This document shows, piece by piece, positions 1 to 64,000 of a stretch of DNA of 64,000 nucleotides (its first letter is position 1; each line of letters begins with the position of its first letter). Position numbers and translations under genes: made by a program. The stretch lies in assembly GCA_001804415.1 (NCBI GenBank), contig MHGA01000017.1, positions 18,390 to 82,389 of the forward strand. Direction: 5' to 3'. A model generated the notes under the pieces. It was given only the letters and a program-made list of their open reading frames with translations. It ran no database searches and was not told the origin of the DNA. Origin of the DNA: Candidatus Aquivivens invisus (GTDB lineage: Bacteria > Omnitrophota > Gorgyraeia > Aquiviventales > Aquiviventaceae).

Positions 1-1032
1 GTCGTACACATCCGTCTCACCGATCGGCTCGATCGAGACAATGGTGGAATACCGAACCGCTGGACACTGCTTGCCAGGGGTCTCTAAAGATTGTCGCAGT
101 TTCGCATTCTTCCGTTCAGAGATAAATCCGATAGAACGTTGGAACGCCTCCCGCTCGGATCGAATCGAGATGTCGAGTTCCCACATATCGTACCGATCCG
201 GCCGACGCTCTTTCTTTTGACGCAATCGAGCGTAAATACCGAATCGTGTCAACAGTCGTTGTAATTCCTCCGCCCAGCCTTTGGACGTCACCGCAAACGC
301 CACGTGCGCGCTTGGCACATGGACGGCGGCATAGCCGTCGGACTGGAATAGACTCTTGACGTAGGCAGCAGCTGCGTCATTGGGTGCCGTCCATAGAGGT
401 TGAGGAATCCGAAGGTCCTCCCCGCGTCGCAGCAATCCATACTGCTCAACAAATGGCCGAAGGGCCTCGCCATACAATCGAATCCGCCGACATCGAAGCG
501 TCTGATCCTGAGTCGCCACTTCACTGACATGGTGATGATGAACAGGAAAGACTTGCTGGATATGCTGCATCACCCAATCAAATTCCTGGTCATCAACCGT
601 TATGAACTCAATAGTCAATGATTGATTCGTACCATGATCGTACTGTCCAACGAACCCGTCAGCTTGCAACCAACCGGCCAGCGCAGCTTCTGCAACGACT
701 GTGGCTTCCGCTGGTGCCGTCACGGTCACCGGCGTGTGCGCATACACGCGCATCACCATGCCGGGCTTCAGCGCATCAACCCGACGCCATTCAAGACGCT
801 GAGTCCGTCGAACCTCGTGCGCACAGACGAGATGATCGCCGGTCGCTTCAATGGAGAATCCGTCGTTGAGGGTCACGCGGTAGACCGGCTTGCGTCCGTT
901 GTGCTTCACCGCGACGACCTGCGTCAGTCCCTCCGCGTCGTAGACCGGGAGTCCGATCAGATTGCGCTCGACAATCTCACCGATTGGCATAAGACCCTCG
1001 GCGGTATTAATGAGGGCGTGGTAGGGCTGGCA
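1..1032 (-). other. Intein with a double-motif LAGLIDADG homing endonuclease inserted in nrdJ (partial). The N-terminal splice junction is at Cys codon 1030-1032; the C-terminal junction lies outside the window.
   Basis: After the extein ...PQCSA the frame continues CQPYHALINTAEGLMPIGEIV (intein block A-like), then IEATGDHLVCAHE (block B TxxH). It also has LAGWLQADGFVG and KSLFQSDGYA, two LAGLIDADG motifs. The host NrdJ SAC-FIL active-site region is interrupted. Confidence 0.7.
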
Positions 1033-1524
1033 GGCCGAGCACTGAGGACGGGGCTCGATCCCGACATTGAACCAGACGGGCGAATTAAAGGCGGCGTATT
1101 GATGGACGAGCAGGTAGGTCAGTTCCGCCCGAAAGGTCTCGGCGTCCTCCGCCGTGGCGAAATAGCCGTCTGTGATGCCCCAGTCGGTGACGGTGTTGGC
1201 GACCCGGCCGATGAGCTGTTTGACGCTGCGCTCGCGCTGCGGGGTGCCGATGGCCCCTCGAAAATATTTGGAGACCACGACGTTGGTCGCCAGCTGCGAC
1301 CACGCGCTGGGCACTTCCACATCCCTTTGCTCAAACACCACCTCGCCTTTTTCATTGGCGATGGTGGCGGCTCTCAGCTCCCAGGCGATCTCATCAAAGG
1401 GGTGGATGCCTGGACGGGTCCATCGTCTGGGGATCGTCAGACCCCGCGCGCGAAGGGCAGGAGCCTCTGAACGCTCCACGGGGGCAACCGTCGCGCCAAT
1501 CCCAGACTTGATCTGCTCAGCCAT
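1..1524 (-). CDS. nrdJ: Adenosylcobalamin-dependent (class II) ribonucleotide reductase NrdJ: N-terminal extein plus the beginning of an in-frame intein. The CDS runs off the window at position 1.
   Basis: Minus-strand translation from the ATG at 1522-1524 gives MAEQIKSGIGATVAPVERSEAPALRARGLTIPRRWTRPGIHPFDEIAWE..VVVSKYFRGAIGTPQRERSVKQLIGRVANTVTDWG..NSPVWFNVGIEPRPQCSA. This is the conserved N-terminus of monomeric NrdJ. There is no stop before the window edge, which is why the ORF track does not list it. Confidence 0.8.
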   Translation of the reverse strand, partial: MAEQIKSGIGATVAPVERSEAPALRARGLTIPRRWTRPGIHPFDEIAWELRAATIANEKGEVVFEQRDVEVPSAWSQLATNVVVSKYFRGAIGTPQRERSVKQLIGRVANTVTDWGITDGYFATAEDAETFRAELTYLLVHQYAAFNSPVWFNVGIEPRPQCSACQPYHALINTAEGLMPIGEIVERNLIGLPVYDAEGLTQVVAVKHNGRKPVYRVTLNDGFSIEATGDHLVCAHEVRRTQRLEWRRVDALKPGMVMRVYAHTPVTVTAPAEATVVAEAALAGWLQADGFVGQYDHGTNQSLTIEFITVDDQEFDWVMQHIQQVFPVHHHHVSEVATQDQTLRCRRIRLYGEALRPFVEQYGLLRRGEDLRIPQPLWTAPNDAAAAYVKSLFQSDGYAAVHVPSAHVAFAVTSKGWAEELQRLLTRFGIYARLRQKKERRPDRYDMWELDISIRSEREAFQRSIGFISERKNAKLRQSLETPGKQCPAVRYSTIVSIEPIGETDVYD

Positions 1525-1549
1525 TCGGCTCCCCCCTGTAGTATACCCA

Positions 1550-1565
1550 ACCCTATATCTTGTTT
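1550..1565. promoter_or_regulatory. Candidate NrdR box 1 in the nrdJ 5' region
   Basis: ACCCTATATCTTGTTT matches the NrdR consensus acaCwAtATaTwGtgt at 13/16 positions and lies 26-41 bp upstream of the nrdJ start. Confidence 0.45.
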
Positions 1566-1581
1566 CCTGCCTGACGCCAAT

Positions 1582-1597
1582 CCACAAGCCATTGTGG
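1582..1597. promoter_or_regulatory. Candidate NrdR box 2 (tandem with box 1)
   Basis: CCACAAGCCATTGTGG has palindromic arms CACAA/TTGTG and matches the consensus at 11/16. Start-to-start spacing from box 1 is 32 bp, about three helical turns, as is typical of tandem NrdR boxes. Confidence 0.4.
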
Positions 1598-1709
1598 TTA
1601 GGGGCCAGGCCTCTGTCAAGTAAATTTTAAGCGAAAACACAAGATCTTGAGTCCCTCGACGGAAAATATGCCTAGGGGTTGGGGTAGAGACGCGGGTATC
1701 AGCGAGTGT

Positions 1710-2135
1710 TCAGAGGACGAACCGCTCGGAAGGTTCAAGCGTAGGCGGGAGAGCCGGCTTGTTCACCGTGATCTCCAACGGATCGCTCAGTAGAGATTGT
1801 CCTCGGCGCCTCGCCTCGAATGGGCCGAGGGTGAACTGGCCAGGCTCAAGCGCCGTCAGCGCATACACAAGGCTGATCGACCGCTTCACCTGGCCCGCCT
1901 CCATCGCCAGGTGCGTCGAGCGGCTCTGCGCGACGACGCGAAAAGCCTTGGGGAATTCCACGGGCTCCAGCTCGACCTGCTGGACATTGCCTTCCACGGT
2001 GATCGTCAACGCCAGCTGCTCTCCGACATCCACGGTCGTGCGATCAACCTGCACGGAGAGCTGCACGTCGGGAGGACCCGCCTGATCGGGGGCCGCCTCC
2101 GCGATCGCCGAACCGAGGAGCGTTGCGAGACTCAC
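1710..2135 (-). CDS. Secreted hypothetical protein (possibly a BatD-like N-terminal fragment)
   Basis: 141-aa ORF, co-directional and immediately downstream of htpX. It has a hydrophobic N-terminal segment but no diagnostic motif. Confidence 0.35.
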   Translation of the reverse strand: MSLATLLGSAIAEAAPDQAGPPDVQLSVQVDRTTVDVGEQLALTITVEGNVQQVELEPVEFPKAFRVVAQSRSTHLAMEAGQVKRSISLVYALTALEPGQFTLGPFEARRRGQSLLSDPLEITVNKPALPPTLEPSERFVL

Positions 2136-2176
2136 GAGGATCGCGCGGAAAATGGGAGGCCTCGAGTGAGGTGCTC

Positions 2177-3037
2177 TTACAGCCGCATCCGCCGCAACCG
2201 ACGCACGCGCTCCTCAACCGGCGGATGCGTGGAGAACAGGCGCGCGATCGCCCCGGCCGAGAGGGGATTGACAATGAACAGGTGCGCCGTGGCGGGATTG
2301 GCGTTCGGCAGCGGGTACTCGCGCGAGGCTGTGTGCAATTTCTCCAGGGCGTCCGCCAGCCCGTAGGGGCTGCCCGCCAAATGCGCGCCCGTGTCGTCGG
2401 CGCCGTACTCGCGCGTCCGCGAAATCGCCAATTGAATCAACATCGCGGCCAGCGGGGCGAGGATGGCAATCAGCACCAGCACGACGAGCTGCAACGCCCC
2501 GGCTCCTCGGTTCTCGCTGTTGCGGCTCCGGCCGCCGCCGAACCACAACGACCACTGCGCCATGCGCGCGAGGTACATGATGGCCCCGGCGATGGCCGCG
2601 GCCAACGTCATGACCAGCGTGTCGCGGTTCTTCACGTGCGAGAGCTCATGCGCCAGGACCCCCTTCAGCTCCTCCTCGCCCATGAGCTCCAGCAACCCGG
2701 AGGTCACGGCCACCGCCGCGTGGCTGGGGCTGCGCCCCGTGGCAAAGGCGTTGGGGGTCCGCGTGGAAATCCAGTACAGCTTCGGCATGCGCATCTGGCT
2801 TCGCGAGGCGATTTCCCGCACGACCCGGTAGACCTGCGGAGCCTCAGACTCGCCGAGCGGCTTGGCCCGGTACATGGCCAGGACGATCTTATCGCTGAAC
2901 CAGTAGGTGATGAAGTTGAGGACCAGGGCGAACGCCAATGCGATCGTCGCCCCCTGCGTTCCACCTATCAGGTGGCCGAGAAATACCAGCAGGACGGTCA
3001 GCAACGCCAACAAGAATCCGGTCTTCAGCACGTTCAT
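2177..3037 (-). CDS. htpX: Zinc metalloprotease HtpX (peptidase family M48)
   Basis: HELSHV zinc motif, an N-terminal TM pair MNVLKTGFLLALLTVLLVFLGHL and GAIMYLARMA-type helices. The start at MNVLK is preferred over the ORF-track start at 3097. Confidence 0.8.
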   Translation of the reverse strand: MNVLKTGFLLALLTVLLVFLGHLIGGTQGATIALAFALVLNFITYWFSDKIVLAMYRAKPLGESEAPQVYRVVREIASRSQMRMPKLYWISTRTPNAFATGRSPSHAAVAVTSGLLELMGEEELKGVLAHELSHVKNRDTLVMTLAAAIAGAIMYLARMAQWSLWFGGGRSRNSENRGAGALQLVVLVLIAILAPLAAMLIQLAISRTREYGADDTGAHLAGSPYGLADALEKLHTASREYPLPNANPATAHLFIVNPLSAGAIARLFSTHPPVEERVRRLRRMRL

Positions 3038-3119
3038 GGTGACTTCCTCCTCTATTCTTGTGCTTGGTATTATCCCCCCTCGAAGGAGGGCTGTCAAAGC
3101 AATCCGGCGAGGTGGGCGA

Positions 3120-3878
3120 TCAGCAATGCAGGGCCTGTAGGTCGCGCGCGAGGGTGAGGCGGCCGGCGTACGAGCGGCGGATGCGGCGGCGGGCGGTGGC
3201 GAGATGGACGATCGGATAGAAGTGCGTCAGGACCAGGCGGCGGGCCTGCGCCTCGGCGGCGATCCGCCCGCAGGCCGTCGGCGTCAGGTGGCCGGCGACT
3301 TTGCGCTCATCGGGCATGGAGCATTCGAGGATCAACACATCCGCCCGGCGACCCAACTGAACGATGTCGTCGCAGACGTCGGTGTCGCCTGAATAGGCGA
3401 TCGCGCGCCCGGCGGATTCGAGGCGATAGCCCAGCGCGCGTCCCTCCGCATGGTTCATCCGCTTCGTCCGCACCGTGCCGCCAGGAAGTGCGAGCGTCGT
3501 TTCGCCGAGTTCCTTGAGGGTCAGGCGGTACGTCTGTGGCTCGATCCAGCGATGGAAGGCGGTGTTGAGCTGCCGGTACAGTTGCTTCAGCCCGCGAGGA
3601 CCATAGACCGTAAATGGTCGCGTGCGGGCAGGGTACGGGATGCGCATCGCAAAGAGGATCGAGACGAGATCGAGACAGTGGTCCGGATGGAAATGCGTGA
3701 GGAAGAGGCGGTCGAGGTCGAGGTAGCTGACCCCGATGCGCATGAGCTGTTTGAGCGTGCCGGGGCCCGCGTCGAGCACCAGGTGTTCCCTGCCCGCCTT
3801 CACGTAGACGCCAGCGTACCCGCGCGGCGTGCGCGGATCCGGAATCCCCGTGCCGGTGCCGAGGAGCACGATCTTCAT
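3120..3878 (-). CDS. MBL-fold metallo-hydrolase (RNase Z/ElaC-like)
   Basis: LLGTGTGIP N-terminus, THFHPDH (HxHxDH) metal-binding motif and a downstream D/H ligand in ECSMPDE. Confidence 0.6.
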   Translation of the reverse strand: MKIVLLGTGTGIPDPRTPRGYAGVYVKAGREHLVLDAGPGTLKQLMRIGVSYLDLDRLFLTHFHPDHCLDLVSILFAMRIPYPARTRPFTVYGPRGLKQLYRQLNTAFHRWIEPQTYRLTLKELGETTLALPGGTVRTKRMNHAEGRALGYRLESAGRAIAYSGDTDVCDDIVQLGRRADVLILECSMPDERKVAGHLTPTACGRIAAEAQARRLVLTHFYPIVHLATARRRIRRSYAGRLTLARDLQALHC

Positions 3879-3880
3879 GG

Positions 3881-3962
3881 GACACAAGACTCAAGACACA
3901 AGACCCAAGACTATGACTTGAGTCTTGAGTCTCGGGTCTTGAGTCCAACAACTGGGTCTTCC
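3881..3962. repeat. Imperfect inverted repeat built from CAAGACN heptamers (intergenic hairpin between the exonuclease-WYL gene and the MBL gene)
   Basis: gacacaagactcaagacacaagacccaagact-atg-acttgagtcttgagtctcgggtcttgagtc. Confidence 0.6.
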
Positions 3963-3967
3963 GATGG

Positions 3968-4789
3968 TCATTCGGCGACGGCCGTCGGCACGAAGTCCGC
4001 GGGAATCGTGTACCGGTTCCACGTGGGCTTGATGTCGAGGATGCGGTCAATCCGGAACTGGCGGACGTCCTGGCGGAGGTGGCAGTACCCCTCGAAATAC
4101 GGTTCGTTCACGGCGTACACATCGACCCGACGGACGCGTTGCGCCGATTCGCCGGCCTGCACGCTGGCGGAAAGGTACTCGATCTCCACTTGGAGCCGTT
4201 TCTGGAAGGCCTCCGCCAACACCTTGGCGATCATTGCGAGGTCGCGTTTTCGCTCAGGCCAGAAGACCGGAATGTTCAATTTCTCCGCTCCGTAGCGGCT
4301 GGTGGCGAAGAGCGTGCCGTGCTGTTTGCCATAATCAAACAATTCTTTGGTGAGGCGCACGTCGTCGAGACAGTATTGCTTGATGAGGTCGAACTTCCCT
4401 TCTTTAAACCAGGCCAGCGCCTGGAGCCCGCTGCCGCTCTTGCCCTTTCCCAGGGTGGCCTGACACAAACTCTCCAGGCTCACGCGATGACCCAGTTGCT
4501 TGACGGCATCGTCAATGATGTCCAAGACCGGAATCGTCGAAATAGGAAAGGGCAGATAGGGCGAGAGGACCGGCAGGTCGAAGCGTTTGATGTTGAAGCC
4601 GATCACCAGCTCCGCCTCCTGCAGGAGGGGGACGAGCTGACGCAGCTCGGCTTCCAGATACGTCTCGTAGTGATCCGCACCGTAGCGGTAGATCCCGACG
4701 ACCGAGACGCCGAGGAGCTCATGCCGACGCCCCTCGACTTCGCTGAACTCCCGCTGCGTTTCCAGATCGAGCACAATCCGTTCACCCAT
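3968..4789 (-). CDS. DnaQ-like DEDDy 3'-5' exonuclease fused to a C-terminal WYL domain
   Basis: Exo I is IVLDLETQ, Exo II is VIGFNIKRFDLPVL and Exo III is YCLDD. The C-terminal segment EPYFEGYCHLRQDVRQFRIDRILDI matches the WYL-domain core (WYLxGYCxLRxxxRxFRLDRI). Confidence 0.6.
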   Translation of the reverse strand: MGERIVLDLETQREFSEVEGRRHELLGVSVVGIYRYGADHYETYLEAELRQLVPLLQEAELVIGFNIKRFDLPVLSPYLPFPISTIPVLDIIDDAVKQLGHRVSLESLCQATLGKGKSGSGLQALAWFKEGKFDLIKQYCLDDVRLTKELFDYGKQHGTLFATSRYGAEKLNIPVFWPERKRDLAMIAKVLAEAFQKRLQVEIEYLSASVQAGESAQRVRRVDVYAVNEPYFEGYCHLRQDVRQFRIDRILDIKPTWNRYTIPADFVPTAVAE

Positions 4790-4811
4790 GGACGGAGGTC
4801 ATCCTGCGCGT

Positions 4812-4907
4812 GGTGACAAGCGACAAGGGACAAGCGACAAGTTCGATGTCACCGCTCACTCATCCGTGTTGACTTGTCGCCTGTCGCTTGTAACTTGTCC
4901 CTGTCAT
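4812..4907. repeat. Heptamer-repeat hairpin (GTGACAAGCGACAAGGGACAAGCGACAAG arm, ~30 nt spacer, complementary TTGTCGC/TTGTAAC/TTGTCCC arm)
   Basis: Direct reading. Lies between the stop of the cpATP-grasp gene and the start of the exonuclease-WYL gene. Confidence 0.65.
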
Positions 4908-6298
4908 GTGAGCATGAGGGCGCTGAGGAGGCCGCCGCCGCGGGAGACATTGACGACGGGGTCTTCCGAGAAGCGGCCGATCAGGCCGACCCCGGTCGAA
5001 TTGACAAAGAAGCCGGAGACCACGCGCCGCTGGACATCACAGACGCTCCCGCCATTGAGCCGGGGGAACCGTTCCGTCGCGATGCGGGCGCGCTCCTGCA
5101 CGACGTACCGGCTGCGCCCCCCGAGGGCTTTGTTGAGCGTGCGCTCCCACACGGATTGCAAGACGCAATCGCCCACGACCACCCCCTGCCCGCCGTAGAG
5201 GGTGTTGGGCTTGAGGACCAGACGATTCTTGTGCCGGCGGATATAGGACGCCAGCGCCACGCGCGCGCCTGACGGGTCGGATGCCTGGGTCTGGCGCACC
5301 AGCCTGGTCCACGGCAGATGGCGGCGGAAGAACCACCGCTGCTGCGTGGTAAAGTACCGGGCGTGGGTGGGATCGGTGAAGATCTCCCAGCAGGACTTCT
5401 GGTCGAATTCCCACAGCAGGCCGGAGATCAACCGGCCCTCCCGAATCGCCTGCCGCAGGGCCGCAAGCCGCCTCCCGTGGCGCTCCATGTCGAGAAATTC
5501 GTTGAGCTCGCAGTCACGATAGAGGAGATCCACCGGTTGGCCGTTCGCCACCAGGCCGCGCCGGCCCACGCGCAGCGCCCGGGGGTCGGCGACGACGGCC
5601 TTCAGGCCCCGCCCGGCGAAATACCTCGCCAGGCTTTCGAACTCGTCGGTGCCGGTCGTGAAATCGGTGTTCTCGATCAACGCGACACCTCGCAGCCGGC
5701 GTCCCAACCGGCGGGAGACGCTGACCAGTTCGTCGAGCAACAGGTCGCGCGGGTCAGGCATCGGCACCACCCGACGGCCGGGAAACGCCCGCTCGAAGGC
5801 ATCGCCCAGCACATCCAATACGATTGAGGCGGCCGCGGGGGCATAATGGATGCCGCCGACCCCGACGGTATTCGGCTCGAGCATCTGAAAGGTCTCGCGC
5901 CACCTCGCGTGGGAAAACGTCGCGTTGGAATCAAGCCGCCCGAGCAGCGCCAGAGGCCGGCTGTGGCGCTGGCCGGCCAGGAGAATCCATGAGGCCTGCG
6001 CCGCCGTCAAGGGCAGGATGCGCCGAATGGCGGGATCGCGGGCGTACAGGGCCGGCAGGCGGGCCAGCGCCTCGACCATCAGGCGCGCGGCGCCATGAAA
6101 GAACTTGACCTGGGCCGGGCTGAGGATCCAGGGCACGAGGGCGAGCTCAATCGTCTGCGGCTTGTTGTGGCCCGCGAGAAACCGAAGCCCCCGCACCGCA
6201 CTCAGTGCCTGAACGGCGTGCAAACGCCTCAGCAGCTCCTGCCGGCCAAGCCGCTTGACCGCTCGATGCAACGGCTCACACGAGAGATAATCAAGCAT
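4904..6298 (-). CDS. Circularly permuted ATP-grasp type 2 family protein (DUF404/DUF407-like amidoligase)
   Basis: LVLKPNTLYGGQGVVVG plus RYVVQERARIA and downstream glycine-rich segments resemble cpATP-grasp-2 proteins. The start is chosen at MLDYL (6296-6298). The ORF-track extension to 6571 crosses a palindromic element and is probably untranslated. Confidence 0.5.
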   Translation of the reverse strand: MLDYLSCEPLHRAVKRLGRQELLRRLHAVQALSAVRGLRFLAGHNKPQTIELALVPWILSPAQVKFFHGAARLMVEALARLPALYARDPAIRRILPLTAAQASWILLAGQRHSRPLALLGRLDSNATFSHARWRETFQMLEPNTVGVGGIHYAPAAASIVLDVLGDAFERAFPGRRVVPMPDPRDLLLDELVSVSRRLGRRLRGVALIENTDFTTGTDEFESLARYFAGRGLKAVVADPRALRVGRRGLVANGQPVDLLYRDCELNEFLDMERHGRRLAALRQAIREGRLISGLLWEFDQKSCWEIFTDPTHARYFTTQQRWFFRRHLPWTRLVRQTQASDPSGARVALASYIRRHKNRLVLKPNTLYGGQGVVVGDCVLQSVWERTLNKALGGRSRYVVQERARIATERFPRLNGGSVCDVQRRVVSGFFVNSTGVGLIGRFSEDPVVNVSRGGGLLSALMLT

Positions 6299-6415
6299 GT
6301 GAGTGGTGCTCAGGCTTGACAGATGATGACGCTGGAGAGATGGTTTCGCCTGGCATACCGCCAGCGGCGAGGGCTGACGTGCGGCCGGCGTCGCGGAGGC
6401 CGAGCGGGCATGGTG

Positions 6416-6453
6416 CCCCACATGCTTCGTTTTGCGAAGCAAAACGTGTGGGG
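6416..6453. repeat. Two-tier palindromic REP-like element, copy 1
   Basis: CCCCACA-tgcttc-GTTTTGC-gaa-GCAAAAC-g-TGTGGGG has an outer 7-bp stem and an inner 7-bp stem. A longer second copy lies at 23864-23920. Confidence 0.5.
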
Positions 6454-6634
6454 CGAGCGAGGCCGGAGCGCCGAGTGAGCGGAGCCACGCTGGGGCGAAG
6501 CGAACGTCCGGCCGAACGTGCAGCCCGAGCACAGCTGGCGGTCCGGACGAACACGCGGTAAGCCCTGTCAACCTTGACGATGACCGTCATGTGGGGATGC
6601 TATTGTAGCGGATGGCGGTTTCATTTAGTATACC

Positions 6635-8104
6635 ATGACCATGAGCAACGAACGCGTCCCCACCGCCCTCGTCCGGCAGCTCGTCAAGGACCTCAAGCGC
6701 CGCGGCGTCGATTACGCGGACGTGCGCTTCGAGCGCATCCTGCACGAGAGCCTCATCGTAGAGAACGGCCAGGTCAAGCCGATCAGCCTCTTCGAAACCG
6801 CGGGGGTGGGCATCCGCGTGCTCATCCGGGGCTCCTGGGGCTTCGCCTCCACCCCGCATCTGACACCCTCGTTCCTGCGCCGGGCCGCCACGCAGGCGAT
6901 CGACATCGCCAAGAGCTCTTCCTCTATTAATAGGAAGGTGGTCCGGCTCGCTCCGGTTGAGCCGGTCAAAGCGACGTGGCGCTCCTCGTGGCAGATCGAC
7001 CCCTTTGAGGTCCCCTTAAGCAAAAAGCTCGACTACCTCCTGTGGGCGGAGGCGACGGTCCGCGGCCCGAAACCGATCAAGCGGGTCACCGCCCACATGG
7101 ATTTCACCAAATCGACCAAGTGCTTCGCCTCCACCGAAGGGGCGGCGATCGAGCAGCGCGCCATCGAAAGCGGGGCCGGCCTGGAGGTGGTCGCCCAACA
7201 AGGCGAGGAGGTGCAGGTGCGCAGCTACCCCAACTCCCATCACGGGGCGCTGGCGCAAGCCGGCTTTGAGTACGTGAAACAGTTGGACCTCGTCGGAGGC
7301 GCCAAAACCATCCAACGCGAGGTGCTCCAGCTGCTGCGCACTACCCCTCCAAGGGCCGGCCAGACCACGCTGATCCTCGACCCCACGCAGATGGTCATGC
7401 AGCTGCATGAATCGTGCGGGCACCCGACCGAATTGGACCGTGCGCTGGGCCAGGAGCTCAGCTACGCCGGCGGCAGTTTCCTGACGCCGGAGCGCCTGGG
7501 GACGCTGCGCTACGGTTCCCCGCTCATCACGATCGTGGCGGATGCCACGGCGCCGGGCGGGGCCGGCACGTTCGGCTATGATGACGAAGGGGTGCCCGCC
7601 CAACGGACCGAGCTGGTGCGCGAAGGCGTGTTCGTCGGGTATCTCAGCTCGCGCGAATCGGCCGCCCGCTTGGGGTTGCGCCACAGCTCCGGCGCGATGC
7701 GCGCGGACGGGTGGGACGTGCCGCCGCTTGTGCGCATGACGAACGTGAACCTCGAGCCGGGCGAGGCGACCCTCGAGGACTTGCTGCACGATGTGAAACG
7801 CGGCTACCTGCTCTCGACGAATAAGAGCTGGTCGATCGACGATCAGCGGCTCAACTTCCAGTTCACCACGGAAATCGGATGGGAGATCGTCAACGGCAAG
7901 CTCGGGGCGGTGGTGAACAATCCGCTCTACACCGGCATCACCCCTCAGTTCTGGCAGCGCTGCACCGGCTTGTCGGATCGCAACACCTGGCGGCTGTGGG
8001 GGGTGCCGAATTGCGCCAAGGGCGAGCCGGTGCAATTGATGCACGTGGGGCATGGCGCGCCCTATGCCCGCTTTGATGGCGTGACGGTCGCTCCCGCCCG
8101 CTAA
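6635..8104 (+). CDS. tldD: Metalloprotease TldD
   Basis: 489 aa with HESCGHPTELDR and a GxC..GxP C-terminal region typical of the TldD/PmbA (peptidase U62) family. Confidence 0.8.
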   Translation: MTMSNERVPTALVRQLVKDLKRRGVDYADVRFERILHESLIVENGQVKPISLFETAGVGIRVLIRGSWGFASTPHLTPSFLRRAATQAIDIAKSSSSINRKVVRLAPVEPVKATWRSSWQIDPFEVPLSKKLDYLLWAEATVRGPKPIKRVTAHMDFTKSTKCFASTEGAAIEQRAIESGAGLEVVAQQGEEVQVRSYPNSHHGALAQAGFEYVKQLDLVGGAKTIQREVLQLLRTTPPRAGQTTLILDPTQMVMQLHESCGHPTELDRALGQELSYAGGSFLTPERLGTLRYGSPLITIVADATAPGGAGTFGYDDEGVPAQRTELVREGVFVGYLSSRESAARLGLRHSSGAMRADGWDVPPLVRMTNVNLEPGEATLEDLLHDVKRGYLLSTNKSWSIDDQRLNFQFTTEIGWEIVNGKLGAVVNNPLYTGITPQFWQRCTGLSDRNTWRLWGVPNCAKGEPVQLMHVGHGAPYARFDGVTVAPAR

Positions 8105-8110
8105 CGACCA

Positions 8111-8197
8111 TGGGACAAGCGACAAGAGACAAGCGACACGTCATAAGTGACCCATGTATGGCCTTGATACTTGTCGCTTGTCGCTTGTAACTTGTCA
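8111..8197. repeat. Heptamer-repeat hairpin (GGGACAAGCGACAAGAGACAAGCGACA arm / TTGTCGCTTGTCGCTTGTAACTTGTCAC arm) between tldD and pmbA
   Basis: Direct reading. The right arm overlaps the annotated 5' end of the pmbA ORF (MSLVACNLSL). Confidence 0.65.
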
Positions 8198-8203
8198 CTC
8201 GAA

Positions 8204-9550
8204 ATGATTGGTCACGCACGGTTGCTTGAGGAACTGGGAAAGCTGGTTGCGCGCTCGCCGGCCGATGCGACTAGCGTCTGCGCGGATGCCGAGCGGCTGC
8301 GCGTCTCGCGCTTCGCCCACGAGACGATCCATCAGGACCTCGTGCAGGAGAGCTTGAGCGTCACCATCAAGGTGATCGTCAACCGGCGGGTCGGGATCGC
8401 GGTCACCGACACCCTGGAGTACGCCAGCCTGCACCGGGGACTCCGCGCCGCACTCGAGATCGCCCGCCATGCCCCGCCGACCACCCTCCTAGCTCCTCTG
8501 CCAGGCCCCTACCAGCACATCACCCTGCAAGATTACGATCCGGCAACCGCCGAGATGCCCGCGCAGCATTTCGTCAACGTCTTGAAGCGGTTGCTGCAGA
8601 TCTGCCAAGGCGTCGGCGCCACACTCGCCGGCTCCTTCACCGTCTCGGAGGCGGAGCTGGCCGTCGCCAATTCCAACGGGGTGGCCTGTTACGCCGCGTC
8701 CACCGCCGCGGCCGCGAAGCTCGTGACCATGTATCGCAAGCTCTCGGGCTACGCCAGCGGGGTCGAACCGCACATCAACCACCTCGATGTCGAGGCGTTG
8801 TTGGAGCGCGCGCTGAAACTGTGCCTGCATCGACACGATCCCCTCACGCTGCCGACCGGCACCTATGAGGTCATCCTCGAGCCGGAGGCCGTCGCGGAGC
8901 TGGTGACGTGGCTCGGCTACATCGCCTTCGGGGCGAAAAGCTTCCAGGAGCGCACGAGCTGCCTGTCCGGCCGCATGGGCGAGGCGCTGCTCGCCCGGTC
9001 GATCACCATCAGCGACGACGGCAACGATCCGGCAGGGCTGCGTCAGCCGTTCGACTACGAGGGGGTGGCCAAGCAACGCGTCGCCCTCATTGACCGGGGC
9101 GTGGCCACCGGCATCGTCTATGATACGACCTACGGACATCTCTACGGACAGCCTTCCACGGGCCACGCCCAACCGCCTGATCAGCCCGACGGCCCGCTGC
9201 CGTTGCATCTCTTCCTTGAGCCGGGGACCACGCGACGAGAGGAGCTGATCCGCTCCTGCCGACGAGGGTTGCTGATTCCCCGCTTCCATTACGTCAGCGG
9301 CCTGCTGAACACCCGCGAAGCCCTGATGACCGGCCTGACCCGCGAGGGGACGTGGCTCATCGAAGACGGCAAGCTGCGGCACCCGGTGACCACGATGCGA
9401 TTTACCCAAAGCTTCCTGGAGGCCTTTGGGCACGTCCTGGGCGTGTCGAAGGAACGGCGGCTGATCGCCGACCCGGCTCAGGACGCCGGATGCGCCGTGA
9501 TGCCGACGGTGCGCCTGGCCAAGTTCCGCTTCACCGGCCGCTCCGCATGA
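8204..9550 (+). CDS. pmbA: TldD/PmbA-family metalloprotease (PmbA/TldE)
   Basis: Second U62-family paralog immediately after tldD. The start is placed at MIGHARLLEE (8204) rather than the repeat-encoded MSLVACNLSL. Confidence 0.7.
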   Translation: MIGHARLLEELGKLVARSPADATSVCADAERLRVSRFAHETIHQDLVQESLSVTIKVIVNRRVGIAVTDTLEYASLHRGLRAALEIARHAPPTTLLAPLPGPYQHITLQDYDPATAEMPAQHFVNVLKRLLQICQGVGATLAGSFTVSEAELAVANSNGVACYAASTAAAAKLVTMYRKLSGYASGVEPHINHLDVEALLERALKLCLHRHDPLTLPTGTYEVILEPEAVAELVTWLGYIAFGAKSFQERTSCLSGRMGEALLARSITISDDGNDPAGLRQPFDYEGVAKQRVALIDRGVATGIVYDTTYGHLYGQPSTGHAQPPDQPDGPLPLHLFLEPGTTRREELIRSCRRGLLIPRFHYVSGLLNTREALMTGLTREGTWLIEDGKLRHPVTTMRFTQSFLEAFGHVLGVSKERRLIADPAQDAGCAVMPTVRLAKFRFTGRSA

Positions 9551-10752
9551 CGAGCACACAGCAGACAGCACACAGCAGACAGCACAGCGCATTGCTGTGT
9601 GCTGTGTGCTTGGTGCTGTGTGCTGTCTCAGGGTGCGCGGTCCTCGGGACGATCAAGCAGCCGCTGGCGCAGGCGGTGGCGGCTGGAGGGGAACTCCTTG
9701 ACGATGGGTATGCCGACGTGGCGGGCGCCCTCCACATCCACACGACGTACTCCCATGACGCGCATGGGACGTTTGAGGACGTGGTGCGGGCGGCCAACGC
9801 GCAGCAGCTCGACTACGTCATCCTCACGGAGCACAACACCCTCCAGCCGCTTCGCGAGGGCAAGCAGGGCTGGCATGGGGCGGTTCTCGTGCTGATCGGG
9901 ACTGAGCTCTCGACTCGAGGCGGGCATTATCTGGCGTTGAACGTCACTGAGGAGATCGACCGTCATCAGCTCACCACCCAACAGATCATCGATGAGGTCG
10001 CTCGCCAGGGAGGGTTGGGATTCATCGCCCATCCGTATTTCAAGAAGGGGCGCTGGAAGGACTGGACGGTGAGGGGCTTCACCGGCATCGAGGCGTATAA
10101 CGTCGCGCACGACACGTTGGATGAGAACAAGCTCCGCCTGGCGCTGTGGACGCTCACCGCCCCGCCGGAGCCGTTTTACCTCTCGATCATCGACCGGCCG
10201 TACGATCCGCTGCGCGCTTGGGATGAGCTCGTCGCGCGGCACGGCAAGGTGGTGGGGATCGGTGCGACCGACGCGCATGAATTCCACCTGTGGGGCCTGA
10301 AGTTCGCCCCCTATGACATCATGTTCCAGATGGTCCGCACGCACCTCCTGGTGCCCTCGACGCCCCTCACCCCTGACCTGGTCTATGAGGCCCTGCGCCA
10401 GGGACACGCCTATTGGGAACTCGCCCTCGTGGCTGATGCGCAGCGCGGTGTCCGCTTTTTCGCCCACGACGGCCAGCGAGTCCTCGGGGTGATGGGAGAT
10501 GAGATCCGCCTCGAGCCGAACCTGCACCTGACCGCGATCCTCCCACAACCAGCACTCCTGACGCTGTTCAAAGACGGGCAGGCGATCGCGACGGCTTCCG
10601 AGAAAAGCTGGGACGTGGCGGTGAGCGATCCGGGCGCCTATCGCCTCGAGGCGTCGCTCAACGGCAAACCCTGGCTCTTCACCAACCCGATCTACGTCCG
10701 CCCCGCACCCAATGACGAGCCAACAGCACCAAGCACACAGCACACAGAATAA
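9547..10752 (+). CDS. PHP-domain metal-dependent phosphoesterase, predicted lipoprotein
   Basis: HIHTTYSHD PHP motif. The N-terminus MTSTQQTAHSRQHSALLCAVCLVLCAVSGC has a hydrophobic core and an AVSGC lipobox. The ATGA overlap with the pmbA stop is at 9547-9550. Confidence 0.6.
   Translation: MTSTQQTAHSRQHSALLCAVCLVLCAVSGCAVLGTIKQPLAQAVAAGGELLDDGYADVAGALHIHTTYSHDAHGTFEDVVRAANAQQLDYVILTEHNTLQPLREGKQGWHGAVLVLIGTELSTRGGHYLALNVTEEIDRHQLTTQQIIDEVARQGGLGFIAHPYFKKGRWKDWTVRGFTGIEAYNVAHDTLDENKLRLALWTLTAPPEPFYLSIIDRPYDPLRAWDELVARHGKVVGIGATDAHEFHLWGLKFAPYDIMFQMVRTHLLVPSTPLTPDLVYEALRQGHAYWELALVADAQRGVRFFAHDGQRVLGVMGDEIRLEPNLHLTAILPQPALLTLFKDGQAIATASEKSWDVAVSDPGAYRLEASLNGKPWLFTNPIYVRPAPNDEPTAPSTQHTE
9553..9637. 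repeat. Inverted repeat (CACAGCAGA)n / (TGCTGTGTG)n overlapping the 5' coding end of the PHP lipoprotein gene
   Basis: agcacacagcagacagcacacagcagacagcacagcgcattgctgtgtgctgtgtgcttggtgctgtgtgctgtc. Confidence 0.6.
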
Positions 10753-11752
10753 CGGTTGGCGGCCTACCGCTCGATGGCTCCCTCTGTCTGCTGTGTGCTG
10801 TCTGCTGGGTGCTCCAATGGGGTGCGCTCACGTCCCCTTCCGCGCCGCTCGACCGGCCCAGCCGCTCTCCGCTGAGATCGCGGCCTACTACGACTACCCG
10901 GCGCGCCCCCAAGAAGTCACGCGCCAACTCACCAAGGACACGCCGCGGGTCACCGAATGGCTCATGCAGTTTCCGCTCTCCGCCTCAGGATTCGAGCCGA
11001 CCGAGCCGGTTGTGGAGTTCGAGTGGTTCGAGTCGAAGCAACCCGGCCAGCGGCCTGCGATTCTGTTCAACCCGATCCTCGGCGGCGACTACCCGCTTGA
11101 GCACGGCATCTGCCGATACTTCGCCGCGCGCGGATGGCATGTCGCGCTCGTCCACCGCAAGACGCTCAAGGTCTCTCCTGAACATCCGATCGAGCGTTTG
11201 GAGCTGCTGCTCCGGCAGGCCGTGGTGCGCATGCGACAGGTCGTCGACTGGATGGAGGGCGAGGGGCGGGTGGATCCGGAGCGTCTGGGAGGTTTCGGGA
11301 TCAGCATGGGCGGCATGGCCGGCGTGATCGCCGCGGCCCTTGACCCAAGGTTGAAGGCGCATGTGGTGGTCTTGGCCGGCGGTCCCATTGCGACGATCCT
11401 TGCCACCTCCCGCGATCCGCTGCTGGCCAAGCCTCGCCGACGGTACCTCGAGCACAACCAGATGGACCTGGCGACCTTTGAGGGGCGCGTGCGGGACACG
11501 GTGAAGACGGACCCCGTCGCCCTGGCGCCGTACGTCGACCCGTCACGGATGTTCATGGTGATTGCCCTGGCCGACCACACGATCGGCCGAACCAATGCGA
11601 TCCGGCTGTGGGAAGCCGTGGGACGACCCGAGGCGACCTTCATCCCGCTGGGGCACTACACGTCCTACTTGTCCCTCCCCTACCTCAAGCGCGCCAGCCT
11701 CCGATTCTTCCGAAAGACGCTTGGCAGTCCTTCCACCGACGAGCTACAATAG
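10712..11752 (+). CDS. Alpha/beta-hydrolase fold protein (dienelactone-hydrolase-like), putative exported
   Basis: GISMGG nucleophile elbow. The N-terminus MTSQQHQAHSTQ..LSAVCCLLGAPMGC is encoded by a second CA/TG-rich hairpin module. The true start is uncertain. Confidence 0.5.
   Translation: MTSQQHQAHSTQNNGWRPTARWLPLSAVCCLLGAPMGCAHVPFRAARPAQPLSAEIAAYYDYPARPQEVTRQLTKDTPRVTEWLMQFPLSASGFEPTEPVVEFEWFESKQPGQRPAILFNPILGGDYPLEHGICRYFAARGWHVALVHRKTLKVSPEHPIERLELLLRQAVVRMRQVVDWMEGEGRVDPERLGGFGISMGGMAGVIAAALDPRLKAHVVVLAGGPIATILATSRDPLLAKPRRRYLEHNQMDLATFEGRVRDTVKTDPVALAPYVDPSRMFMVIALADHTIGRTNAIRLWEAVGRPEATFIPLGHYTSYLSLPYLKRASLRFFRKTLGSPSTDELQ
10718..10812. repeat. Second CA-rich/TG-rich inverted-repeat module (paralog of 9553-9637)
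   Basis: ccaacagcaccaagcacacagcacacag...ctctgtctgctgtgtgctgtctgctgggtgc. Confidence 0.55.
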
Positions 11753-11759
11753 GACTCCC

Positions 11760-12722
11760 ATGTCGCTTGAGAAAATCATCCTGGCGAAGCCACGCGGGTT
11801 TTGCGCGGGGGTGGAGCGGGCGATTGAGATCGTCGAGCAGGCCCTCCAGCATGTGGAAGGCCCGATCTACGTCCGCAAGGAGATCGTCCACAACCCCCAC
11901 GTGGTCACCGGCCTGCGCGCCAAAGGGGCGGTGTTCGTGGAAGCCCTCGAGGAGGTCCCTCAAGGCCGGTTGGCGATCTTCAGCGCGCATGGGGTCTCCC
12001 CCGCCGTCCATCAGCAAGCCGCACGGCGGACGCTGCGGGTGATCGATGCCACCTGCCCCCTGGTGACCAAGGTGCACGTCGAAGCCAAGCGTTATGCCCG
12101 CGAAGGCTACACGATTCTCCTCGTCGGGCATGAAGGGCACGATGAGGTGATCGGCACGATGGGGGAAGCCCCGGCGTCGATCCGCCTCATTCAAACGACC
12201 CAGGACGCCGAACGCGTCCAGGTCCCCGATTCTCAGAAAGTCGCGGCCATCACCCAGACGACGCTGAGCCTGGACGACACCAGGGCGATCATCGACGTGT
12301 TGACACGGCGATTCCCCACACTGGTGTCCCCCTCAAAAGACGATATCTGTTACGCCACCCAGAACCGGCAGAACGCGGTGAAGGCCATCGCCAAGGAAGC
12401 CGAGGCGATCCTGGTCATCGGGGCCAAGAACAGCTCCAACTCCATCCGCCTCGTCGAGGTCGCGCAGGGCGCAGGACGCCGCGGGCACCTGATCAATCAG
12501 GCGAACGAGATCGACCCGAGGTGGTTTGAGGGCGTGCGATGCGTCGGGGTGACCTCGGGGGCTTCAGCGCCGGAGCATCTCGTGCAGGAGGTGGTCGCCT
12601 CTCTCCAACGGCTCGGGGCCACCCGCGTCGAGGAGTGGGAGCTGGTGAAAGAGGATGTCAACTTCGGCCTGCCCCTTGAACTGACCCAGCTGGAAGCCGG
12701 AAGCAGGAAGGCGGAAGCATGA
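11760..12722 (+). CDS. ispH: 4-hydroxy-3-methylbut-2-enyl diphosphate reductase (IspH/LytB)
   Basis: [49 protein letters not shown] are conserved LytB motifs including the three Cys ligands. An AGGA RBS lies 6 nt upstream. Confidence 0.85.
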
Positions 12723-13132
12723 AGTCGTTCACGGAATATCTCTGGTTTCACACAAAGACGCGACGCGATCTCATCAACATCACCGACACGGTTGAGCAGC
12801 TCGTGAAGACAAGCGGAGTGCAGGAAGGCTTCTGCCTCGTCTCGGCCATGCACATCACGGCGGGCATCTGGGTCAATGATGACGAAGAGGGATTGTGGCA
12901 GGATTTCTGGGAGCTGCTGGAACGGCTCGCACCGTTTCGTGAGGACTACAAGCATCACGCAACCGGCGAAGACAACGGGGACGCCCACCTGAAACGCACC
13001 CTCATCCACCACCAAGCGATGCTCCCGATCACCAAGGGCACGCTCGACCTGGGGCCCTGGGAGCAGGTGTTTTACGCGGAGTGCGACGGCAAGCGCAAGA
13101 AGCGGGTCGTCGTCAAGATCCTGGGGGAATAG
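12719..13132 (+). CDS. yjbQ: YjbQ/UPF0047-family protein (secondary thiamine-phosphate synthase-like)
   Basis: 137 aa, with [21 protein letters not shown] and [14 protein letters not shown], which is typical of UPF0047. There is an ATGA overlap with ispH. Confidence 0.7.
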
Positions 13133-13225
13133 CCTCATCAGTTCGAAGCGAGAAGTTCAAAGTTCGAAGTGACTGGAAACCTCGAACATCCACTTCGAAC
13201 TTCCGGCTTCGAACTTCGAACTAGT
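13133..13225. terminator. Hairpin array of GTTCGAAG/CTTCGAAC repeats between convergent genes (candidate bidirectional terminator)
   Basis: agttcgaagcgagaagttcaaagttcgaagtg ... cacttcgaacttccggcttcgaacttcgaact are near-complementary arms. Confidence 0.4.
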
Positions 13226-14438
13226 CCTCGAAGGTGTCGAGAGCGAACAGCTCCCGAAGATCGAGGCGGTGATAGGTGGTGTAGGCGGCGCGCGTTGGGC
13301 CCTGCGCGTTGGCCACCCAGAGCTCCGGCCAGGCGAAGATGACGCTCTGCACGTTCGAGCTGGGTGCTGCCGCTTTCGCGAGTTCCTTCGCCGCCTCGAC
13401 ATTGATCCGGCCGTAGCGCGATAGAATGCCCGCGGCTTGCCCCAGGTACCTCACCTCGTAGGCTGACCCTGCCGGCGACTCAAGGCCCGGTGCGCGCGGG
13501 TTGCCCCCTGAGGCGAGTTGCCGGTCCCGAATACCAGCATCCACCGCCGTATCCGCCCGGAAGACCGCGTCGGGCAGGGGGCGCGCGTACGCCACACCAT
13601 GCTCTGTGGCATCATCCGCCTCAAAGACCGCGACGTGCGAGCGGGTCGTCTCGACGACGACCGCCCGGTTGGCCTTCGCGTCTGCCACCACGTAGTTCAC
13701 CCCCACCGTCCGAGGCGCCTCGCGAATCAGGCGAACGGCTTCATCGAGGTCGTCCGCTTCTTCGAGGACGCGCCGCATGAGAAACGCCATCGGGATGCCG
13801 GCGTAGGTGGCGTCGACCGTCTCAGCGCCAATCTGCCCGATCGAAATCTGCCGGTCATTCATCCCGGTGAGCGCGCCGATAAATCCGGCCCAGCCGACGT
13901 TGACAAACGCGTGCTTGCCTGCAGGACGCACGACACACACGGTGGCGTAGCGTTGGATGCCGACCTCGATGGTCCAATCGAGGTTGCGCGTGTGGATCAG
14001 CCTGCCGCCTGAGGTCGCGCGCCCCCACACCGCCAACCCGGAGCACGCATAGGTGCGGTCGGGAACCGCGTGGAAGCGCCAGAGATCGCGCAGGCTCACC
14101 CCTGAGGCCGACGCCAGCGCGCGTAATTCTTCGAGATAGTCAGCCGGGACAAAGGGCTTGGCCTGAGCCCATGAACGGTCCAGCCACCAGTTCGCCGCCA
14201 CAGACCGGATGAGGGGCACTTTGAGGTACGCGCGGAAATAGCCCAGCAGCGTGGCGGTGGCGCGGCGCACGTCATCGGTAAGCAGCTCACCATGCTGGCG
14301 TCCAAGTTCCGTTGGCGCGCCCTCCAGGTAGACAATGGGCAGCCCGTCGTGATGTTCGACGCGCGCCGCTTCGGCGGTGACAGGTGACAGGTGACAGGTG
14401 ACAAGTGTGATGATCAGCAACGCGCTTGCACGCTTCAT
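13221..14438 (-). CDS. Peptidase C45 / acyl-CoA:6-APA acyltransferase-like Ntn-hydrolase, secreted
   Basis: TYACSGLAVWG (candidate Cys nucleophile) and RNLDW motifs. The N-terminal signal [25 protein letters not shown] has its hydrophobic core encoded by the (GTGACAG)n repeat. Confidence 0.5.
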   Translation of the reverse strand: MKRASALLIITLVTCHLSPVTAEAARVEHHDGLPIVYLEGAPTELGRQHGELLTDDVRRATATLLGYFRAYLKVPLIRSVAANWWLDRSWAQAKPFVPADYLEELRALASASGVSLRDLWRFHAVPDRTYACSGLAVWGRATSGGRLIHTRNLDWTIEVGIQRYATVCVVRPAGKHAFVNVGWAGFIGALTGMNDRQISIGQIGAETVDATYAGIPMAFLMRRVLEEADDLDEAVRLIREAPRTVGVNYVVADAKANRAVVVETTRSHVAVFEADDATEHGVAYARPLPDAVFRADTAVDAGIRDRQLASGGNPRAPGLESPAGSAYEVRYLGQAAGILSRYGRINVEAAKELAKAAAPSSNVQSVIFAWPELWVANAQGPTRAAYTTYHRLDLRELFALDTFED

Positions 14439-14484
14439 ACGTGGTCTCTTGAGCTTGTCACTTGTCACTTGTCGCTTGTCACGA
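14378..14484. repeat. Heptamer-repeat hairpin: (GTGACAG)x3-GTGACAA arm, ~43 nt spacer, CTTGTCAC-TTGTCAC-TTGTCGC-TTGTCAC arm
   Basis: Direct reading. The left arm lies inside the 5' coding end of the C45 gene. The right arm overlaps the stop of the ceramidase-like gene (..QIVTSDK*). Confidence 0.65.
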
Positions 14485-15766
14485 TCTGGTCAATCATCTG
14501 CTTCAATTCTTCAACGATCAGCTCGCCCGTTGAGGGGCCGTTGAGCATCATGGTGGCCTCATACGCATCCGTGTGGTAGACGGACTCGGCCATGCAGTAA
14601 CCGATGTAGTCGTTGGCGAACCCCACGATCAGAGGCTCGAAGCCCCGCGCCCGGGCATAGCGCTTGAGCTCCATGCCGAGCTCGGCGCTGAGATCGCACG
14701 GCACCCCGATGAAGAGCGCTGATCCAACGCTGACCAGGGACACGGTGGCGTCGTCATCCACCATCCCACGACTCAGCCATGTCGGAAGCGCCCATGACCC
14801 GAGGCGCACCCGCGCAGGCGGCAGGGGTACGACGCGCTGCGCCACGGTCAATCCGATCGCTTCACGCCGAGACGATTGCTCGAGTAACGTCACGGTTTCC
14901 GTCGCTAAGAGATCGCCCAAATGCCTGGCGGCCTCAAACGCACTTCCCTGTTTCACCGGGCCCTGATCGCCGACGGCTCCGGCGACAAACAGGCACACGG
15001 CTTCCGGGTACCGGGCTTCGACCTTCTCCGCCAACACCCCCGGATAGTCGGCGCTGAGCTGCCGATTCCACGCGCCCAGCGTCGTCGGGTGCGCGGCAAA
15101 TCCGGCCACAACCGCGACGGGCGTTCCCTTCGAATCCTCAACCACCACCACGCTCAGCTCGGGATCGGTGAGTCCCTCGGCGTTCATGCGATTGATGACG
15201 AGTCCCGTGGTGGCTGCGCTGGCCACGCGCGCCGTCACCGGTTGGCTCTGCGCTGAAGCCGTCACCACGGCCTGGGCGATGCGAGCGGACAAGAAGGTAA
15301 AGACCTCCGGATCGGCATGCCCCATGGACAGTTTTTCGAGAAATTTCTTCCCGTACGCCCCGGGGCCTGAGTGGGTATGGGTGGCGGCGAGTACCACCGA
15401 TATCGGCGGCAGGGACGGCTCGCGCCGCAGCCGTTCCTCCACGGCCTGGAACAAGGTTTCATCGATGACCAGCAGGTCGCAGCTCACGAGGGCCACGGCG
15501 GTGGCTCCCTCGCGAAGGACGAGGGCGCGGACGGACACCGGATCGTGGACGCCCACCGAGAGCGCGCCCTTGCGACGGCTGTACCCGGCGAGCGGCACGC
15601 GTTTGGGAGGCGTGAGATCCAGCTTCGCCGTTCCCGCGAGGAGTTCCTCAGCCCCGACCAGTGAGCCGTGGAGCGCGAGGCCCGCGAGAACGACCACCAG
15701 TAGTTGGAAGGAACGCTTACGGGGTCTGATGACGGAGAGACTGTTGGGCAAGGGCCAGCGCCTCAT
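14465..15766 (-). CDS. Neutral/alkaline ceramidase-like hydrolase (catalytic domain only), exported
   Basis: AATHTHSGPGAYG is the hallmark motif of the neutral ceramidase family, and there is an N-terminal hydrophobic segment. The start codon is uncertain. The model overlaps the cca 3' end by ~50 nt. Confidence 0.5.
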   Translation of the reverse strand: MRRWPLPNSLSVIRPRKRSFQLLVVVLAGLALHGSLVGAEELLAGTAKLDLTPPKRVPLAGYSRRKGALSVGVHDPVSVRALVLREGATAVALVSCDLLVIDETLFQAVEERLRREPSLPPISVVLAATHTHSGPGAYGKKFLEKLSMGHADPEVFTFLSARIAQAVVTASAQSQPVTARVASAATTGLVINRMNAEGLTDPELSVVVVEDSKGTPVAVVAGFAAHPTTLGAWNRQLSADYPGVLAEKVEARYPEAVCLFVAGAVGDQGPVKQGSAFEAARHLGDLLATETVTLLEQSSRREAIGLTVAQRVVPLPPARVRLGSWALPTWLSRGMVDDDATVSLVSVGSALFIGVPCDLSAELGMELKRYARARGFEPLIVGFANDYIGYCMAESVYHTDAYEATMMLNGPSTGELIVEELKQMIDQIVTSDK

Positions 15767-17186
15767 CTTTGGAATGGATGGTCCCCTCGGCCTGCGCCTC
15801 TTCAATGGCGCGAAGGAGCTTCCCAATCAGCGGACCCGGCTCAAGCGCCAGGGCCTGCATGAGCGCCTGGCCATCGATGAGCTTCGGGGGCCTGACGGCT
15901 TCTTCGGGTTTGAAGAAATACGCCCGCAGCAGCTCCTCCAGGCGGGCGCGCTGCTGATCGATCTGGTCAAGCCGAGAGGCGCTCCCGCGCGTGGCCATCC
16001 GGTCGAGCCACCAGACCAACAGACACGCCGGCCCGTCCTCCTCGAGATCGCGGAAGAATCGAAAGATCGCCCGCCGGGTCAGCACCGGCTCCCGGCTTAA
16101 GAATCCGGGCCGCAAATGGTAGAGTACTAGGCGGCGGATCATCTGCGCCTCGCGGTTCGAGAGGCGCAGGCGCTGGGTGACGGGTTCGACGAGCTCCGCG
16201 CCGAATTGCTCATGCCCCAGAAACCAAATGTCGCCGTCCGCCTTGACTCGACGGGTCGCGGGCTTGCCCACATCATGAAACAAGCCCGCCAGTTTCACCA
16301 AGGCCTTGCGGGATCGTCGCTCAACCGGTTCGACCGCCAGATATCCCGCCAGCGGTGGACGAAGCTCAGGGCTGAATTCAGCCAAGTCGGCCAGGATGCG
16401 ATCGGCCTGAGCCACGGTCTCGAGTTGGTGGTTCAGCACATCCAGGTGATGGAACGGTCCTTGATCGATCCCGCGGCCTGGAATCAGATCGGGGAAGAGC
16501 GCATCGAGGATCCGCAGGTCGTTGAGCTGCCGCCACGCCACGCTGGCGTGATCGGTTTCCAGGATCAGAAACACCTCATCCCGGATCCGTTCCCCGGAGA
16601 CCTGCGCCAGCTTGCCTGCGCAGGCGGCCATCAGGGGAGGCAGGCTGGCATCGAGCGCGCATGACAGCTCTGCGACAAAGCGAAACGCCCGCAGGATCCG
16701 CAGCGGGTCATCCTCGAAGGTGCCCGGAAAACAGGCCAGGAGCGTGCGAGACGCCAGAGCCTGACGGCCGTGCAGCGGATCGATGAGGGGCTGCGGGTTG
16801 TCCGGATTGCGCAACCATGCGGCGAGATCAATCGCCATCGCGTTCATCGTAAAGTCCCGGCGCCGCAGGTCCTCGTCCAGAGTCGCTCCACGGAAGTCGC
16901 CCAGATCCAGCTCGACGCGACCGGCGTCGGTGCCGACGATGATCCGAGCACAGCCGTTCGTCTCGTCCAGCAAGACAAAGGTCCCTGAGAGCCTCTGGGC
17001 CAAGGCCTGAGCCAGCGGGATCGCCTGCCGGGGAACTGCCAGATCCACGTTCCAGCCACGGATCGGCCGCTGCAACACCTGGTCCCGCAGCAGCCCCCCC
17101 ACGAGGTAACAAGGGCTTTGCCGGCTGCGCAAGAATTCTTGCGCGCGTTGTAAGAGGTCTCTCAGGTCTTGAGGGATCATCCGCAT
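15717..17186 (-). CDS. cca: CCA-adding tRNA nucleotidyltransferase / poly(A) polymerase head domain with HD domain
   Basis: CYLVGGLLRD..GWNVDLAV and DFTMNAMA are Pol-beta nucleotidyltransferase motifs. The LFHDVGKP HD motif is also present. Confidence 0.75.
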   Translation of the reverse strand: MRMIPQDLRDLLQRAQEFLRSRQSPCYLVGGLLRDQVLQRPIRGWNVDLAVPRQAIPLAQALAQRLSGTFVLLDETNGCARIIVGTDAGRVELDLGDFRGATLDEDLRRRDFTMNAMAIDLAAWLRNPDNPQPLIDPLHGRQALASRTLLACFPGTFEDDPLRILRAFRFVAELSCALDASLPPLMAACAGKLAQVSGERIRDEVFLILETDHASVAWRQLNDLRILDALFPDLIPGRGIDQGPFHHLDVLNHQLETVAQADRILADLAEFSPELRPPLAGYLAVEPVERRSRKALVKLAGLFHDVGKPATRRVKADGDIWFLGHEQFGAELVEPVTQRLRLSNREAQMIRRLVLYHLRPGFLSREPVLTRRAIFRFFRDLEEDGPACLLVWWLDRMATRGSASRLDQIDQQRARLEELLRAYFFKPEEAVRPPKLIDGQALMQALALEPGPLIGKLLRAIEEAQAEGTIHSKDEALALAQQSLRHQTP

Positions 17187-17258
17187 TGTATTATAGCTTG
17201 ACAATTCCGTCCGAATGACGAGAATACACTCAGATCATTCGCTCGTCTTCTCTATATT

Positions 17259-17645
17259 ATGGAACGGCCCAAGCGCTCCCGCACGAAAGACCTGCTCGAC
17301 TTCGAGATTGCCTTTTACGAACGCCTGCTCTGTGAGGACCCGGATTTCATCGATGCGCTGCGCGCAGTCGGTGAAGCGTATACCAGACGAGGATGGCACG
17401 AGAAGGCGTTCGCCGTGGATCAGCGGCTGACCCGGCTTCGGCCCGAGGATTCCTTCGCGTGGTACAACGCCGCCTGCAGCTTGGCCTTGCTCAACCGTCT
17501 GGATGAGGCGTTTGAAACTCTCGCCCATGCCTTGGCGTTGGGTTACGATGACTTCGAGTACCTCCTGAAGGATCCGGACCTCTCCGTCCTCCGCCGTTCG
17601 CCAAAGCTCCGGCAGCTTCTCGAACAGCGCCTCGCCTCTCAATAA
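17259..17645 (+). CDS. Small TPR-repeat protein
   Basis: 128 aa with W/Y-A..A-type TPR helices (EAYTRRGWHEKAFAVDQRL.., AWYNAACSLALLNRLDEAFETL). Confidence 0.5.
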   Translation: MERPKRSRTKDLLDFEIAFYERLLCEDPDFIDALRAVGEAYTRRGWHEKAFAVDQRLTRLRPEDSFAWYNAACSLALLNRLDEAFETLAHALALGYDDFEYLLKDPDLSVLRRSPKLRQLLEQRLASQ

Positions 17646-17648
17646 TTA

Positions 17649-18185
17649 CTAACCTCCGCCGTGCCATAGGCCTCGCCCTTCCCTGCGGGCTTGCCTGGCG
17701 AGCGCTTGAAACCGCTCGACATATTTGACGTTGGGCGGAATCGTCAACAGCTGGGCGAATCCCTCCTCGAGCAGTTTGGCGTTGATCATCTCGCCCTCGA
17801 CGTAGACGTAGGCCAGCACCCGCCCGTACCGGTCATGCCGCTGCACGTCATATTCCAGGCGCACCCGCTTTCCGTCCACCCACCGGCGATTGGCTTCGGC
17901 GGCTTCGCGCCCGAACGGCTCCGGGTCTTCCACCCACCGACCGCCCACGCGCCGCCGTGTTTCCGGCGTATCGACGCCGATGTACCGAACGAGCTCACCG
18001 GTTGCCAATGTGATGGTGTCGCCGTCGATTGCGCGGGTGACCAAGACGCCCTCGCCTGACCCCTGCTCAGCGAGACGGGCAGGAGTCGCCGGCTCTTGAG
18101 GCGTCGAACGGAGCACCGCGACGAGGAGCGTCGCCGCCGCGCAGACCCCCATGACCAGCGACCGCTTCCGAGGCCACCGAAGCAT
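17649..18185 (-). CDS. Thermonuclease (SNase/micrococcal nuclease family), exported
   Basis: IDGDTITLATGELVRYIGVDTPE, RYGRVLAYVYV and LLEEGFA are SNase motifs. The start is placed at MLRWPRK.. with a signal-like MGVCAAATLLVAVL. The ORF-track start at 18263 uses GTG. Confidence 0.7.
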   Translation of the reverse strand: MLRWPRKRSLVMGVCAAATLLVAVLRSTPQEPATPARLAEQGSGEGVLVTRAIDGDTITLATGELVRYIGVDTPETRRRVGGRWVEDPEPFGREAAEANRRWVDGKRVRLEYDVQRHDRYGRVLAYVYVEGEMINAKLLEEGFAQLLTIPPNVKYVERFQALARQARREGRGLWHGGG

Positions 18186-18257
18186 GCGCGAGCCGTGCCC
18201 GCCAGAAGGCAGGCGGAGAGGAACGAGGCGACTTCTTGGTCGTGCCTTAATTTTGGA

Positions 18258-18331
18258 TTTCACAGATTAACGAGGATGATTACACCGATGACGTAATCTG
18301 TGTAATCTGAGTGGTTCAAATCTGTGTAATC
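18258..18331. promoter_or_regulatory. AT-rich segment with four copies of a TCTGTGTAATC / GATTACAC(A) motif, upstream of the thermonuclease gene
   Basis: ttcacagattaac; gattacac; taatctgtgtaatc; aatctgtgtaatc. Local GC is about 38% in a ~65% GC genome. Confidence 0.3.
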
Positions 18332-18346
18332 AACTTCAGACGATAC

Positions 18347-18661
18347 CTACTGCTTGAGGGGCTTGCCGACTTTGGCTTCAAGGGACTGCACTTTCGCGGT
18401 GATGCGGCCAGCACCGGGTTGGTCCTTGCGATCGTCGATCTGGATGGTCATCATGACGCGATCCGCTGTGTGGAGTGTGGCGTCGCGGCATCGTTTGGCC
18501 AAGGCCATAATCTGATCCCACTCCCCTTCCACGGTCGTCCCCATCGGACCCACCCGGTAGTCGAGCCCGCTCTGGTCAATGAGCGTGACCACCTGCGCCA
18601 GGAGGCCGCTGAGACTCGCACTGCCCGTCCCGATCGGCACCACGTCAAGTAACGCGAGCAT
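18347..18661 (-). CDS. MTH1187/YkoF-family (DUF77) small ligand-binding protein
   Basis: MLALLDVVPIGTGSASLSG..YRVGPMGTTVEGEWDQIM resembles the MTH1187/YkoF fold family. Confidence 0.55.
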   Translation of the reverse strand: MLALLDVVPIGTGSASLSGLLAQVVTLIDQSGLDYRVGPMGTTVEGEWDQIMALAKRCRDATLHTADRVMMTIQIDDRKDQPGAGRITAKVQSLEAKVGKPLKQ

Positions 18662-18706
18662 CGTTCTCACCCCCGTTGGGTACTATAGCAGCGTCGAGGA
18701 CATCCG

Positions 18707-18750
18707 TCAAAAACGAAAGCCCCGCATGCCAGACTTGCCTGCGGGGCTCT
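18707..18750 (-). terminator. Rho-independent terminator downstream of the 694-aa exported-protein gene
   Basis: Minus-strand stem AGCCCCGCAGGC-aagtctg-GCATGCGGGGCT followed by TTTCGTTTTTGA. Confidence 0.6.
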
Positions 18751-18764
18751 CGCATCACATCGAT

Positions 18765-20849
18765 CTACCCCCGCCGAAGACGAGTGACGACCACACCGCC
18801 CACCGGAAACAGGAACAGACCGATCGCGGTCAACGGCACCCACGGCTCGGGCAGCCGGACGAAGGTGGCGTCCAATTCCAGCGCCTCCTGCACCGTCATC
18901 AGCCGGCTGAACCGATGGACGGTACCGGCCTTCGGCAGCTGAATCTTGAGCGGCAAGATGCCGCGTTCTTGAAGCTGACCAAGCCCTTTGATCACTTGAT
19001 CGACGAGCCCGTCGTCAGAGCCCGAAGCGTCGTCACCGCTTCCGCCTGTCTGTCGATCTCGCGCAACGAGTCTCTTGACAGAGGAGCTTTCGGATCGGCC
19101 ATACGCGTCACCAGATTGCGCTTTCTCGAGGAGAACAGCCTTGTTGTTGTGCTCCAAAGCCCGGATCGTTCGAGGCAATTTCTCTTGGGTCTGTTTGTTG
19201 CCTCCCTCCTTTAACCGTTCGTCCTTGTATTCGTACCCCGCCTGGTTCGACAGAGGAGCGGACATCGCCGCCAACACAAATGGCTCCTCCACGAAGCCAC
19301 CCGCGGCGACCCCTCGATCGAGGTTGCCGCTGAACTTGAAGAACTTGACCTGCTTGGGTGCGAAGAGCGACCAGTTGGCGACGGTGGTCGGCACATCGAG
19401 CCTCGGGCCGTGGAGTCGCAACTGGCCGAGGCGCGACAGCTCCGGCCGCTGCTCAAAATAGACAAGCTCCACCGCCACCGCCCGCGCGGAGTCGCTCGTT
19501 GTGTCCAACGGAACGAGCAACACGTCCCCGTCACCCTTGACCGGCTTGACCGACCGTCCATCGACGATGCAGCTCCATAACGTCGCCCCTTCAGGCAAGG
19601 TGACGCCGAGGAACTGCTTCTTGTTGGCCTTCACGAGGTAGGTGGCACGGGTCAGGAGCTGGCCTTGTCGAGAGAGCACCGTCACCAATTCGCCGCGCTC
19701 GGCGACGGCCGCCAAGACCGCGTGATCCTCATGTCGGGTCAATGCCAACATCCCTCGGTACGGATGCTGGTGGTAGCGGAAGGCCAGGACGGCCGGGGCG
19801 GAGGTCCCAGTCCGAAGGACGTCGGGAAGCTCCCTGACGTCGACGCGGTTCATCCCCTCCGTGGTCCGTGGGGCGATCTCGATGTTGCCGGTTCTGGCGA
19901 TGGCGAGATACCCGCGTTCCTGCTTGACCCCCACTAACTCAATCTCCGGCAGGGTGTACTCGGTGGCAGCCTCCGTGATCGTCTCCTCCCCCTCGACGAT
20001 CAGCTGATACGTCGTCTCTTTCAGGGCTCCTCCGAGTGTCACCGTCAGTGTCTTGTGCCCGTCGATCTCCGTCACCTTCCAGTCCTCAATCCCTGCGCCT
20101 CGGACGTTGAGCACGTTGATGGCCGACGGCAGACGCAGACGAAACTCCTTCGTCTCCCCTTGCGCGATGCGATAGGCTGCCATCGTGGTCAGACGCGCGA
20201 GCTGTTCTTCGAGGATGACGAGGTGAGAGGTCTCCGCGTAGAGGACGGGCTCCACATGGACCGGTGCGGCGGGTCTCGTCTTCCATCGCAGATCAATCCG
20301 GTCAGCAGCCCCGACCCGAGCCACGAGCGTGACACCCTCCCGCAGACCATCCGGCTTCCGCTCCACATAGAGCTGATCCTGCGGACGCAGCTCCACATCC
20401 TTGCGCGGGACAAAGAGGGAGACGGTTGAAAACGTCGCCGTCGGAATACTGAACTGAACCCCCTCAGACTGGCTGTCCTGCGTCAGGAGGGCTGCGAACT
20501 TCACCTCCACTGTGTAGGCGCCCTTCTTCGAGGCCGCCAGGACATACGATCCGTTCCGGGCCACGACGTGCGCTTCCCCGGCTTTCGAGCGGATCTCGAT
20601 GGAGGTCACGGTGGCCCCATCGAGTTGCAGCGGAACCTCGGTCCATCCTTCGCGGATGACGCGGATGGTATAGCGCGCTTCGATACGCGCGATCTGCTCC
20701 TTGACCTCGCCGGTGTACTCCGCCGATTCAACCACCCAGGCGGGCGATCCTGGGGCGATCGAGGATTCGGTGGCGCCGAGGAGGGGGCACCATCCGAACA
20801 GTGCCATCACCACGACGTTAGTTGCCATGCGGCTTGCACGGGACATGGG
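18765..20849 (-). CDS. Large exported protein of unknown function with a C-terminal membrane anchor
   Basis: The start MSRASRMATNVVVMALFGWCPLLGA is signal-like and is preceded by a GGAGG RBS. The C-terminal hydrophobic segment is WVPLTAIGLFLFPVGGVVV. No recognisable catalytic motif. Confidence 0.5.
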   Translation of the reverse strand, partial: PMSRASRMATNVVVMALFGWCPLLGATESSIAPGSPAWVVESAEYTGEVKEQIARIEARYTIRVIREGWTEVPLQLDGATVTSIEIRSKAGEAHVVARNGSYVLAASKKGAYTVEVKFAALLTQDSQSEGVQFSIPTATFSTVSLFVPRKDVELRPQDQLYVERKPDGLREGVTLVARVGAADRIDLRWKTRPAAPVHVEPVLYAETSHLVILEEQLARLTTMAAYRIAQGETKEFRLRLPSAINVLNVRGAGIEDWKVTEIDGHKTLTVTLGGALKETTYQLIVEGEETITEAATEYTLPEIELVGVKQERGYLAIARTGNIEIAPRTTEGMNRVDVRELPDVLRTGTSAPAVLAFRYHQHPYRGMLALTRHEDHAVLAAVAERGELVTVLSRQGQLLTRATYLVKANKKQFLGVTLPEGATLWSCIVDGRSVKPVKGDGDVLLVPLDTTSDSARAVAVELVYFEQRPELSRLGQLRLHGPRLDVPTTVANWSLFAPKQVKFFKFSGNLDRGVAAGGFVEEPFVLAAMSAPLSNQAGYEYKDERLKEGGNKQTQEKLPRTIRALEHNNKAVLLEKAQSGDAYGRSESSSVKRLVARDRQTGGSGDDASGSDDGLVDQVIKGLGQLQERGILPLKIQLPKAGTVHRFSRLMTVQEALELDATFVRLPEPWVPLTAIGLFLFPVGGVVVTRLRRG

Positions 20850-21030
20850 AGCCTCCTTGCATCGTTGAGTGCAGTTGTTCCAGCCTCCGCTTGAGTTCTC
20901 GGATATCCGCATCCGACAGCGGAGGGGCTACCAGCACGAGATCGATCGCCTGTTGGGGCATCGTCGCCTCCTTATCTACGTGATGAGACACGCCGGAGGC
21001 GAAAAAGTTCCAGGGAAAATGCGCGGGGGC

Positions 21031-21954
21031 TTACTCGGAGGGCACGAGTTGGAGTTCGATCACGAGGAGTGACTCAACGGGCCGAGCGGCAGGGGAGACC
21101 CCAGACGTACCCGAGACGGAAGAGGTGGCGGCGAGCTCGTCGGCTTTGACGTTCGCTTCAGCTTTCTGACCGGTTTCCTGCTCAGAGGCGAGGTGTCCAT
21201 ACGTCTGAAGCGCAGCCAAGAGCGTCGGGTAGCGGGAGGCGGGAAGCCGCACGATCAGACGATCGCCGTGCGTCGTCATCGTCGCTCCTGGGATGGGGGA
21301 GAGCCATCCATGCAGTTGTACGGTCGCCTGGACCCGATCAGGGACGGCCCACCTGATCAACCGGTCATGGTCGTTCGCGCGGCCAGCTTCAGAGAAGAAA
21401 ACGTCACTGTCGCCCCCTTCACCGGGCCGTTGTCTCTCAGCAATCTTTGCAACAGGAGCTTGAGGAAGACGCGGTGCCATGGCGCTGAGGAACTCTGAGG
21501 AGCTCACTTGCTTACGGCGTTCGCCCACCGCGGATCGGTCAGCTTCCCGTGTTGACTTACGGTCCGCCACGGTCTGCTTGTTCAGTGTGCCTGCCAACCG
21601 GAGGCGCCCCGGCAGAGCGTGTTGCAGGTAGAGGGGGGTAGCGACGAGGAAAACTAAGAGGACGGTGACCGCGAGCGCCAGACTGTGTTGCAATCTCGGA
21701 AGCGGCCACCAGGCCAGCAGGGGCTTCCAGCGCGGCTTGACCGCGAGTTTCTCGTGGACACCCGCCAGCAAATCCCGAGGCGCCTCAACCGCCTTCAGGC
21801 CTTTGAACGAAGCGAGAAGCTGTTTCAAACAGTCCAGCTCGCTGCCGCAGGTGGGGCAGCGGCCCAGATGTTGCTCGAGCTCGGCGCGTCGTGCGGTCTC
21901 CAGCGCCCCATCGAGATACGGAGACAACCATTGACGATAGTCTTGACAGTCCAT
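21031..21954 (-). CDS. Anti-sigma factor (zf-HC2 zinc-finger N-terminus, single TM)
   Basis: MDCQDYRQWLSPYLDGAL..HLGRCPTCGSELDC is the HxxxCxxC anti-sigma zinc motif. The TM is LALAVTVLLVFLVATPL. The stop overlaps the ECF sigma start. Confidence 0.65.
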   Translation of the reverse strand: MDCQDYRQWLSPYLDGALETARRAELEQHLGRCPTCGSELDCLKQLLASFKGLKAVEAPRDLLAGVHEKLAVKPRWKPLLAWWPLPRLQHSLALAVTVLLVFLVATPLYLQHALPGRLRLAGTLNKQTVADRKSTREADRSAVGERRKQVSSSEFLSAMAPRLPQAPVAKIAERQRPGEGGDSDVFFSEAGRANDHDRLIRWAVPDRVQATVQLHGWLSPIPGATMTTHGDRLIVRLPASRYPTLLAALQTYGHLASEQETGQKAEANVKADELAATSSVSGTSGVSPAARPVESLLVIELQLVPSE

Positions 21955-22556
21955 CAGACTCTCCCGTCCACCAGCGCCTTCAACCGAAGCCGGGCTCGGC
22001 TCAGCCTCGATTTCACGGTCCCGAGGTTCCAGCGCAACGCCTGCGCGATCTCTTCGTACGACAGACCCTGGATATCCCGCAAGACCACGACCGAACGACT
22101 CTCGTCATCCAGCAGCTGTAAGGCCGCCATCAGCTGGTGCTGCTGCTCATGCCCCATCGCCTGCGCCGCGGGGGTTGGTGACGGATCGGCCACTTCCGGG
22201 TCCATTGGTCCCTCCTCCCCTTCGACCGGATCATCCAGCGAGGCGACGATGAGCCGATTCCTCCTGGCCCACCAGCGCCGGCGGTTGCGGCACAGATTCA
22301 TCGTAATCGCGACGAGCCATGTTGACAACTTCGCCTCGCCCCGAAACGTCCCGATCCTCCGGTAGGCCAGGACGAACACGTCTTGGGCGACGTCTTTCGC
22401 TTCGTCCCAGTGGCCGAGCATCCGCAGGGCGACCGCAAAAACCTGCTGCTGATGTGTGAGCACCAACTGATCGAAGGCCGCCGCGTCGGCCTGCCGGCAC
22501 CGCTGGACGAGATGGCGTTCCTCTTCGGTAGGATTAGACACGCGAGCGGGCTCCAT
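21954..22556 (-). CDS. ECF-type RNA polymerase sigma factor (sigma-70 family)
   Basis: Region 2 is FDQLVLTHQQQVFAVALRMLGHWDEAKDVAQDVF and region 4 is VVLRDIQGLSYEEIAQALRWNLGTVKSRLSRAR. Confidence 0.8.
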   Translation of the reverse strand: MEPARVSNPTEEERHLVQRCRQADAAAFDQLVLTHQQQVFAVALRMLGHWDEAKDVAQDVFVLAYRRIGTFRGEAKLSTWLVAITMNLCRNRRRWWARRNRLIVASLDDPVEGEEGPMDPEVADPSPTPAAQAMGHEQQHQLMAALQLLDDESRSVVVLRDIQGLSYEEIAQALRWNLGTVKSRLSRARLRLKALVDGRV

Positions 22557-22582
22557 AGTTCCCGAGACGCGACACACCCGGG

Positions 22583-23680
22583 TTATTTCGAGGCTTCTGC
22601 GACTCGGATGCGCTTGCTGATCGCGGGGTGATCATAGAACATCCATTCGATCCAGCGGGGTGGGGCGGGGTCGGCGAGGTTGAGCTCGCCGAGCTTGCGC
22701 AAGGCATTCGCAAACACGATCGGAGCGCGTGTCACCGAGACGGCGAACCGATCCGCTTCCCACTCGAAGGCGCGCGAGATAGCATTCTGCAACGGCAGAC
22801 CGAGGAGGCCGATGACCGACAAGGCCAACAGGAGCGCGGGAAACCCGGCGATGTCCGACAATCCCGAGAGCTGCAGCCGGGCGACCCACCAGCGCGAGGC
22901 CCATGCGATGAGCGAGAAAGCGATCCACGAGCCCGCGGCGCTGATCAACAGCATTTTCGTGATGTGCCGCGCGCGGTGATGGCCCAGCTCGTGAGCGAGG
23001 ACGCTTTCGATTTCTTCGTGGCTGAAACGCTCAAGCAGCGTGTCGGACAAAAGCACGCGGCGCGTCCGCCCCAACCCGGCTAACGCCGCATTGGCTTTGC
23101 GGGTTTCGGCGCCGAGGCCGACACGAAACGCCCCCAGCGCCTTGACCCCGAGCCGCTCACACAACGACAGGAGCCGTTGGATGAGCAAGGCATCGGTAAG
23201 GGGTGAGGTCTTGTAAAGAAAAGGCAGCAGCATCGTGGGGAAGATCCGGGCTAGCACCACACTCACGCCCACCCAGCCGATCGTCGCCCAGATCGTCCAC
23301 GTGGTCGGCGCGAGGCGCAGGATGGCGTACCATCCCTCGAGGAGGGCTCCCCACACCACGGCGCTGACGAGGACATGTTTGCCCTCGCGACTGAACCAGC
23401 CCGCCACCGTCAACCGAGACAGCCCGAAGCGATGCTCCAGCGTGAAGCTGCCGTACCAATGCAGCGGGAAAAAGATCACATAGTTGACCAGGCCGAACAC
23501 CGCCAGGTAGGCCGCAATGCGCAGCCACTCCACTGAGGTCAGCGTGACCACAAGCCGAGCCGCGGCGTCAGAGAACCCAAGTCCCTGAAAGGCGAGCAGG
23601 AAGACGATCCAACCGAGGAGCTCAGCGAGCAAGAGTCGGTACCGAATCCTCGCGTACTGACGAGCTGCGGTGTCAGTCAT
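22583..23680 (-). CDS. M48-family zinc metalloprotease (Ste24/HtpX-like), polytopic membrane protein
   Basis: HELGHH zinc motif, a downstream EWEADRFA glutamate and several TM helices. The start is at MTDTAARQY. The ORF-track extension to 23869 crosses the palindrome cluster. Confidence 0.7.
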   Translation of the reverse strand: MTDTAARQYARIRYRLLLAELLGWIVFLLAFQGLGFSDAAARLVVTLTSVEWLRIAAYLAVFGLVNYVIFFPLHWYGSFTLEHRFGLSRLTVAGWFSREGKHVLVSAVVWGALLEGWYAILRLAPTTWTIWATIGWVGVSVVLARIFPTMLLPFLYKTSPLTDALLIQRLLSLCERLGVKALGAFRVGLGAETRKANAALAGLGRTRRVLLSDTLLERFSHEEIESVLAHELGHHRARHITKMLLISAAGSWIAFSLIAWASRWWVARLQLSGLSDIAGFPALLLALSVIGLLGLPLQNAISRAFEWEADRFAVSVTRAPIVFANALRKLGELNLADPAPPRWIEWMFYDHPAISKRIRVAEASK

Positions 23681-23688
23681 TTGCACTG

Positions 23689-23925
23689 TGGAGCCCCACG
23701 GGCAAGCCCGTGGCCCCCTCCACGACGCCCCGTGTGGGGCGAACATCCCGCCCACCGGTCCGCTGAAGTACAGCCGACGGGGCCCCCGGCCAAGGCCGGG
23801 GCCCGATGGCGGGGTCGAAACGCCGCCAGGCCGCGGGTGACGCGGAGCCAAGGCTCCCGCCGTCCCCACTGCTTCGTTTTGCTTCGTTTTTGCGAAGCAA
23901 AACGAAGCAAAACGGTGGGGAAGGC
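23689..23925. repeat. Cluster of GC-rich palindromes (REP/BIME-like), including copy 2 of the CCCCAC..GCAAAACG..GTGGGG element at 23864-23920
   Basis: gtggagccccacgggcaagcccgtggccccctccac; gccccgtgtggggc; gggcccccggccaaggccggggccc; ccccactgcttcgttttgcttcgtttttgcgaagcaaaacgaagcaaaacggtgggg. Confidence 0.5.
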
Positions 23926-23964
23926 GCAGCGGCAGGCCCTGCGGCCCCAGGGCGTTTCGACATT

Positions 23965-25605
23965 TCAGTCATCCACGACAGCGAGATGGCCGCCAGGCGA
24001 GGCGACCTCCCCCCCACGGCACGCGAGACTGGCGGACAGAACCTGATGGTAGTCATGGACCTGCGTGGCAATCTCCTCATCCGAGAATCGCCCGTACCGC
24101 TTCAGCAGATCGGTGAGTGTCGAAAGCCCGTCGAGTCCCTGGCAGGCACTGAAGGCGATGGCGGTCCGACGGACCAGCAGATCGCTGACCGTGCACGCCA
24201 GCTCGTCCTGGAGGGCGTAGACCAACTCCGCCTGGATGACGTCGTGGTGCGGGCAGACCGGCTGGATGAGGCGAGGCTCGAACTCCAGCAGGTGGAGGAT
24301 GCGAAAGGTGCCGGTCCCGTAGCGGATCAGCAAGCGGGCAAGGAGAGGCTCCGGAATGTCCCGTGTCACCTCCTGCCAGCGAGTGAGCACGACGGGATGG
24401 ACAGGCTCAAGCAGGCCGACCTGATGCGTGAGGCACGCCTCGGCCCGAAACCGCCAGCGGCTGAGCACCGCATCCAGCGTCTGCTTCGCCATCAAGCGGA
24501 ACGTCGTGTACTTGCCCCCCATCACGCTGACCAACCCCGCCGCATCGACTTCAAGGCGATGCTCCCGTGAGGCGCGCGTGGCGGATCCTGAAAACGCCAG
24601 GAGCGGCCTTGCGCCGGCGAACGTCGCGATGACATCGCGGGCTGTGAGCCGCGCACCGGGCACCACGCGGTTCGCCTCCGTCAACAGAGACTCGACTTCC
24701 TCCGGGGTCGCCGAGAGCGTCTCGAGATCCGGGGCGTCTGATTCGGTGGTCCCGAGCAACGTCGCCTCGGCCCAGGGCACCAGGAACATCATCCGTCGAG
24801 TGGAACGGGCCTGGACGAAGAGGGGATGGGCGCAGAGCCGAGGCACCACGACGTGAATGCCTTTCGTCGGAGCAAGCCGCGTGCCGGCGTGCGGGACGCT
24901 CAGCCTTCTCACCGCGTCAGACCACGGCCCGGTGGCGTTGACGACGACGCGGGCGCTGAGGCTGAAGCGCTCGCCGGTTGGCCGATCTTCCACGAATGCG
25001 CCGGTGAGCCTGCCCGCGGTTTTCTGAAAGGCCAGCAGCGTCACATAGTTGACGCAGACCGCTCCGAAGGCGACGGCCTGCAGGATGTTCGCCAGGCACA
25101 ACCGGGCATCATCCATCTGGCAATCGACATAGGTGCCCATGGCGCGCAACCCGTCGGGATTCAACCGTGGTTCGTACTGGACCGCCCGGCGAGGCGACAG
25201 CAGCCGATGGCGGGTCAGCCCGCCTCGCCCGGCGAGCAGGTCATAGAGCCTCAATCCGCACGCGATCTTCCACGGCGCCCGGACATCGCCTCGATAGACG
25301 GGAATGGCGAGGGTCGCCGGCCACACCAACTGAGGGGCGATGGTCCGGAGGATGCGCCGCTCCCGCAGGCTTTCAGCCACAAGCCGCAGCCGACCCTGCT
25401 CGAGATAGCGAAGGCCGCCGTGGATGAGCTTCGAGGTCTTGGAGCTAGCACCCCCGGCAAAATCTCCTCGCTCGATGAGGGCGACCCGAAGGCCCCGCAT
25501 GGCCGCATCGCGGGCGATCCCTGCCCCGACAATCCCGCCGCCGATGACCAGCAGGTCAAACGATTTGGATCTCAAGCGGGCGAGGAGTTCGCTACGTCGA
25601 TTCAT
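23965..25605 (-). CDS. glpD: FAD-dependent glycerol-3-phosphate dehydrogenase
   Basis: DLLVIGGGIVGAGIARDAAMRG (FAD GxGxxG) and the GlpD-like C-terminal domain. Confidence 0.8.
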   Translation of the reverse strand: MNRRSELLARLRSKSFDLLVIGGGIVGAGIARDAAMRGLRVALIERGDFAGGASSKTSKLIHGGLRYLEQGRLRLVAESLRERRILRTIAPQLVWPATLAIPVYRGDVRAPWKIACGLRLYDLLAGRGGLTRHRLLSPRRAVQYEPRLNPDGLRAMGTYVDCQMDDARLCLANILQAVAFGAVCVNYVTLLAFQKTAGRLTGAFVEDRPTGERFSLSARVVVNATGPWSDAVRRLSVPHAGTRLAPTKGIHVVVPRLCAHPLFVQARSTRRMMFLVPWAEATLLGTTESDAPDLETLSATPEEVESLLTEANRVVPGARLTARDVIATFAGARPLLAFSGSATRASREHRLEVDAAGLVSVMGGKYTTFRLMAKQTLDAVLSRWRFRAEACLTHQVGLLEPVHPVVLTRWQEVTRDIPEPLLARLLIRYGTGTFRILHLLEFEPRLIQPVCPHHDVIQAELVYALQDELACTVSDLLVRRTAIAFSACQGLDGLSTLTDLLKRYGRFSDEEIATQVHDYHQVLSASLACRGGEVASPGGHLAVVDD

Positions 25606-27086
25606 CTCGTTCTCGACCGAACCCGCTCAACGGCTTCCTTCCAACCCTGGTAGAGTCGGTGACGTTGGGTTGAGGACATCCGCGGCCGAAAGATTCGCTC
25701 GGCACGCTCCAGCACACAATCGAGTCGATCGGCCTTCCACCACCCAAGCGCCATCCCGGCTAACAAGGCTGCGCCCTTCGCGGTGTTTGCCACGAGGTGG
25801 GGCCGCGCCACCTCAATGCCCAGTAGGTCCGCTTGAAACTGCATGAGCCAATTGTTTTGCGCCGCTCCTCCATCGACCTGGAGACGTCGCAGTCGCATCC
25901 CGCTGTCCTGCTGCATTGCCTCCACCACATCGCGGGTCTGGTACGCCAGCGACTCCAGGGTCGAGCGCACGATGACCTCGCGCGTCGTGCCCCGCGTCAG
26001 GCCCACCATCGCGCCGCGCGCAAACATATCCCAGTACGGCGCCCCCAACCCCACAAACGCCGGGACGACATAGACTCCGCCCGTGTCGTGGACCTGGCGG
26101 GCCACCGCCTCAGTCTCCTGCGCCGTGTCGATCAGCTTCAGGCCGTCCCGCAACCACTGAATAGCCGCTCCGGCGATGAAGACGCTGCCTTCCAGCGCGT
26201 AGACCGGCTGTCGGTCTTCGCCGACCGCCAGGGTCGTGATCAACCCATGACGGCTCTGCACGTATCGCCGTCCGGTATTCACCAGGAGAAAGCAGCCGGT
26301 ACCGTACGTGTTTTTAGCGGTGCCGGGTTGCAGGCAGCCGTGACCCACCATCGACGCTTGCTGATCCCCGGCGAGCCCCAGAATCGGAATGCCCGCAGGC
26401 AACGGTCCAACGGCACAGCTCGTTCCGAAGAGTCCGCTGGATGATTGCACCTCGGGCAAGAGGCTGCGCGGCACGCCGAAGAGGCGCAACAACGCGGGGT
26501 CCCACGCGCGGGTGCGGATGTTGTACAACAGCGTCCGCGAGGCGTTCGTGTAGTCGGTCGCGTGGATGCTCCCGCCGGTCAGGTGCCACAACAACCAGGC
26601 ATCCACCGTGCCGAACGCGAGATGCCCCTGCCGGGCCAACCGGCGAACGCCCGCGACATGGTCCAACAGCCAGCGGATTTTCGTCCCGGAGAAATAGGCG
26701 TCGAGGACCAGGCCGGTTGTGCGGCGGATGAGGGGCTCCGCCTTGCGGCGCTTGAGCGCCTCGCACATCGGGGCGGTTCGACGGCACTGCCACACGATCG
26801 CCGGTGCGACCGCCTTGCCGGTGCGCCGATCCCAGAGGATGGTGGTCTCGCGCTGGTTGGTGATCCCGATGGCGCTCAGGCGCCGTGCGGGCAGATGCGC
26901 CCCATCCAGCGCCCGCTTGATGACCCGCAGGGTGATCGTCAGGATTTCATGCGGGTTGTGCTCAACCCATCCCGGCTTGGGGTAGTGCTGGGGAAGCTCC
27001 TCGTAGCCCCGTCCGACCACCCGTCCCCGACGATCGACGAGCAGCACGGTGGTGCCGGTGGTCCCCTGATCAATCGCGAGAATCAT
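25602..27086 (-). CDS. glpK: Glycerol kinase
   Basis: MILAIDQGTTGTTVLL.., GWVEHNP, and FGT..AWLLW are FGGY kinase motifs. The stop overlaps the glpD start. Confidence 0.9.
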   Translation of the reverse strand: MILAIDQGTTGTTVLLVDRRGRVVGRGYEELPQHYPKPGWVEHNPHEILTITLRVIKRALDGAHLPARRLSAIGITNQRETTILWDRRTGKAVAPAIVWQCRRTAPMCEALKRRKAEPLIRRTTGLVLDAYFSGTKIRWLLDHVAGVRRLARQGHLAFGTVDAWLLWHLTGGSIHATDYTNASRTLLYNIRTRAWDPALLRLFGVPRSLLPEVQSSSGLFGTSCAVGPLPAGIPILGLAGDQQASMVGHGCLQPGTAKNTYGTGCFLLVNTGRRYVQSRHGLITTLAVGEDRQPVYALEGSVFIAGAAIQWLRDGLKLIDTAQETEAVARQVHDTGGVYVVPAFVGLGAPYWDMFARGAMVGLTRGTTREVIVRSTLESLAYQTRDVVEAMQQDSGMRLRRLQVDGGAAQNNWLMQFQADLLGIEVARPHLVANTAKGAALLAGMALGWWKADRLDCVLERAERIFRPRMSSTQRHRLYQGWKEAVERVRSRTR

Positions 27087-27099
27087 CTCAGCGCCTGCG

Positions 27100-27942
27100 T
27101 TGAGTATACCGTATACTATCGTGATGTCGACGTCATTCCCTCATCGCTGTCTTGAGGTGGCCGTCGAGGCGGCGCGTCGAGCGGGCCGCGTGCAGGCGCG
27201 TGCCATCGGACGCCCCGCGAGTGTGGCCACCAAACGCAGCCCGATCGACCTGGTCACCGATGTGGATCGCACCTCTGAGCGGCTCATCCGCGCGCACATC
27301 ACCCGCCATTTTCCGGCTCACGGGATCTACGGGGAGGAATACGGGCGTCTGAAGCCGCGCGCGGCCTATCAATGGTTCATCGACCCGTTGGACGGGACGA
27401 TGAATTTCGTGCACGGCGTGCCCTGGTTCGCCGTCTCCATCGGCCTCATCCGTCAGGGCCGGCCCATCCTCGGGGTCATCTATGATCCGATCCGAAAGGA
27501 GCTGTTTACGGCCGTGCACGGAGGGGGCGCGCAGCTCAATGGAAGGCGCATCCGCGTCTCACGCGTCCGACATCTGAAAGACGGCTTGCTCTCCACCGGC
27601 TTCTCCTCGCAATTCCACAACGATCCCGCGCGGTATCTGCGATGGTTCGAGCAGCTGCAGCAGCGGAGTCACGGGGTGCGCCGCGTCGGTTCAACGGCCA
27701 TCAGCCTCGCGTATGTGGCGTGCGGGCGATTCGACGGGTTCTACGAGCATGACCTGTGGCCGTGGGATGTCGCCGCAGGGATGGTGCTGGTGCGCGAAGC
27801 GGGAGGGCGCGTGACCGATTTCGGGGGACGCGCATTGCCCAACGCCAGGCGCGGTCTCCTGCTGGCTTCCAATGGAGACATTCACCCCGAGCTGGTCCGC
27901 GTCCTTAGCTATCGCTCAAAGAGCGCGAGAACCTCCACATGA
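27100..27942 (+). CDS. suhB: Inositol monophosphatase family protein
   Basis: WFIDPLDGTMNFVHG and WDVAAG are IMPase motifs. Confidence 0.75.
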   Translation: MSIPYTIVMSTSFPHRCLEVAVEAARRAGRVQARAIGRPASVATKRSPIDLVTDVDRTSERLIRAHITRHFPAHGIYGEEYGRLKPRAAYQWFIDPLDGTMNFVHGVPWFAVSIGLIRQGRPILGVIYDPIRKELFTAVHGGGAQLNGRRIRVSRVRHLKDGLLSTGFSSQFHNDPARYLRWFEQLQQRSHGVRRVGSTAISLAYVACGRFDGFYEHDLWPWDVAAGMVLVREAGGRVTDFGGRALPNARRGLLLASNGDIHPELVRVLSYRSKSARTST

Positions 27943-29126
27943 GGGGTGTGAGGAAACAGATCGAAGGCCACGAGATCGCGCAGACGGTAGCGTGGGAAGC
28001 TGTTCATGAGCAGGCGCGAATCCCGCACCAAGGTCTGCGCGTTGCAGGACAGGCAGATGAGCTGCTTGGGCCGGGCGGCCAGCACGGTCGAGATCACGCG
28101 CGGGTGTAATCCTGACCGGGGCGGATCGACGACCACGACGTCCGGCTGGGCCTCCCCGAGCCAGAAGCGTTTGTTCAGGAACACGTCCTCCGCTCGGCCG
28201 AGTTGAAACTGCACGTTGGTGATTCCGTTGGCTTGTGCGTTCACCCGCGCCAGCTCCAGATTGCGTGCCTCGGAGTCGATGGCGTAGATCGTCCGGAATC
28301 CTGACGACAGGTAGAACGCGATCAAGCCGATCCCGCAGTACACGTCCCACGCCACCCCCTGCCCGGAGGCGCTGACCCACCGGCGCACCTGCTCATACAT
28401 CCGCTCGGCCTGGGCGCTGTTCGGTTGGAGAAAGTTGAGCGGATGCAGACGGATCGTCAACGCCCCCACCTGATCTTCGAGATACGTCTCCCCGCGAATC
28501 AAGAAGAGCTCCTCAGGCATCGCGACATCCGCCACGTTCGTCGCGATCCCCCAATAGACACTGCTGATCGCGGGGTGTTTGCGCAACAGCTCATCCGCGA
28601 AGGACTCGATGAGCGACCGCTCACCCCGCGTCGTCATCAGACAGATCAGCAGCTTGTCCCTCGAGCGGCTATGCCGGATGACGAGGTAGCGGAAAAATCC
28701 CTGGTGTGTTCGAGGATTGTAGGCCGGCTGTCCGGTGCGCTGCGCCAGCTCTCGAATGTCGGCGATCAGCCGGCTGACCGCCTCCGGCAGCAAGAGGCAG
28801 TCGTCGAGATCCACGATGCGCCAGAACGAACGGGCGGCGTGGTAGCCCAGCACCAGGGAATCCGCCGCTGGCCCCAGCGCGCTGAAGGTCAGTTCAGCCT
28901 TGTTGCGATACCTCCACGGATCCTCCACGGGTACTAGCTCGAGGGTGAGGCTCGGATCAAGCGTCCCTAACGTCCGCAACAGGCGCTGGCGTTTGAGGGT
29001 CAGCTGGTCGGCGTACTCCAGATCCTGGAGGGTGCAGCCCCCGCAGCTCCCGACGTAGGGGCACGGAGGTTCCACCGTGCGAAACGCGGCTTTGTCGTGC
29101 AGGAGAACCTTGTCAGCCGTCTTCAT
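27909..29126 (-). CDS. rlmD: 23S rRNA (uracil-C5)-methyltransferase RlmD/RumA (TRAM + 4Fe-4S + MTase)
   Basis: CPYVGSCGGC cluster motif, DVYCGIGLIAF SAM-binding motif and a LICLSCN catalytic Cys region. Confidence 0.75.
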   Translation of the reverse strand: MKTADKVLLHDKAAFRTVEPPCPYVGSCGGCTLQDLEYADQLTLKRQRLLRTLGTLDPSLTLELVPVEDPWRYRNKAELTFSALGPAADSLVLGYHAARSFWRIVDLDDCLLLPEAVSRLIADIRELAQRTGQPAYNPRTHQGFFRYLVIRHSRSRDKLLICLMTTRGERSLIESFADELLRKHPAISSVYWGIATNVADVAMPEELFLIRGETYLEDQVGALTIRLHPLNFLQPNSAQAERMYEQVRRWVSASGQGVAWDVYCGIGLIAFYLSSGFRTIYAIDSEARNLELARVNAQANGITNVQFQLGRAEDVFLNKRFWLGEAQPDVVVVDPPRSGLHPRVISTVLAARPKQLICLSCNAQTLVRDSRLLMNSFPRYRLRDLVAFDLFPHTPHVEVLALFER

Positions 29127-29812
29127 AGGTCAGCCACGCGACGACGGATCCCCCACAGCCTGGTCAACAGGAGGCCGCTGACAAATCCTCCGACGTGGGC
29201 CCACCAGGCAATCCCGCCGCCGACGTCCGCGACCCGCCCGACGGTGGTCATCCCTTGCACCCACTGCAGCAGAAACCATATCCCCAGGAACACAAACGCC
29301 GGCAACTGCACGAATTGCCAGGCGAAGATCAGCGGCACCAGGGTCGTGATCCGCGCAAACGGAAACAGGAGGAAATAGGCTCCCAGGATGCCGGCGATCG
29401 CTCCGCTGGCCCCGATCATCGGCACCGAGGAGGCCGGCTGAATCACCAGTTGCGTGAGGGACGCCACCACCCCGCTGCCGAGGTACAGCAGGAGAAACCG
29501 GCCGTGCCCGAGACGATCCTCGACGTTGTCGCCGAAGATCCACAGGTAGAGCATGTTGGAGGCCAGATGCAGGAGGCCGCCGTGGAGAAACTGCGACGTG
29601 AACAAGGTCACCACCAGCCGCGGCCACTCCGGCACATCCCAGGGGACCGTCGCGGTCCAGGCGGAAGGCGTCACCCCGAAGCGATAGATCCAGCCCGGGA
29701 TGTCCGGCCCCTGCAGCAGCTCCCAGAGGAAGATGACGCTGTTGACGAGGACCAGCGCGCGGACCAGATAGGCGGTGTGGCGGGCGGAAATCGTGTCACG
29801 AATGGGAATCAT
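29123..29812 (-). CDS. Rhomboid-family intramembrane serine protease
   Basis: The catalytic Ser is in GASGAIAGILGAY and the His in HVGGFVSGLL, with 6 TM helices. The start is at MIPIRDTIS. Confidence 0.7.
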   Translation of the reverse strand: MIPIRDTISARHTAYLVRALVLVNSVIFLWELLQGPDIPGWIYRFGVTPSAWTATVPWDVPEWPRLVVTLFTSQFLHGGLLHLASNMLYLWIFGDNVEDRLGHGRFLLLYLGSGVVASLTQLVIQPASSVPMIGASGAIAGILGAYFLLFPFARITTLVPLIFAWQFVQLPAFVFLGIWFLLQWVQGMTTVGRVADVGGGIAWWAHVGGFVSGLLLTRLWGIRRRVADL

Positions 29813-30632
29813 GCGGAGGAACAACCCCGACCAGCGCGAGGCCGACGCGGTCGGCCTGCTCGATGAGCACGGCCTTGTCCAGCAACACCGTCGAGCGGGC
29901 TTCGACCGCCGCGCACCGCACCCCGGCGGCTGCGGCCACCGCGATGGTCTGGGGCCCAAGCACCGGCAGATCGAATCGGCGATCCTGTTTGGGTGAGGCC
30001 ATCTTGACCACCACACAGCCTCTCCCCGCCACCTGGCCGGCCCGCTGGATGACCGCGTCCGTGCCTTCCATGGCCTCAAGGGCCACCACGACCTTGCGTT
30101 TCACGACCACCGTCTGGCCGATGTCCAGGGAGGCGATCTGTCGAGCCACCTCCACGCCGACGCGGATGTCCTCCTGCTCCTCGTCGCTTGGGCGCGAGCG
30201 CGTCAGCGCGCCCTCCGGACAGAGGGCCTCGCCCAGGAACGTGGAGGAATCCAGCAACGTGATCCCCTCGCGCGCCAGCCGCTGCGCGATCGCTCCGAGC
30301 AGGCTGTTCACGGAAAAATCTTTGAGCCGGCCCAGCAGCCCCAGCGTCTCGCCGTCCAATTGCACGCGCGAGTCAAACAACACCCCTTTCGTCACCTTGC
30401 CCGCCATGATGGCCTGGCGGATGTGATGGGTTTTGAGCCGTTCGATCAAGGCGGTCAGCTGGCCCACGGAGAGCTCTTCGTAACTATCGGCGTGCTGGGC
30501 GAGGGCTGGGTCGGCCCACCCTTTGAGCCCGATGACCGCCACGCGCAGGCCCTGCCGCCTGGCTTCTTGAGCCACCTGGATGGGAAACGATCCGGCTCCG
30601 GCGATGATCGCGCAGGAATCACTCATCAACAA
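29796..30632 (-). CDS. lpxI: UDP-2,3-diacylglucosamine hydrolase LpxI (DUF1009)
   Basis: IIAGAGSFPIQVAQEARRQGLRVAVIGLKGWAD..IMAGKVTK matches the LpxI N-terminus. It is located in the lpxA cluster. Confidence 0.6.
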   Translation of the reverse strand: MLMSDSCAIIAGAGSFPIQVAQEARRQGLRVAVIGLKGWADPALAQHADSYEELSVGQLTALIERLKTHHIRQAIMAGKVTKGVLFDSRVQLDGETLGLLGRLKDFSVNSLLGAIAQRLAREGITLLDSSTFLGEALCPEGALTRSRPSDEEQEDIRVGVEVARQIASLDIGQTVVVKRKVVVALEAMEGTDAVIQRAGQVAGRGCVVVKMASPKQDRRFDLPVLGPQTIAVAAAAGVRCAAVEARSTVLLDKAVLIEQADRVGLALVGVVPPHDSHS

Positions 30633-30641
30633 AGGGGCGGA

Positions 30642-31469
30642 TCAGGCGCGGCAGACGCCGCGCTTGGACTGACGAATGAACTCCAGCAGATGCTCCACCT
30701 CGGGGCACGATGGCATGTTCTGCGCGACATGCTGGAGGGCATTGGACATGGAGAGCTTCGAATGGAAGAGGATCTTGAAGGCCCGGTGGAGGCGTTCCTT
30801 AATCTCCTCGGGCATCCCCACCCGTTTCAGGCCTTCGCTGTTGAGCCCGAAGACCTTCGCGGGATACCCCACACAGGTGGCGTAGGGGGGCACGTCCTGC
30901 GCGACCCGCGAGCAGCCGCCCACCATCGCCAGCGTGCCGATTCGAACAAACTGGTGAACCCCGACCAATCCCCCGACGATCGCCCGATCCTCGACAAGGA
31001 TGTGCCCGGCCAACGCGACGCTGTTCGCAATGACGACGTGATCGCCCACTTGGCAATCATGGGCCACATGGGCGTAGGCCATCAACAGGCAGTCCGAGCC
31101 GATGACCGTTTTGCCCCCCCCGCCTTTGGTGCCGGGGTTCATCGTCACATACTCCCGGATGCGATTGCGGTCCCCGATGATCAATTCGCTCTTCTCCCCC
31201 TCGTACTTGAGATCCTGGGGAATGCTGCCGATCACCGCGCCGGTAAAGATCTGGCAGTCAGCGCCGATGGTGGTGCACCCTTCGAGGACGCAGTGGGCGC
31301 CGACGGCGGTCTGCGGGCCCACGCGGACCTGCGGGCCGATCACCGCATACGGCCCCACCACGACCCCGGATGAGAGCTCGGCCTGGGGATCCACAATGGC
31401 CGTTGGATGGATGGTTGGAGCCGCCGGAGATTCGGTCGCCACGGGAGGACTACTCATCTTGAATGGCAA
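30642..31469 (-). CDS. lpxA: UDP-N-acetylglucosamine O-acyltransferase
   Basis: IHPTAIVDPQAELSSGVVVGPYAVIG hexapeptide repeats and the LpxA C-terminal helical domain. Confidence 0.85.
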   Translation of the reverse strand: MPFKMSSPPVATESPAAPTIHPTAIVDPQAELSSGVVVGPYAVIGPQVRVGPQTAVGAHCVLEGCTTIGADCQIFTGAVIGSIPQDLKYEGEKSELIIGDRNRIREYVTMNPGTKGGGGKTVIGSDCLLMAYAHVAHDCQVGDHVVIANSVALAGHILVEDRAIVGGLVGVHQFVRIGTLAMVGGCSRVAQDVPPYATCVGYPAKVFGLNSEGLKRVGMPEEIKERLHRAFKILFHSKLSMSNALQHVAQNMPSCPEVEHLLEFIRQSKRGVCRA

Positions 31470-32769
31470 ACATCAACTCGCCTTCGCACACCAGCTTGTT
31501 GTCCACCAACGCCTTCGCGCTCACCTGGCCGATCCGAGCGCGCAGCTTCCCAAGCTCCACTTCCAGGACGAGCTGATCGCCGGGGACCACCGGCTTGCGA
31601 AACTTCACCTTGTCCACCGACATGAAGTACACCAACCGCCGCATGCTGTCCGTCTTGTTCAGGATGAGGATCCCGCCGACCTGCGCCATCGCTTCAATGA
31701 TGAGGACCCCCGGCATGATCGGACGGCCCGGGAAGTGGCCGCGGAAGAAATAGTCGTTGATCGTCACGCATTTGATCCCGACGGCCTTCGTGTCGGTCAG
31801 TGAGAGAATGCGATCAACAAAGAGGAACGGGTAGCGATGGGGAAGGATCTTCTCGATCTGCGTGATGTCCAGCTGCGGACCGACGAGACCCTCGCGGCTT
31901 TTGGACTGGAGTGCGCCCAGCCGCCACTGCTCGCGGGCTTGGGTGAGCTTACGGATCAGTTTGAGATTGACGCGGTGGCCGCTTTTGACGGCCACCACTT
32001 TCCCCTGCAAGGGCGCGCCCAGCAGATACAGATCACCGATCAAATCCAAGACTTTATGCCTGGCGCACTCATCGTCAAACCGCAGCGTGTTCTGGATCAC
32101 CCCCTTGCGGCCGATGACCAGCGTATTCTCAACGGTGGACCCCTTCCCGAATCCTTGAGCCCGCAACGTCTCGGCCTCCTCCTCCAGGCAGAACGTCCTC
32201 GCCGGGGCGATCGTCCTGGCAAACGACTCCCCGTTGAGCGGGAAGGCCGCGAATTGCGCCTTGAGAACCGGGTGGGCGTAACTGAGCGTGTAGGCGATGG
32301 AGAACTCAGGAGCCGGGAAGACGGCCACGCACGACTCACCCGCTTCCACGATGACCGGCTCGCGCACCTCAAAACGCTTCCGCGGCGCGGGGCAGGCGGT
32401 CAAGCCCGCGTCCTGCACCTGGGCGAGAAACGGCTGCGCGGATCCATCGAGCCCTGGGACTTCGGGCCCCGACAGCTCGACGTAGGCGTTGTCAATGCCC
32501 GCTCCCCACAGCGCCGCCATGAAGTGCTCGACCGTTTGCACCTCCACGCCGTCTTTGGCGAGAATCGTCCGCCGGCCCACGCTGGTGTCGACGGCGTAAG
32601 GCACGAGCGCCGGAATGGCGGGCCGATGCGGCAGATCGGTCCGGATAAAGACGATGCCCGCATCCGCCGGAGCCGGCAGGACCCGCATGGTGACGGGCTG
32701 ACCGGTATGGAGCCCCGTCCCGCGGATGGTGACGTCTTTGGCCAGGGTCTGTTGGCAGTCGCTCATCAC
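31450..32769 (-). CDS. lpxC/fabZ: Bifunctional UDP-3-O-acyl-GlcNAc deacetylase LpxC fused to 3-hydroxyacyl-ACP dehydratase FabZ
   Basis: The N-terminal LpxC region has [16 protein letters not shown] and [13 protein letters not shown]. The C-terminal FabZ hotdog region has [10 protein letters not shown] and [16 protein letters not shown]. Confidence 0.8.
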
Positions 32770-33362
32770 CGTGGCGCCGCTGAGGACTGCTTCGCGGCAT
32801 ACCGCTCGTTCAGGAGCTTCAGGACCTCATCGGTGACATCATACGCCTCTTGCCCGTAGACGAGGGAACGCTGATCCAGCATCACCGCGAACCCGTTGGC
32901 TTTCGCATAGTCGGTGATGACTACCTCAATTTCCTCGAGCAACGCTTTGCCGACCAGGTTGCGCTCTCGCACGAGGTCGCGTTGACTGCGGGCTTTCAGC
33001 CGCTGGAATTCATCAGCCTTCTCTTCGACTTCTCTCGCCTTGGCCTCTCGCGCTTGCGCGCTTAACAACTCGAGGCTTTCGCGCATCTTCTTCAACTCCG
33101 TGGCGCGGGTCTCGAGCTCCGCTTGCTTCTTCTGCACTTTCTGTTCCAAGGCCTGCTCGGATGCCTTCGTGCGCTGATACCCCTCCAGCACCGCCCCCAC
33201 ATTGACATAGCCGATCTTCAGCTCCGCCGCCCACGCGGAGCGACAAGGGACAAGCGACAAGGGACAAGCCCAGAGCGAACCAACGAGTATCCCGATGGTC
33301 AAGCCCCTGAGCGATCTTGTCTCCACGCGCCGAACTGATCGAACTGTGTGTTGACGTTTCAT
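32766..33362 (-). CDS. skp: Periplasmic chaperone Skp (OmpH)
   Basis: Signal peptide followed by a K/E/Q-rich coiled coil (KASEQALEQKVQKKQAELETRATELKK). Positioned between bamA and the lpx genes. Confidence 0.65.
   Translation of the reverse strand: MKRQHTVRSVRRVETRSLRGLTIGILVGSLWACPLSLVPCRSAWAAELKIGYVNVGAVLEGYQRTKASEQALEQKVQKKQAELETRATELKKMRESLELLSAQAREAKAREVEEKADEFQRLKARSQRDLVRERNLVGKALLEEIEVVITDYAKANGFAVMLDQRSLVYGQEAYDVTDEVLKLLNERYAAKQSSAAPR
33240..33269. repeat. Heptamer-repeat arm (CGACAAG-GGACAAG x2) inside the Skp signal-peptide coding region
   Basis: On the minus strand it encodes ..ACPLSLVPCRS.. between the hydrophobic core and the AWA cleavage site. Confidence 0.6.
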
Positions 33363-33383
33363 CGCCTTGTCTCCTTTTGGATC

Positions 33384-33413
33384 GCTTGTCGCCTGTCGCT
33401 TGTCGCCTGTCGC
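33384..33413. repeat. Complementary heptamer-repeat arm (GCTTGTCGCCTGTCGCTTGTCGCCTGTCGC) in the skp 5' UTR
   Basis: Reverse complement of the 33240-33269 arm. The two arms bracket the skp start codon. Confidence 0.6.
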
Positions 33414-33418
33414 AGCTC

Positions 33419-35716
33419 TTAAAAACTGCGGCTGATGTTGAAGTGCAGGCGCGGCTTGCGCTTCTCGTCTTCGAGCCGGCTGATCGGAAAACCCACATCC
33501 AGTCGAACCGGACCGATCGGGGTCGTGACCCGAACGCCCATGCCGGCGCCGGCCTTCAACGACTCACCGTACTCGTCGACCTTCTGCCACACATCCCCCA
33601 CGTCGAAGAAGGCGGTCCCTTTGAGAATCGGCTTGCCCCGTTCGTCGCTCATGAGGGTCGCCACTTCCTCGACACCGCCCATGAACGTCGCCTCCCCGCC
33701 GATTGGGTCGTTCGACCGAGGATCGCGAGGCCCGATGCGCCGCTCGCGGAACCCGCGGACCGTGTTCGCCCCGCCGCCGAAGAACCGCTCAAAGATCGGC
33801 ACGGTGCTGCTGCCTGAATACGCCTGCACGAGGCCGGTGTGCAGGCGGCTTTCCAGCACAAACCGCCTCCCGTGAGGCCAATAGGCGCTCGCTCCACCTT
33901 GAAGCCGGTAGAAATCGCGATCCCCGGCCAGCACCCCCCCGGCCAGATCCGCGGAGCCAAACACCAACCACCCTGCGGTTGGATCGAACCGGTTGTCTCG
34001 GGAATCCCAGCTGATGCCCAGACCGCTGAGGCTGACGTCGCTGCGGCCGACCTCGGCCTTCAAATCGGCGGAGGCTTCTTCCACGATATCCGAAATGTCC
34101 GTCCGGAAGAGCTGGTAGTTCCAGGTCACGCGCAGCGCATCGGTGAGATCCTTCCCCAGGCGCAGCGCGCCCCCCACGCTCTGCTCCTCAAAGGCCAAGC
34201 CGAGGTCTTGGCTGCGCAGCCTCGTCCGGCTGAACGCATCAAACCCGAATGAGATGGGGCGAGCAAAGATCCAGGGTTCGGTAAACGACAGGTCGAAATT
34301 CCGGCGAACGGATCCCGCTTCCACGCGGAACCGCAGGTCCTGCCCTGCCCCGGTGAAGGTGGGCCAGTTCCTCCAGTCGAAGTTGCGCTGCTCGATCTCC
34401 ACCAGGCCCACCAGCCGATCCACCGAGGAGAACCCGCCGCCGAAACTGAAGCTGCCGGTCTTGGCTTCTTTGACCTTGACGAGGAGGTCTTCCCGATTCG
34501 CCGCGTCGGTCGGGGCGGTCTCCACGTTGACCTCCTCGAAATAGCCGAGGTTGTAGAGCCGCTCGATCGAGCGCCGGATCAGCTTCCCGTCAAAGGGCTG
34601 CCCGGGATGGATCCGCAGTTCCCGACGGATCACGACGTCCCGGGTCCGGAGATTCCCCTGGACCTCCACGCGATGCACGTAGACCAGCTCGTTCTCGGTA
34701 ATGCGGAAGGTGACATCCACCCGCTTAGTGTCCGGGTCGAGCTGGATGTCAGGCGCGACGTCGGCGTTGATGTGCCCGCGGTCTCCGTAGTACTGCTTGA
34801 TCGCACGCAGGGTTTCCTGGAGGGCTTCCTGCTGGTAGACCGAGCCCGGCTTGATCGTCAGCACCTGGCGGATCTCCCGCTCAGGGAACACGACCGTGCC
34901 GGCGAGGCTGATCGTGCCGATGCGATGCTGCAACCCTTCGGCAATCGTGACGATCAGGTAGAGCCCCTCGCCCTCAGGCGCCGCCGCCACCTCCGAGCTC
35001 GCCTGGACGTCCTGATAGCCGGCCCGGCGGTAAAAGGCGCGTATCCGTTCAAGATCCTCTTCGAGCACCTGCTCGGCATAGACCCCCCGGATGAACCATT
35101 GGCGGCGCTTGGTCTTCATGACCTTGCGAATGCGCGCGTCGGAGAAGGCGAGGTTGCCTTCCACCAGGGTGTCTTTGATGAGCATCCGTGGGCCTTCATC
35201 GATGACGACGTACACGGTCACCGTATTCGCCGACGCATCCACCTGGGTCGATGAGGCCGCTTCAACCCTCGCGAATCCTCGCCGCCGATACTCCGCTTTC
35301 ACCCGGTCGAGGCCTTCCTTGAGCAGGCGCGCGTCATACAGCGCTCCCGCCTTCAGGCCCAGCAGCTGCAGGATCTTGTCCTTGCCCAGGCGGCGAAACC
35401 CCTCCGCGGCCACTTCCCCAAGCGCGGGTTTCTCGGTGACGCGGAAGATCACGCGCAGCCCTTCAGCCACCGACTGGGTCTCGACGCGCACATCCGTGAA
35501 ATACCCCAGCGCGAACAGGCGCCGGATATCCTCGGTGACGATGTGCTCAAGGTAGGGTGATCCGGGACGCGTCTGCAGGCGCGCCACGCAGGTCTCCGTC
35601 GCGATGGTGCGCGTGCCTTCGACCTCAACCGACACGACTCGTGGGCTCGGTACCTCCTCGGCCTGCGCGGGCACGCACCCCATCCCCATGGCCCACAGGC
35701 CGAGCCCAAGCCCCAT
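33419..35716 (-). CDS. bamA: Outer membrane protein assembly factor BamA (POTRA domains + Omp85 barrel)
   Basis: 765 aa with POTRA-like repeats and the C-terminal Omp85 barrel ending ..HFNISRSF. Confidence 0.85.
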   Translation of the reverse strand: MGLGLGLWAMGMGCVPAQAEEVPSPRVVSVEVEGTRTIATETCVARLQTRPGSPYLEHIVTEDIRRLFALGYFTDVRVETQSVAEGLRVIFRVTEKPALGEVAAEGFRRLGKDKILQLLGLKAGALYDARLLKEGLDRVKAEYRRRGFARVEAASSTQVDASANTVTVYVVIDEGPRMLIKDTLVEGNLAFSDARIRKVMKTKRRQWFIRGVYAEQVLEEDLERIRAFYRRAGYQDVQASSEVAAAPEGEGLYLIVTIAEGLQHRIGTISLAGTVVFPEREIRQVLTIKPGSVYQQEALQETLRAIKQYYGDRGHINADVAPDIQLDPDTKRVDVTFRITENELVYVHRVEVQGNLRTRDVVIRRELRIHPGQPFDGKLIRRSIERLYNLGYFEEVNVETAPTDAANREDLLVKVKEAKTGSFSFGGGFSSVDRLVGLVEIEQRNFDWRNWPTFTGAGQDLRFRVEAGSVRRNFDLSFTEPWIFARPISFGFDAFSRTRLRSQDLGLAFEEQSVGGALRLGKDLTDALRVTWNYQLFRTDISDIVEEASADLKAEVGRSDVSLSGLGISWDSRDNRFDPTAGWLVFGSADLAGGVLAGDRDFYRLQGGASAYWPHGRRFVLESRLHTGLVQAYSGSSTVPIFERFFGGGANTVRGFRERRIGPRDPRSNDPIGGEATFMGGVEEVATLMSDERGKPILKGTAFFDVGDVWQKVDEYGESLKAGAGMGVRVTTPIGPVRLDVGFPISRLEDEKRKPRLHFNISRSF

Positions 35717-35727
35717 GGCGAGGCGAG

Positions 35728-37071
35728 CTACGTCTGCGCGAGATTTTCGAATCGCGTGTACTCCTTGATGAACGCCAGCTTCACCGAGCCGGTGGGGCCG
35801 TTGCGCTGTTTGGCGATGATGACTTCGGCGATCCCCTGGTTGTCATCGGTCGGGTTGTAGTAGTCCTCGCGGAAAAGCATCAGGACGACGTCGGAATCCT
35901 GCTCGATCGCCCCGCTTTCGCGCAAGTCGGACAGCCGGGGCCGGAACGTTTCGCGCCGCTCGGGCGCCCGGGAGAGCTGGCTCACCGCCACGACGGGGAC
36001 GTGCAGTTCCCGGGCCAGCGCTTTGAGATTGCGAGAAATCACCGCGATCTCCTGTTGCCGGTTCTCGGATTGCGTGGGTTCCTCCATCAGCTGCAGGTAG
36101 TCAAGGATCAGCAGGCCGATGCCGTGGCGGCTGCGCAGCCGCCGCGCCTTGGCCCGAAGCTCCAGGATAGAGAGGCCGGGGGTATCATCAATGAACAGGG
36201 GGGCCTCGGAGAGCTTGCCGGCGGCTTGGGTCAGCTTCGGCCAGTCGCTGGTCGAGAGCATGCCGGTGCGCACGTTGTGCGCGTTGATCCGCGCATGGGA
36301 ACACAGCATCCGCTGGACCAAATGCTCCTTGGACATTTCCAAGCTGAAGAGTGCGACGGGAATTTTCTGGACGACCGTCGCATATTCGGCCACCCCCAGC
36401 GCCAGGCTGCTCTTGCCCATCGCGGGCCGCCCGGCCACGACGATGAAATCGGACGGTTGCAGGCCCGCCAGCATCTGATCCAGCTCGGTGAAGCCTGTGG
36501 CCAGGCCGGTGATGAACCCCTTGCGCTGGTAGAGCGCATCGATGGTCTCGATGGAGCTTTTGATCAGCTCCTTCAGCGACACGACATCGCCCTTCACTTT
36601 CTGCGAGGCGATCTCGAAGATGCGCTGCTCGGCCTGATCGAGCAGGATGTCCGGAGCGGTCGCGTCTTCGTAACAGTCGCTGGTGATCTGGGTGGCGGCT
36701 TTGATGAGGCTTCGCAGGATCGCTCGCTCTTTGACGATCCGGCAATAGTGCTCGACGTTGGCGGCGGTGGGGACCAGGCTCGTCAAGGTCGCCAGGTAGC
36801 TGGGGCCGCCCACCTCATCAAGGAGGTTGTGCTTCTTGAGCTCATCGGTCAACGTCACGAGATCCACGGCGACATGCTCTTGGTACAGCGAGAGCATACT
36901 CGAGAAAATCCGGCGGTGGGCTTCCTTGTAGAACGCCCTCGCCTCGAGCAGCTCCGTCGCGCGCACCAGGGCGTCCTCCTCGAGCAGCATGGAGCCCAGG
37001 ACGGCCATTTCTGCTTCGAGGTTTTGCGGCGGGAGCCGCTCAATCGTCGCAGCGACGTCAGTCAGTTCCAT
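35728..37071 (-). CDS. dnaB: Replicative DNA helicase DnaB (no intein)
   Basis: Walker A GRPAMGKSSLALG and the DnaB N-terminal domain PPQNLEAEMAVLGSMLL. Confidence 0.9.
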   Translation of the reverse strand: MELTDVAATIERLPPQNLEAEMAVLGSMLLEEDALVRATELLEARAFYKEAHRRIFSSMLSLYQEHVAVDLVTLTDELKKHNLLDEVGGPSYLATLTSLVPTAANVEHYCRIVKERAILRSLIKAATQITSDCYEDATAPDILLDQAEQRIFEIASQKVKGDVVSLKELIKSSIETIDALYQRKGFITGLATGFTELDQMLAGLQPSDFIVVAGRPAMGKSSLALGVAEYATVVQKIPVALFSLEMSKEHLVQRMLCSHARINAHNVRTGMLSTSDWPKLTQAAGKLSEAPLFIDDTPGLSILELRAKARRLRSRHGIGLLILDYLQLMEEPTQSENRQQEIAVISRNLKALARELHVPVVAVSQLSRAPERRETFRPRLSDLRESGAIEQDSDVVLMLFREDYYNPTDDNQGIAEVIIAKQRNGPTGSVKLAFIKEYTRFENLAQT

Positions 37072-37076
37072 GGGGA

Positions 37077-37526
37077 TCAGGCTTTCACCACCCAGAGCTT
37101 GAGGGTGGCGGTCACCTCGGCAGGGAGTTTGATGGGGACCTCGTAAATCCCCAACGCCTTGATCGGCTCGTCCAACACGATCTGATGCTTCTCAACCGGC
37201 AGCCCTTCCTGCTTCAACGTCTCGGCGATCTCGTGCGCGGTCACCGACCCAAAGGCCTTGTCGCTTTCACCGAGATGGAGTTTGAGGGTCAGCGAGCGGC
37301 TTTCCACCTTGCGCTTGAGCTGCTCAACCTGTTCTCGCTGGCGTGCGACTTTGCGCTCGGCGTGGCGCTTGCGCGTTTCCACCTCGCGCAAGGCGTCGGG
37401 GCTGGCGGCCGTCGCCAGGCCTCTCGGGATGAGGTAATTGCGCGCGAACCCCGGCTTGACCCGCACCACCGTCCCCTCAGCGCCTAGCCGTTCAACCGCT
37501 TTCAAGAGAATAATCTCCATGCTCAC
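37077..37526 (-). CDS. rplI: 50S ribosomal protein L9
   Basis: MEIILLKAVERLGAEGTVVRVKPGFARNYLIPRGLA. Confidence 0.85.
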   Translation of the reverse strand: MSMEIILLKAVERLGAEGTVVRVKPGFARNYLIPRGLATAASPDALREVETRKRHAERKVARQREQVEQLKRKVESRSLTLKLHLGESDKAFGSVTAHEIAETLKQEGLPVEKHQIVLDEPIKALGIYEVPIKLPAEVTATLKLWVVKA

Positions 37527-37529
37527 CTA

Positions 37530-37564
37530 CCTTGTCCCTTGTCCCTTGTCGCTTGTCGCTTGTT
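37530..37564. repeat. Single-arm heptamer repeat (CTTGTCC x2, CTTGTCG x2) abutting the rpsR stop codon
   Basis: ccttgtcccttgtcccttgtcgcttgtcgcttgtt. Confidence 0.6.
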
Positions 37565-37839
37565 CAGGCGGCGTACGGCAACAACGCCATGTAGCGAGCC
37601 CGCTTGATGGCCACAGCCAAGCTGCGTTGATGCTTGGCGCATGCGCCGCTGATGCGCGAGGGCATAATTTTGCCTCGTTCGGTCACGAAGCGTCCAACCC
37701 GTTCGAGGTCTTTGTAATCGACCTCTCGGAGATCTTCCTGGCACAACCGGCAGCTCTTGGGCGTGCCCCGCCGGAGGAAGGTGGCCGGACGTCGCCCTGC
37801 CTTTCGTTTCGCGTCTTTCTTATCCCGCTTGATCCACAT
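37564..37839 (-). CDS. rpsR: 30S ribosomal protein S18
   Basis: [60 protein letters not shown]. Confidence 0.85.
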
Positions 37840-37852
37840 GTGTCAGCTCCTG

Positions 37853-38293
37853 TTAAAACGGCGGTTCGTCGCCCTCTGCCGTGCGCGCGCCCTCGGCCTC
37901 GTCCACCGCCAGGGCCCCGGATGTGCCCTCAGGCGCGGAGGCCTCTTCCGCCCGGCGGGCGCCGCCCAGGAATTGCACGCGGTCCGCGCGCACCTCGAGC
38001 GTCGAACGCGTCTTGCCCTCCTGCTCCCAACTCCGGTAGATCAGCCGCCCTTCCACGCACACCAGCCGCCCTTTCGCGAGGTACTGCTTGCAGCTCTCGG
38101 CCTGCTTGCCCCACACCACAATGCGGACAAAGCAGGTTTCTTCTTTTGGATCCCCACCGTCCGAACGGCCGATGGTCGTATTGATGGCCAGCCCGAAACT
38201 CGTCACCGCCGCCCCGCTGGGGATATAGCGAAGCTCCGGATCACGCGTCAGGTTGCCGATCAGCAACACCCGATTGAGATTCGCCATGGTCAC
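37853..38293 (-). CDS. ssb: Single-stranded DNA-binding protein
   Basis: MANLNRVLLIGNLTRDPELRY OB-fold N-terminus and an acidic tail ..DEPPF. Confidence 0.85.
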   Translation of the reverse strand: MTMANLNRVLLIGNLTRDPELRYIPSGAAVTSFGLAINTTIGRSDGGDPKEETCFVRIVVWGKQAESCKQYLAKGRLVCVEGRLIYRSWEQEGKTRSTLEVRADRVQFLGGARRAEEASAPEGTSGALAVDEAEGARTAEGDEPPF

Positions 38294-38658
38294 ACCCTCG
38301 CTGGATGTCTGACAGGTTCGGCGGCCTCCGCGTGTGTCTTGGAAAGCGCCGGCACCTCCGGCACGCCGCCGTTGGCTTGGTGCAGAATCAGAAACCGCAT
38401 CACGGCCTCATTGAGGCGCAACAGCCGTTTGACTTCTTCCACCTGATTCGGATCCGCCTGGAAACGGAGCAGGTGGTAGTGCCCTTCGAGGTGGCGGTTG
38501 ATCCGATACGCGAGACGTCGCCGGCCCCACCCCTCGGACTTGTCGATCTGCCCGCCCAGCTTCCTGATGGGCTCCTCAACCTGTTTCACGGCCTGGGCCA
38601 GCTCGGCTTCCGAGCCGGATGCGTTCAAAATGAGCAAGGCTTCGTACTCACGGTTCAC
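38290..38658 (-). CDS. rpsF: 30S ribosomal protein S6
   Basis: (V)NREYEALLILN..GWGRRRLAYRI. The GTG start at 38656-38658 is preferred. Confidence 0.75.
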   Translation of the reverse strand: MNREYEALLILNASGSEAELAQAVKQVEEPIRKLGGQIDKSEGWGRRRLAYRINRHLEGHYHLLRFQADPNQVEEVKRLLRLNEAVMRFLILHQANGGVPEVPALSKTHAEAAEPVRHPARV

Positions 38659-39232
38659 CACGCACCCCCTTGTTGCGAACATTGACGCGATTCATGGCGA
38701 CCGGCATGCCCTCCCTCGCCCACACCTCGCAGGCCTCCGTCGCCCGCTTGACGGCCTGATCGATGAGCCGTTGCTCCTCGACGGTGAAAGGCGACAAGAC
38801 AAACTCGGTCAGATCCGTTGGCAACGGCTCGCATCCCACGCCCAGACGCAGCCGTGGCACCTCGTGCGTGCCCAGCGCCTCAAGACAGGAGGCCAGTCCA
38901 TGATGTCCTCCGTCGCTCCCACCAGGACGAAGCCGCAATCGACCCAGCGGAAGATTCACATCGTCACAGAGGATGAGGATGTCTGTGGGGGCCACGCGCC
39001 AATCGGCCGCGGCTGTGAAGGCTTCTCCGGAGGCGTTCATCATCGTCAAGGGGCACATAAGACGAATCAGGCCTTGCGGAGCGTGCCAATCTCCATACAC
39101 GGAGCGAGGACGACGACACGCCCACGCGACTCGATGCCGGCGTGCGAGTTGTCGCACCGCCTCCATCCCGACATTGTGTCTCGTGCCCTCGTACCGACCG
39201 CCCTCATTGCCCAACCCCACGATCAGCTTCAT
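38648..39232 (-). CDS. pth: Peptidyl-tRNA hydrolase
   Basis: MKLIVGLGNEGGRYEGTRHNVGMEAV. Confidence 0.85.
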   Translation of the reverse strand: MKLIVGLGNEGGRYEGTRHNVGMEAVRQLARRHRVAWACRRPRSVYGDWHAPQGLIRLMCPLTMMNASGEAFTAAADWRVAPTDILILCDDVNLPLGRLRLRPGGSDGGHHGLASCLEALGTHEVPRLRLGVGCEPLPTDLTEFVLSPFTVEEQRLIDQAVKRATEACEVWAREGMPVAMNRVNVRNKGVRGEP

Positions 39233-39257
39233 GCACTACGATTTTGGTGCTTCGTGC

Positions 39258-39995
39258 TTACTGCTTCTCTTTCCTCTCGCCCTTCTCGGGCGCCTTCTCT
39301 TCCTTGTCCTTCGCCGGTTTCTCGGCGCCGGCTTCCTCGCCTTCGGCTTCAGGTTTCTTCTCGCGGATGACCTCCGGTTCCGTGACCGCTTCAGCCGGGA
39401 CTTCCTCCACCTTCTCTTCCTTCGGCATCAGGACCGACGCGATCACGCCTTCCGGATCAGAGAGTAGGCGGGCGCCGTCCGGCACGGCCAGGTCCTTCAC
39501 GTGAATCGCATCCCCGATCTTCATCTGGCTGATGTCGTGCTCAATCTGGTTCGGGATGCTCGTCGGGAGACACTCCACTTCCACCTCGCGCAAGAAGTGC
39601 TCCAGCATCCCACGGTCTTGCTTGACCCCCACGGCATCCCCCTTCAAGACGACCGGGACCTTCACGCGAATCTGCTCGGTCAACACCACGGCGTGAAAGT
39701 CAATGTGCGTTACCTCGCCGTGGAGGGGATCATGCTGCAGGCGCTTCAGCAGCACAGGCGTTTCCACCGGTTTGCCATCTTGGGCAACCTGCAAGGTGAG
39801 GACGCCGTGCTCGCCGTGGCGGCCATGGAGGAACTTCGTGAATTCCAGCCGATCAACCAGCAGGGAGACGGGAGGGGTCTTCTTGCCATACAGCACCGCG
39901 GGAATCATCCCTTGCCGGCGCAGGCGCCGTGAGGGGCGCGTGCCCTCTTGGACGCGTTGCGTGGCCTGCAAGGTCATGCGTTGTGTCGTCGCCAT
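39258..39995 (-). CDS. rplY: 50S ribosomal protein L25 / general stress protein Ctc with a K/E-rich C-terminal tail
   Basis: MIPAVLYGKKTPPVSLLVD..HGEVTHIDF. Confidence 0.8.
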   Translation of the reverse strand: MATTQRMTLQATQRVQEGTRPSRRLRRQGMIPAVLYGKKTPPVSLLVDRLEFTKFLHGRHGEHGVLTLQVAQDGKPVETPVLLKRLQHDPLHGEVTHIDFHAVVLTEQIRVKVPVVLKGDAVGVKQDRGMLEHFLREVEVECLPTSIPNQIEHDISQMKIGDAIHVKDLAVPDGARLLSDPEGVIASVLMPKEEKVEEVPAEAVTEPEVIREKKPEAEGEEAGAEKPAKDKEEKAPEKGERKEKQ

Positions 39996-40011
39996 CAGTC
40001 CTCCATTACCC

Positions 40012-41016
40012 CTACCCCGGGATGCCGTCAAAGAGCGAACTGATCGATTGCTCATCGTGGATCCGCCGAATCGCCTCCGCCAGGAGGGGGGCGACGGAGA
40101 GCACGGTGAGGCGTGCACGCGGCTGCACGTTCGTCAGGGGGATCGTGTCGGTGACGATCAGCTCCTCAATCGCCGAGCCGGCCAGGCGCTGCACCGCCGG
40201 ACCGGACAGCACCGGATGGGTCACCGCGGCGAACACCGTTTTCGCGCCTGAGCGCTTCACCGCCGAAGCCGCCTCCACGAGCGAGCTGCCGGTGGCCAGG
40301 AGATCATCGACCAGCACGCACGCCTTGCCGGAGACGTCCCCCAGGATATGCATCACGTCGGTGGACTCGGGGGTGTTGCGACGTTTATCGACGATGGCCA
40401 AGCCCGCGTGCAGCCGCTTGGCATAGGCCCGCGCCATCTTGATCCCGCCCACATCCGGCGAGACGATGACCAGCGGCTTCAGGCGTTTGCGCCTGAGGTA
40501 GTCGGCGAAGACGTTGATGGCATAGAGATGGTCGAGGGGGATATCGAAAAACCCCTGGATCTGCCCGGCGTGAAGATCCATCGTCAAGATCCGATCGGCG
40601 CCGGCGGTCGTGATCAGATTGGCGACCAGTTTCGCGGTGATGGGCACCCGCGGCTGATCCTTGCGGTCTTGACGGGCGTAGCCGTAGTAGGGGATCACCG
40701 CCGTGATGCGACGCGCGGAGGCGCGGCGGATCGCATCGAGCATGATCAAGAGTTCCATCAGGTTGTCATTCGGCGGCGGGCACGTGGGTTGCACCACAAA
40801 GACGTCTTTGCCTCGGATGTTCTCTTGGATCTTGACGGAAATCTCCCCTTCGCTGAACCGCCCGACGAGACACTTCGAGAGATCCACCCCCAGATGCCTG
40901 CAAATCGCTTTGGCCAGCGGGGGGTTGGCGTTGCCGCTTAAGATCGCCAGCCCGGAATCGACCGGTTGAGGACGTCGGAGGGTTCGAGGTTTCGTGGCAC
41001 GCAGGGTTGCTGGCAT
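40012..41016 (-). CDS. prs: Ribose-phosphate pyrophosphokinase
   Basis: LAILSGNANPPLAKAICRHLG.., VVSPDVGGIKMARAYAKRL, and the DLHAGQIQGFF PRPP-binding loop. Confidence 0.8.
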   Translation of the reverse strand: MPATLRATKPRTLRRPQPVDSGLAILSGNANPPLAKAICRHLGVDLSKCLVGRFSEGEISVKIQENIRGKDVFVVQPTCPPPNDNLMELLIMLDAIRRASARRITAVIPYYGYARQDRKDQPRVPITAKLVANLITTAGADRILTMDLHAGQIQGFFDIPLDHLYAINVFADYLRRKRLKPLVIVSPDVGGIKMARAYAKRLHAGLAIVDKRRNTPESTDVMHILGDVSGKACVLVDDLLATGSSLVEAASAVKRSGAKTVFAAVTHPVLSGPAVQRLAGSAIEELIVTDTIPLTNVQPRARLTVLSVAPLLAEAIRRIHDEQSISSLFDGIPG

Positions 41017-42428
41017 TACCGTCGTCGCCTCGCGGTGTGTGTCGCTCGCCGAGCCTTCGGAGCCTTCCGAACGGCTCGTTTCACGATCCGACGAGCGGTG
41101 TTCATGGGTCGTCTTGTGACAGGCTTCTGCCTCGACGGGTTCTTCCGGACAGGTTGCTTCTTCGCGGCAGGCTTCGCCCGCTCTAACAGGTGCGCCGGCA
41201 CCCCGACCACGACGCTGCGAGGGGCCACATCGTGCCCCTTGGGCACGACGCTGCCGGCCCCTGTCACCGCACCGGATCCGACCTTGACCGGTGCGACCAG
41301 CACCGTGTCGCATCCAATGAAGGCTCCGCGGCCGATGGTCGTGGGGAGCTTGTTCGTCCCGTCATAGTTGGCCGTGATGGTGCCCGCGCCGATGTTCACG
41401 TCCTCTTCCACCGTCGTATCGCCTAAATACGTCACATGGTTGATGCGGACACGCGTGCTGACCTTGGTCCGCACCAACTCCACGAAATTGCCCACCCGCA
41501 CCTCATCCCCGAGCACCACCCCCCGCCGCAGGCGGGCGAAGGGCCCGATGGCGCATCGGCGTCCGACGCTCACCCCGGACTCAATCACGGTGCCAGGGTG
41601 GATCACGGTGTCATGCCCGATGTATACCCCGTGATCGATATACGTCATCTGGGGATCCACAATCGTCACACCGTTGGTGAGATGGCCCTCGAGGATCCGC
41701 TGCCGCACGACCGCGGTGGCTTTCGCCAAGTCCTGCTGCGAGTTGACGCCCAGCCCCTCAGCCGCCATCTCCAACCGGACCACCTGGAATTTCGTCCCCG
41801 GCTGTTTGGCCAGCCGGTTGACCGCCTGGGTCAGGTACAGCTCTTTTTTGGCCTGGCTGGGGTGGACGGTGGCCAGGGCCTCGAACAGCAGCTGCGCCTT
41901 CACGCAGATCGGCCCGACGTTGATCTCGCGGATGGCGCGTTGCGAGGTCGTGGCGTCCGCTTCTTCCGCGATGCCGACGACCTCCCCGGTCGCTTCCCGC
42001 AGGATGCGCCCGTAGCCGGCCGGATCGGCGAGATGGGTCGTCAGGAGCGTGCAGGTGGCATTCGCCCGGTTGTGCGATTCGATCAACCGCTGGACCGTGG
42101 TGCGACGCAACAACGGCGTGTCCGCGTAGAGGACCAACACGTCTCCCGACAGGCTGCCCGCGGCGCGTTTGGCCAGCAGCACCGCGTTGGCGGTCCCCAA
42201 GGGTTTGGATTGGATCACGACCTTCACGTCCTTGGGCAGGTGCGGCGCGATCTGATCCGCCGCCTCACCGAGAATGACGATGGGGTGTTTGGCCCCGGCG
42301 GAGGCCGCCAGATCCAGGGCGTAGCCGATCATCGGCCGCCCGCAAATCGGATGGAGCACCTTGGGGCATTCCGACTTCATCCGCGTGCCGCTGCCCGCCG
42401 CCAGAATGATGACGCTGAGTGGTTTCAT
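41016..42428 (-). CDS. glmU: Bifunctional GlmU (GlcNAc-1-P uridyltransferase / GlcN-1-P acetyltransferase) with a basic C-terminal tail
   Basis: MKPLSVIILAAGSGTRMKS..LGTANAV and C-terminal hexapeptide repeats. Confidence 0.85.
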   Translation of the reverse strand: MKPLSVIILAAGSGTRMKSECPKVLHPICGRPMIGYALDLAASAGAKHPIVILGEAADQIAPHLPKDVKVVIQSKPLGTANAVLLAKRAAGSLSGDVLVLYADTPLLRRTTVQRLIESHNRANATCTLLTTHLADPAGYGRILREATGEVVGIAEEADATTSQRAIREINVGPICVKAQLLFEALATVHPSQAKKELYLTQAVNRLAKQPGTKFQVVRLEMAAEGLGVNSQQDLAKATAVVRQRILEGHLTNGVTIVDPQMTYIDHGVYIGHDTVIHPGTVIESGVSVGRRCAIGPFARLRRGVVLGDEVRVGNFVELVRTKVSTRVRINHVTYLGDTTVEEDVNIGAGTITANYDGTNKLPTTIGRGAFIGCDTVLVAPVKVGSGAVTGAGSVVPKGHDVAPRSVVVGVPAHLLERAKPAAKKQPVRKNPSRQKPVTRRPMNTARRIVKRAVRKAPKARRATHTARRRR

Positions 42429-42478
42429 CACGTGGTCCTCTCTTGTGGCTCCCACGACCGCCCCGCCAGCGCGTTGCG

Positions 42479-42549
42479 CTGGGGAGCCAGGGCTCGAACC
42501 TGGACGTAGAGCTTCAAAGGCTCTTGTGCTACCGTTACACTACTCCCCA
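42479..42549 (-). tRNA. tRNA-Gln (anticodon UUG)
   Basis: The minus-strand sequence TGGGGAG..CTCCCCA has a 7-bp acceptor stem. The anticodon stem AGAGC/GCTCT has loop CTTTGAA. The T-arm is CCAGG-TTCGAGC-CCTGG. No encoded CCA. Confidence 0.75.
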
Positions 42550-42580
42550 ATCCCGAGGGAACACAACTTTCCGACGTGGA

Positions 42581-43468
42581 TTAGCGTGTCGCGGTCTTCA
42601 CCACCGCAATCCGCCACGAGGAGCCACCCTTCTCTCGGAGGCGCCGCGAGGCGGTCTCGGCATGGGCGCGATCCTGACACAGCCCAAAAACGGAAGGACC
42701 GCTGCCGCTTACCATGGTACCGAGGCACGGACACGACTGCAGAAACCCCTGGATGTCTTGAATGACAGGACAACGCCGGATCGCTTCGGGTTGTAGATCG
42801 TTCCTCAACCCGCTCGCGAGCTCGCTGAGCGAGCCGTTGCGTAAGGCGTGCAGGAGCATGCTAATCGAACGCCGACTCACCGTCAAGGACGATTTCTTCA
42901 ACGGCTTGGCGGCGTCAAACCCCTCGTAGACGTCCTGGGTGGACAGACGAGCCGTCGGCACGACCACGACCTGCCACAACGTGGGGCACCCGCCGGCGAC
43001 CGGCTCGCACGCATCTCCCCTCCCCCGACCCACGGCAAACGGCCCCCGCTCCAAGAAAAACGGGACATCGGCCCCCAACGGCCCTGCGAGTTGACGCAGG
43101 CGCTGCGCCGAAAGCCGCAGAGCCCAGAGCCGATTCAACCCGATGAGTGTCGCGGCCGCATCGGAGGAGCCTCCGCCCAGCCCCGCGGCGATGGGGATGC
43201 GCTTGGCCAAGTGAATCGCCGCGCCCTGAGAGACGTTGCAGGTCTGCTGCAGAAGGTGCGCGGCTTTCGTGACGAGATTGGACGCTCCACACGCCAGGGT
43301 TGGATCATCACAGGTCATGGTGATGCCACGTGCCTGCGGCTTGAACGTCAGCTCATCCGCGAGATCGATGCGCTCGAACAGCGTCTCCAGCTCGTGATAG
43401 CCGTCAGGACGACGCCCGAGGATCCGCAGATAGAGGTTCAGCTTGGCCGGTGCGTGGAGGCGGAGCAT
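42581..43468 (-). CDS. ispE: 4-diphosphocytidyl-2-C-methyl-D-erythritol kinase
   Basis: PAKLNLYLRILGRRPDGYHEL and the PIAAGLGGGSSDAAA GHMP-kinase motif. Confidence 0.8.
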   Translation of the reverse strand: MLRLHAPAKLNLYLRILGRRPDGYHELETLFERIDLADELTFKPQARGITMTCDDPTLACGASNLVTKAAHLLQQTCNVSQGAAIHLAKRIPIAAGLGGGSSDAAATLIGLNRLWALRLSAQRLRQLAGPLGADVPFFLERGPFAVGRGRGDACEPVAGGCPTLWQVVVVPTARLSTQDVYEGFDAAKPLKKSSLTVSRRSISMLLHALRNGSLSELASGLRNDLQPEAIRRCPVIQDIQGFLQSCPCLGTMVSGSGPSVFGLCQDRAHAETASRRLREKGGSSWRIAVVKTATR

Positions 43469-43534
43469 GTCAACGGGTTGGCGCGTTAGCCGGTTTGCGG
43501 GTTTGCGCGTTCAACGCGCCAACGCGCGAACGCG
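43469..43534. repeat. Hairpin built from NNAACGCG octamer repeats between ispE and the transketolase genes
   Basis: ttggcgcgttagc...cgcgttcaacgcgccaacgcgcgaacgcgctaacgtttggcg. Confidence 0.5.
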
Positions 43535-44473
43535 CTAACGTTTGGCGTGCAAGACGTCCTTGACCGCGGAAGCGATGTCGTCGGGCATCAAGTGGAAGGC
43601 GCGGAGCAGCTCGGCAGGATCGCCGGAGGTCCCGAAGCGATCGAGGACGCCGACGAAGCGCATCGGCACCGGGTGGTGCCTGACCACGACCTCCGCGACG
43701 GCGCCTCCGAGCCCGCCCAGAACGGTATGCTCTTCCACCGTCACGATCGCACCGGTCTCGCGGGCGGCGGCGATGAGGGCGTCTTCATCGATCGGCTTGA
43801 TCGTGTGGAGGTTGATGACGCGGGATTCGATGCGCTCTCGCGCGAGCCGTGCGGCGGCTTCGAGGGCGTGGGCGACCATCGTCCCGCAGGCGATGATCGC
43901 GACATCCGCGCCGTGTCGCAGGACGTTCGCTTTGCCGATCGTGAAGGCGTCGTCGGGCTTCGTCACCGTCGGCACCGGCGCTCGGCCGAGCCGAAGGAAG
44001 ACCGGGCCGGGGTAGGAGGCCGAGGCGATGGTCGCCTGCTTGGCCTCCATCGCATCGCAGGGGACGATCACGGTCATGTGCGGCAGCACGCGCATGTGGG
44101 ACAGCTCTTCCAGCGCTTCCGCCGTCGCCCCATCCGCGCCGACCGACAGACCCCCGTGCGACCCCGCGGTCTTGACGTTGAGCCGCTGATAGCAGACGGC
44201 CAGACGAAATTGCTCCAGGGCTTTCCCCGTGACGAACTGGCTGAAGGAACACGCAAACGCAATCTTGCCGGCCCAGGCCAGGCCCGCCGCCGTGCCGATC
44301 ATGTCCTGCTCCGCGATGCCGACGGAGAAAAAGCGATCCGGGAATTCTTTCTTGAACCACACGGCTCGCGCGGAATCCTCCAGGTCGCCGGAGAGGGCGA
44401 CGACGTTGGGATTGCTGCGCCCCAGCTCCAACAGCCCCTCGCCGAATCCGTCCCGCGTCGGTTTGTCGCTCAT
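43535..44473 (-). CDS. Transketolase, C-terminal (pyrimidine-binding) subunit
   Basis: GIAEQDMIGTAAGLAWAGK and the C-terminal domain of split two-subunit transketolases. Confidence 0.75.
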   Translation of the reverse strand: MSDKPTRDGFGEGLLELGRSNPNVVALSGDLEDSARAVWFKKEFPDRFFSVGIAEQDMIGTAAGLAWAGKIAFACSFSQFVTGKALEQFRLAVCYQRLNVKTAGSHGGLSVGADGATAEALEELSHMRVLPHMTVIVPCDAMEAKQATIASASYPGPVFLRLGRAPVPTVTKPDDAFTIGKANVLRHGADVAIIACGTMVAHALEAAARLARERIESRVINLHTIKPIDEDALIAAARETGAIVTVEEHTVLGGLGGAVAEVVVRHHPVPMRFVGVLDRFGTSGDPAELLRAFHLMPDDIASAVKDVLHAKR

Positions 44474-45354
44474 GAGAGCTTCGCCTTGGCGGCGTCCAAT
44501 TCGCTCAACGCCTTCTCGAGCTCATCAGGTTTCGGCGCCACCCCGTGCCACGCGGGGTTGAGCTCCATGAACGACACCCCCTTGCCCTTCACCGTCCTAG
44601 CGACGATCGCTTGGGGTTGACCTTTGACCGTCTGCGCCTTGTCATAGGCGTCGATCACTTGGACGATGTCGTGCCCGTCGATCTCGAGGGTATGCCACCC
44701 GAACGCCCTCCACTTGTCGGCCAGCGGCTCGATATCTTGAATCTGCGCTACCGGTCCGTTCTGCTGCAGCTGATTCGCGTCCACGATCGCGCACACGGCC
44801 TCCAGCTTGTGGTGGTGGGCGGTCATCGCCGCCTCCCACACCTGGCCCTCCTGGATCTCGCCGTCTCCCATCAGGCAGAAGATGCGGCGCCGACGGCGAT
44901 CCAGCCGATCCGCCAAGGCGATGCCGTTGGCCATCGACAAGCCCTGGCCGAGCGACCCGGAGGCAATCTCCACGCCCGGCGGGGAGTCTTTCTCCGGATG
45001 GCCCTGCAAACGGGTGGGATAGCGACGCAGGGTCCTGAGTTCCTCTTTCGGGAAGTAGCCTCGAGCGGCCAGCACCACGTAGAGGGCCGGGCAGCCATGG
45101 CCTTTGGAGAGCAGGAACAGATCCCGATCCGGCCAGAACGGCTGCGCGGGATCATGCCGCAGCGCGTGCCAATACAGGCCGATGAGCAGCTCCACCATGG
45201 ATAGCGAGCCGCCGGGATGCCCGCTGCCGGCCGCAGCGATGGTGCGCAGGATGTCCTGGCGCAGGTCGACGGCGAGTCGGCGCAGCATCGTGATGTCGGG
45301 ACGGCCCTCAACAGGAGGCATCCGCGTCACCTTAGTGCCGGCTGGTGGCGTCAT
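44470..45354 (-). CDS. Transketolase, N-terminal (TPP-binding) subunit
   Basis: AAGSGHPGGSLSMVELLIGLY and GDGEIQEGQVWEA are TPP-binding motifs. Confidence 0.75.
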   Translation of the reverse strand: MTPPAGTKVTRMPPVEGRPDITMLRRLAVDLRQDILRTIAAAGSGHPGGSLSMVELLIGLYWHALRHDPAQPFWPDRDLFLLSKGHGCPALYVVLAARGYFPKEELRTLRRYPTRLQGHPEKDSPPGVEIASGSLGQGLSMANGIALADRLDRRRRRIFCLMGDGEIQEGQVWEAAMTAHHHKLEAVCAIVDANQLQQNGPVAQIQDIEPLADKWRAFGWHTLEIDGHDIVQVIDAYDKAQTVKGQPQAIVARTVKGKGVSFMELNPAWHGVAPKPDELEKALSELDAAKAKLS

Positions 45355-46840
45355 GGGCCTGCCGGTTCATCAACTGCTCAAGGCGCCGCGTGACGTCTTG
45401 GAGACCGGGGTCCAACTCCAAGGCTTTCTGCCAGGCGCGCTGGGCGCGCTTGAGATCGCCCAGGGTGAAGTAGGCTTGTCCGAGATGATCGAAGACCGTC
45501 GGGTCATCCGCCACGAGGCCAACCGCCTGTTCGAGATGGCGGATCGCGTCCTCCACCTGACCGAGTCGGTACAGCACCCACCCCAAGCTATCGAGGTAGG
45601 CGCCGTTGTCAGGATCCAGGGCGACGGCGCGCTCGATGAGCGCCTTCGCCTCCCGCAGGTCCACCCCATCTTCGGCATCCATGTAGCCCAAGTAGTTGAG
45701 GGCATCGGCGTGGTTCGGATCGAGCTCGATGGTCCGACGCAGGTGACCGCGCGCTTCGTCTTCCAGATGGAGGCGCTCCAACTGGGCGCCGAGATAGAAG
45801 TGCGCCTGCGGCGCGTCGTCCTTCAGCGCCAGCGCGCGCTCAAAGGCGCGCAGCGCCTCGAGCGGGGCATCGGCCTCCCGATAGACCAGCCCTACTAAGA
45901 GGTAGAGCTCCGGGCGCTCGCCCATCACGCCCAACTTGGCGGCCAGCAGATGCTGCGCCTCGCCGTAGTCACCCTGAGCCATCCAGAGGCGCACCAGGCC
46001 CACGACGGCTTCGAGATCCTGCGGATCGATATCCAAGAGGGTCTGGTAGTGGCGCACGGCCTTCGGCATGTCGTCTTGATTCGCAGCGACCCGCGCCGCG
46101 TGGTGATAGAGACGGGTGTTCAACGGATCCAGCCGGATCGCTTCCTCATAGTGGGCCGCCGCCTGCACGGGTTGGTCCGCCAGCTCGTACGTCAACCCCA
46201 GCGCCACCCGCACCTCGACGGAATCAGGCACCAGCTCCAACGCGCGCGAGAGATGCTCGATCGCCTGGGGGAATTGCCCCAGCCGGCCGTAGAGCACGCC
46301 AAGATTGAAGTAGAGCTGCTGGGACGGGCCCTCCACCTCGATCAAGCGCTCATACATGCGAATCGCCTCGTCGAGTCGTCCCTGCAGCACGTAGAGATCC
46401 GCGAGGGTGCTGAGCACGAAGCGATCCGCCGGTTCCTGTTGGCTGAGGCGCTCATACATGCGAATCGCTTCGTCAATCTGCCCCTGGGAGGTGTGGAGCA
46501 TGGCCATCCACCGCAGCGCATCCGGCTGGGACGGCTCCAGGCTGAGGGCGCGCTGAAAACTTTTGAGGGCCTGCTGGGTCTTGCCGAGCTTCACTTGGGT
46601 GGCTCCCACGCGCACGTGGAGGAACGGCGAGTCCTGGTCGTGCTCAAGCGCCTGCTGGTACGCATCCAACGCGTCGGCCAATTGCGTGGAGCGCTCAAGC
46701 ATCAACCCGCGCATGTACAGCCCATAGGAGGGACGGCGCTCCCCCTGAGGGGAGCGCATCGGGGCGCTGGCGCAGCCCACGCCGAGGCACAATCCGACAC
46801 CGACTGCTGCGTTGACGCACGCCTTCCATGCCATGCTCAC
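45332..46840 (-). CDS. TPR-repeat protein, putative lipoprotein
   Basis: The N-terminus MSMAWKACVNAAVGVGLCLGVGC has a lipobox. The remainder is 10 or more TPR units (YQQALE.., AIRMYERL.. repeated). Confidence 0.6.
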   Translation of the reverse strand: MSMAWKACVNAAVGVGLCLGVGCASAPMRSPQGERRPSYGLYMRGLMLERSTQLADALDAYQQALEHDQDSPFLHVRVGATQVKLGKTQQALKSFQRALSLEPSQPDALRWMAMLHTSQGQIDEAIRMYERLSQQEPADRFVLSTLADLYVLQGRLDEAIRMYERLIEVEGPSQQLYFNLGVLYGRLGQFPQAIEHLSRALELVPDSVEVRVALGLTYELADQPVQAAAHYEEAIRLDPLNTRLYHHAARVAANQDDMPKAVRHYQTLLDIDPQDLEAVVGLVRLWMAQGDYGEAQHLLAAKLGVMGERPELYLLVGLVYREADAPLEALRAFERALALKDDAPQAHFYLGAQLERLHLEDEARGHLRRTIELDPNHADALNYLGYMDAEDGVDLREAKALIERAVALDPDNGAYLDSLGWVLYRLGQVEDAIRHLEQAVGLVADDPTVFDHLGQAYFTLGDLKRAQRAWQKALELDPGLQDVTRRLEQLMNRQAHDATSRH

Positions 46841-46955
46841 GGTTCGCCTGTTTCAAAACCTCAGGGCAGCAAGGTGGGAACGTGACTCCGTGGCCACGTG
46901 TTCTCTTGACTCCTTGGCCACTGGGTCACTGACGGGAGGTTTTTGAAACTTCCTG

Positions 46956-47045
46956 TTAGTGCTTCTTATGCCGCATCCGCTTGCGCAATTTCTTGCGCTT
47001 GTGGGTGCGGATCTTCTGAAGCTTGCGCTTCCGCCCACTGGGCAT
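46956..47045 (-). CDS. Small highly basic peptide (29 aa), possibly a bS22/AURKAIP1-like ribosome-associated peptide
   Basis: The ATG at 47043-47045 encodes MPSGRKRKLQKIRTHKRKKLRKRMRHKKH*. It is not in the ORF track because it is too short. Composition and length resemble mycobacterial bS22. Confidence 0.35.
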   Translation of the reverse strand: MPSGRKRKLQKIRTHKRKKLRKRMRHKKH

Positions 47046-47116
47046 GTCGCCTCCAGTTAACGGGTTCAAGGCAAAGCTAACACACGTTCACGAGCACCTA
47101 TCACCTGCCAGGCCCG

Positions 47117-48079
47117 TTAGTAGATGACTTTGTTGAGCGGGTACTCGATGATGTCGCGCGCGCCGGCGGCTTTCAATTTCGGCACCAGCTCCTTCACCGA
47201 GCACTCGTCAATGACGACTTCAATCGCCCACCAGTCTTCGCCCGCGCCTTCTTTCCAGAGTTGCGAGACAGTCGGCCGTTTCATCGCCGGCAGGACGCTG
47301 ATCACCGTCTTCAGGTCGGCTTTGGAGACGTTGAGTTTCACCCCCACCTTGCCCTCGGCTTCGACCGCGCCGAGCAACAGCGTCTTCAGGCTCTCGATTT
47401 TCCGCCGCTTCCACGGATCCGCCAGCGCCTTCCGATTGGCGATGAACTGGGTGGTGGACTGGCAGATCGTCTCGATGATGCGCAGGCCGTTGGCGATCAG
47501 GGTCTGGCCCGTCTCGGTCAATTCCACCACGGCATCGACGAGGCCGGCGCGGACCTTGCCTTCCGTCGCCCCCCAGGAAAACTCGACCTTGGCGCGCACG
47601 CCGTGGGTGGCGAGATACGACTTGGTGACGTGGACCAGCTCCGTGGCAATGCGCTTGCCGTTGAGATCCGAGAGCGCGCGAATCGGCGAGGCCGCCGCCA
47701 CCGCCAGCACCCACCGGACGGGATGCGCGGTCCGCTTGGCATACCGGAGCTCCGCCACCCGCTGCACCTGCGAGCCGTTTTCCAGAATCCAGTCGTGGCC
47801 CGTGATCCCGCAATCGAGGAGGCCCCCCTCGACGTACCGCGACATCTCCTGGGCCCTCAGCAGCATGGGTTCGAGTTCCGGGTCATCGATGGACGGCATG
47901 TAGGAGCGCTCGCTGATGACGACCGAAAAGCCGGCTCGCCCGAAGAGCTTAGCGGTGGCCTCCTGGAGGCTGCCTTTGGGCAGGCCGATCTTCAGCTTCG
48001 TCGGGGAGCTCAAGGACGTGGAGCGTTTTGCGAACGCGGGTTTTGTCGCGCGTTCTCGAGTAGCGCTTTTTGCTTTCAT
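47117..48079 (-). CDS. hisG: ATP phosphoribosyltransferase, long form with C-terminal regulatory domain
   Basis: LKIGLPKGSLQEATAKLFGRAGF.. and GLVDAVVELTETGQTL. The true start is probably near LKIGLP; the ORF-track ATG adds about 27 aa. Confidence 0.75.
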   Translation of the reverse strand: MKAKSATRERATKPAFAKRSTSLSSPTKLKIGLPKGSLQEATAKLFGRAGFSVVISERSYMPSIDDPELEPMLLRAQEMSRYVEGGLLDCGITGHDWILENGSQVQRVAELRYAKRTAHPVRWVLAVAAASPIRALSDLNGKRIATELVHVTKSYLATHGVRAKVEFSWGATEGKVRAGLVDAVVELTETGQTLIANGLRIIETICQSTTQFIANRKALADPWKRRKIESLKTLLLGAVEAEGKVGVKLNVSKADLKTVISVLPAMKRPTVSQLWKEGAGEDWWAIEVVIDECSVKELVPKLKAAGARDIIEYPLNKVIY

Positions 48080-48159
48080 GGATGCGTGTTCTTGGATTGA
48101 TGGCCCAATGCTTGCGCGGCCGTTTCATCGACGTGATGAGGCGCCACGATTGTACCGTA

Positions 48160-48207
48160 GGTGCTGGGGGGGTGTCAACGAACTGTGCTCGTGGGTAGTG
48201 CATCAGT
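48160..48207. repeat. Palindrome-containing element, copy 1, with core TGCTCGTGGGTA, at the left edge of the lower-GC island
   Basis: gtcaacgaactgTGCTCGTGGGTAgtgcatcagtttgac has arms gtcaa..aactg / cagtttgac. Confidence 0.45.
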
Positions 48208-49051
48208 TTGACCTGAAGATTTTTTGAGCTACGAGGTCAAGCACATCCTCAAGCTCCCATAACTTATTCGTTACCCCTGCCGCCATCGCTGGCGTAACTC
48301 GTAGGCTCTTGTGAATCCTCACGAAGTTATAGTACATGAAGTGGAGGGCTACTGCCGCCTCTAGGTTCTGCACCTTCTTGGAGAAGGCGTTGGTCAGGCG
48401 GGTAAAACGCCTCATGCTCATCCGCATGGTCAGGTTTTGCCGCTCCGCGAAGCTCGTGGAGACGTGCCAGGGGTCCGGGTTTCCCTGAATCCTGGTTCCC
48501 TGGACCGCCAGGCATACCGCCGGGCTGTACCGGGTTTGCTCAGGCTTGGGATCGTTGCCGTAGATTTTAACGAGCATCGAATAGTCCACCTCAGAGCCAA
48601 ACGCCCCCTCTACCGCCTCGATATAGACCCGGAAGCCATCTGTCGTGATCTGCGGACGGTACTTGAGGCGGCTGGCGAGATCGCCCATGAACGCTTGGGC
48701 GGCGGTCAGGTTGCGCGGAGCCACAAGCCACGAGGGGACGAGCTTGGTATCCGCGCAGATCGCCGTCCAGGTCCACACGTCCCCATAGCCCCACTTGCCC
48801 AGCTTGTCCTTCGGGACATTCTTCTCTTTGGCGTAGCAGAAGGACCAGATTTCATCACATTGAAGGCGCTTACAGGAGAGGTTGCGGAGCGTTTCGTCCT
48901 GGTAGGCGGCACACGCTGTACCCGCGTCTAGAAGCAACTTGACGACCGTATTGAATGACACGTCACCCATCCGGGCGGTGGCGCGCATGGAGTTGCCTTC
49001 GACGAGGGCTTGGAGAATGGTGGTTTGTCGTTCCATATCTAGCCTGTTCAT
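48203..49051 (-). CDS. IS1-family transposase (HTH + DDE)
   Basis: CDEIWSFCYAKEKN..WTWTAICADTKLV..ITTDGFRVY..SFAERQNLTMRMSMRRFTRLTNAFSKK..HFMYYNFVRIHKSL follows the IS1 InsB motif order DE..W.W.A.D / TDG..Y / IER.N...R..RL.R.T..FSK / YNF.R.H. Confidence 0.7.
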   Translation of the reverse strand: MNRLDMERQTTILQALVEGNSMRATARMGDVSFNTVVKLLLDAGTACAAYQDETLRNLSCKRLQCDEIWSFCYAKEKNVPKDKLGKWGYGDVWTWTAICADTKLVPSWLVAPRNLTAAQAFMGDLASRLKYRPQITTDGFRVYIEAVEGAFGSEVDYSMLVKIYGNDPKPEQTRYSPAVCLAVQGTRIQGNPDPWHVSTSFAERQNLTMRMSMRRFTRLTNAFSKKVQNLEAAVALHFMYYNFVRIHKSLRVTPAMAAGVTNKLWELEDVLDLVAQKIFRSN

Positions 49052-49107
49052 ACACCTAGTATACTTGAGCGCTCAAGCATAAGTCAACAAAAAAGATTCA
49101 CCCCACA
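48203..49107. mobile_element. IS1-family insertion sequence (ends approximate)
   Basis: Single-ORF IS1 transposase plus imperfect terminal inverted repeats: TGAAGATTTTTTGAGCT at ~48209-48225 and its partner, the reverse complement of 49087-49104 (TGAATCTTTTTTGTTGACT). Local GC is ~56%. Confidence 0.55.
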
Positions 49108-49177
49108 TTATTCTCTCAACTTGCTTGCTGACTCACGGTCTCTTAACGCCTTACTCTTATCCTTACAGGTGGCGTCG

Positions 49178-50221
49178 TCACGAAGCCCCTTCGTGGCTTT
49201 TCCCGTTCGGCTTGCTCGATCCAGCCGCTTCAGGCTTTCCTGCAGCATCCGGCTGAATACCGCCGCCGTCAGCTTGTTCTCTGACATTGCTGTCCTCCTT
49301 TTCCAGTTCCGCATCCTCTTTGACAGTAGCCCCCAGGTCAACCACCAGGGGTTCCGCTGACGCTCTGACGATTCGTCCCTGAATTTCATCCACCAATGCC
49401 TGTTCAGCTGGGTCAAGGGCAGAGACCGACTTGAATAGTTCGGCGGCTTCCGCTGCATCAATCACGAAACCGTGTGAGGGATAATCATTAATCAACCGCT
49501 CAAGTGCTCCGGTCTTTAAATTCCCTTTCTCCAAACGGTCGCCGTACGCTTTAGCAATCGTCATCTGACGCTCAATCTCCCCAACGCGATAAGGATCAAT
49601 CTGGGCAGCCACAGGAGTGAAGATGCCGCTCACCAACTGGCTGGAAATATCTGACGCCGTCTTGGTCGAGATCGCCCGACCGCTCTTAGTCACCAATTCC
49701 AGCATATAGGTTTCAAAGCTCTTGAAGGCGTGGGTCGTAACTGTCGTCAATGCCTGCAGCGTGTCCAGCCCAGATTCCATGTTGAAAATCTCATCGGGCT
49801 TGTTGATCTGAATGTCGAGCGGACCCAATTCGCCGTAGTCGCCAAACGCGAGGTGGTTGGAGCCGACGGCAAGCAACGTACCAGCGCTCTTGCACGGTCC
49901 CGCCACTAACAAGCGGATTTTTTCATACGAGCGCTGCAGCCAACGGGCAAGACGATATGCCCCATGCGCGTCTCCACCATGCGTTGTCAGGAAGAGAGAC
50001 ACGTTGGTCCGCTTCGCCTTGCCTTTGGCAGCGATTTTGCGACACAACTGGTCAACTCCGCTGTCCTCAATGGGACCACTGTAGACGTACAGGTCGGACT
50101 GAAACTCTTCAAGCAGCGCGTTGACTTGCTTGGAACAGCGGTATTTTGGCGATCTCTTCTTGGCGGGAGTTGTCATCGAGAATGCTACCTCAGCGGGTTT
50201 TGGCTTTCTTCCACCTGGCAT
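49178..50221 (-). CDS. ClpP-fold serine peptidase of the SDH/S49-like family
   Basis: LFLTTHGGDAHGAYRLARWL and VAGPCKSAGTLLAVGSNHLAFGDYGELGPLD follow the Ser-nucleophile-elbow pattern of S49/SDH ClpP-fold peptidases. The low-complexity C-terminus is uncertain. Confidence 0.5.
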   Translation of the reverse strand: MPGGRKPKPAEVAFSMTTPAKKRSPKYRCSKQVNALLEEFQSDLYVYSGPIEDSGVDQLCRKIAAKGKAKRTNVSLFLTTHGGDAHGAYRLARWLQRSYEKIRLLVAGPCKSAGTLLAVGSNHLAFGDYGELGPLDIQINKPDEIFNMESGLDTLQALTTVTTHAFKSFETYMLELVTKSGRAISTKTASDISSQLVSGIFTPVAAQIDPYRVGEIERQMTIAKAYGDRLEKGNLKTGALERLINDYPSHGFVIDAAEAAELFKSVSALDPAEQALVDEIQGRIVRASAEPLVVDLGATVKEDAELEKEDSNVREQADGGGIQPDAAGKPEAAGSSKPNGKSHEGAS

Positions 50222-50417
50222 ACGCGGCGCTTTGCGCGATCCTACTTCGTGCTTCGGCTGACAGCTTTGCCGCTCTTGCAGGTCCGCCCTTCATCCCACC
50301 CTTTTTACCTAGATAAACGGCGGCGGCATCCTTACCGTCGGTAGAAACCTCAGCGATCCACTTCGCTAACTGGTTGAGGTCCTTTGGTAGACCACGTTTG
50401 CTTGAGCGCTTTGGCAT
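50190..50417 (-). CDS. Small basic protein, possibly DNA-binding
   Basis: MPKRSSKRGLPKDLNQLAKWIAEV..KKGGMKGGPARAAKLSAEARSRIAQSAAYARWKKAKTR. The GG..ARA..LS.E.RS.IA..AA.ARW tail is a recurrent basic helix motif whose family I could not name. The stop overlaps the protease start. Confidence 0.35.
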   Translation of the reverse strand: MPKRSSKRGLPKDLNQLAKWIAEVSTDGKDAAAVYLGKKGGMKGGPARAAKLSAEARSRIAQSAAYARWKKAKTR

Positions 50418-50625
50418 ACGGATAGTATGCCATAACATACGGAAAGGTCAACTAGCGATTTGAAAGAATATGTCCAGAGTGATTCAGATCAATACGGATT
50501 TGGGGTCTATCAGAGAGTAGCGCCGACAATAACAAGAGAAGAAGGACCGTTAAGATCGCGTTGACGATGAATGTCCGATACGAGCACTTCGGCCATCGCA
50601 TGGGAAGCTATTATAACACGCTCCG

Positions 50626-50672
50626 TCAAACTGACGCACTACCTGCTCGTGGGTACTGGTCAAGTTTGACAG
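50626..50672. repeat. Palindrome-containing element, copy 2, with core TGCTCGTGGGTA, at the right edge of the lower-GC island
   Basis: gtcaaactgacgcactaccTGCTCGTGGGTActggtcaagtttgac has arms gtcaaactgac / gtcaagtttgac. Confidence 0.45.
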
Positions 50673-50778
50673 GGCCTGTCGCTGCGCCATCCCGCCGTCC
50701 GTCCTCGGCGACGGGCGGCTGTACAGCCGCGCTCGTCACCTGCGGGCGGGCGGCGGGAGCCCTGGCTCCGCGCCCCCC

Positions 50779-50810
50779 GTCAAACTTGACCACCACCTGC
50801 TCGTGTGCTC
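50779..50810. repeat. Third, degenerate copy of the same element
   Basis: gtcaaacttgaccaccaccTGCTCGTGtgctcg. Confidence 0.35.
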
Positions 50811-50851
50811 GCCCGCTTGCGGCGGCTCGATAGATGCGTTACGATACCCGC

Positions 50852-52450
50852 ATGTTCCGCCAGTTGCTGAGGCTGAAAAAACGCCAGGTGATCGTCCTCT
50901 GGCTGCTCGTGCTCGTCTTTGTCCTGCCCTTCATCCTGTTCTTCCACGCCGGGGCCCTCAGCCCCTCGCATGGACCCGGCGGAGCGGCCGGCGAGATCTT
51001 TGGACGCAAGATCCCGTGGGACGTCTTCCAAGAGGAGTCCCGCCTTCTCCGGATGGAGCTCCAAGCCCGATTCGGGAGCATCCCGGTGGGCCTTGAGGAG
51101 GCCTTGCGCCAGCAGACCTGGGAGCGGCTGATCCTGAAAGAAGAAGCCCGGCGGACCCAACGGGTCAGCGACGAGGAGGTCGCCGCGGCCGTCCGCCGGC
51201 ATCCGCAATTCCAACAGGGCGACCGATTCCTGCCGGAGCTCTACTTCCAATTTACGCGCGCCTTGGGCATCACCCCGCAGGCCTTTGAAGCGCGGGTGCG
51301 CGACGAGCTGCGGACGGCCAAGCTGCTCGAGCAGGTCGTCGCCGAAGTGGTCGTCAGCGAGGAGGAGCTGCGCCGGGCGTATGCGCAGCGGCACGAGCGC
51401 ATCCGTGTGGCTTTCGTCGTCATCACCCCGACCGACTTCGAATCGGCCATCCGAAGCGCCGTCACCGATGAGGAAGCCCGCGCCTACTTCGCGAAGCAGG
51501 CTGAGGCGTTTCGGCGTCCTGCGCAGCGCACCATCGACTACGTGGGGATGACGGCTGAGGACGCCCTCGCAACGACCGGAGGCGTGCCTGACGAGGACAT
51601 GCAACGGCACTACGAGCTGTATCAGGAGGAATTCACGCGCGACGATGGGACCGTTCGACCGCTCGAGGAGGCCCGTGTCGACATCCTGAATCGCCTCGTC
51701 CTCAAGCGGGCGCAGGCCCGCCTCACGGATCTGGCGCTCGATCTAGGAGCTGACCAACGTGACGGCCTGACCTTCGAGGCGATGGCTTCCAAACGCGAGC
51801 TTGCGCCGAAGACCGTCGGGCCGCTGGCGCAAGGCGCCCCGGAACTTCCCGACGGACTCACCGCGTCCATGCTCGAAGCCGCCTTCGCCGTCCCGGTGGG
51901 CCAGATGACGGAGGTGCTCGAACATCCCAGCGGGGTCTTCGTCCTCCGTCCCACGGATGAACAGCCTTCAACCATCCCGGCGTTTGACGGCATCAAGGCA
52001 GCGCTCATTGCGCGAATGGTCCTGGAACGGTCCCGCGAGCAGGCGCGCGCCCGTGCCGAGCAGCTTCGCGCCTCGTTTGTGACCAAACGATCCGAGGGCC
52101 TCACCTTCGATGAGACGTGCGCCACACTCGGTGTGGCTCCTCAGCGAAGCGACCCTCTCACGCGGCACGATCCTCTTGGCCCGCTGGGGGTCGTTCCTCA
52201 CGTCACCGACGGGCTGTTTGCTCTTGAGCCCGGGCAGCTCTCTGAGATCTCGGAAGGTCCCCAAGGGGACGCGATGATCGCCGTGGTGGAGGAGCGGATC
52301 CCGTTTGATGAGACGCAGTTTGAGGAAGCCCGCGAGGCGTTTCGAGCAACACGCTTAGAAGCCAAGCGGCAGGAACACGTGGCGGCGTGGCTGGCAACCC
52401 TTCGAGACCAAGCCCGTCTCAAGACCTTCCCCGAGATCCCACCCGATTAA
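50852..52450 (+). CDS. SurA-N-terminal-domain / PpiD-like periplasmic chaperone
   Basis: N-terminal TM anchor VIVLWLLVLVFVLPFILFF followed by a long helical chaperone-like region. There is no clear parvulin signature, so the assignment is tentative. Confidence 0.45.
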   Translation: MFRQLLRLKKRQVIVLWLLVLVFVLPFILFFHAGALSPSHGPGGAAGEIFGRKIPWDVFQEESRLLRMELQARFGSIPVGLEEALRQQTWERLILKEEARRTQRVSDEEVAAAVRRHPQFQQGDRFLPELYFQFTRALGITPQAFEARVRDELRTAKLLEQVVAEVVVSEEELRRAYAQRHERIRVAFVVITPTDFESAIRSAVTDEEARAYFAKQAEAFRRPAQRTIDYVGMTAEDALATTGGVPDEDMQRHYELYQEEFTRDDGTVRPLEEARVDILNRLVLKRAQARLTDLALDLGADQRDGLTFEAMASKRELAPKTVGPLAQGAPELPDGLTASMLEAAFAVPVGQMTEVLEHPSGVFVLRPTDEQPSTIPAFDGIKAALIARMVLERSREQARARAEQLRASFVTKRSEGLTFDETCATLGVAPQRSDPLTRHDPLGPLGVVPHVTDGLFALEPGQLSEISEGPQGDAMIAVVEERIPFDETQFEEAREAFRATRLEAKRQEHVAAWLATLRDQARLKTFPEIPPD

Positions 52451-52455
52451 GCCGG

Positions 52456-52836
52456 TCACTCCGGGGCGTCGACGAGCGAGAGCACCGTCGACCAGGTCGA
52501 TTCCGAAAGGTCAAACGGCTTGGTCACGTAGGCCTCCACCCCGAGCGCTCTGGCTTGACTCCGAAGGTGGTCATCCGCCAGCGCCGAGATCACGACGACC
52601 AGCGCCGTGGGATACAGCTGTTTGGCCTGCTTGACCACCTCCAGCCCGTGAATGCCTGGCAAGAGGATGTCGATGAGGGCGACATCGATCGGGCCTTCCT
52701 TCAGGCAGGTCAAGGCCTCCTCTCCGCTGTGCGCGACGCGAATGACGAAGCCCCGCAGGCGGAAAAATTCTGCCAGAGCCTGGCAGATCCGCTGCTCATC
52801 ATCCACGATCAGCATCCGGCGGGTCGGTGCGGGCAT
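52456..52836 (-). CDS. Single-domain response-regulator receiver (CheY-like)
   Basis: MLIVDDEQRICQAL..DVALIDILLPGIHGLEVVKQ..VVVISA..KPF carries an acidic pocket, a phospho-acceptor Asp and a conserved Lys. Confidence 0.7.
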   Translation of the reverse strand: MPAPTRRMLIVDDEQRICQALAEFFRLRGFVIRVAHSGEEALTCLKEGPIDVALIDILLPGIHGLEVVKQAKQLYPTALVVVISALADDHLRSQARALGVEAYVTKPFDLSESTWSTVLSLVDAPE

Positions 52837-52838
52837 CG

Positions 52839-53309
52839 TCAGCCTCCCGGGTTGGTTTGTTTGGCCAAGACGTCTTTCAGCTCGCGCATAAACTGCTCCA
52901 CATCCTTGAACTCGCGATAGACCGACGCAAACCGCACATAGGCCACCGGATCGACGTCGTGGAGACGGCGCATCACGCGCTCGCCGATCTCTTGCGAGGG
53001 CACCTCGTGCTCGAAGGTGCGGGAGAGGTCCCGTTCGATCTCGTCGGCCAGATCTTCCAATTGATCCATGCTCACGGGACGCTTCTCGCACGCCTTGACG
53101 AAACCCGCCAGCAACTTGTTGCGATCGAAGGGCTCGCGGCGCCCGTCTTTCTTGATCACCATCAGGCGCTGCTCCTCGAGGTGCTCGTAGGTGGTAAACC
53201 GCTTCCCGCAGGACAGGCACTCCCGCCGGCGGCGGATCGCCTGGCCGTCCGCGCTCGTCCGAGAATCCACCACCTTGTGGTCGGGATGACCGCAGAAGGG
53301 ACACGTCAT
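52839..53309 (-). CDS. nrdR: Transcriptional repressor NrdR (zinc ribbon + ATP-cone)
   Basis: [33 protein letters not shown] plus the ATP-cone [20 protein letters not shown]. Confidence 0.85.
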
Positions 53310-54556
53310 CAGCGACGAAGTTCGGGATAGAGGGGAAACTGCTCCACGAGGTCGTGGACCTGTTCGCGCACGCGGGCGAGGGCCTGCGCCTCCACGCGGT
53401 GCGCGAGCGCCTCGTCGATGAGCTGGGCGATGCGGATCATCTCGCCTTCCCGCATCCCCCGCGTCGTCACCGCGGGGGTGCCCAGGCGAATGCCGCTGGC
53501 CTTCAAGGGAGGGAGCGGATCAAAGGGAATGGCGTTTTTGTTCACGGTGATCCTGGCCTGATCCAGCGTTTCCTGGGCCTCCTTGCCCGTCAAGTGTTTC
53601 GGGGTCAGATCGACGAGGAGTAGATGGTTGTCGGTCCCTCCGGAGACGATGCGATAGCCCCGCTGGCTCATCGCGGCGGCCAGGGCTTGCGCGTTGGCGA
53701 CGATCTGCCGCGCGTACGCCTTGAAGGCATCGGTCGATGCTTCTTTGAAGCAGACGGCTTTCGCCGCGACGACATGCATCAACGGCCCGCCTTGGATGCC
53801 CGGGAAGACCGCGGAGTCGATGGCTTTGGCATGGGCGGCTTTGCAGAGGATAAACCCGCCGCGAGGCCCCCGTAGGGTCTTGTGGGTCGTCGAGGTGACC
53901 AGGTCCGCATGCGGTGTGGGATTGGGATACACGCCGGCGGCGGCGAGTCCCGCGAAGTGGGCCATATCCACGAGGAGCAACGCCCCCACCGCGTCTGCGA
54001 TCTGGCGGAAGCGCGCGAAGTCGAGCACGCGCGGGTAGGCGGAGTAGCCGGCGAGAATCATCTTCGGCTTGTGCTCGCGCGCCAGCGCGTCGAGCTCGTC
54101 GTACTCGAGCTGTTCGGTCGTCTTGTTGACGCCGTACGGGATGATGGTGAAATATTTTCCGGAAAAATTCTTCGGGTGGCCGTGCGACAGGTGTCCCCCG
54201 TGGGCGAGACTCATCGCGAGGATCGCATCACCCGCCTGCAAGGTGGCGTAGAACACCGCGATATTGGCTTCGGTGCCTGAGTGCGGTTGGACGTTGGCGT
54301 GCTCCGCGCCGAAGAGCGCTTTGACCCGATCGATCGCCAGCCGTTCCGCCACGTCCACGAATTCGCAGCCCCCATACCAGCGGGCGCCTGGATAGCCCTC
54401 GGCGTATTTGTTCGTCAGCACGGAGCCTTGCGCTTCCAGCACCGCAGGGCTTGTGAAGTTCTCCGAGGCGATGAGCTCTAGATGCTCGTGCTGCCGTTGC
54501 AGCTCCTTTTGAATCGCGTCGTCAATCTCCGGATCAACCCGTCTGAGCGCGTCCAT
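53309..54556 (-). CDS. glyA: Serine hydroxymethyltransferase
   Basis: [39 protein letters not shown] and the [15 protein letters not shown]-lysine motif. Confidence 0.9.
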
Positions 54557-54564
54557 GCCCTTCC

Positions 54565-55053
54565 TTATTGTCGTCTCCTGTCTCCTGTCTCATGTCTCTT
54601 GAGTCTTCGCTCGATGGCCGCGAGCTGCTTCACGCGACGCTCGTGGCGTCCGCCGGCTTCAAACGGGGTCGCGAACCACGCCCGCACGATCCGCTTCGCG
54701 TGCGCCAGCGGTAGGCGTTCGGCCCCCAAGACGAGGACGTTCGCGTCGTTGTGCGCGCGGCTGCGCTGCGCGTCGAACACCGTCTGGCATGCGCCCGCGC
54801 GGATGCCGGGAACCTTGTTCGCGACCATCGCAATCCCGATCCCAGACTTGCATAACAGCACCCCCCGATCGAATCGACCGCCGGCAACCGCCTGCGCGAC
54901 CTTGAAGCCGATGGCGGGATAGTCGCAGGGTTCAGGGGAATGCGTCCCCAGATCCGCCACTTCGCAGCCGAGGGCGCTCAACACGGGGATCAACGTGGCT
55001 TTCAACGCAAACCCGCCATGGTCGGCTCCGATCGCCACCCGCAGCGGCCTCAT
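54565..55053 (-). CDS. rpiB: Ribose-5-phosphate isomerase B
   Basis: [30 protein letters not shown]. Confidence 0.75.
54566..54607. repeat. GTCTCNT heptamer tandem repeat overlapping the rpiB 3' end and stop
   Basis: gtctcct gtctcct gtctcat gtctctt gagtctt. On the minus strand it encodes ..HETGDRRRQ*. Confidence 0.55.
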
Positions 55054-55076
55054 CTGAAGACGCGGCGCGTGGCCCA

Positions 55077-55565
55077 TCACGAGGATGCCCCTCGCACGAG
55101 CTGGTTGATGAGCTGTTCCACGCCCTGCCGGATCGTTTCGAAACAGGCCTCGTAGACTTCGCGAGGCTTGCCGATGGGATCAGGGACATCGACGTCTGGT
55201 CCGTCCGGGTCCGCCGATCGGCCCACGGATGTCAAGAGGGTTACTTTGGCCTTCGCCTCCGGCACGCGCCGCAGGATCTCGTCCCTGTGGAAGCGCTCCA
55301 TCACGACGACCAAGTCGGCGTGACGGAGCATCTCATCCGTCAGCATCCTCGACATATGGCTCGAGAAATCCTCGCCTTCGCGCTGGAGCATGGCGAGGGT
55401 GTCCTTCGTCGGGGACATCCCCTCGATGGCAAAGACGCCGGCCGAACTGACCTCGATCGGCTCGCGCAGACGGAACTCCAGTTGTCTCAACCGATGCTGC
55501 AGCAGCCCCTGGGCCATCACGCTGCGACAACTGTTGCCGGTGCACACAAACAGCACGCGTTTCAT
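55077..55565 (-). CDS. Low-molecular-weight protein-tyrosine phosphatase / arsenate-reductase-like
   Basis: MKRVLFVCTGNSCRSVMAQG is the CX5R P-loop, and DPIG is the DPYY-type loop. Confidence 0.75.
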   Translation of the reverse strand: MKRVLFVCTGNSCRSVMAQGLLQHRLRQLEFRLREPIEVSSAGVFAIEGMSPTKDTLAMLQREGEDFSSHMSRMLTDEMLRHADLVVVMERFHRDEILRRVPEAKAKVTLLTSVGRSADPDGPDVDVPDPIGKPREVYEACFETIRQGVEQLINQLVRGASS

Positions 55566-55569
55566 AACA

Positions 55570-55660
55570 GTGACAGGTGACAGGTGACAGGTGACAGGTC
55601 AAGACCTTTCATTAGGAACCGTTGTTTGTCGCTTGTCACTTGTCACTTGTCGCTTGTCAC
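55570..55660. repeat. Heptamer-repeat hairpin: (GTGACAG)x4 arm, 25-nt spacer, TTGTCGC-TTGTCAC-TTGTCAC-TTGTCGC-TTGTCAC arm
   Basis: Direct reading. The right arm supplies the C-terminal ..DVTSDK* and the stop of tsaC. Confidence 0.65.
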
Positions 55661-56263
55661 GTCTTTCACCGTGGCTCTCAGGACCGCTTCGGGAATCGCC
55701 CCGTCACGCAACACGGTCAGCGTTCCACCGACGACGGAGACGACCGTGGACTCCCGTCCCAGCGGCGTCGGACCGGCATCCAGGAGGTAGTCATAGGATC
55801 CCTGCAAGGCTTCGGCCACCTCCTTCCCATCCGTCGGAGGGGGCGACCCGGATCGGTTGGCGCTCGGCGCCACCACCGCGCGGGCGCAGCATCGCAGGAA
55901 CGCCAACGCCACCGGGTGGCTGGGCAACCGGAAGCCGACGGTGCCTCCGCCTTTCGACGGCATCACAATCGTCAACGGACCGGGCCAGAAGCGTTTCATG
56001 AGGCGCTCGGCCGCCGGCGGAATGTCGTCAACGAACTGGAGGACCTGTGCGGCGTCGTAGAGATGGAGTGAGTACGGTTTCTCCGGCGGGCGGCCTTTCA
56101 CCTGGTTGAGCCGCGCAATCGCCTGCGGGTTCGTCGCATCCGCGCCGAGCCCGTAGACCGTCTCGGTCGGGAACGCCACCAGCCCTCCGGCGCACAGCCG
56201 TCGCGCGGCTTCGGCGATCAGCTCAGGCTGCGGGGCGCTCGGATGCCTGGGCACTGCCGTCAC
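55643..56263 (-). CDS. tsaC: L-threonylcarbamoyladenylate synthase (TsaC/YrdC)
   Basis: GGLVAFPTETVYGLGADA and VVAPSANRSG are YrdC/Sua5 motifs. Confidence 0.75.
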   Translation of the reverse strand: MTAVPRHPSAPQPELIAEAARRLCAGGLVAFPTETVYGLGADATNPQAIARLNQVKGRPPEKPYSLHLYDAAQVLQFVDDIPPAAERLMKRFWPGPLTIVMPSKGGGTVGFRLPSHPVALAFLRCCARAVVAPSANRSGSPPPTDGKEVAEALQGSYDYLLDAGPTPLGRESTVVSVVGGTLTVLRDGAIPEAVLRATVKDVTSDK

Positions 56264-56769
56264 GACCGCCCCCGCAGTGTGGCCTGTAACATTCGGTCAG
56301 CCTTCAGATTCTTCGCCGTCAACCGGTGTTTATACGCCGCCAGTTTCCGCTGCAAGGCGCGATCGTGGATGGCGAGCGTTTGAATCGCCAAGAGCGCGGC
56401 GTTGGTGGCATTGCCGATCGCCACCGTCGCCACGGGCACCCCGGTGGGCATTTGCACCATCGACAGCAAGCTATCCAGTCCCTTGAGCGACTTCGTCTCG
56501 ATGGGCACCGCGATCACCGGCAGGGTCGTGTGGGCCGCGACGACACCTCCCAGATGGGCCGCGCCTCCCGCTCCCGCGATGAACACGCGAATGCCTCGCC
56601 TCGGAGCGCCTTCGACATAGCGACGCAAGGGCCCGGGGCTTCGGTGCGCGGAGAGGACTCGCACCTCGTGCGGCACGCCGAAATCCTTCAGCACCTTCGA
56701 GGCGGCCTCCAACGCCGGCCAATCCGACTCGGAGCCCATCACAATACTCACGACGGGTTGTTTCATCAA
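56260..56769 (-). CDS. purE: N5-carboxyaminoimidazole ribonucleotide mutase
   Basis: [28 protein letters not shown]. Confidence 0.85.
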
Positions 56770-56791
56770 TGCGCGTCCTTCGTCAGTCCAT

Positions 56792-58075
56792 TCAATGGCT
56801 CACGGGTTTCTTGAGGGCGCGCCAGGCGATGTCTTTCCGATACGTCATCCCGTCAAATGCCAGCTGCCCGATCGCGTCGTAGGCCCGTTTCACCGCGCCT
56901 TCGATCTCGTCATCCACGGCGACGACGTTCAACGCCCTGCCACCCCAATTGACAAACCGTTCCCCGTCCCGCTTGGTTCCCGCGTGGAAGACCAGGACGC
57001 CCTCGCGGCCTTGGAGCCGTTCCAACCCGCGAATCTCTTTGCCGATTTGAAACTCACCCGGATAACCTCCCGAGGCCAGGACGACACACACGCAACTGCC
57101 CGCCTGCCACTCGCACCGATGCTGGCTCAACCGCCCTTCCACCGTGTCGTCCAACAGCGGCACGAGATCCGTCTTCAAGAGCGGCAAGATGGCCTGGATC
57201 TCCGGGTCGCCGAAGCGGACGTTGAACTCCAGCACCTTCGGGCCGTCGGCGGTGAGCATGATGCCGGCATAGAGCACGCCCTTGAAGAGAATCCCCTCGC
57301 TCACCAAGCCGTTGAGAGTCGGATGGATGACCTGCTCCATGAGCCCCTTGGCCAGCGTCCCGGTCACCACCGGCGCAGGGGCGTAGGCCCCCATGCCGCC
57401 GGTGTTCGGCCCCTTATCCCCGTCGAGCAGGCGCTTGTGGTCTTGAGAGGTCAGCAGCGGGATCGCCGTCGCCCCATCCGTCAGGACGATCATCGACACC
57501 TCCTCGCCCACCAACCGCTCCTCCACGACGATGCGCTCCCCCGCTTGCCGGAAGATGCGGTCTTCCATCAACAGGTCAATCGCGCCCAGGGCTTCGCTCA
57601 GGGTGTGCGCGACGATGGTTCCCTTCCCGCCGCACAACCCATCGGCTTTGATGACGATCGGCGCGCCCACCTGGCGCACGTACGAGCGCGCCGCCTGGGC
57701 GTCATCAAAGACGGCAAATTGCCCCGTAGGGATGTGGTATTTTTTCAGCAGATTCTTTGAGAAGGCCTTGCTTGATTCCAATCGCGCAGCGGATTTCGTC
57801 GGCCCGAAGATCCGAAGCCCCCGCTTCTCAAAGATGTCCACAATCCCTTTCGCCAGCGGCCCCTCAGGGCCCACGATGGTCAGGTCGATGTCTTTGGCCT
57901 CGGCAAACTCCGCCAGCGACTCGATGTCCTCGGCCCCGATATCGACGAGCTGCGCCAGCTCGCCGATGCCGCCGTTGCCGGGGGCGCAATACAGGCCACG
58001 AATCTCGGGCGACTGGCTCAGCTTCCACAGGAGCGCGTGCTCTCGTCCGCCTGATCCCACGACCAGAATCTTCAT
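56792..58075 (-). CDS. purD: Phosphoribosylamine--glycine ligase
   Basis: MKILVVGSGGREHAL.. and an ATP-grasp domain. Confidence 0.85.
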   Translation of the reverse strand: MKILVVGSGGREHALLWKLSQSPEIRGLYCAPGNGGIGELAQLVDIGAEDIESLAEFAEAKDIDLTIVGPEGPLAKGIVDIFEKRGLRIFGPTKSAARLESSKAFSKNLLKKYHIPTGQFAVFDDAQAARSYVRQVGAPIVIKADGLCGGKGTIVAHTLSEALGAIDLLMEDRIFRQAGERIVVEERLVGEEVSMIVLTDGATAIPLLTSQDHKRLLDGDKGPNTGGMGAYAPAPVVTGTLAKGLMEQVIHPTLNGLVSEGILFKGVLYAGIMLTADGPKVLEFNVRFGDPEIQAILPLLKTDLVPLLDDTVEGRLSQHRCEWQAGSCVCVVLASGGYPGEFQIGKEIRGLERLQGREGVLVFHAGTKRDGERFVNWGGRALNVVAVDDEIEGAVKRAYDAIGQLAFDGMTYRKDIAWRALKKPVSH

Positions 58076-58083
58076 GCCGTCAG

Positions 58084-58119
58084 TCTCCTCGTTCTTGTCA
58101 CTTGTCGCTTGTCACTTGT
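58084..58119. repeat. Single-arm heptamer repeat (CTTGTCAC TTGTCGC TTGTCAC TTGTTGC TTGTTAC) overlapping the purM stop
   Basis: It encodes the purM C-terminal ..QQVTSDK*. Confidence 0.6.
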
Positions 58120-59110
58120 TGCTTGTTACGCTCGATTGTGCCAACGGGCCATGCGGCAACCCCAAGACGCCGAAGGGTCGCAAGGACCGAGGTGGACGCC
58201 CGGGGCCGACACGACAAGGCCATGCCCACACCCATGTTGAACGTCCGGAACATCTCGTCCGTCGAGATCCTGCCCGCCCGCTGGATCGCGCCGAAGAGCG
58301 GCGGCACCGTCCATCGACCGGGCTGCCAGGTCACACGCAGCTCGGGGCGCTTCGCGACCAGCGATGGCAGCCGGCGCGCCAACCCGCCGCCGGTCACGTG
58401 CGCGATCGCCGTCACCGGAATCCGTTTGAGCAATGCGAGAACCGGTTTGACATAGATGCGCGTCGGCGTCAGCAACTCACGCCTCCATCGTTTCAGCTCC
58501 GAGAGGCCGAAGACCTTCCGCACGAGCGAGAACCCGTTCGCATGGATGCCGGACGACGCCAGGCCGATGACAATATCGCCTGCCCGCACCGCCGAGCCAT
58601 CGATCAGTTTCCGACGCTCCACGACGCCCACACAGAATCCCGCCACATCATAGTCCCCGTTGCGATAGACCCCCGGCATCTCCGCGGTCTCGCCGCCGAC
58701 CAACGCGCAGCCGCTTTGCTGACAACCCTTGACGATGCCGGCGATCAGCTCTCGCATCCGTCGCGGATTCAGCTTCCCCACCGCGAGATAATCGAGAAAA
58801 AACAACGGCCGCGCGCCGTAGACCACCAGGTCGTTCACGTTCATCGCCACGAGGTCGATTCCGATGCCTGCGTGGTCGCCCAACAACTCCGCCACCTTCA
58901 GTTTGGTGCCGACCCCGTCCGTGGAGGACACCAGCACCGGATCGCGCAATCCGCTCGGCAACCGCACCAGCGACGCAAACTGCCCTCTGTCCGGCAGCAC
59001 CTCCGGTCCGTGCGTCGACCGGATCAGCGGCGCCAACCGCGCCAGCGTCCGATCCGCCGCCTCGATATCCACCCCCGCCTGCCGATAGGTCGTTGCGGTC
59101 ACGATGTCCT
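58098..59110 (-). CDS. purM: Phosphoribosylformylglycinamidine cyclo-ligase (AIR synthetase)
   Basis: YRQAGVDIEAADR.. is the PurM N-domain and GGETAEMPGVY the C-domain. The start is probably a GTG near 59110. Confidence 0.8.
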
Positions 59111-59437
59111 CAACACGCCGGCGGCTTCCAACAGGCGTTGCGAGCCCTGTCGCGCCGCCTGCGCGATCGCTGAGGGATCCATACGACGTCCCCACTGCCG
59201 TTCCCACACCGCAAGATCACGCTGCAGCTCTGCCAACAGGCCTTGCTGTTCAATATCGCATGACGGCACCGCCCACTCGGTGAAGTATTTGCTTTCCCGG
59301 AGCACCGGCAGGGCTTGTTGTTGGTTCGCCTGTTCCGCGCACCAGGCAATCCGGTTGAGGTTCGAGGCCAACCCTCCCAGCTGGATTGAAACGCTGTCCC
59401 GCTGGTACCTCGCTCGACGCGTTTCCCAATCGTTCAT
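59099..59437 (-). CDS. Hypothetical protein (112 aa)
   Basis: ORF MNDWETRRARYQRDSV.. between purF and purM, with no recognisable motif. Confidence 0.35.
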   Translation of the reverse strand: MNDWETRRARYQRDSVSIQLGGLASNLNRIAWCAEQANQQQALPVLRESKYFTEWAVPSCDIEQQGLLAELQRDLAVWERQWGRRMDPSAIAQAARQGSQRLLEAAGVLRTS

Positions 59438-59775
59438 GATCGTTGTAGCAGGCGGCGGACGATCACGTCGACGCGCTGCCGAATCGTGCGATCCTGAATC
59501 TCCAGATTTGGATTCACTCGCGGACGGATGTTGATGAGCGCAGCATACCGGACGACCTGCTCGGCCGGCAGCCAATCCGCGCCCCACACGTTTTCGCGTC
59601 GACTGCCATCTTCAATCAGCACCGCTTCGCAGTCGGCATGGAACTCCCCACCGCCGACCAGGACGCCCCGTCGAATATCCACGGCCACCTTGATGTACGA
59701 TTCGTGGACTTCAAGCATTCCTTTGATCTGCTCATCCGTCGCTCGCTCACTCAGCAGATGGATCATCCTGTTCAT
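59434..59775 (-). CDS. Hypothetical protein (113 aa)
   Basis: ORF MNRMIHLLSERATDEQIKGMLEVHESYIKVAVDIRRGVLVGGGEFHADCEAV.. with no confident family. Confidence 0.4.
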   Translation of the reverse strand: MNRMIHLLSERATDEQIKGMLEVHESYIKVAVDIRRGVLVGGGEFHADCEAVLIEDGSRRENVWGADWLPAEQVVRYAALINIRPRVNPNLEIQDRTIRQRVDVIVRRLLQRS

Positions 59776-59789
59776 TAATCCAAAATCGA

Positions 59790-61208
59790 TTAGCAGCGGC
59801 CTTGGCCGGAGAATTTCTCCAGCGCGAACTTGTCGCCCTCCCCACCGAAGGGGATCGGGTACGTCCCGCTCCAGCAGGCGGTGCAGTAGTTGCCGGGCGG
59901 CTTGCTGACGGCCTTCAGCATCCCCTCCAGCGAGAGGTAGCCCAGCGTCGTCGCCCCGATGAACTTGCAGATCTCCTCGACGGACAGCCGGTTGGCGATG
60001 AGCTCCTTGCGCGTCGGGAAATCGATGCCGTAGAAGCACGAGTGCTTCGTCGGCGGGCAGCTGATGCGCATGTGGATCTCCTTCGCGCCAGCCTCCCGCA
60101 GGCTTTTGACGCGGGCCCGCGTCGTCGTCCCGCGGATGATCGAGTCGTCGATCAGCACGAGCCGCTTGCCCTTGACGATCGAGCGGATCGGATTGAACTT
60201 CACGCGCACCTTCAGGTCGCGGATCTCCTGCGCCGGCTGGATGAACGTGCGGCCGACGTAGTGGTTCCGGGTCATCCCCATCATGAACGGAACTTTCGAC
60301 TCGAGACTGAAGCCCAACGCGGCGAAATTCCCGGAGTCCGGGATCGGCATGACCAGATCCGCCTGCGCGGGATGCTCGCGCGCCAATTGCCGCCCGAGGT
60401 TCATGCGAACCGCCTGCACGTTTTCGCCAAAGATGTTCGAGTCCGGCCGCGCGAAGTAGACATGCTCAAAGAGACAGTGTGAGGGCTTAATCTCCTCGTT
60501 CTTGAAGGGATGCAGCGAGCGCAGACCGCCGGCGGTGATGACGACGATTTCGCCAGGCTCCACGTTGCGCACAAATTTGGCGCCGATGAGATCCAGCGCG
60601 CAGGTTTCCGAGGCCAGCACGTACGTCTTGTTGAGCCGCCCGATGCACAGCGGGCGGAATCCCTGCGGGTCGCGGCAGCCGATCAGCGCGCGCTCCGTGA
60701 GGAACAGCAGCGAAAACGCCCCTTTCAGCAGCCGCACGCATTCGACCAGATCGTCCTCGATCTCCTTGTTCGTCGACCGAGCCAGCAGGTGCAGGATGAT
60801 CTCGCTGTCGACGGTGGTTTGGAAAATCGAGCCGTTCGCCTCGAGCTGTTGGCGCAGCTCGTACGCGTTCACCAGGTTGCCGTTGTGCGCCACCGCCAAG
60901 GCACCCTTGGCGCAGCTGACCACCAGCGGCTGCGAATTCTTGAGGGTACTGGAGCCGGTGGTGGAGTAGCGCGTGTGGCCGATCGCCATGCGGCCGGGCA
61001 GCGCGCGCAGCGACTCTTCGCTGAACACCTCCGACACCAGGCCCATGCCTTTGTGGGTGCGCATCTCGCGGCCGTCGAACGTGACGATGCCCGCCGCCTC
61101 CTCGCCACGGTGCTGCAACGAATATAATCCCAGATACGTCAACCGCGCCGCGTCCCGGTGCCCGTAGATGCCGAAGAGCCCGCACGAATGCTTGACGGCC
61201 TCATCCAT
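59790..61208 (-). CDS. purF: Amidophosphoribosyltransferase
   Basis: CGLFGIYGH is the Ntn Cys1, and there is a PRTase domain with a C-terminal Cys cluster. Confidence 0.9.
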   Translation of the reverse strand: MDEAVKHSCGLFGIYGHRDAARLTYLGLYSLQHRGEEAAGIVTFDGREMRTHKGMGLVSEVFSEESLRALPGRMAIGHTRYSTTGSSTLKNSQPLVVSCAKGALAVAHNGNLVNAYELRQQLEANGSIFQTTVDSEIILHLLARSTNKEIEDDLVECVRLLKGAFSLLFLTERALIGCRDPQGFRPLCIGRLNKTYVLASETCALDLIGAKFVRNVEPGEIVVITAGGLRSLHPFKNEEIKPSHCLFEHVYFARPDSNIFGENVQAVRMNLGRQLAREHPAQADLVMPIPDSGNFAALGFSLESKVPFMMGMTRNHYVGRTFIQPAQEIRDLKVRVKFNPIRSIVKGKRLVLIDDSIIRGTTTRARVKSLREAGAKEIHMRISCPPTKHSCFYGIDFPTRKELIANRLSVEEICKFIGATTLGYLSLEGMLKAVSKPPGNYCTACWSGTYPIPFGGEGDKFALEKFSGQGRC

Positions 61209-61710
61209 GCGACGTGCCCCTCCGGATCACCCATCGCTCAAATCCCGTGCCGAGGAGAAAGTAGTACAGCGCGTTCGCCGCGACATTCGTCACCAGGAGG
61301 ACCGTCTGGGAGGCGATCGCGGCTCCGCCGATCAGCACCAGCAAGGTGAGCGGAGAGACCACCACAAACATCGACATCATCCACCGCGACATGAAGGACT
61401 GCATCATCGCCGCTGACTCGCTCCATAGCCCGCGGTGCTCCGCCATCACCACCATGACGGAAAGCGGAATGGCCAACGGAAGATAAATCATCACCAGCCA
61501 CGCGCCGGCGGAAAGCGGCATCCGCGACTTGACCGCCTTCCAGAGGCTCCACATGCTCAGGCACACCAGGATTCCAATGGTGTTCAAGATGCCAAACATG
61601 ACGGTGGGTTGAACCCACTCCTTCCCCATGCTGACCCAGCGAAGCGTGATGAACCCTGTCAGGGGAATGACGCTCCACAGTCCAAGCACAAAGAGGAGCA
61701 ATCGCCGCAT
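61201..61710 (-). CDS. Integral membrane protein of unknown function (4-5 TM)
   Basis: [21 protein letters not shown].. with several hydrophobic helices. Confidence 0.45.
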   Translation of the reverse strand: MRRLLLFVLGLWSVIPLTGFITLRWVSMGKEWVQPTVMFGILNTIGILVCLSMWSLWKAVKSRMPLSAGAWLVMIYLPLAIPLSVMVVMAEHRGLWSESAAMMQSFMSRWMMSMFVVVSPLTLLVLIGGAAIASQTVLLVTNVAANALYYFLLGTGFERWVIRRGTSHG

Positions 61711-63956
61711 TACGCGTGCGCTCCACCTGCGAGGCCTGCTCGCCACACGCGGCTCAACTGCTCCACCGTGAGGTCGATCCGCGGCCGGATCACCAGGCGG
61801 GTGCCCCCAACACGACCAAGCGTTGTCAGAGGAACACGGACGCGTTTCGCCAACGCCTCGATACGCTCCTGGTGATATCGCTCGCACGTCACGACAATCC
61901 GCCCGGCCGACTCGCCGAACAGGAGCGCATCTGGACGAAGTGACAGGTGACAGGTGACAGGTGACAGGTCAAGCGCTGCACCAATGAGATGCTCCGGCTC
62001 CGTGATGCAGCATTCGGCCAGCGCCACGGCCAGGCCGCCTTCGGAGCAATCGTGCGCGGATTTGATCAGTCCTCGATGCGCGAGCTCCAGCATGAGGTGA
62101 CCAAGCCGCCGCTCGCTCGGCAGATCGCACGCCGGCGGCCTGCCCTGTTTGCGGTGGTGGATGAGCTTGAGGTATTCGCTGCCGCCAAGCTCTTCCCTCG
62201 TCTCGCCGAAGAGCAGGATCGCGTCACCCTCCTGCTTGAAGCTCGCCGTGATCGGCTGCATTCCGCATTCCGCATTCCGCATTCCGCATTCGATCAACCC
62301 CACCATCCCGATCACCGGCGTCGGGTCGATGGCGCCGCGCGGGCTCTCGTTGTAGAAGCTCACGTTCCCGCCGGTGACGGGCGTGCCGAACGCCCGGCAC
62401 GCCTCGGCGATCCCGCGCACGCATTCCTTAAACTGCCACATCACCTCAGGGTCTTCCGGATTGCCGAAGTTCAGGCAGTCGGTGACCGCAAGCGGCTTCG
62501 CCCCGACGCACACCAGATTGCGCGCGGCCTCCGCCACCGCCAGCTTGCCCCCCTCATACGGATCGAGATAGCAGTAGGTGGCGTTCGCATCGGTCGTCGC
62601 CGCCAACAGCGCGCCGGTTCCCTTCACCCGCAAGACCGCGGCGTCCGCCCGGCCCGGCAACACGACGGTGTTGGTCTGGACCATGTGGTCGTATTGTTCA
62701 AAGACCAGGGCTTTGCTGGCGATGGTCGGTGCGCCCAGCAGTGCCAGCAGCGCCTCGCCATAGTCCCTTGGCTGAGAGACGGCCCGTAACGAGAGCCGCT
62801 GCGCTTTCGAGAGATACGCGGGACGCCTGGTGGGGCGTCGATAGACCGGAGCCTCGTGCGTCAGCGCGCCCACCGGAATCTCCGCGACGACCTGGTCGCC
62901 GTCCTTGACCCGCATGAGGTTTCCGTCCTTCACGCGTCCGATCTGAACCGCATGCAAGCCCCACTTGGCGAAGCGCCGCGCAACCTGCGCTTCCCGTCCG
63001 CGCTTGACAATGAGCAGCATGCGCTCCTGCGATTCGGAAAGCATCACCTCAAAGGGCGTCATCCCCTCTTCCCGGCGGGGGACCTTGGCCACGTCGATCT
63101 CGATGCCGCAGCGGCCTCGTGAAGCCGTCTCGCAGGTCGAGCACGTCAGGCCCGCCGCGCCCATGTCTTGAATGGCGATGACGTCACCGGTCGCCAGGAC
63201 CTCCAGGGTCGCTTCGAGCACGCACTTTTCCGCAAACGGATCCCCGATCTGCACCGCCGGCCGATCAGCCTCAGAGCCGTCGGTGATTTCCCGCGAGGCG
63301 AAGCTCGCGCCCCCCAATCCGTCCCGCCCGGTGGAGGAGCCGACATACACGACCGGGTTGCCCGCGCCGCGGGCTTTCGCCACGGCGATTGAGCCCCTCG
63401 GCACGATCCCGATGCACATGACGTTGACCAGCGGATTCTCGCGGTACGTCTCATCGAAGGCGATTTCCCCGCCGATGGTCGGCACCCCGACTGCGTTGCC
63501 GTAGTCGGCGATCCCTTTGACGACCCCGCCAAACAGAAACCTCGTGCGGCCCGATCCGTTCAACGGGCCGAACCGCAGGCTGTCAAACAGCGCAATCGGC
63601 CTGGCCCCCATCGTGAAGATGTCGCGCAGAATCCCTCCGACACCGGTCGCCGCTCCGGCGTGCGGCTCGACGGCGGACGGATGGTTATGCGACTCGATTT
63701 TGAACGCCACGCCTAACCCATCTCCGATGTCAATGACCCCTGCGTTCTCCTCGCCCGCACGAATGAGAACGCCCTTCCCTCTCGTCGGAAATGTCTTGAG
63801 GTAGATCTTGGAACTCTTGTACGCACAATGTTCGGACCATTGGACGCTGAAGATGCCGAGTTCCGTCGTCGTCGGAGCGCGTCCCAGGATCTTCACAATG
63901 CTCCGGTATTCGTCCTGCGTGAGGTTGAGTTTCTTCAGCAACGCCGCGTCAGGCAT
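61710..63956 (-). CDS. purL: Phosphoribosylformylglycinamidine synthase subunit PurL (FGAM synthase II)
   Basis: [26 protein letters not shown].., tandem AIR-synthase-like domains and the DxGxGG motif GDPF.. Confidence 0.85.
61940..61967. repeat. (GTGACAG)x4 tract inside the purL coding sequence, in frame
   Basis: It encodes ..[11 protein letters not shown].. within PurL. Confidence 0.65.
62258..62291. repeat. (GCATTCC)x5 tract inside the purL coding sequence, in frame
   Basis: It encodes ..[13 protein letters not shown].. within PurL. Confidence 0.65.
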
Positions 63957-64000
63957 GCGCGTGCGCCTCAATGAGCGACTCGAAGAGCAACCGCCCGTCA
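63954..64000 (-). CDS. 3' end of the upstream pur gene (partial; likely purQ or purS)
   Basis: The frame ends ..[11 protein letters not shown] with its TGA overlapping the purL ATG (ATGCCTGA). Confidence 0.3.

Follow-up and report, generated by a model that had tools for sequence, protein, structure and literature searches.

The low-GC island between hisG and the PpiD-like gene is very probably a single autonomous IS1-family insertion sequence (IS) of the transporter IS (tIS) kind, that is, one 2,450-bp unit at positions 48194-50643 of the window (the whole 64,000-nucleotide stretch of DNA that was analysed) with a protease gene as cargo; this assessment applies to the mobile-element reading and leaves the role of the cargo aside. 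The GC content falls to 0.48-0.59 over about 48.05-50.75 kb, compared with 0.64-0.68 in both flanks, and is 54% in the IS itself. The original prediction of such a low-GC, horizontally acquired insertion with a definable boundary was borne out by the ends, the duplication and the empty site described below. The transposase, peptidase and small basic protein ORFs were found where they had been predicted, and the predicted repeated motif was recovered at 48160-48207, at 50626-50672 and, as a third copy, at 50779-50810. The island is an ordinary kind of mobile element, since it consists of a single cargo-bearing IS1-family IS inserted beside an older miniature transposon, and its passenger is a member of an uncharacterised peptidase family. 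The features of the locus are listed here, with target duplication copies abbreviated as TSD and the strand given where a feature has one.

48149-48178, minus strand: hisG promoter-like site TTGACA-N18-TACAAT, 11 of 12 consensus positions, outside the element
48186-48193: TSD copy 1, TGCTCGTG, single at the junction in the empty site L008
48194-48212: IRR, transposase-distal end, GGTAGTGCATCAGTTTGAC, inverted pair I5 with 95% complementarity, same ends in relatives
48203-49051, minus strand: IS1-family DDE transposase, single ORF, 282 aa
49058-49087, minus strand: transposase promoter TTGACT-N18-TATACT, ending 6 nt before the ATG and conserved in related elements
49178-50176, minus strand: predicted ClpP-fold serine peptidase (cargo), 332 aa from the ATG at 50176, GAGG ribosome-binding site
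50190-50417, minus strand: small basic protein, 75 aa (MPKRSSK...; C-terminal GGMKGGPARAAKLSAE-RS-IA--AA-ARW), first gene of the operon, followed by the peptidase
50424-50451, minus strand: promoter-like site TTGACC-N16-CATACT (TG-extended) of the small-protein/peptidase operon, ending 6 nt before the ATG
50452-50601, minus strand: 49-aa hydrophobic ORF of uncertain status between the left end and the small gene, with TGTTATAAT 8 nt upstream of its ATG
50625-50643: IRL, small-gene end, reverse complement GGTAGTGCGTCAGTTTGAC, inverted-repeat pair with IRR
50644-50651: TSD copy 2, TGCTCGTG, doubling as left flank of the MITE-like element
50652-50797: MITE-like element, 146 bp, ends GGTACTGGTCAAGTTTGAC and (reverse complement) GGTGGTGGTCAAGTTTGAC, inverted pair I2
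50798-50805: third copy of TGCTCGTG, right flank of the MITE-like element

The terminal inverted repeats of the IS are 19 bp long (GGTAGTGCRTCAGTTTGAC; 18 of 19 positions complementary), and an identical 8-bp sequence, TGCTCGTG, adjoins each end. With up to three mismatches allowed, the 19-nt end sequence was found twice in the 64-kb window against 0.02 expected occurrences, and the stop codon of the transposase lies inside IRR. These boundaries, which are directly observed, differ from those proposed originally. The assignment of 48203-49051 to an IS1-family transposase was upheld, but this gene does not have flanking terminal repeats of its own: the true ends are 48194-48212 and 50625-50643, and the repeat-like sequence upstream of the transposase ATG (GTCAAC at 49084) belongs to the conserved promoter as its -35 box. 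Likewise, the 'core' TGCTCGTGGGTA of the presumed palindrome is composed of the 8-bp target duplication and the first 4 nt of the inverted repeat (GGTA), while its left 'arm' GTCAACGAACTG belongs to no repeat and coincides with the -35 region of the hisG promoter-like site, the arm's GTCAAC being the -35 box. The IS occupies the intergenic region between the divergent hisG and ppiD-like genes, where it lies 7 bp upstream of the putative hisG promoter's -35 hexamer. The window contains one copy of the IS.

An exact empty site was found in three metagenome contigs from three samples (L008, L012 and L015), in which the hisG protein is identical and hisG adjoins the PpiD-like gene without the IS, an arrangement that had been suggested as a check on the insertion. 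The three contigs read ...GAACTG TGCTCGTG GGTACTGG..., which equals the window minus the IS and minus one copy of the duplication, and the presence/absence polymorphism covers exactly 48194-50651. One sample (3300009296) holds a filled (L019) as well as an empty (L012) allele; in L019 the IS end is joined to another flank, containing tRNA-His, and this junction could be an assembly join instead of a real second copy. In principle, the 'empty' alleles could have arisen by precise excision and need not be ancestral; in either case the unit is mobile. The passenger genes thus lie between terminal repeats and have moved together with the transposase, and the same architecture was found in 10 other complete elements.

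Relatives sharing the ends, the 8-bp duplications and the gene order were identified in Acidobacteriota, Nitrospira, Chloroflexota and alphaproteobacterial plasmids. They include elements of Thermoanaerobaculia (3,387 bp, duplication CCATCCGA), Holophagales (3,459 bp, TGTCTCAG), Nitrospira (4,078 bp, CCCTTGCG), a Mesorhizobium loti plasmid (3,370 bp, CGCTGGTG) and an Acidiphilium plasmid (2,634 bp, AAGCCGAG), as well as two tandem element copies in Bryobacterales, while metagenomes yielded further elements and MITEs, at least 15 in all, with perfect 8-bp duplications. More than 20 relatives have the same ends with differing 8-bp duplications at unrelated sites. The order in these elements is end, small basic protein, variable cargo, single-ORF transposase, end, and the cargo is either the peptidase found here, a canonical PF01972 protease, an HTH+Peptidase_M78 protein or a DNA methylase. 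A ClpP-fold SDH-like protease is carried by the window element and by L020, L021, L023B, L071 and L220, an HTH+M78 protein by L023A, L068 and L219, and no protease at all by L123, L145 and L171. The 49-aa hydrophobic ORF was not found in the other elements compared.

The neighbouring 146-bp MITE-like element is non-coding and folds into one long hairpin (z = -6.0); its 23-nt arms are 87% complementary and TGCTCGTG stands on either side, which corresponds to the structure of a MITE. Its end sequence occurs twice in exact form in the window, against 0.09 expected. The empty site already contains this element, which therefore predates the IS. A single copy was detected in the 64-kb window and the fetched loci, and metagenome contigs contain many elements of 32-930 bp that have the ends of the IS itself and are flanked by perfect 8-bp duplications. 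We propose that the single-ORF DDE transposase recognises both 19-bp terminal inverted repeats (GGTAGTG...TTTGAC) and that the whole 2,450-bp unit was inserted via staggered cuts 8 bp apart, by which TGCTCGTG would have been duplicated; the chemistry of transposition is presumably that of the IS1 family. The IS lies exactly against the end of the older MITE-like element, which is of the same end-sequence type, and re-used the 8 bp flanking that element as its target, which gives the order TSD-IS-TSD-MITE-TSD. It is this arrangement that yields the 'palindromes' of the original prediction.

The transposase contains an HTH (residues 12-44) followed by a catalytic domain with the predicted catalytic residues D66, D138 and E203. 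PGAP labels it and its relatives 'IS1 family transposase'; the NCBIfam IS1 model NF033558 was matched with an E-value of 1.9e-13 and 50.8 bits, under the cut-off of 100, and Pfam PF03400 with an E-value of 0.008 and 16.9 bits, under the cut-off of 24.1. In BLAST comparisons with E. coli IS1A, the InsA HTH was matched at an E-value of 1e-4 and the catalytic-E region of InsB at 7e-5, and D66, D138 and E203 do not vary across an alignment with InsB among its sequences. Judged from these comparisons, homology to InsA-InsB is real but distant. The end consensus of the IS1 family is GGnnnTG (ISfinder), and both ends of the IS read GGTAGTG. Target duplications of IS1 are 8-9 bp long, a range that includes the 8-bp duplication confirmed here by the empty site. 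A two-ORF arrangement with -1 frameshift of the IS1 type was not observed, the transposase being one uninterrupted 282-aa ORF, and no CxxC pairs indicating an N-terminal zinc finger precede the HTH, which starts at residue 12. The IS1 scores below cut-off, together with the missing InsA zinc finger and frameshift, mark it as a distant single-ORF branch of the family. ISfinder includes single-ORF and 'ISMhu11' IS1 subgroups with sizes of up to 4.6 kb.

The longest ORF of the peptidase reaches 50221 (347 aa); other annotations have the 332-aa start, which also fits alignment A1. The predicted nucleophile is Ser112 (347-aa numbering) in GPCKSAGT, and the motifs GxCKSAGT and GELGPLD are invariant in the family, which has more than 2,231 homologues, about half of them with a precomputed PF01972 match. 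The best Foldseek hits of the AlphaFold model (pLDDT 86) were 1510-N, ClpP and SppA, with a probability of 1.0 to 6m4b, 3q7h and 4kwb. The invariant S112 corresponds to Ser97 of 1510-N in the alignment, and K141 or H250 is a candidate general base; the predicted structure thus combines a ClpP/crotonase-like fold with a conserved serine nucleophile. Of the SDH/S49-like ClpP-fold peptidase that had been predicted, the fold was recovered, but the SDH models were matched below their curated cut-offs, at 22.2 bits for PF01972 (cut-off 31.3) and 32.7 bits for NF047768 (cut-off 250). The protein matches phrog_21683 with an E-value of 6.5e-84, a family annotated as 'unknown function', and its own invariant residues C110, K111, K141, H250 and D255 set it apart as a separate, uncharacterised family.

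Roughly 70 of 80 genomic peptidase homologues lie outside any IS and about 10 are IS-linked. At 39 of 80 prophage loci, the peptidase is found directly downstream of an HTH_3+Peptidase_S24 CI-like repressor, on the same strand and opposite to the replication genes; a stricter motif test of this adjacency retained 23 loci, representing at least 10 lineages at 70% identity. In Nostocales, the peptidase is a syntenic chromosomal gene beside a gene of ~508 aa that looks by eye like lysS, and this speaks against a role in 'mobile defence' only. A comparison of the genomic loci revealed no conserved partner gene across the family. Neither the transposase nor the peptidase nor the small protein had a match in PADLOC-DB v2 at E <= 1, a database without a model for the peptidase, and a literature search retrieved no paper on the function of the peptidase.

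In the window element, the cargo slot is filled by the cytoplasmic ClpP-fold peptidase, almost certainly co-transcribed with the small gene, and the transposase has a separate conserved promoter and its stop codon in the right end. The peptidase is a passenger, most of its family being found outside IS elements, and in our opinion it is not part of the transposition machinery. Its gene neighbourhood tentatively suggests an accessory protease that is produced during quiescence of the element and protects the host or the element in the manner of exclusion or abortive infection, a role to which we assign somewhat less than an even chance. In phage lambda, the cI-rexA-rexB arrangement places lysogeny-expressed genes downstream of the prophage repressor. 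It is conceivable, albeit rather doubtful, that the phrog_21683 family (GxCKSAGT...GELGPLD) represents a new stand-alone quiescent-state effector (an exclusion/abortive-infection or repressor-targeting protease) that is kept in the prophage cI-downstream 'rex slot' and has repeatedly been captured by this IS1 lineage into a fixed slot behind its own small regulator. If this were true, the IS lineage in which the small KGG...ARW protein is conserved would form an undescribed two-gene branch of the IS1 family that specialises in the carriage of such accessory modules.

A different view of the island, put forward in the original prediction, is a cassette integrated by site-specific recombination at ~45-bp palindromes with an unrelated ~0.9-kb IS1 inside or beside it. 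A repeated motif does bracket the island, with a third copy 130 bp further on, and the GC content is unlike that of the flanks. However, no ORF in the island or adjoining it contains an integrase or recombinase domain, the repeats consist of inverted ends of 19 bp and an exact direct duplication of 8 bp, a signature of DDE transposition and not of att sites, one 8-bp copy is retained in the empty site, and a conserved promoter rather than a second transposon end lies upstream of the transposase gene. Together with the differing duplications of the relatives at unrelated sites, this makes the cassette hardly credible: the att-like repeats are really terminal inverted repeats, the 8-bp target duplication and ends of the MITE-like element, and the whole island is the IS. 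The chances that the island is a prophage remnant, with the peptidase as a decayed ClpP-like head-maturation protease, are close to nil. The match to phrog_21683, a weak match to the ClpP-related head-maturation protease model NF045542 (E-value 0.0076) and the presence of 94 peptidase relatives on viral contigs would fit this origin, but no other phage gene was found in or around the island, its flanks are housekeeping genes (hisG, ppiD-like, nrdR, glyA) that adjoin each other in the empty site, transposon ends and a target duplication delimit the insertion, and in prophages the gene sits in the immunity region by the repressor and not among head genes.

The small protein bears on two further explanations of the cargo. 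It had no family match and no PDB match, its AlphaFold model is weak (pLDDT 68, pTM 0.34), and all 11 of the complete related elements have it, those with a different cargo among them. A self-contained toxin-antitoxin or anti-phage pair picked up by the IS, as had been considered originally, would be consistent with two adjacent, co-oriented and almost certainly co-transcribed genes (13-nt gap, one promoter), with the recurrence of the pairing in several elements and with the defence-like nature of other cargo of the lineage (a methylase with an Mrr-like domain, an XRE-M78 fusion). The small protein is, however, also present in the peptidase-free elements L023A, L123, L145 and L219, and its motif occurs at 7 of 80 genomic peptidase loci, 6 of them IS-linked (9 of 80 by BLAST neighbour cluster, i.e., 8 IS-linked loci and L091), and at 1 of 80 prophage loci, which has an IS1-like transposase as well. 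The small protein travels with the transposase and not with the peptidase, and in view of this, of the lack of a conserved partner gene across the peptidase family and of the missing PADLOC matches, we consider such a pair very unlikely. Also improbable is a stress-sensing transposition switch in which the small protein acts as element repressor and the protease as cognate anti-repressor (cf. ImmR/ImmA of ICEBs1 and CI/RecA-stimulated cleavage). Proteases of two unrelated folds (ClpP-fold SDH-like and HTH+M78) recur in the slot, the peptidase family adjoins a repressor gene in prophages, and the transposase promoter of the window element has a palindrome, CTTGAGCGCTCAAG, between its -35 and -10 boxes; on the other hand, the protease-free elements exist, the palindrome is not conserved apart from the half-site GCTCAAG abutting the -10 box, most family members have neither an IS nor a repressor as neighbour, with chromosomal synteny in Nostocales, and cleavage of the small protein and its DNA binding are purely hypothetical. 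The small protein is a basic, probably helical, constant partner of this transposase lineage, and we favour for it the role of the IS's own putative DNA-binding accessory or regulator, placed like InsA of IS1.

The element resembles E. coli IS1A in several respects: its ends begin with GGTnnTG (GGTGATG in IS1A, GGTAGTG here), an InsA-type HTH is followed by an InsB-type DDE domain with the common motifs DExW, TDG and ERxNLxxR...FSK, the catalytic gene is preceded by a small gene at the left end, and the transposase ends within the right repeat. In contrast to IS1, the single-ORF transposase has neither a programmed -1 frameshift nor an N-terminal zinc finger, the left-end small protein is unrelated in sequence to InsA, and the elements measure 2.4-4.1 kb instead of 768 bp because they carry passengers. 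Similar to MITEs, the sequence at 50652-50797 is short and non-coding, with inverted ends resembling those of the IS family and exact 8-bp direct repeats as flanks; only one copy was found in the window and the fetched loci, and its ends differ from the IS ends by an indel and several substitutions. The peptidase shares its predicted fold with PH1510 1510-N (the NfeD N-domain), ClpP and SppA (MEROPS S49), its nucleophile motif aligns with that of 1510-N, and the weak PF01972 and NF047768 matches connect it to the SDH family. It differs from ClpP-fold peptidases in ~130 extra residues, which form a C-terminal helical region followed by a disordered charged tail, and in having no membrane anchor or signal sequence. 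Its position directly downstream of prophage CI-like repressors is reminiscent of lambda cI-rexA-rexB, although there is no sequence relation to RexAB and the likeness is one of gene position alone; moreover, the gene upstream of the peptidase in the window encodes the IS small protein and not a repressor of known type. The tIS concept is said to originate from work of Siguier et al. in 2009 on IS1595 and IS1. Like a tIS, the element has passenger genes within its terminal repeats that move with the transposase as one unit, as seen from the target duplication and the empty site, while it is unlike a tIS in its fixed cargo slot between a conserved small gene and the transposase, the contents of which vary among relatives. 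Transporter ISs are also mentioned in two published papers (PMC7986276; PMC9330008).

Between ~48.05 and 50.75 kb of the window, the GC content drops to 0.48–0.59, compared to 0.64–0.68 in the surrounding DNA. The low GC content, the open reading frames (ORFs), the motif repeated at both edges and its third copy at ~50.78 kb, all of which had been described in the original prediction, were present. The features of the island and its borders are:

48178–48149, minus strand: promoter-like site of hisG, strong and near consensus (TTGACA-N18-TACAAT)
48203–49051, minus strand: transposase ORF, 282 aa
49178–50221, minus strand: peptidase ORF, 347 aa in its longest form
50190–50438, minus strand: small-protein ORF; real start at the ATG at 50417, 75 aa
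50652–50797: non-coding, MITE-like 146-bp element with inverted ends of the IS type, GGTACTGGTCAAGTTTGAC and (reverse complement) GGTGGTGGTCAAGTTTGAC; right flank TGCTCGTG at 50798–50805

The start of the small protein was placed at 50417 because the resulting N-terminus, MPKRSSK, is kept in homologues. The peptidase more probably starts at 50176 (332 aa) than at 50221, since a GAGG ribosome-binding site is found there and other annotations as well as homologues begin at this position.

A 19-nt inverted repeat, complementary at 18 of 19 positions, was identified at 48194–48212 (GGTAGTGCATCAGTTTGAC) and 50625–50643 (reverse complement GGTAGTGCGTCAGTTTGAC); the window contains this end two times, where 0.02 occurrences would be expected. 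Outside each arm lies an exact 8-bp direct repeat, TGCTCGTG (48186–48193 and 50644–50651). The repeats are thus resolved into ends and target-site duplications (TSD), giving the order TSD, 2,450-bp element, TSD, 146-bp element, TSD. The 146-bp element, which is located in the divergent promoter region of hisG and the ppiD-like gene, folds into a single hairpin (dG −53.6 kcal/mol, z = −6.0). The palindrome predicted at the right edge exists, but it consists of two related transposon ends placed back to back across the 8-bp duplication. Its supposed core TGCTCGTGGGTA combines the duplication with GGTA, the four bases with which an end begins, and the supposed left arm GTCAACGAACTG corresponds to the −35 box of the hisG promoter-like site. 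An apparent second transposon end upstream of the transposase (~49.08–49.10 kb) was rejected, as the matching GTCAAC represents the −35 box of a promoter that has been kept in all relatives. The insertion sequence (IS) lies 7 bp upstream of the hisG −35 hexamer, or 15 bp if the left duplication copy is taken as the starting point; hisG regulation may therefore be altered by the insertion.

Contigs encoding exactly the hisG protein of the window were collected, and the island is present in several of them. The organism is represented by a Rifle groundwater MAG of Omnitrophota, of the ‘Omnitrophica WOR_2 GWA2_63_20’ type. On the metagenome contig L008, hisG directly adjoins the PpiD-like gene, and the junction reads ...GTCAACGAACTG TGCTCGTG GGTACTGGTCAAGTTTGAC.... 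This contig corresponds exactly to the window minus 48194–50651, with the 146-bp element retained and TGCTCGTG on both of its sides. The same empty allele was found on two contigs from other samples (L012 and L015), so that all three display hisG beside the next gene, the arrangement by which the insertion was expected to be recognized. The exact empty site defines the mobile unit as 2,450 bp and the 8-bp duplication as made on arrival, and the 146-bp element, being present in the empty-site contigs, must be older than the IS. An att-like cassette with recombination sites, as originally proposed, was therefore discarded: the footprint is that of textbook transposition, confirmed by natural empty sites. 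The polymorphism shows that the element has recently been active in this groundwater Omnitrophota population.

In sample JGI 3300009296, the empty allele (L012) and the element (L019, Ga0103681_1033319) occur together. On L019 (2528–2796), the transposase-side end of the identical IS is joined to a different flank with a tRNA-His gene, which is absent from the window and from all other fetched loci; the other IS end carries the flank of the window. This points to a second copy or insertion site, or to an assembly join across two copies. A difference within the MITE-like element in MAG GCA_003508135 was merely a run of N from scaffolding.

Elements of the same build were found in other lineages. 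The second-best peptidase homologue (48% identity) lies in a 3,387-bp element of Thermoanaerobaculia with perfect 19-bp ends (GGTAGTGGCTCAATTTGAC), an 8-bp duplication (CCATCCGA) and the gene order two extra genes, small protein, peptidase, transposase. Other complete elements, likewise with paired ends and duplications of 8 bp, are:

Holophagales: 3,459 bp, duplication TGTCTCAG
Nitrospira: 4,078 bp, duplication CCCTTGCG
Mesorhizobium loti plasmid: 3,370 bp, duplication CGCTGGTG
Acidiphilium multivorum plasmid: 2,634 bp, duplication AAGCCGAG

These elements show the whole island to be the normal form of this IS lineage. A Bryobacterales MAG (L023, CBDDCY010000013.1, 1602–6881) contains two IS copies in tandem, 2 bp apart and with different cargo. 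The left copy is inserted in the terminal 6 nt of the right copy, and its duplication GTGGTAGT is drawn from the flank (2 nt) and from the repeat of the neighbouring copy (6 nt). Like the arrangement in the window, this suggests that the lineage prefers the ends of related elements as targets. A metagenome scan with the exact end sequence returned at least 119 stretches, and the 80 that were fetched hold at least 15 elements of 32 to 3,664 bp with perfect 8-bp duplications, most of them MITE-sized. Two metagenome contigs carry nothing but two inverted ends, over 32 bp (L157, 609–640, with the perfect 8-bp duplication GCCGCCTC) and 53 bp (L108, 849–901); these minimal elements may be extreme deletion derivatives or by-products of transposition.

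In all 11 complete elements examined, the small gene is found close to the left end and is oriented like the transposase gene, while the content of the slot between the two varies:

Content of the cargo slot
This peptidase: the 2,450-bp element of the window, L020, L021, L023B, L071
Canonical PF01972 SDH protease, on the other strand: L220
HTH_3+Peptidase_M78 fusion with a ~160-aa partner: L023A, L068, L219
DNA methylase with Mrr-like domain and an ORF that is acetyltransferase-like by eye: L171
Unknown genes: L123, L145

Two of these cargoes are defence-like, namely the N6/N4 DNA methylase with a weak Mrr-type nuclease domain (L171, 3314–5629) and the HTH+M78 (ImmA/IrrE-like) fusion (L219, 1796–5165). 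Of 375 genomic loci of the peptidase family, 80 were examined, and a transposase was present in only ~10 of them. The small-protein motif was detected at seven of the 80 (six IS-linked and one likely remnant), or at nine by BLAST clustering. The peptidase and the small protein, which had been regarded as a pair, hence do not form a self-contained unit: they occur together at few peptidase loci, and it is in the IS elements that the small protein is constant. Since the small gene is found in all complete elements examined, the cargo varies and the peptidase mostly occurs without a transposase, we conclude that the small protein is the IS's own and the peptidase a passenger.

Basic in composition and helical by prediction, the small protein gave nothing usable in Pfam, NCBIfam, PHROGs or PADLOC. 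A PDB profile search returned designed repeat proteins only (E ≥ 0.5), and its AlphaFold model is weak (pLDDT 68). The PGAP annotation of the Mesorhizobium copy is ‘histone H1’. Given where the small gene lies and how constant it is, we infer that its product is a DNA-binding accessory protein or regulator. Both the small gene and the transposase gene are preceded by a promoter-like site that ends 6 nt before the ATG, and the transposase promoter aTGCTTGAC-N17/18-(T/C)ATAAT is kept across elements. When an operator common to both promoters was sought, the conserved part was confined to GCTCAAG beside the −10 box, and the full palindrome was specific to the element in the window. Just inside the left end of the IS, a 49-aa hydrophobic ORF (MRWPKCSYRTFIVNAILTVLLLLLLSALL..., 50452–50601, minus strand) is preceded, 8 nt upstream of its ATG, by an extended −10-like sequence (TGTTATAAT). 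This ORF, which was not seen in related elements, may encode a small membrane peptide or be there by chance.

The peptidase has more than 2,231 homologues and corresponds to phrog_21683 of unknown function (E 6.5e-84). In the family alignment, G82-G83, G108-x-C110-K-S112-A-G-T and GELGPLD (130–136) are invariant, and K141, H250 and D255 are invariant or nearly so (numbering of the 347-aa ORF); the active site may be of the Ser-Lys (K141) or the Ser-His-Asp (H250, D255) type. In a PDB profile search, S112 was aligned with Ser97, which is the nucleophile of the 1510-N protease from Pyrococcus, and the AlphaFold model (pLDDT 86, pTM 0.76) matches 1510-N, ClpP and SppA. In view of this fold and of scores under the curated cut-offs of the SDH family models, the protein was taken to represent an uncharacterised family of its own among the ClpP-fold serine proteases. 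It had no match in PADLOC, and a literature search on ISMhu11/IS1 passengers, SDH proteinase and ClpP-like defence proteases found no paper on the element or on the function of the protease family. Neighbour clustering of the 80 genomic loci revealed lineage-specific synteny only, with no partner gene conserved family-wide. A neighbour-joining tree of IS-borne and non-IS peptidases is star-like with IS-linked copies interspersed, so that the number of captures is not countable. In heterocystous Nostocales (L029–L062 and L083; Rivularia, Calothrix, Mastigocoleus), the family is chromosomal and without an IS, in conserved synteny beside a ~508-aa gene that was read by eye as lysS (lysyl-tRNA synthetase); the family is therefore not exclusively mobile.

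Viral contigs contain 94 relatives of the peptidase. In 39 of 80 fetched prophage loci (IMG/VR, L222–L301), the peptidase gene lies directly downstream of, and on the same strand as, a gene for a ~235-aa HTH_3+Peptidase_S24 protein, which is a CI/LexA-type repressor; Cro-like and replication genes are on the opposite strand. A stricter motif test retained 23 loci from at least 10 lineages at 70% identity. In 12 more prophage loci, the peptidase is found beside an XRE-type regulator and a ~160-aa ORF that contains an HExxH motif. In Klebsiella phage ST13-OXA48phi12.4 (L302, MK422450, 4282–5984), where the peptidase copy is called ‘SppA protein’, the annotation of the corresponding neighbours reads XRE regulator and ImmA/IrrE metallo-endopeptidase. 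The peptidase gene is an uncharacterised member of the prophage immunity region. The slot downstream of the repressor is the place of lysogeny-expressed accessory genes such as lambda rexAB. A regulatory, anti-repressor function of the peptidase, in line with the recurrence of proteases in the IS cargo slot, has a low probability, and the repressor-adjacent position favours a protective role in the quiescent state. We thus tentatively consider the peptidase a protective accessory protease that would be expressed in this state, a possibility to which we assign somewhat less than an even chance.

The transposase matches the NCBIfam IS1 transposase model (E 1.9e-13) under the model cut-off and Pfam DDE_Tnp_IS1 weakly, and ‘IS1 family transposase’ is also the PGAP annotation of the protein and its relatives. 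Residues 12–44 resemble the InsA helix-turn-helix of E. coli IS1A (E 1e-4), and residues 199–239 the part of InsB that surrounds its catalytic glutamate (E 7e-5). As DExW, (T/S)DG and ERxNL..R....FSK are invariant in a multiple alignment with InsB, D66, D138 and E203 are the predicted catalytic triad. The right end of the element includes the stop codon (TCA AAC TGA), and the C-terminal ...SN is common to several relatives. At E ≤ 1e-30, the relatives form 1,841 clusters at 50% identity. Dozens of the 150 relatives listed (e.g., P0196, P0208, P0209, P0213, P0240) have a length of 400–670 aa, and their transposase domain is C-terminal. The extensions that precede it show little conservation, are hydrophobic in part and read across the promoter region; they may result from faulty gene calling or reflect a real fusion.

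Taken together, the island is firmly established as a transporter IS of the IS1 family that is flanked by its target duplication and lies beside an older MITE-like element. The lineage constitutes a widespread IS1 branch, characterized in the elements examined by a constant small gene, an exchangeable cargo slot, many MITE derivatives and a tendency to land at related ends, which is of use for the annotation of soil and groundwater metagenomes, where such islands easily pass for defence or integrative islands. The uncharacterised ClpP-fold protease family that also rides on these elements is repressor-adjacent in roughly every second prophage locus examined and represents a testable candidate for a lysogeny-expressed protective function. 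The ends of the element are of the GGnnnTG type, as in IS1A with GGTGATG; in contrast to IS1 itself, its transposase is encoded by one ORF, without a frameshift and without a zinc finger.

Follow-up and report, generated by a model that had tools for sequence, protein, structure and literature searches.

Non-triplet microsatellites in essential genes are usually regarded as switches or as mistakes. Within the 64,000-nt stretch of DNA analysed here (the window), which originates from the metagenome-assembled genome (MAG) of a high-GC Candidatus Omnitrophota member from groundwater, two arrays of 7-nt units lie inside purL, a gene for an enzyme of purine biosynthesis. The locus raises the question of how such arrays arose within a core gene, how they are kept there, and whether they act as a switch.

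The purL gene and its two heptamer tracts

The minus-strand ORF at 61710–63971 carries purL and contains both tracts (Table 1). Full-length equivalog matches above the curated cut-offs (NF002290, 993.6 bits against a cut-off of 648; TIGR01736, 918.8 bits against 525.75), covering residues 17–747, place the product as FGAM synthase subunit II of the small type. Its Pfam architecture of PF18072 with two stretches each of PF00586 and PF02769, i.e., duplicated AIRS and AIRS_C domains with an FGAR-AT linker, and its association with purS and purQ, which lie directly upstream, also correspond to this type. The order of the purine cluster is purC, purS, purQ (upstream, beyond the window end), purL, a 169-aa ORF, purF, purM, purD and purE. 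The deposited protein (P0001, 100% identity), whose numbering is used below, starts with an ATG at 63956; at 748 aa it is one residue shorter than was stated in the first-pass annotation of this DNA. The PurL of Thermus (3VIU) matches it with an E-value of 8e-196.

The same annotation had described two perfect in-frame heptamer tracts within the gene, and this was borne out by Tandem Repeats Finder (TRF), by translation and by the extent of the ORF. Tract 1 was detected with a period of 7, 4.3 copies of the unit GTGACAG and 100% matches, and tract 2 at 62258–62291 with a period of 7, 4.9 copies of GCATTCC and 100% matches, with an imperfect fifth unit (GCATTCG) terminating at 62292. Tract 1 encodes L664–S672 and the first base of L673 (LSPVTCHLS), while tract 2 encodes the twelve residues E556–Q567; the translated peptides, written out as 13 and 14 letters, agree with those given earlier. 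Site 1, the position of tract 1, is a loop within the last PurL domain, modelled by AlphaFold as a loop with a short helix (pLDDT about 80–88). Site 2 is a linker which starts right after the second AIRS N-domain (437–555 according to Pfam) and is modelled as a coil, its pLDDT falling below 50 at residues 559–563, as for a disordered linker. Relative to Thermus PurL, the protein has 8 and 7 additional residues at the two tract places, in line with the earlier suggestion that these are surface loops tolerant of insertion. RNA folding indicated no structure for tract 1 (z=+0.37) and no significant structure for tract 2 (z=−0.68).

Table 1. Position and structure of purL, its two tracts and representative heptamer elements of the window
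Feature	Coordinates	Strand	Description
purL (FGAM synthase subunit II)	61710..63956	-	748 aa + stop; NCBIfam equivalogs above cut-off
Tract 1 (site 1)	61940..61969	-	Coding strand (CTGTCAC)x4.3; single arm, without inverted partner
Tract 2 (site 2)	62258..62292	-	Coding strand (GGAATGC)x4 + imperfect CGAATGC; single arm
Intergenic two-arm sibling element, Sua5–LMWPc spacer	55570..55660	-	RNA fold z=-3.2
Second two-arm element, unit GGTGACA	14376..14482	.	Left arm 14376-14407; right arm (CTTGTCA) 14454-14482
Representative intergenic heptamer hairpin between convergent genes	9553..9626	.	RNA fold z=-5.2
Representative hairpin of the dominant GACAAGN / CTTGTCN unit family	8114..8196	.	Between two co-oriented genes

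Heptamer arrays across the window

Within the window, five perfect arrays of at least three copies were found at period 7 compared with none or one at each of the other periods from 4 to 12, and 100 dinucleotide-preserving shuffles gave no match to either 21-nt tract pattern. A chance origin was therefore excluded. Approximately 25 imperfect period-7 arrays were also present, mostly as intergenic inverted pairs. Copy numbers of the window arrays ranged from 3.4 to 5.0, and all arrays other than the two in purL were intergenic or overlapped a gene terminus. The excess at period 7, the preference for about four units and the mainly intergenic location between co-oriented ORFs are as in the heptameric SSRs and STRRs of other bacteria. 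The only Rfam match in the window at gathering thresholds was a single tRNA.

The tract 1 unit had been assigned to the family of intergenic hairpins seen throughout the window, and identical (GTGACAG)n arrays do indeed occur at 14377–14404 and 55570–55597. Read on the gene strand, the sibling element in the Sua5–LMWPc spacer consists of (GTGACAA/GCGACAA)x5, a 26-nt spacer and (CTGTCAC)x4.3; a run of 35 nt there (55569–55603) is identical to tract 1 with its flanks (61939–61973). The hairpin between convergent genes has the layout (AGCACAC/AGCAGAC)x4.9, CGCAT, (TGCTGTG)x4.9.

G-quadruplex formation was considered as an explanation for the window heptamers. None of the units GTGACAG, GGAATGC and GACAAGC has three or more G in a row, so they lack G-tracts, and this explanation was rejected.

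Copy-number stability among strains

Sixteen contigs were found to encode an identical 748-aa PurL, and in ten independent contigs drawn from these (NCBI, ENA and JGI assemblies) a check at the DNA level showed identical tracts. The diverged strain L082 has the same copy numbers at both tracts, even though a single base is substituted within tract 2. Among 5.8 billion proteins searched, only three PurL variants above 80% identity were found, with no unit-number variant among them. The sampled strains of the species all share one copy number at each tract, as judged on assembly consensus sequences, which say nothing on minor read-level variants.

The sole frameshifted variant (P0013, contig L081) has a 31-nt deletion between GGGATG and GGAATG and not a change in unit number. 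Its scaffold is interrupted by runs of N, carries foreign low-GC DNA in purS and looks chimeric, and it was therefore not relied on; as a candidate OFF allele it was set aside.

It should be noted that slippage is real in this population, as an intergenic period-8 array between purS and purQ differs by exactly one unit between strains. The intergenic array carrying the tract 1 unit was also compared across strains, but these are 99.96–100% identical and thus too alike to gauge relative stability. The locus had also been proposed to be sensitive to assembly, and for this there is some support, namely a scaffold gap in L098 that falls within a sibling array.

The same purL sites in related Omnitrophota

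Period-7 arrays of approximately four to five units occur in strong excess in this genome and its Omnitrophota relatives, an excess that the outgroup phyla do not show, with up to 13 arrays per approximately 8 kb in Omnitrophota loci versus 0–2 (occasionally 3–4) in other phyla. Related Omnitrophota carry heptamer arrays at both purL positions of the window, with units that differ between genomes (L002, L004, L005, L007, L009, L010, L012, and L026). Over many genomes, arrays lie in purL at site 2, at site 1, near residue 9 and at the C-terminus. Across 17 loci, 37 internal period-7/8 arrays were called by TRF within 39.9 kb of purL, overlapping calls being left unmerged, while purS, purQ, purF, purC, and purD together (approximately 35 kb from the 17 loci) contained no internal arrays of these periods.

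Outgroups have short native loops at both sites, without arrays; the two segments are additions specific to the lineage, the rest of PurL being conserved. In the 114 homologues compared, the length of site 2 runs from 7 to 51 aa (modes at 10, 17, and 28–29) and that of site 1 from 14 to 56 aa, and the reading frame is open in every one. About half of the clade members have a short native loop at site 2. The idea that tract 1 is a repeat insertion fixed in-frame calls for revision in so far as it implies a single recent event in this genome, the same sites being occupied across a deep clade, apparently by inheritance. A search of low-GC outgroups for a native seed of tract 1 gave suggestive similarities (GTCAC...CTTGAC in L020 and L036), on which no conclusion is based.

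On sequence comparison, each purL site has its own family of related units across lineages, with the units within one array usually identical. At site 1, the family consists of CCTGTCA, CTTGTCA (L004) and CGTGTCA (L002 and L026), each uniform inside its own array. At site 2, the unit GGAATGC is common to the window, L099 and L101, while the N-terminal site has the unit NNTTCGG and the C-terminal site GCTCAGG. The five-unit layout of tract 2 recurs in L099, where site 2 equals that of its sister L003 with exactly 21 nt added (three units, 7 aa). Site 2 of the window is likewise 21 nt (three units) longer than that of L003, in keeping with the earlier statement that changes of three units preserve the frame. 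The GGAATGC arrays of the window and L099 have only 2 differences over 28 positions, although the proteins are only 71% identical.

Hairpins are found at the purL sites of relatives, often with both arms translated. The two-arm version within the ORF of L004 folds strongly (z=−5.4), and in L004 and L005 the second arm is not a perfect reverse complement: it differs at the base where exact complementarity would create a TGA. In L007 the left arm no longer pairs with the right arm. L010 has an identical hairpin, loop included, at both purL sites (48-nt core), and in L004 and L101 the purL unit is reused in nearby intergenic hairpins. The closest sequenced relative, L001 (80% aa identity), has at site 1 a period-8 array with an unrelated unit and the same total length, apparently built from the flanking A-I-E codons; this array looks like a replacement or de novo origin and not like gradual divergence.

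A metagenome scan for (GGAATGC)4 found the unit to be widespread, in arrays of 4–15 units and at GC contents of 36–71%, with none of the 80 loci fetched lying in purL. Scan arrays apparently within long ORFs were mostly outside recognized domains, and in-frame arrays in other conserved genes were not established. Similar heptamer arrays occur in many other environmental bacteria. Literature searches returned no description of such repeats in Omnitrophota.

Origin and maintenance of the arrays

The two tracts are probably members of a heptamer microsatellite system characteristic of the clade, located in two permissive loops of PurL and long inherited vertically. Arrays of this system would change by replication slippage, and inside the ORF the survivors would be changes that leave the overall length divisible by three, typically by gain or loss of three units (21 nt, 7 aa). 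The three-unit steps are suggested by comparisons between species, no slippage event within purL having been observed directly. Cycles of contraction and re-expansion could give an internally uniform array with a drifting unit, that is, concerted evolution. An inverted second arm may sometimes be gained, probably by template switching, and arrays may now and then be copied between loci, for which the double hairpin of L010 and the 35-nt identity of tract 1 with the sibling element would speak. As the L010 hairpins at the two sites are identical, not every array would be purely vertical in descent. Over three copies, a 7-nt unit is expected to pass through every reading frame, so that only units free of stops in every coding-strand frame could persist. 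The encoded peptides have no conserved sequence and would therefore be tolerated loop filler and not functional motifs, on the assumption of neutrality. In this genome the tracts would not act as a switch.

Several observations run counter to the inheritance view, the period-8 array of L001 at site 1 among them. The narrow copy range in the clade (approximately 3.4–5 units) is not obvious under free slippage, and repeated independent gains would also explain why array states are scattered patchily over the PurL tree.

Several other explanations were weighed against this one. Repeated insertion of a small hairpin element, whether mobile or copy-pasted (RPE-, REPIN- or MITE-like), into a few permissive or targeted purL positions, or conversion of these, with the single arms of the two tracts as remnants, is considered unlikely. 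It would account for the shared core and loop of the two L010 hairpins, for the 7 nt beyond the array that tract 1 shares with the intergenic arm, for the reuse of purL units in nearby intergenic hairpins of L004 and L101, for sharing of units within genomes far above expectation for approximately 2,300 possible circular heptamers, for the narrow arm length (approximately 30 nt) and for the patchiness on the tree; there is also the precedent of in-frame palindromic elements in metabolic genes of Rickettsia (PMC10969869). However, the units vary by locus and, at one site, by genome, unlike a master-copy element, the site-specific unit families persist across lineages, and sister lineages differ by exact three-unit steps between identical flanks. 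No terminal inverted repeats, target-site duplications or transposase were noticed in the array flanks inspected, the arrays abut conserved codons (ATC-GAA at site 2; GCG-ATC-GAG in L001) as for local amplification, and neighboring genes are without insertions. A further reading, which is regarded as rather improbable, is that the heptamer hairpins of this clade are a distinct and actively maintained class of element, with a dedicated mechanism that writes or homogenizes them at an arm length of approximately 30 nt, with stable heritable landing sites even inside an essential gene, and with the purL sites kept for a role such as translation pacing at the domain boundary. A role at the level of the nucleic acid, whether as an mRNA structure or protein-binding site that pauses translation at the AIRS/AIRS_C boundary or in processing or stabilizing the polycistronic pur transcript, is very doubtful. 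The exact position of site 2 at the boundary, the strong folding of two-arm versions such as that of L004, the near-perfect conservation of the GGAATGC array between the window and L099 over deep divergence and the occupancy of purL alone among the genes examined are all consistent with such a role. Against these, the window tracts are single arms without significant structure, the units are too diverse for a single binding protein, arms decay independently (as in L007), and the element is evidently dispensable since approximately half of the clade has the short loop at site 2.

The first-pass annotation had put forward a candidate contingency or hypermutable locus, in which slippage by one or two units turns purL off and on, and the arrays are indeed non-triplet repeats within an ORF, so that such a change would be a frameshift. 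The frameshifted allele of L081 and the one-unit variation of an intergenic array in the same population could be counted for it. This proposal did not hold up and is given very little credence: tract length was not polymorphic in the ten contigs and L082 at consensus level or in the protein database, the only candidate OFF allele is doubtful, each tract has only 4–5 units and is located in the final third of a housekeeping gene of purine synthesis, not in a surface, restriction-modification or virulence gene where switching is plausibly adaptive, and the frame is open in all homologues. Repeat mis-assembly, as a source of the tracts or of their copy numbers, is effectively refuted. The gap in L098 and the aberrant tract 2 of L081 would point to it, but the same sequence is present in contigs with three naming styles (k141_/k127_, NODE_, and scaffold_), which suggests that more than one assembly pipeline was used, and these contigs come from separate samples and archives. 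The ORF is intact, tracts of 30–35 nt are below read length, and orthologous arrays occur in many unrelated MAGs.

On the reading of an inherited heptamer microsatellite system, a 7-nt repeat would have long resided in a core enzyme throughout a deep clade of bacteria, moving in three-unit steps with all frames translated, and would form a natural record of how slippage and concerted evolution interact with selection that keeps the frame open. What is new is that related Omnitrophota have heptamer arrays at both tract positions of purL. The homologues show PurL loops tolerating 7–40 extra residues and indicate to annotators what to expect in Omnitrophota MAGs. No G-quadruplex explanation would be needed for the preference of bacterial heptamer repeats for four units.

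Comparison with known repeat systems

Heptameric STRRs have reportedly been found in the cyanobacterium Calothrix by Mazel et al. in 1990. The arrays described here are like those of Xanthomonas, Nostoc and Calothrix in their 7-nt unit, in the genome-wide excess at period 7 with approximately four units preferred, in their location in short spacers between co-oriented ORFs with occasional inverted pairs able to form stem-loops, and in the variation of length and sequence between related genomes at one spacer. For Xanthomonas (unit GGGAATC) and Nostoc (unit GGGGA(T/C)T), the four-unit preference, the position between co-oriented ORFs and the sometimes inverted arrangement have been described, and a polymerase-slippage hypothesis for heptamers has been relayed (Rehm et al., 2015; PMC4692102). 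Those repeats are G-rich, with the four-unit preference ascribed to G-quadruplexes, whereas the window units have no G-tracts. In addition, many different units occur in one Omnitrophota genome, and repeats of the Xanthomonas and Nostoc kind are reported to be under-represented in coding regions whereas those described here are translated at fixed sites in a conserved enzyme.

REPs have a conserved consensus and are mobilized by RAYT transposases. REP, BIME and REPIN elements resemble the window hairpins as abundant short hairpin-forming repeats in intergenic operon spacers, but the latter have locus-specific tandem-heptamer arms. The Rickettsia palindromic elements (RPEs) are in-frame repeats in protein-coding genes (PMC10969869). 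Like them, the purL tracts are repeated DNA inserted in-frame in a conserved gene at fold-compatible positions, adding a peptide, and both have intergenic members. RPEs are often palindromic, while the two window tracts are single arms without hairpin structure (z=−0.7 and +0.4). RPEs also measure approximately 100–150 bp and have a conserved family consensus and peptide, in contrast to the 30-nt arrays or approximately 70-nt two-arm hairpins seen here, where units and peptides vary by locus and genome. Sharing of sequence is only partial (the 35 nt common to tract 1 and 55569–55603, and the duplicated L010 hairpin), and insertions are confined to purL among the genes checked.

With phase-variable non-triplet SSR loci, for example in Haemophilus and Neisseria (PMC8262952; PMC12721329), the likeness lies in a non-triplet unit within an ORF, where a one-unit change would shift the frame. 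The purL tracts differ in showing no tract-length polymorphism and no credible OFF allele in the assemblies examined, and in being short, placed within the final third of a biosynthetic housekeeping gene and in-frame across a deep clade. The intragenic repeats of Borg extrachromosomal elements reportedly have unit lengths divisible by three. Borgs have perfect, fast-evolving repeats within ORFs which add low-complexity and probably disordered segments (PMC9879509), much as in PurL. The purL arrays differ in their host, a bacterial chromosome, and in their 7-nt unit, which therefore gives a peptide period of 7 aa with all three frames of the unit translated.

Two heptamer arrays in purL

The minus-strand ORF holding both tracts was identified as PurL by NCBIfam equivalog models, and a deposited 748-aa protein (P0001) is 100% identical to its product. 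On the coding strand tract 1 reads as (CTGTCAC)n and encodes LSPVTCHLS, and tract 2 reads as (GGAATGC)n and encodes a 12-residue peptide. TRF, translation and the equivalog match therefore bear out the first-pass annotation, which had described two in-frame heptamer tracts within this gene. With three or more copies required, the window contains five perfect arrays of period 7, against none or one for each other period from 4 to 12, and neither tract pattern was matched in shuffled sequence; a chance origin is thus ruled out. Between purL and purF lies a 169-aa ORF with a tblastn match in only one of 17 related loci, and a 228-aa ORF overlapping it looks hydrophobic.

Coordinates of arrays and neighbouring features in the window
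Feature	Position	Strand	Description
Tract 1	61940-61969	minus (purL)	period 7, 4.3 copies, 100% matches, unit GTGACAG
Tract 2	62258-62291	minus (purL)	period 7, 4.9 copies, 100% matches, unit GCATTCC
PurL ORF	61710-63971	minus	start of P0001: ATG at 63956
169-aa ORF	61201-61710	minus	overlaps purL and purF by a few bases each; no Pfam hit
GTGACAG array	14377-14404		unit identical to tract 1
GTGACAG array	55570-55597		unit identical to tract 1
Intergenic arm	55569-55603		35 nt identical to tract 1, 7 nt of them outside the array
Array at purM end	58094-58126		(CTTGTCN)x4.7; spans last codons and stop
Array at rpiB end	54573-54598		(GTCTCCT)x3.7, (AGGAGAC)n on gene strand; spans last codons
Period-10 hairpin pair	23870-23914		TGCTTCGTTT x2 / CGAAGCAAAA x2
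Period-8 hairpin pair	43474-43540		CGGGTTTG x4.8 / CAACGCGC x3.6
tRNA	42479-42549	minus	sole Rfam match in the window, 64.2 bits
GC dip	48001-50000		GC 0.555
GC dip	1-2000		GC 0.585

Beyond these, TRF detected in the window some 25 arrays of period 7 with 3.4-5.0 copies, a small number of period 8 and a single one of period 10. Nearly all come as pairs in which one array is separated by a short spacer from another whose unit is approximately its reverse complement, and these pairs occupy short intergenic spacers or overlap gene termini. As RNA, such two-arm elements are far more strongly folded than their shuffled counterparts (z = -3.2 and -5.2). The dominant unit family is GACAAGN/CTTGTCN, from which GTGACAG differs by one base, and the identical GTGACAG arrays elsewhere in the window agree with the earlier suggestion that tract 1 shares its unit with the intergenic hairpins. 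Of the window's arrays, only the two in purL lie well within a gene; each lacks an inverted partner and shows no significant RNA structure (z = +0.4 for tract 1 and -0.7 for tract 2).

The period-10 and period-8 hairpin pairs show that the array system is not strictly heptameric. At the end of rpiB, the array presents repeated Shine-Dalgarno-like AGGAG motifs directly upstream of glyA. The window has a GC content of about 64%, and the two segments of lower GC may be foreign or atypical.

Arrays at the same sites across Omnitrophota

Compared with the Thermus PurL (3VIU, E = 8e-196), the window protein carries 8 and 7 additional residues, exactly at the tracts. Site 2 is flanked by the conserved ...VIGMxGLIE and PxTAxFK, and its segment measures 36-39 nt in outgroups and in L001, L003, L006, L008 and L011, 60 nt in the window and 72-99 nt in other loci. 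Site 1, between GAxx and a 10-residue motif, measures 45-48 nt in outgroups, 60-63 nt in most of the clade and 96-99 nt in some members. That both tracts add lineage-specific sequence to PurL is in keeping with this alignment. The longer forms are two-arm hairpins with both arms translated; that of L004 consists of (GCTCAAG)4, GCAGGAAGC and (GCCTTCA)4 (RNA fold z = -5.4). Among 114 homologues the length ranged from 7 to 51 aa at site 2, with modes at 10, 17 and 28-29, and from 14 to 56 aa at site 1; further recurrent insert sites lie near residue 9 and at the C-terminus, and in a few sequences an insert follows residue 132.

A TRF comparison of 80 purL loci from GTDB species representatives showed enrichment of period-7 arrays in Omnitrophota, with up to 13 per locus of about 8 kb, other phyla having 0-2 and occasionally 3-4. 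Eight of these loci (L002, L004, L005, L007, L009, L010, L012 and L026) have purL arrays at the window's two positions. Across 17 Omnitrophota loci, purL contained 37 internal period-7/8 array calls in 39.9 kb (TRF calls, overlapping ones unmerged), and purS, purQ, purF, purC and purD of the same loci contained none in about 35 kb.

Some Omnitrophota PurL proteins also carry an intein (PF14890 Intein_splicing and PF14528 LAGLIDADG_3) in their N-terminal half, together with heptamer arrays at sites 1 and 2 (P0004, P0057, P0072 and P0082, of 1258-1281 aa, and loci L010 and L026). In L101, from the genome of P0040, purQ and purL are separated by a T2SSE ATPase gene and a LAGLIDADG_2 ORF (L101:305-2322), and the called purL of 719 aa is without the N-terminal FGAR-AT linker domain.

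Probable inheritance and possible insertion of the arrays

Several facts point to purL arrays that would be long-lived, vertically inherited and kept internally uniform. Unit families are specific to sites: at site 1 the unit is CCTGTCA in the window, CTTGTCA in L004 and CGTGTCA in L002 and L026, each uniform over about four units, and the resulting VTCH peptide was found in at least six proteins. NNTTCGG arrays occupy the N-terminal site in L002, L004 and L006, and GCTCAGG-type arrays the C-terminal site in L002, L004 and L007. At site 2, GGAATGC-type arrays are shared by the window, L099 (P0035) and L101 (P0040), the last with an added second arm, in proteins of only 71-74% identity. Furthermore, L099 (ATCGAATGT GGAATGT GGAATGC GGAATGC GGAATGG GACCG) equals its sister L003 (ATCGAATCC GGAATGG GACCG) plus exactly three units, and the window is 21 nt longer than L003. 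Three 7-nt units make 21 nt, or 7 aa, which fits the step from 10 to 17 aa in the site 2 length distribution.

More than slippage acts on these arrays, as three observations show. In L010 one hairpin, loop included, is present at both sites; in L001, the closest relative (80% identity), site 1 holds a period-8 array that appears to be built from flanking A-I-E codons; and array states are patchy on the PurL tree. The repeated L010 hairpin and the patchy distribution would favour recurrent copy-insertion at the purL sites, but the site-specific unit families and the exact three-unit difference between L003 and L099 point to inheritance instead. Inheritance with concerted evolution is thus ranked as the most probable reading and copy-insertion second.

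Constraints within the protein

Over three heptamer units all three frames of an array are translated, and any unit that has a stop codon in one of its rotations should be lost from a reading frame. The unit GTGACAG includes TGA, and within purL only the stop-free orientation CTGTCAC is present. Direct reading of individual sequences also showed that in L004 and L005 the second arm is not an exact reverse complement of the first, differing at just the one base where perfect complementarity would produce TGA (CTTGAGC to CTTCAGC and TTGACCC to TTCACCC).

An overall confident AlphaFold model from a 58-sequence alignment (mean pLDDT 88.8, pTM 0.92) placed tract 2 (E556-Q567) in a coil flanked by strands 546-555 and 579-583, where residues 559-563 have pLDDT below 50. 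As the second AIRS N-domain (Pfam 437-555) ends right before it, tract 2 belongs to the linker joining the domains of the C-terminal AIRS/AIRS_C repeat. Tract 1 (L664-L673) forms a loop with a short helix (pLDDT about 80-88). The model supports the alternative, raised in the first-pass annotation, of surface loops tolerating insertion. The inserted peptides have no sequence conserved across the clade (114 homologues), which makes a specific function of the peptides as such less likely.

Variation between strains

The exact 748-aa PurL is encoded on 16 contigs from NCBI, ENA and JGI assemblies, and both tracts were identical in all ten of these that were examined. Copy numbers are also unchanged in L082 (99.7% identical over 2.7 kb), a strain with synonymous differences beside the tract and a single substituted base within tract 2. 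A search of 5.8 billion proteins gave just three, P0001, P0002 and P0013, with more than 80% identity to the window PurL. In P0013 translation continues in the +1 frame beyond a 31-nt deletion, which lies between GGGATG and a GGAATG unit; the protein was rejected as a unit-number variant, the deletion not being a unit change. It may be an artefact, since scaffold L081, on which it is encoded, has runs of N as well as foreign low-GC sequence within purS (L081:868-1057). Arrays are places where public assemblies break or turn chimeric, as in L081 and in L098, where an N run lies inside a (GTGACAA)n arm (L098:657-823).

As far as assembly consensus sequences can show, the purL tracts are therefore stable, and their earlier reading as a contingency or hypermutable site was not borne out. 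Slippage and turnover are real at the purS-purQ spacer of the same population (L081-L092; L083:2240-2300, just beyond the window end), where strains differ by exactly one 8-nt unit (4 vs 5 units) in a two-arm array of period 8, (GCGTTAGC-like)n with its inverse behind it, and L090 has an unrelated hairpin in its place.

Relation to known repeats

At least 120 metagenome stretches, from genomes of 36-71% GC, contain (GGAATGC)4, with arrays of 4 to 15 units whose numbers fall with length. None of the 80 loci fetched (L102-L181) was purL, and arrays in long ORFs were mostly outside recognised domains. The contigs come from very different environments, and some of the arrays adjoin inverse arrays (e.g., L117 and L162). 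The range of heptamer-array hairpins may thus extend far beyond Omnitrophota.

The most fitting description of the tracts is as two members, each with a single arm, of a heptamer-array system found across the clade and long resident at fixed PurL loop sites. Their interest lies mainly in the persistence of the sites, the three-unit steps and an array occupancy exclusive to purL among neighbouring genes. A literature search found no description of such repeats in Omnitrophota. The purL arrays are a variant of element kinds already known, heptameric SSRs and in-frame repeat elements. In-frame palindromic elements are known in metabolic genes of Rickettsia (PMC10969869). Heptamer SSRs of Xanthomonas and Nostoc prefer four units, attributed to G-quadruplex formation, lie between co-oriented ORFs, sometimes in inverted pairs, and are depleted from coding regions; a hypothesis relayed in the same study is that polymerase slippage favours heptamers (Rehm et al., 2015; PMC4692102). 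The arrays described here share this anatomy but, unlike those SSRs, are not G-rich.
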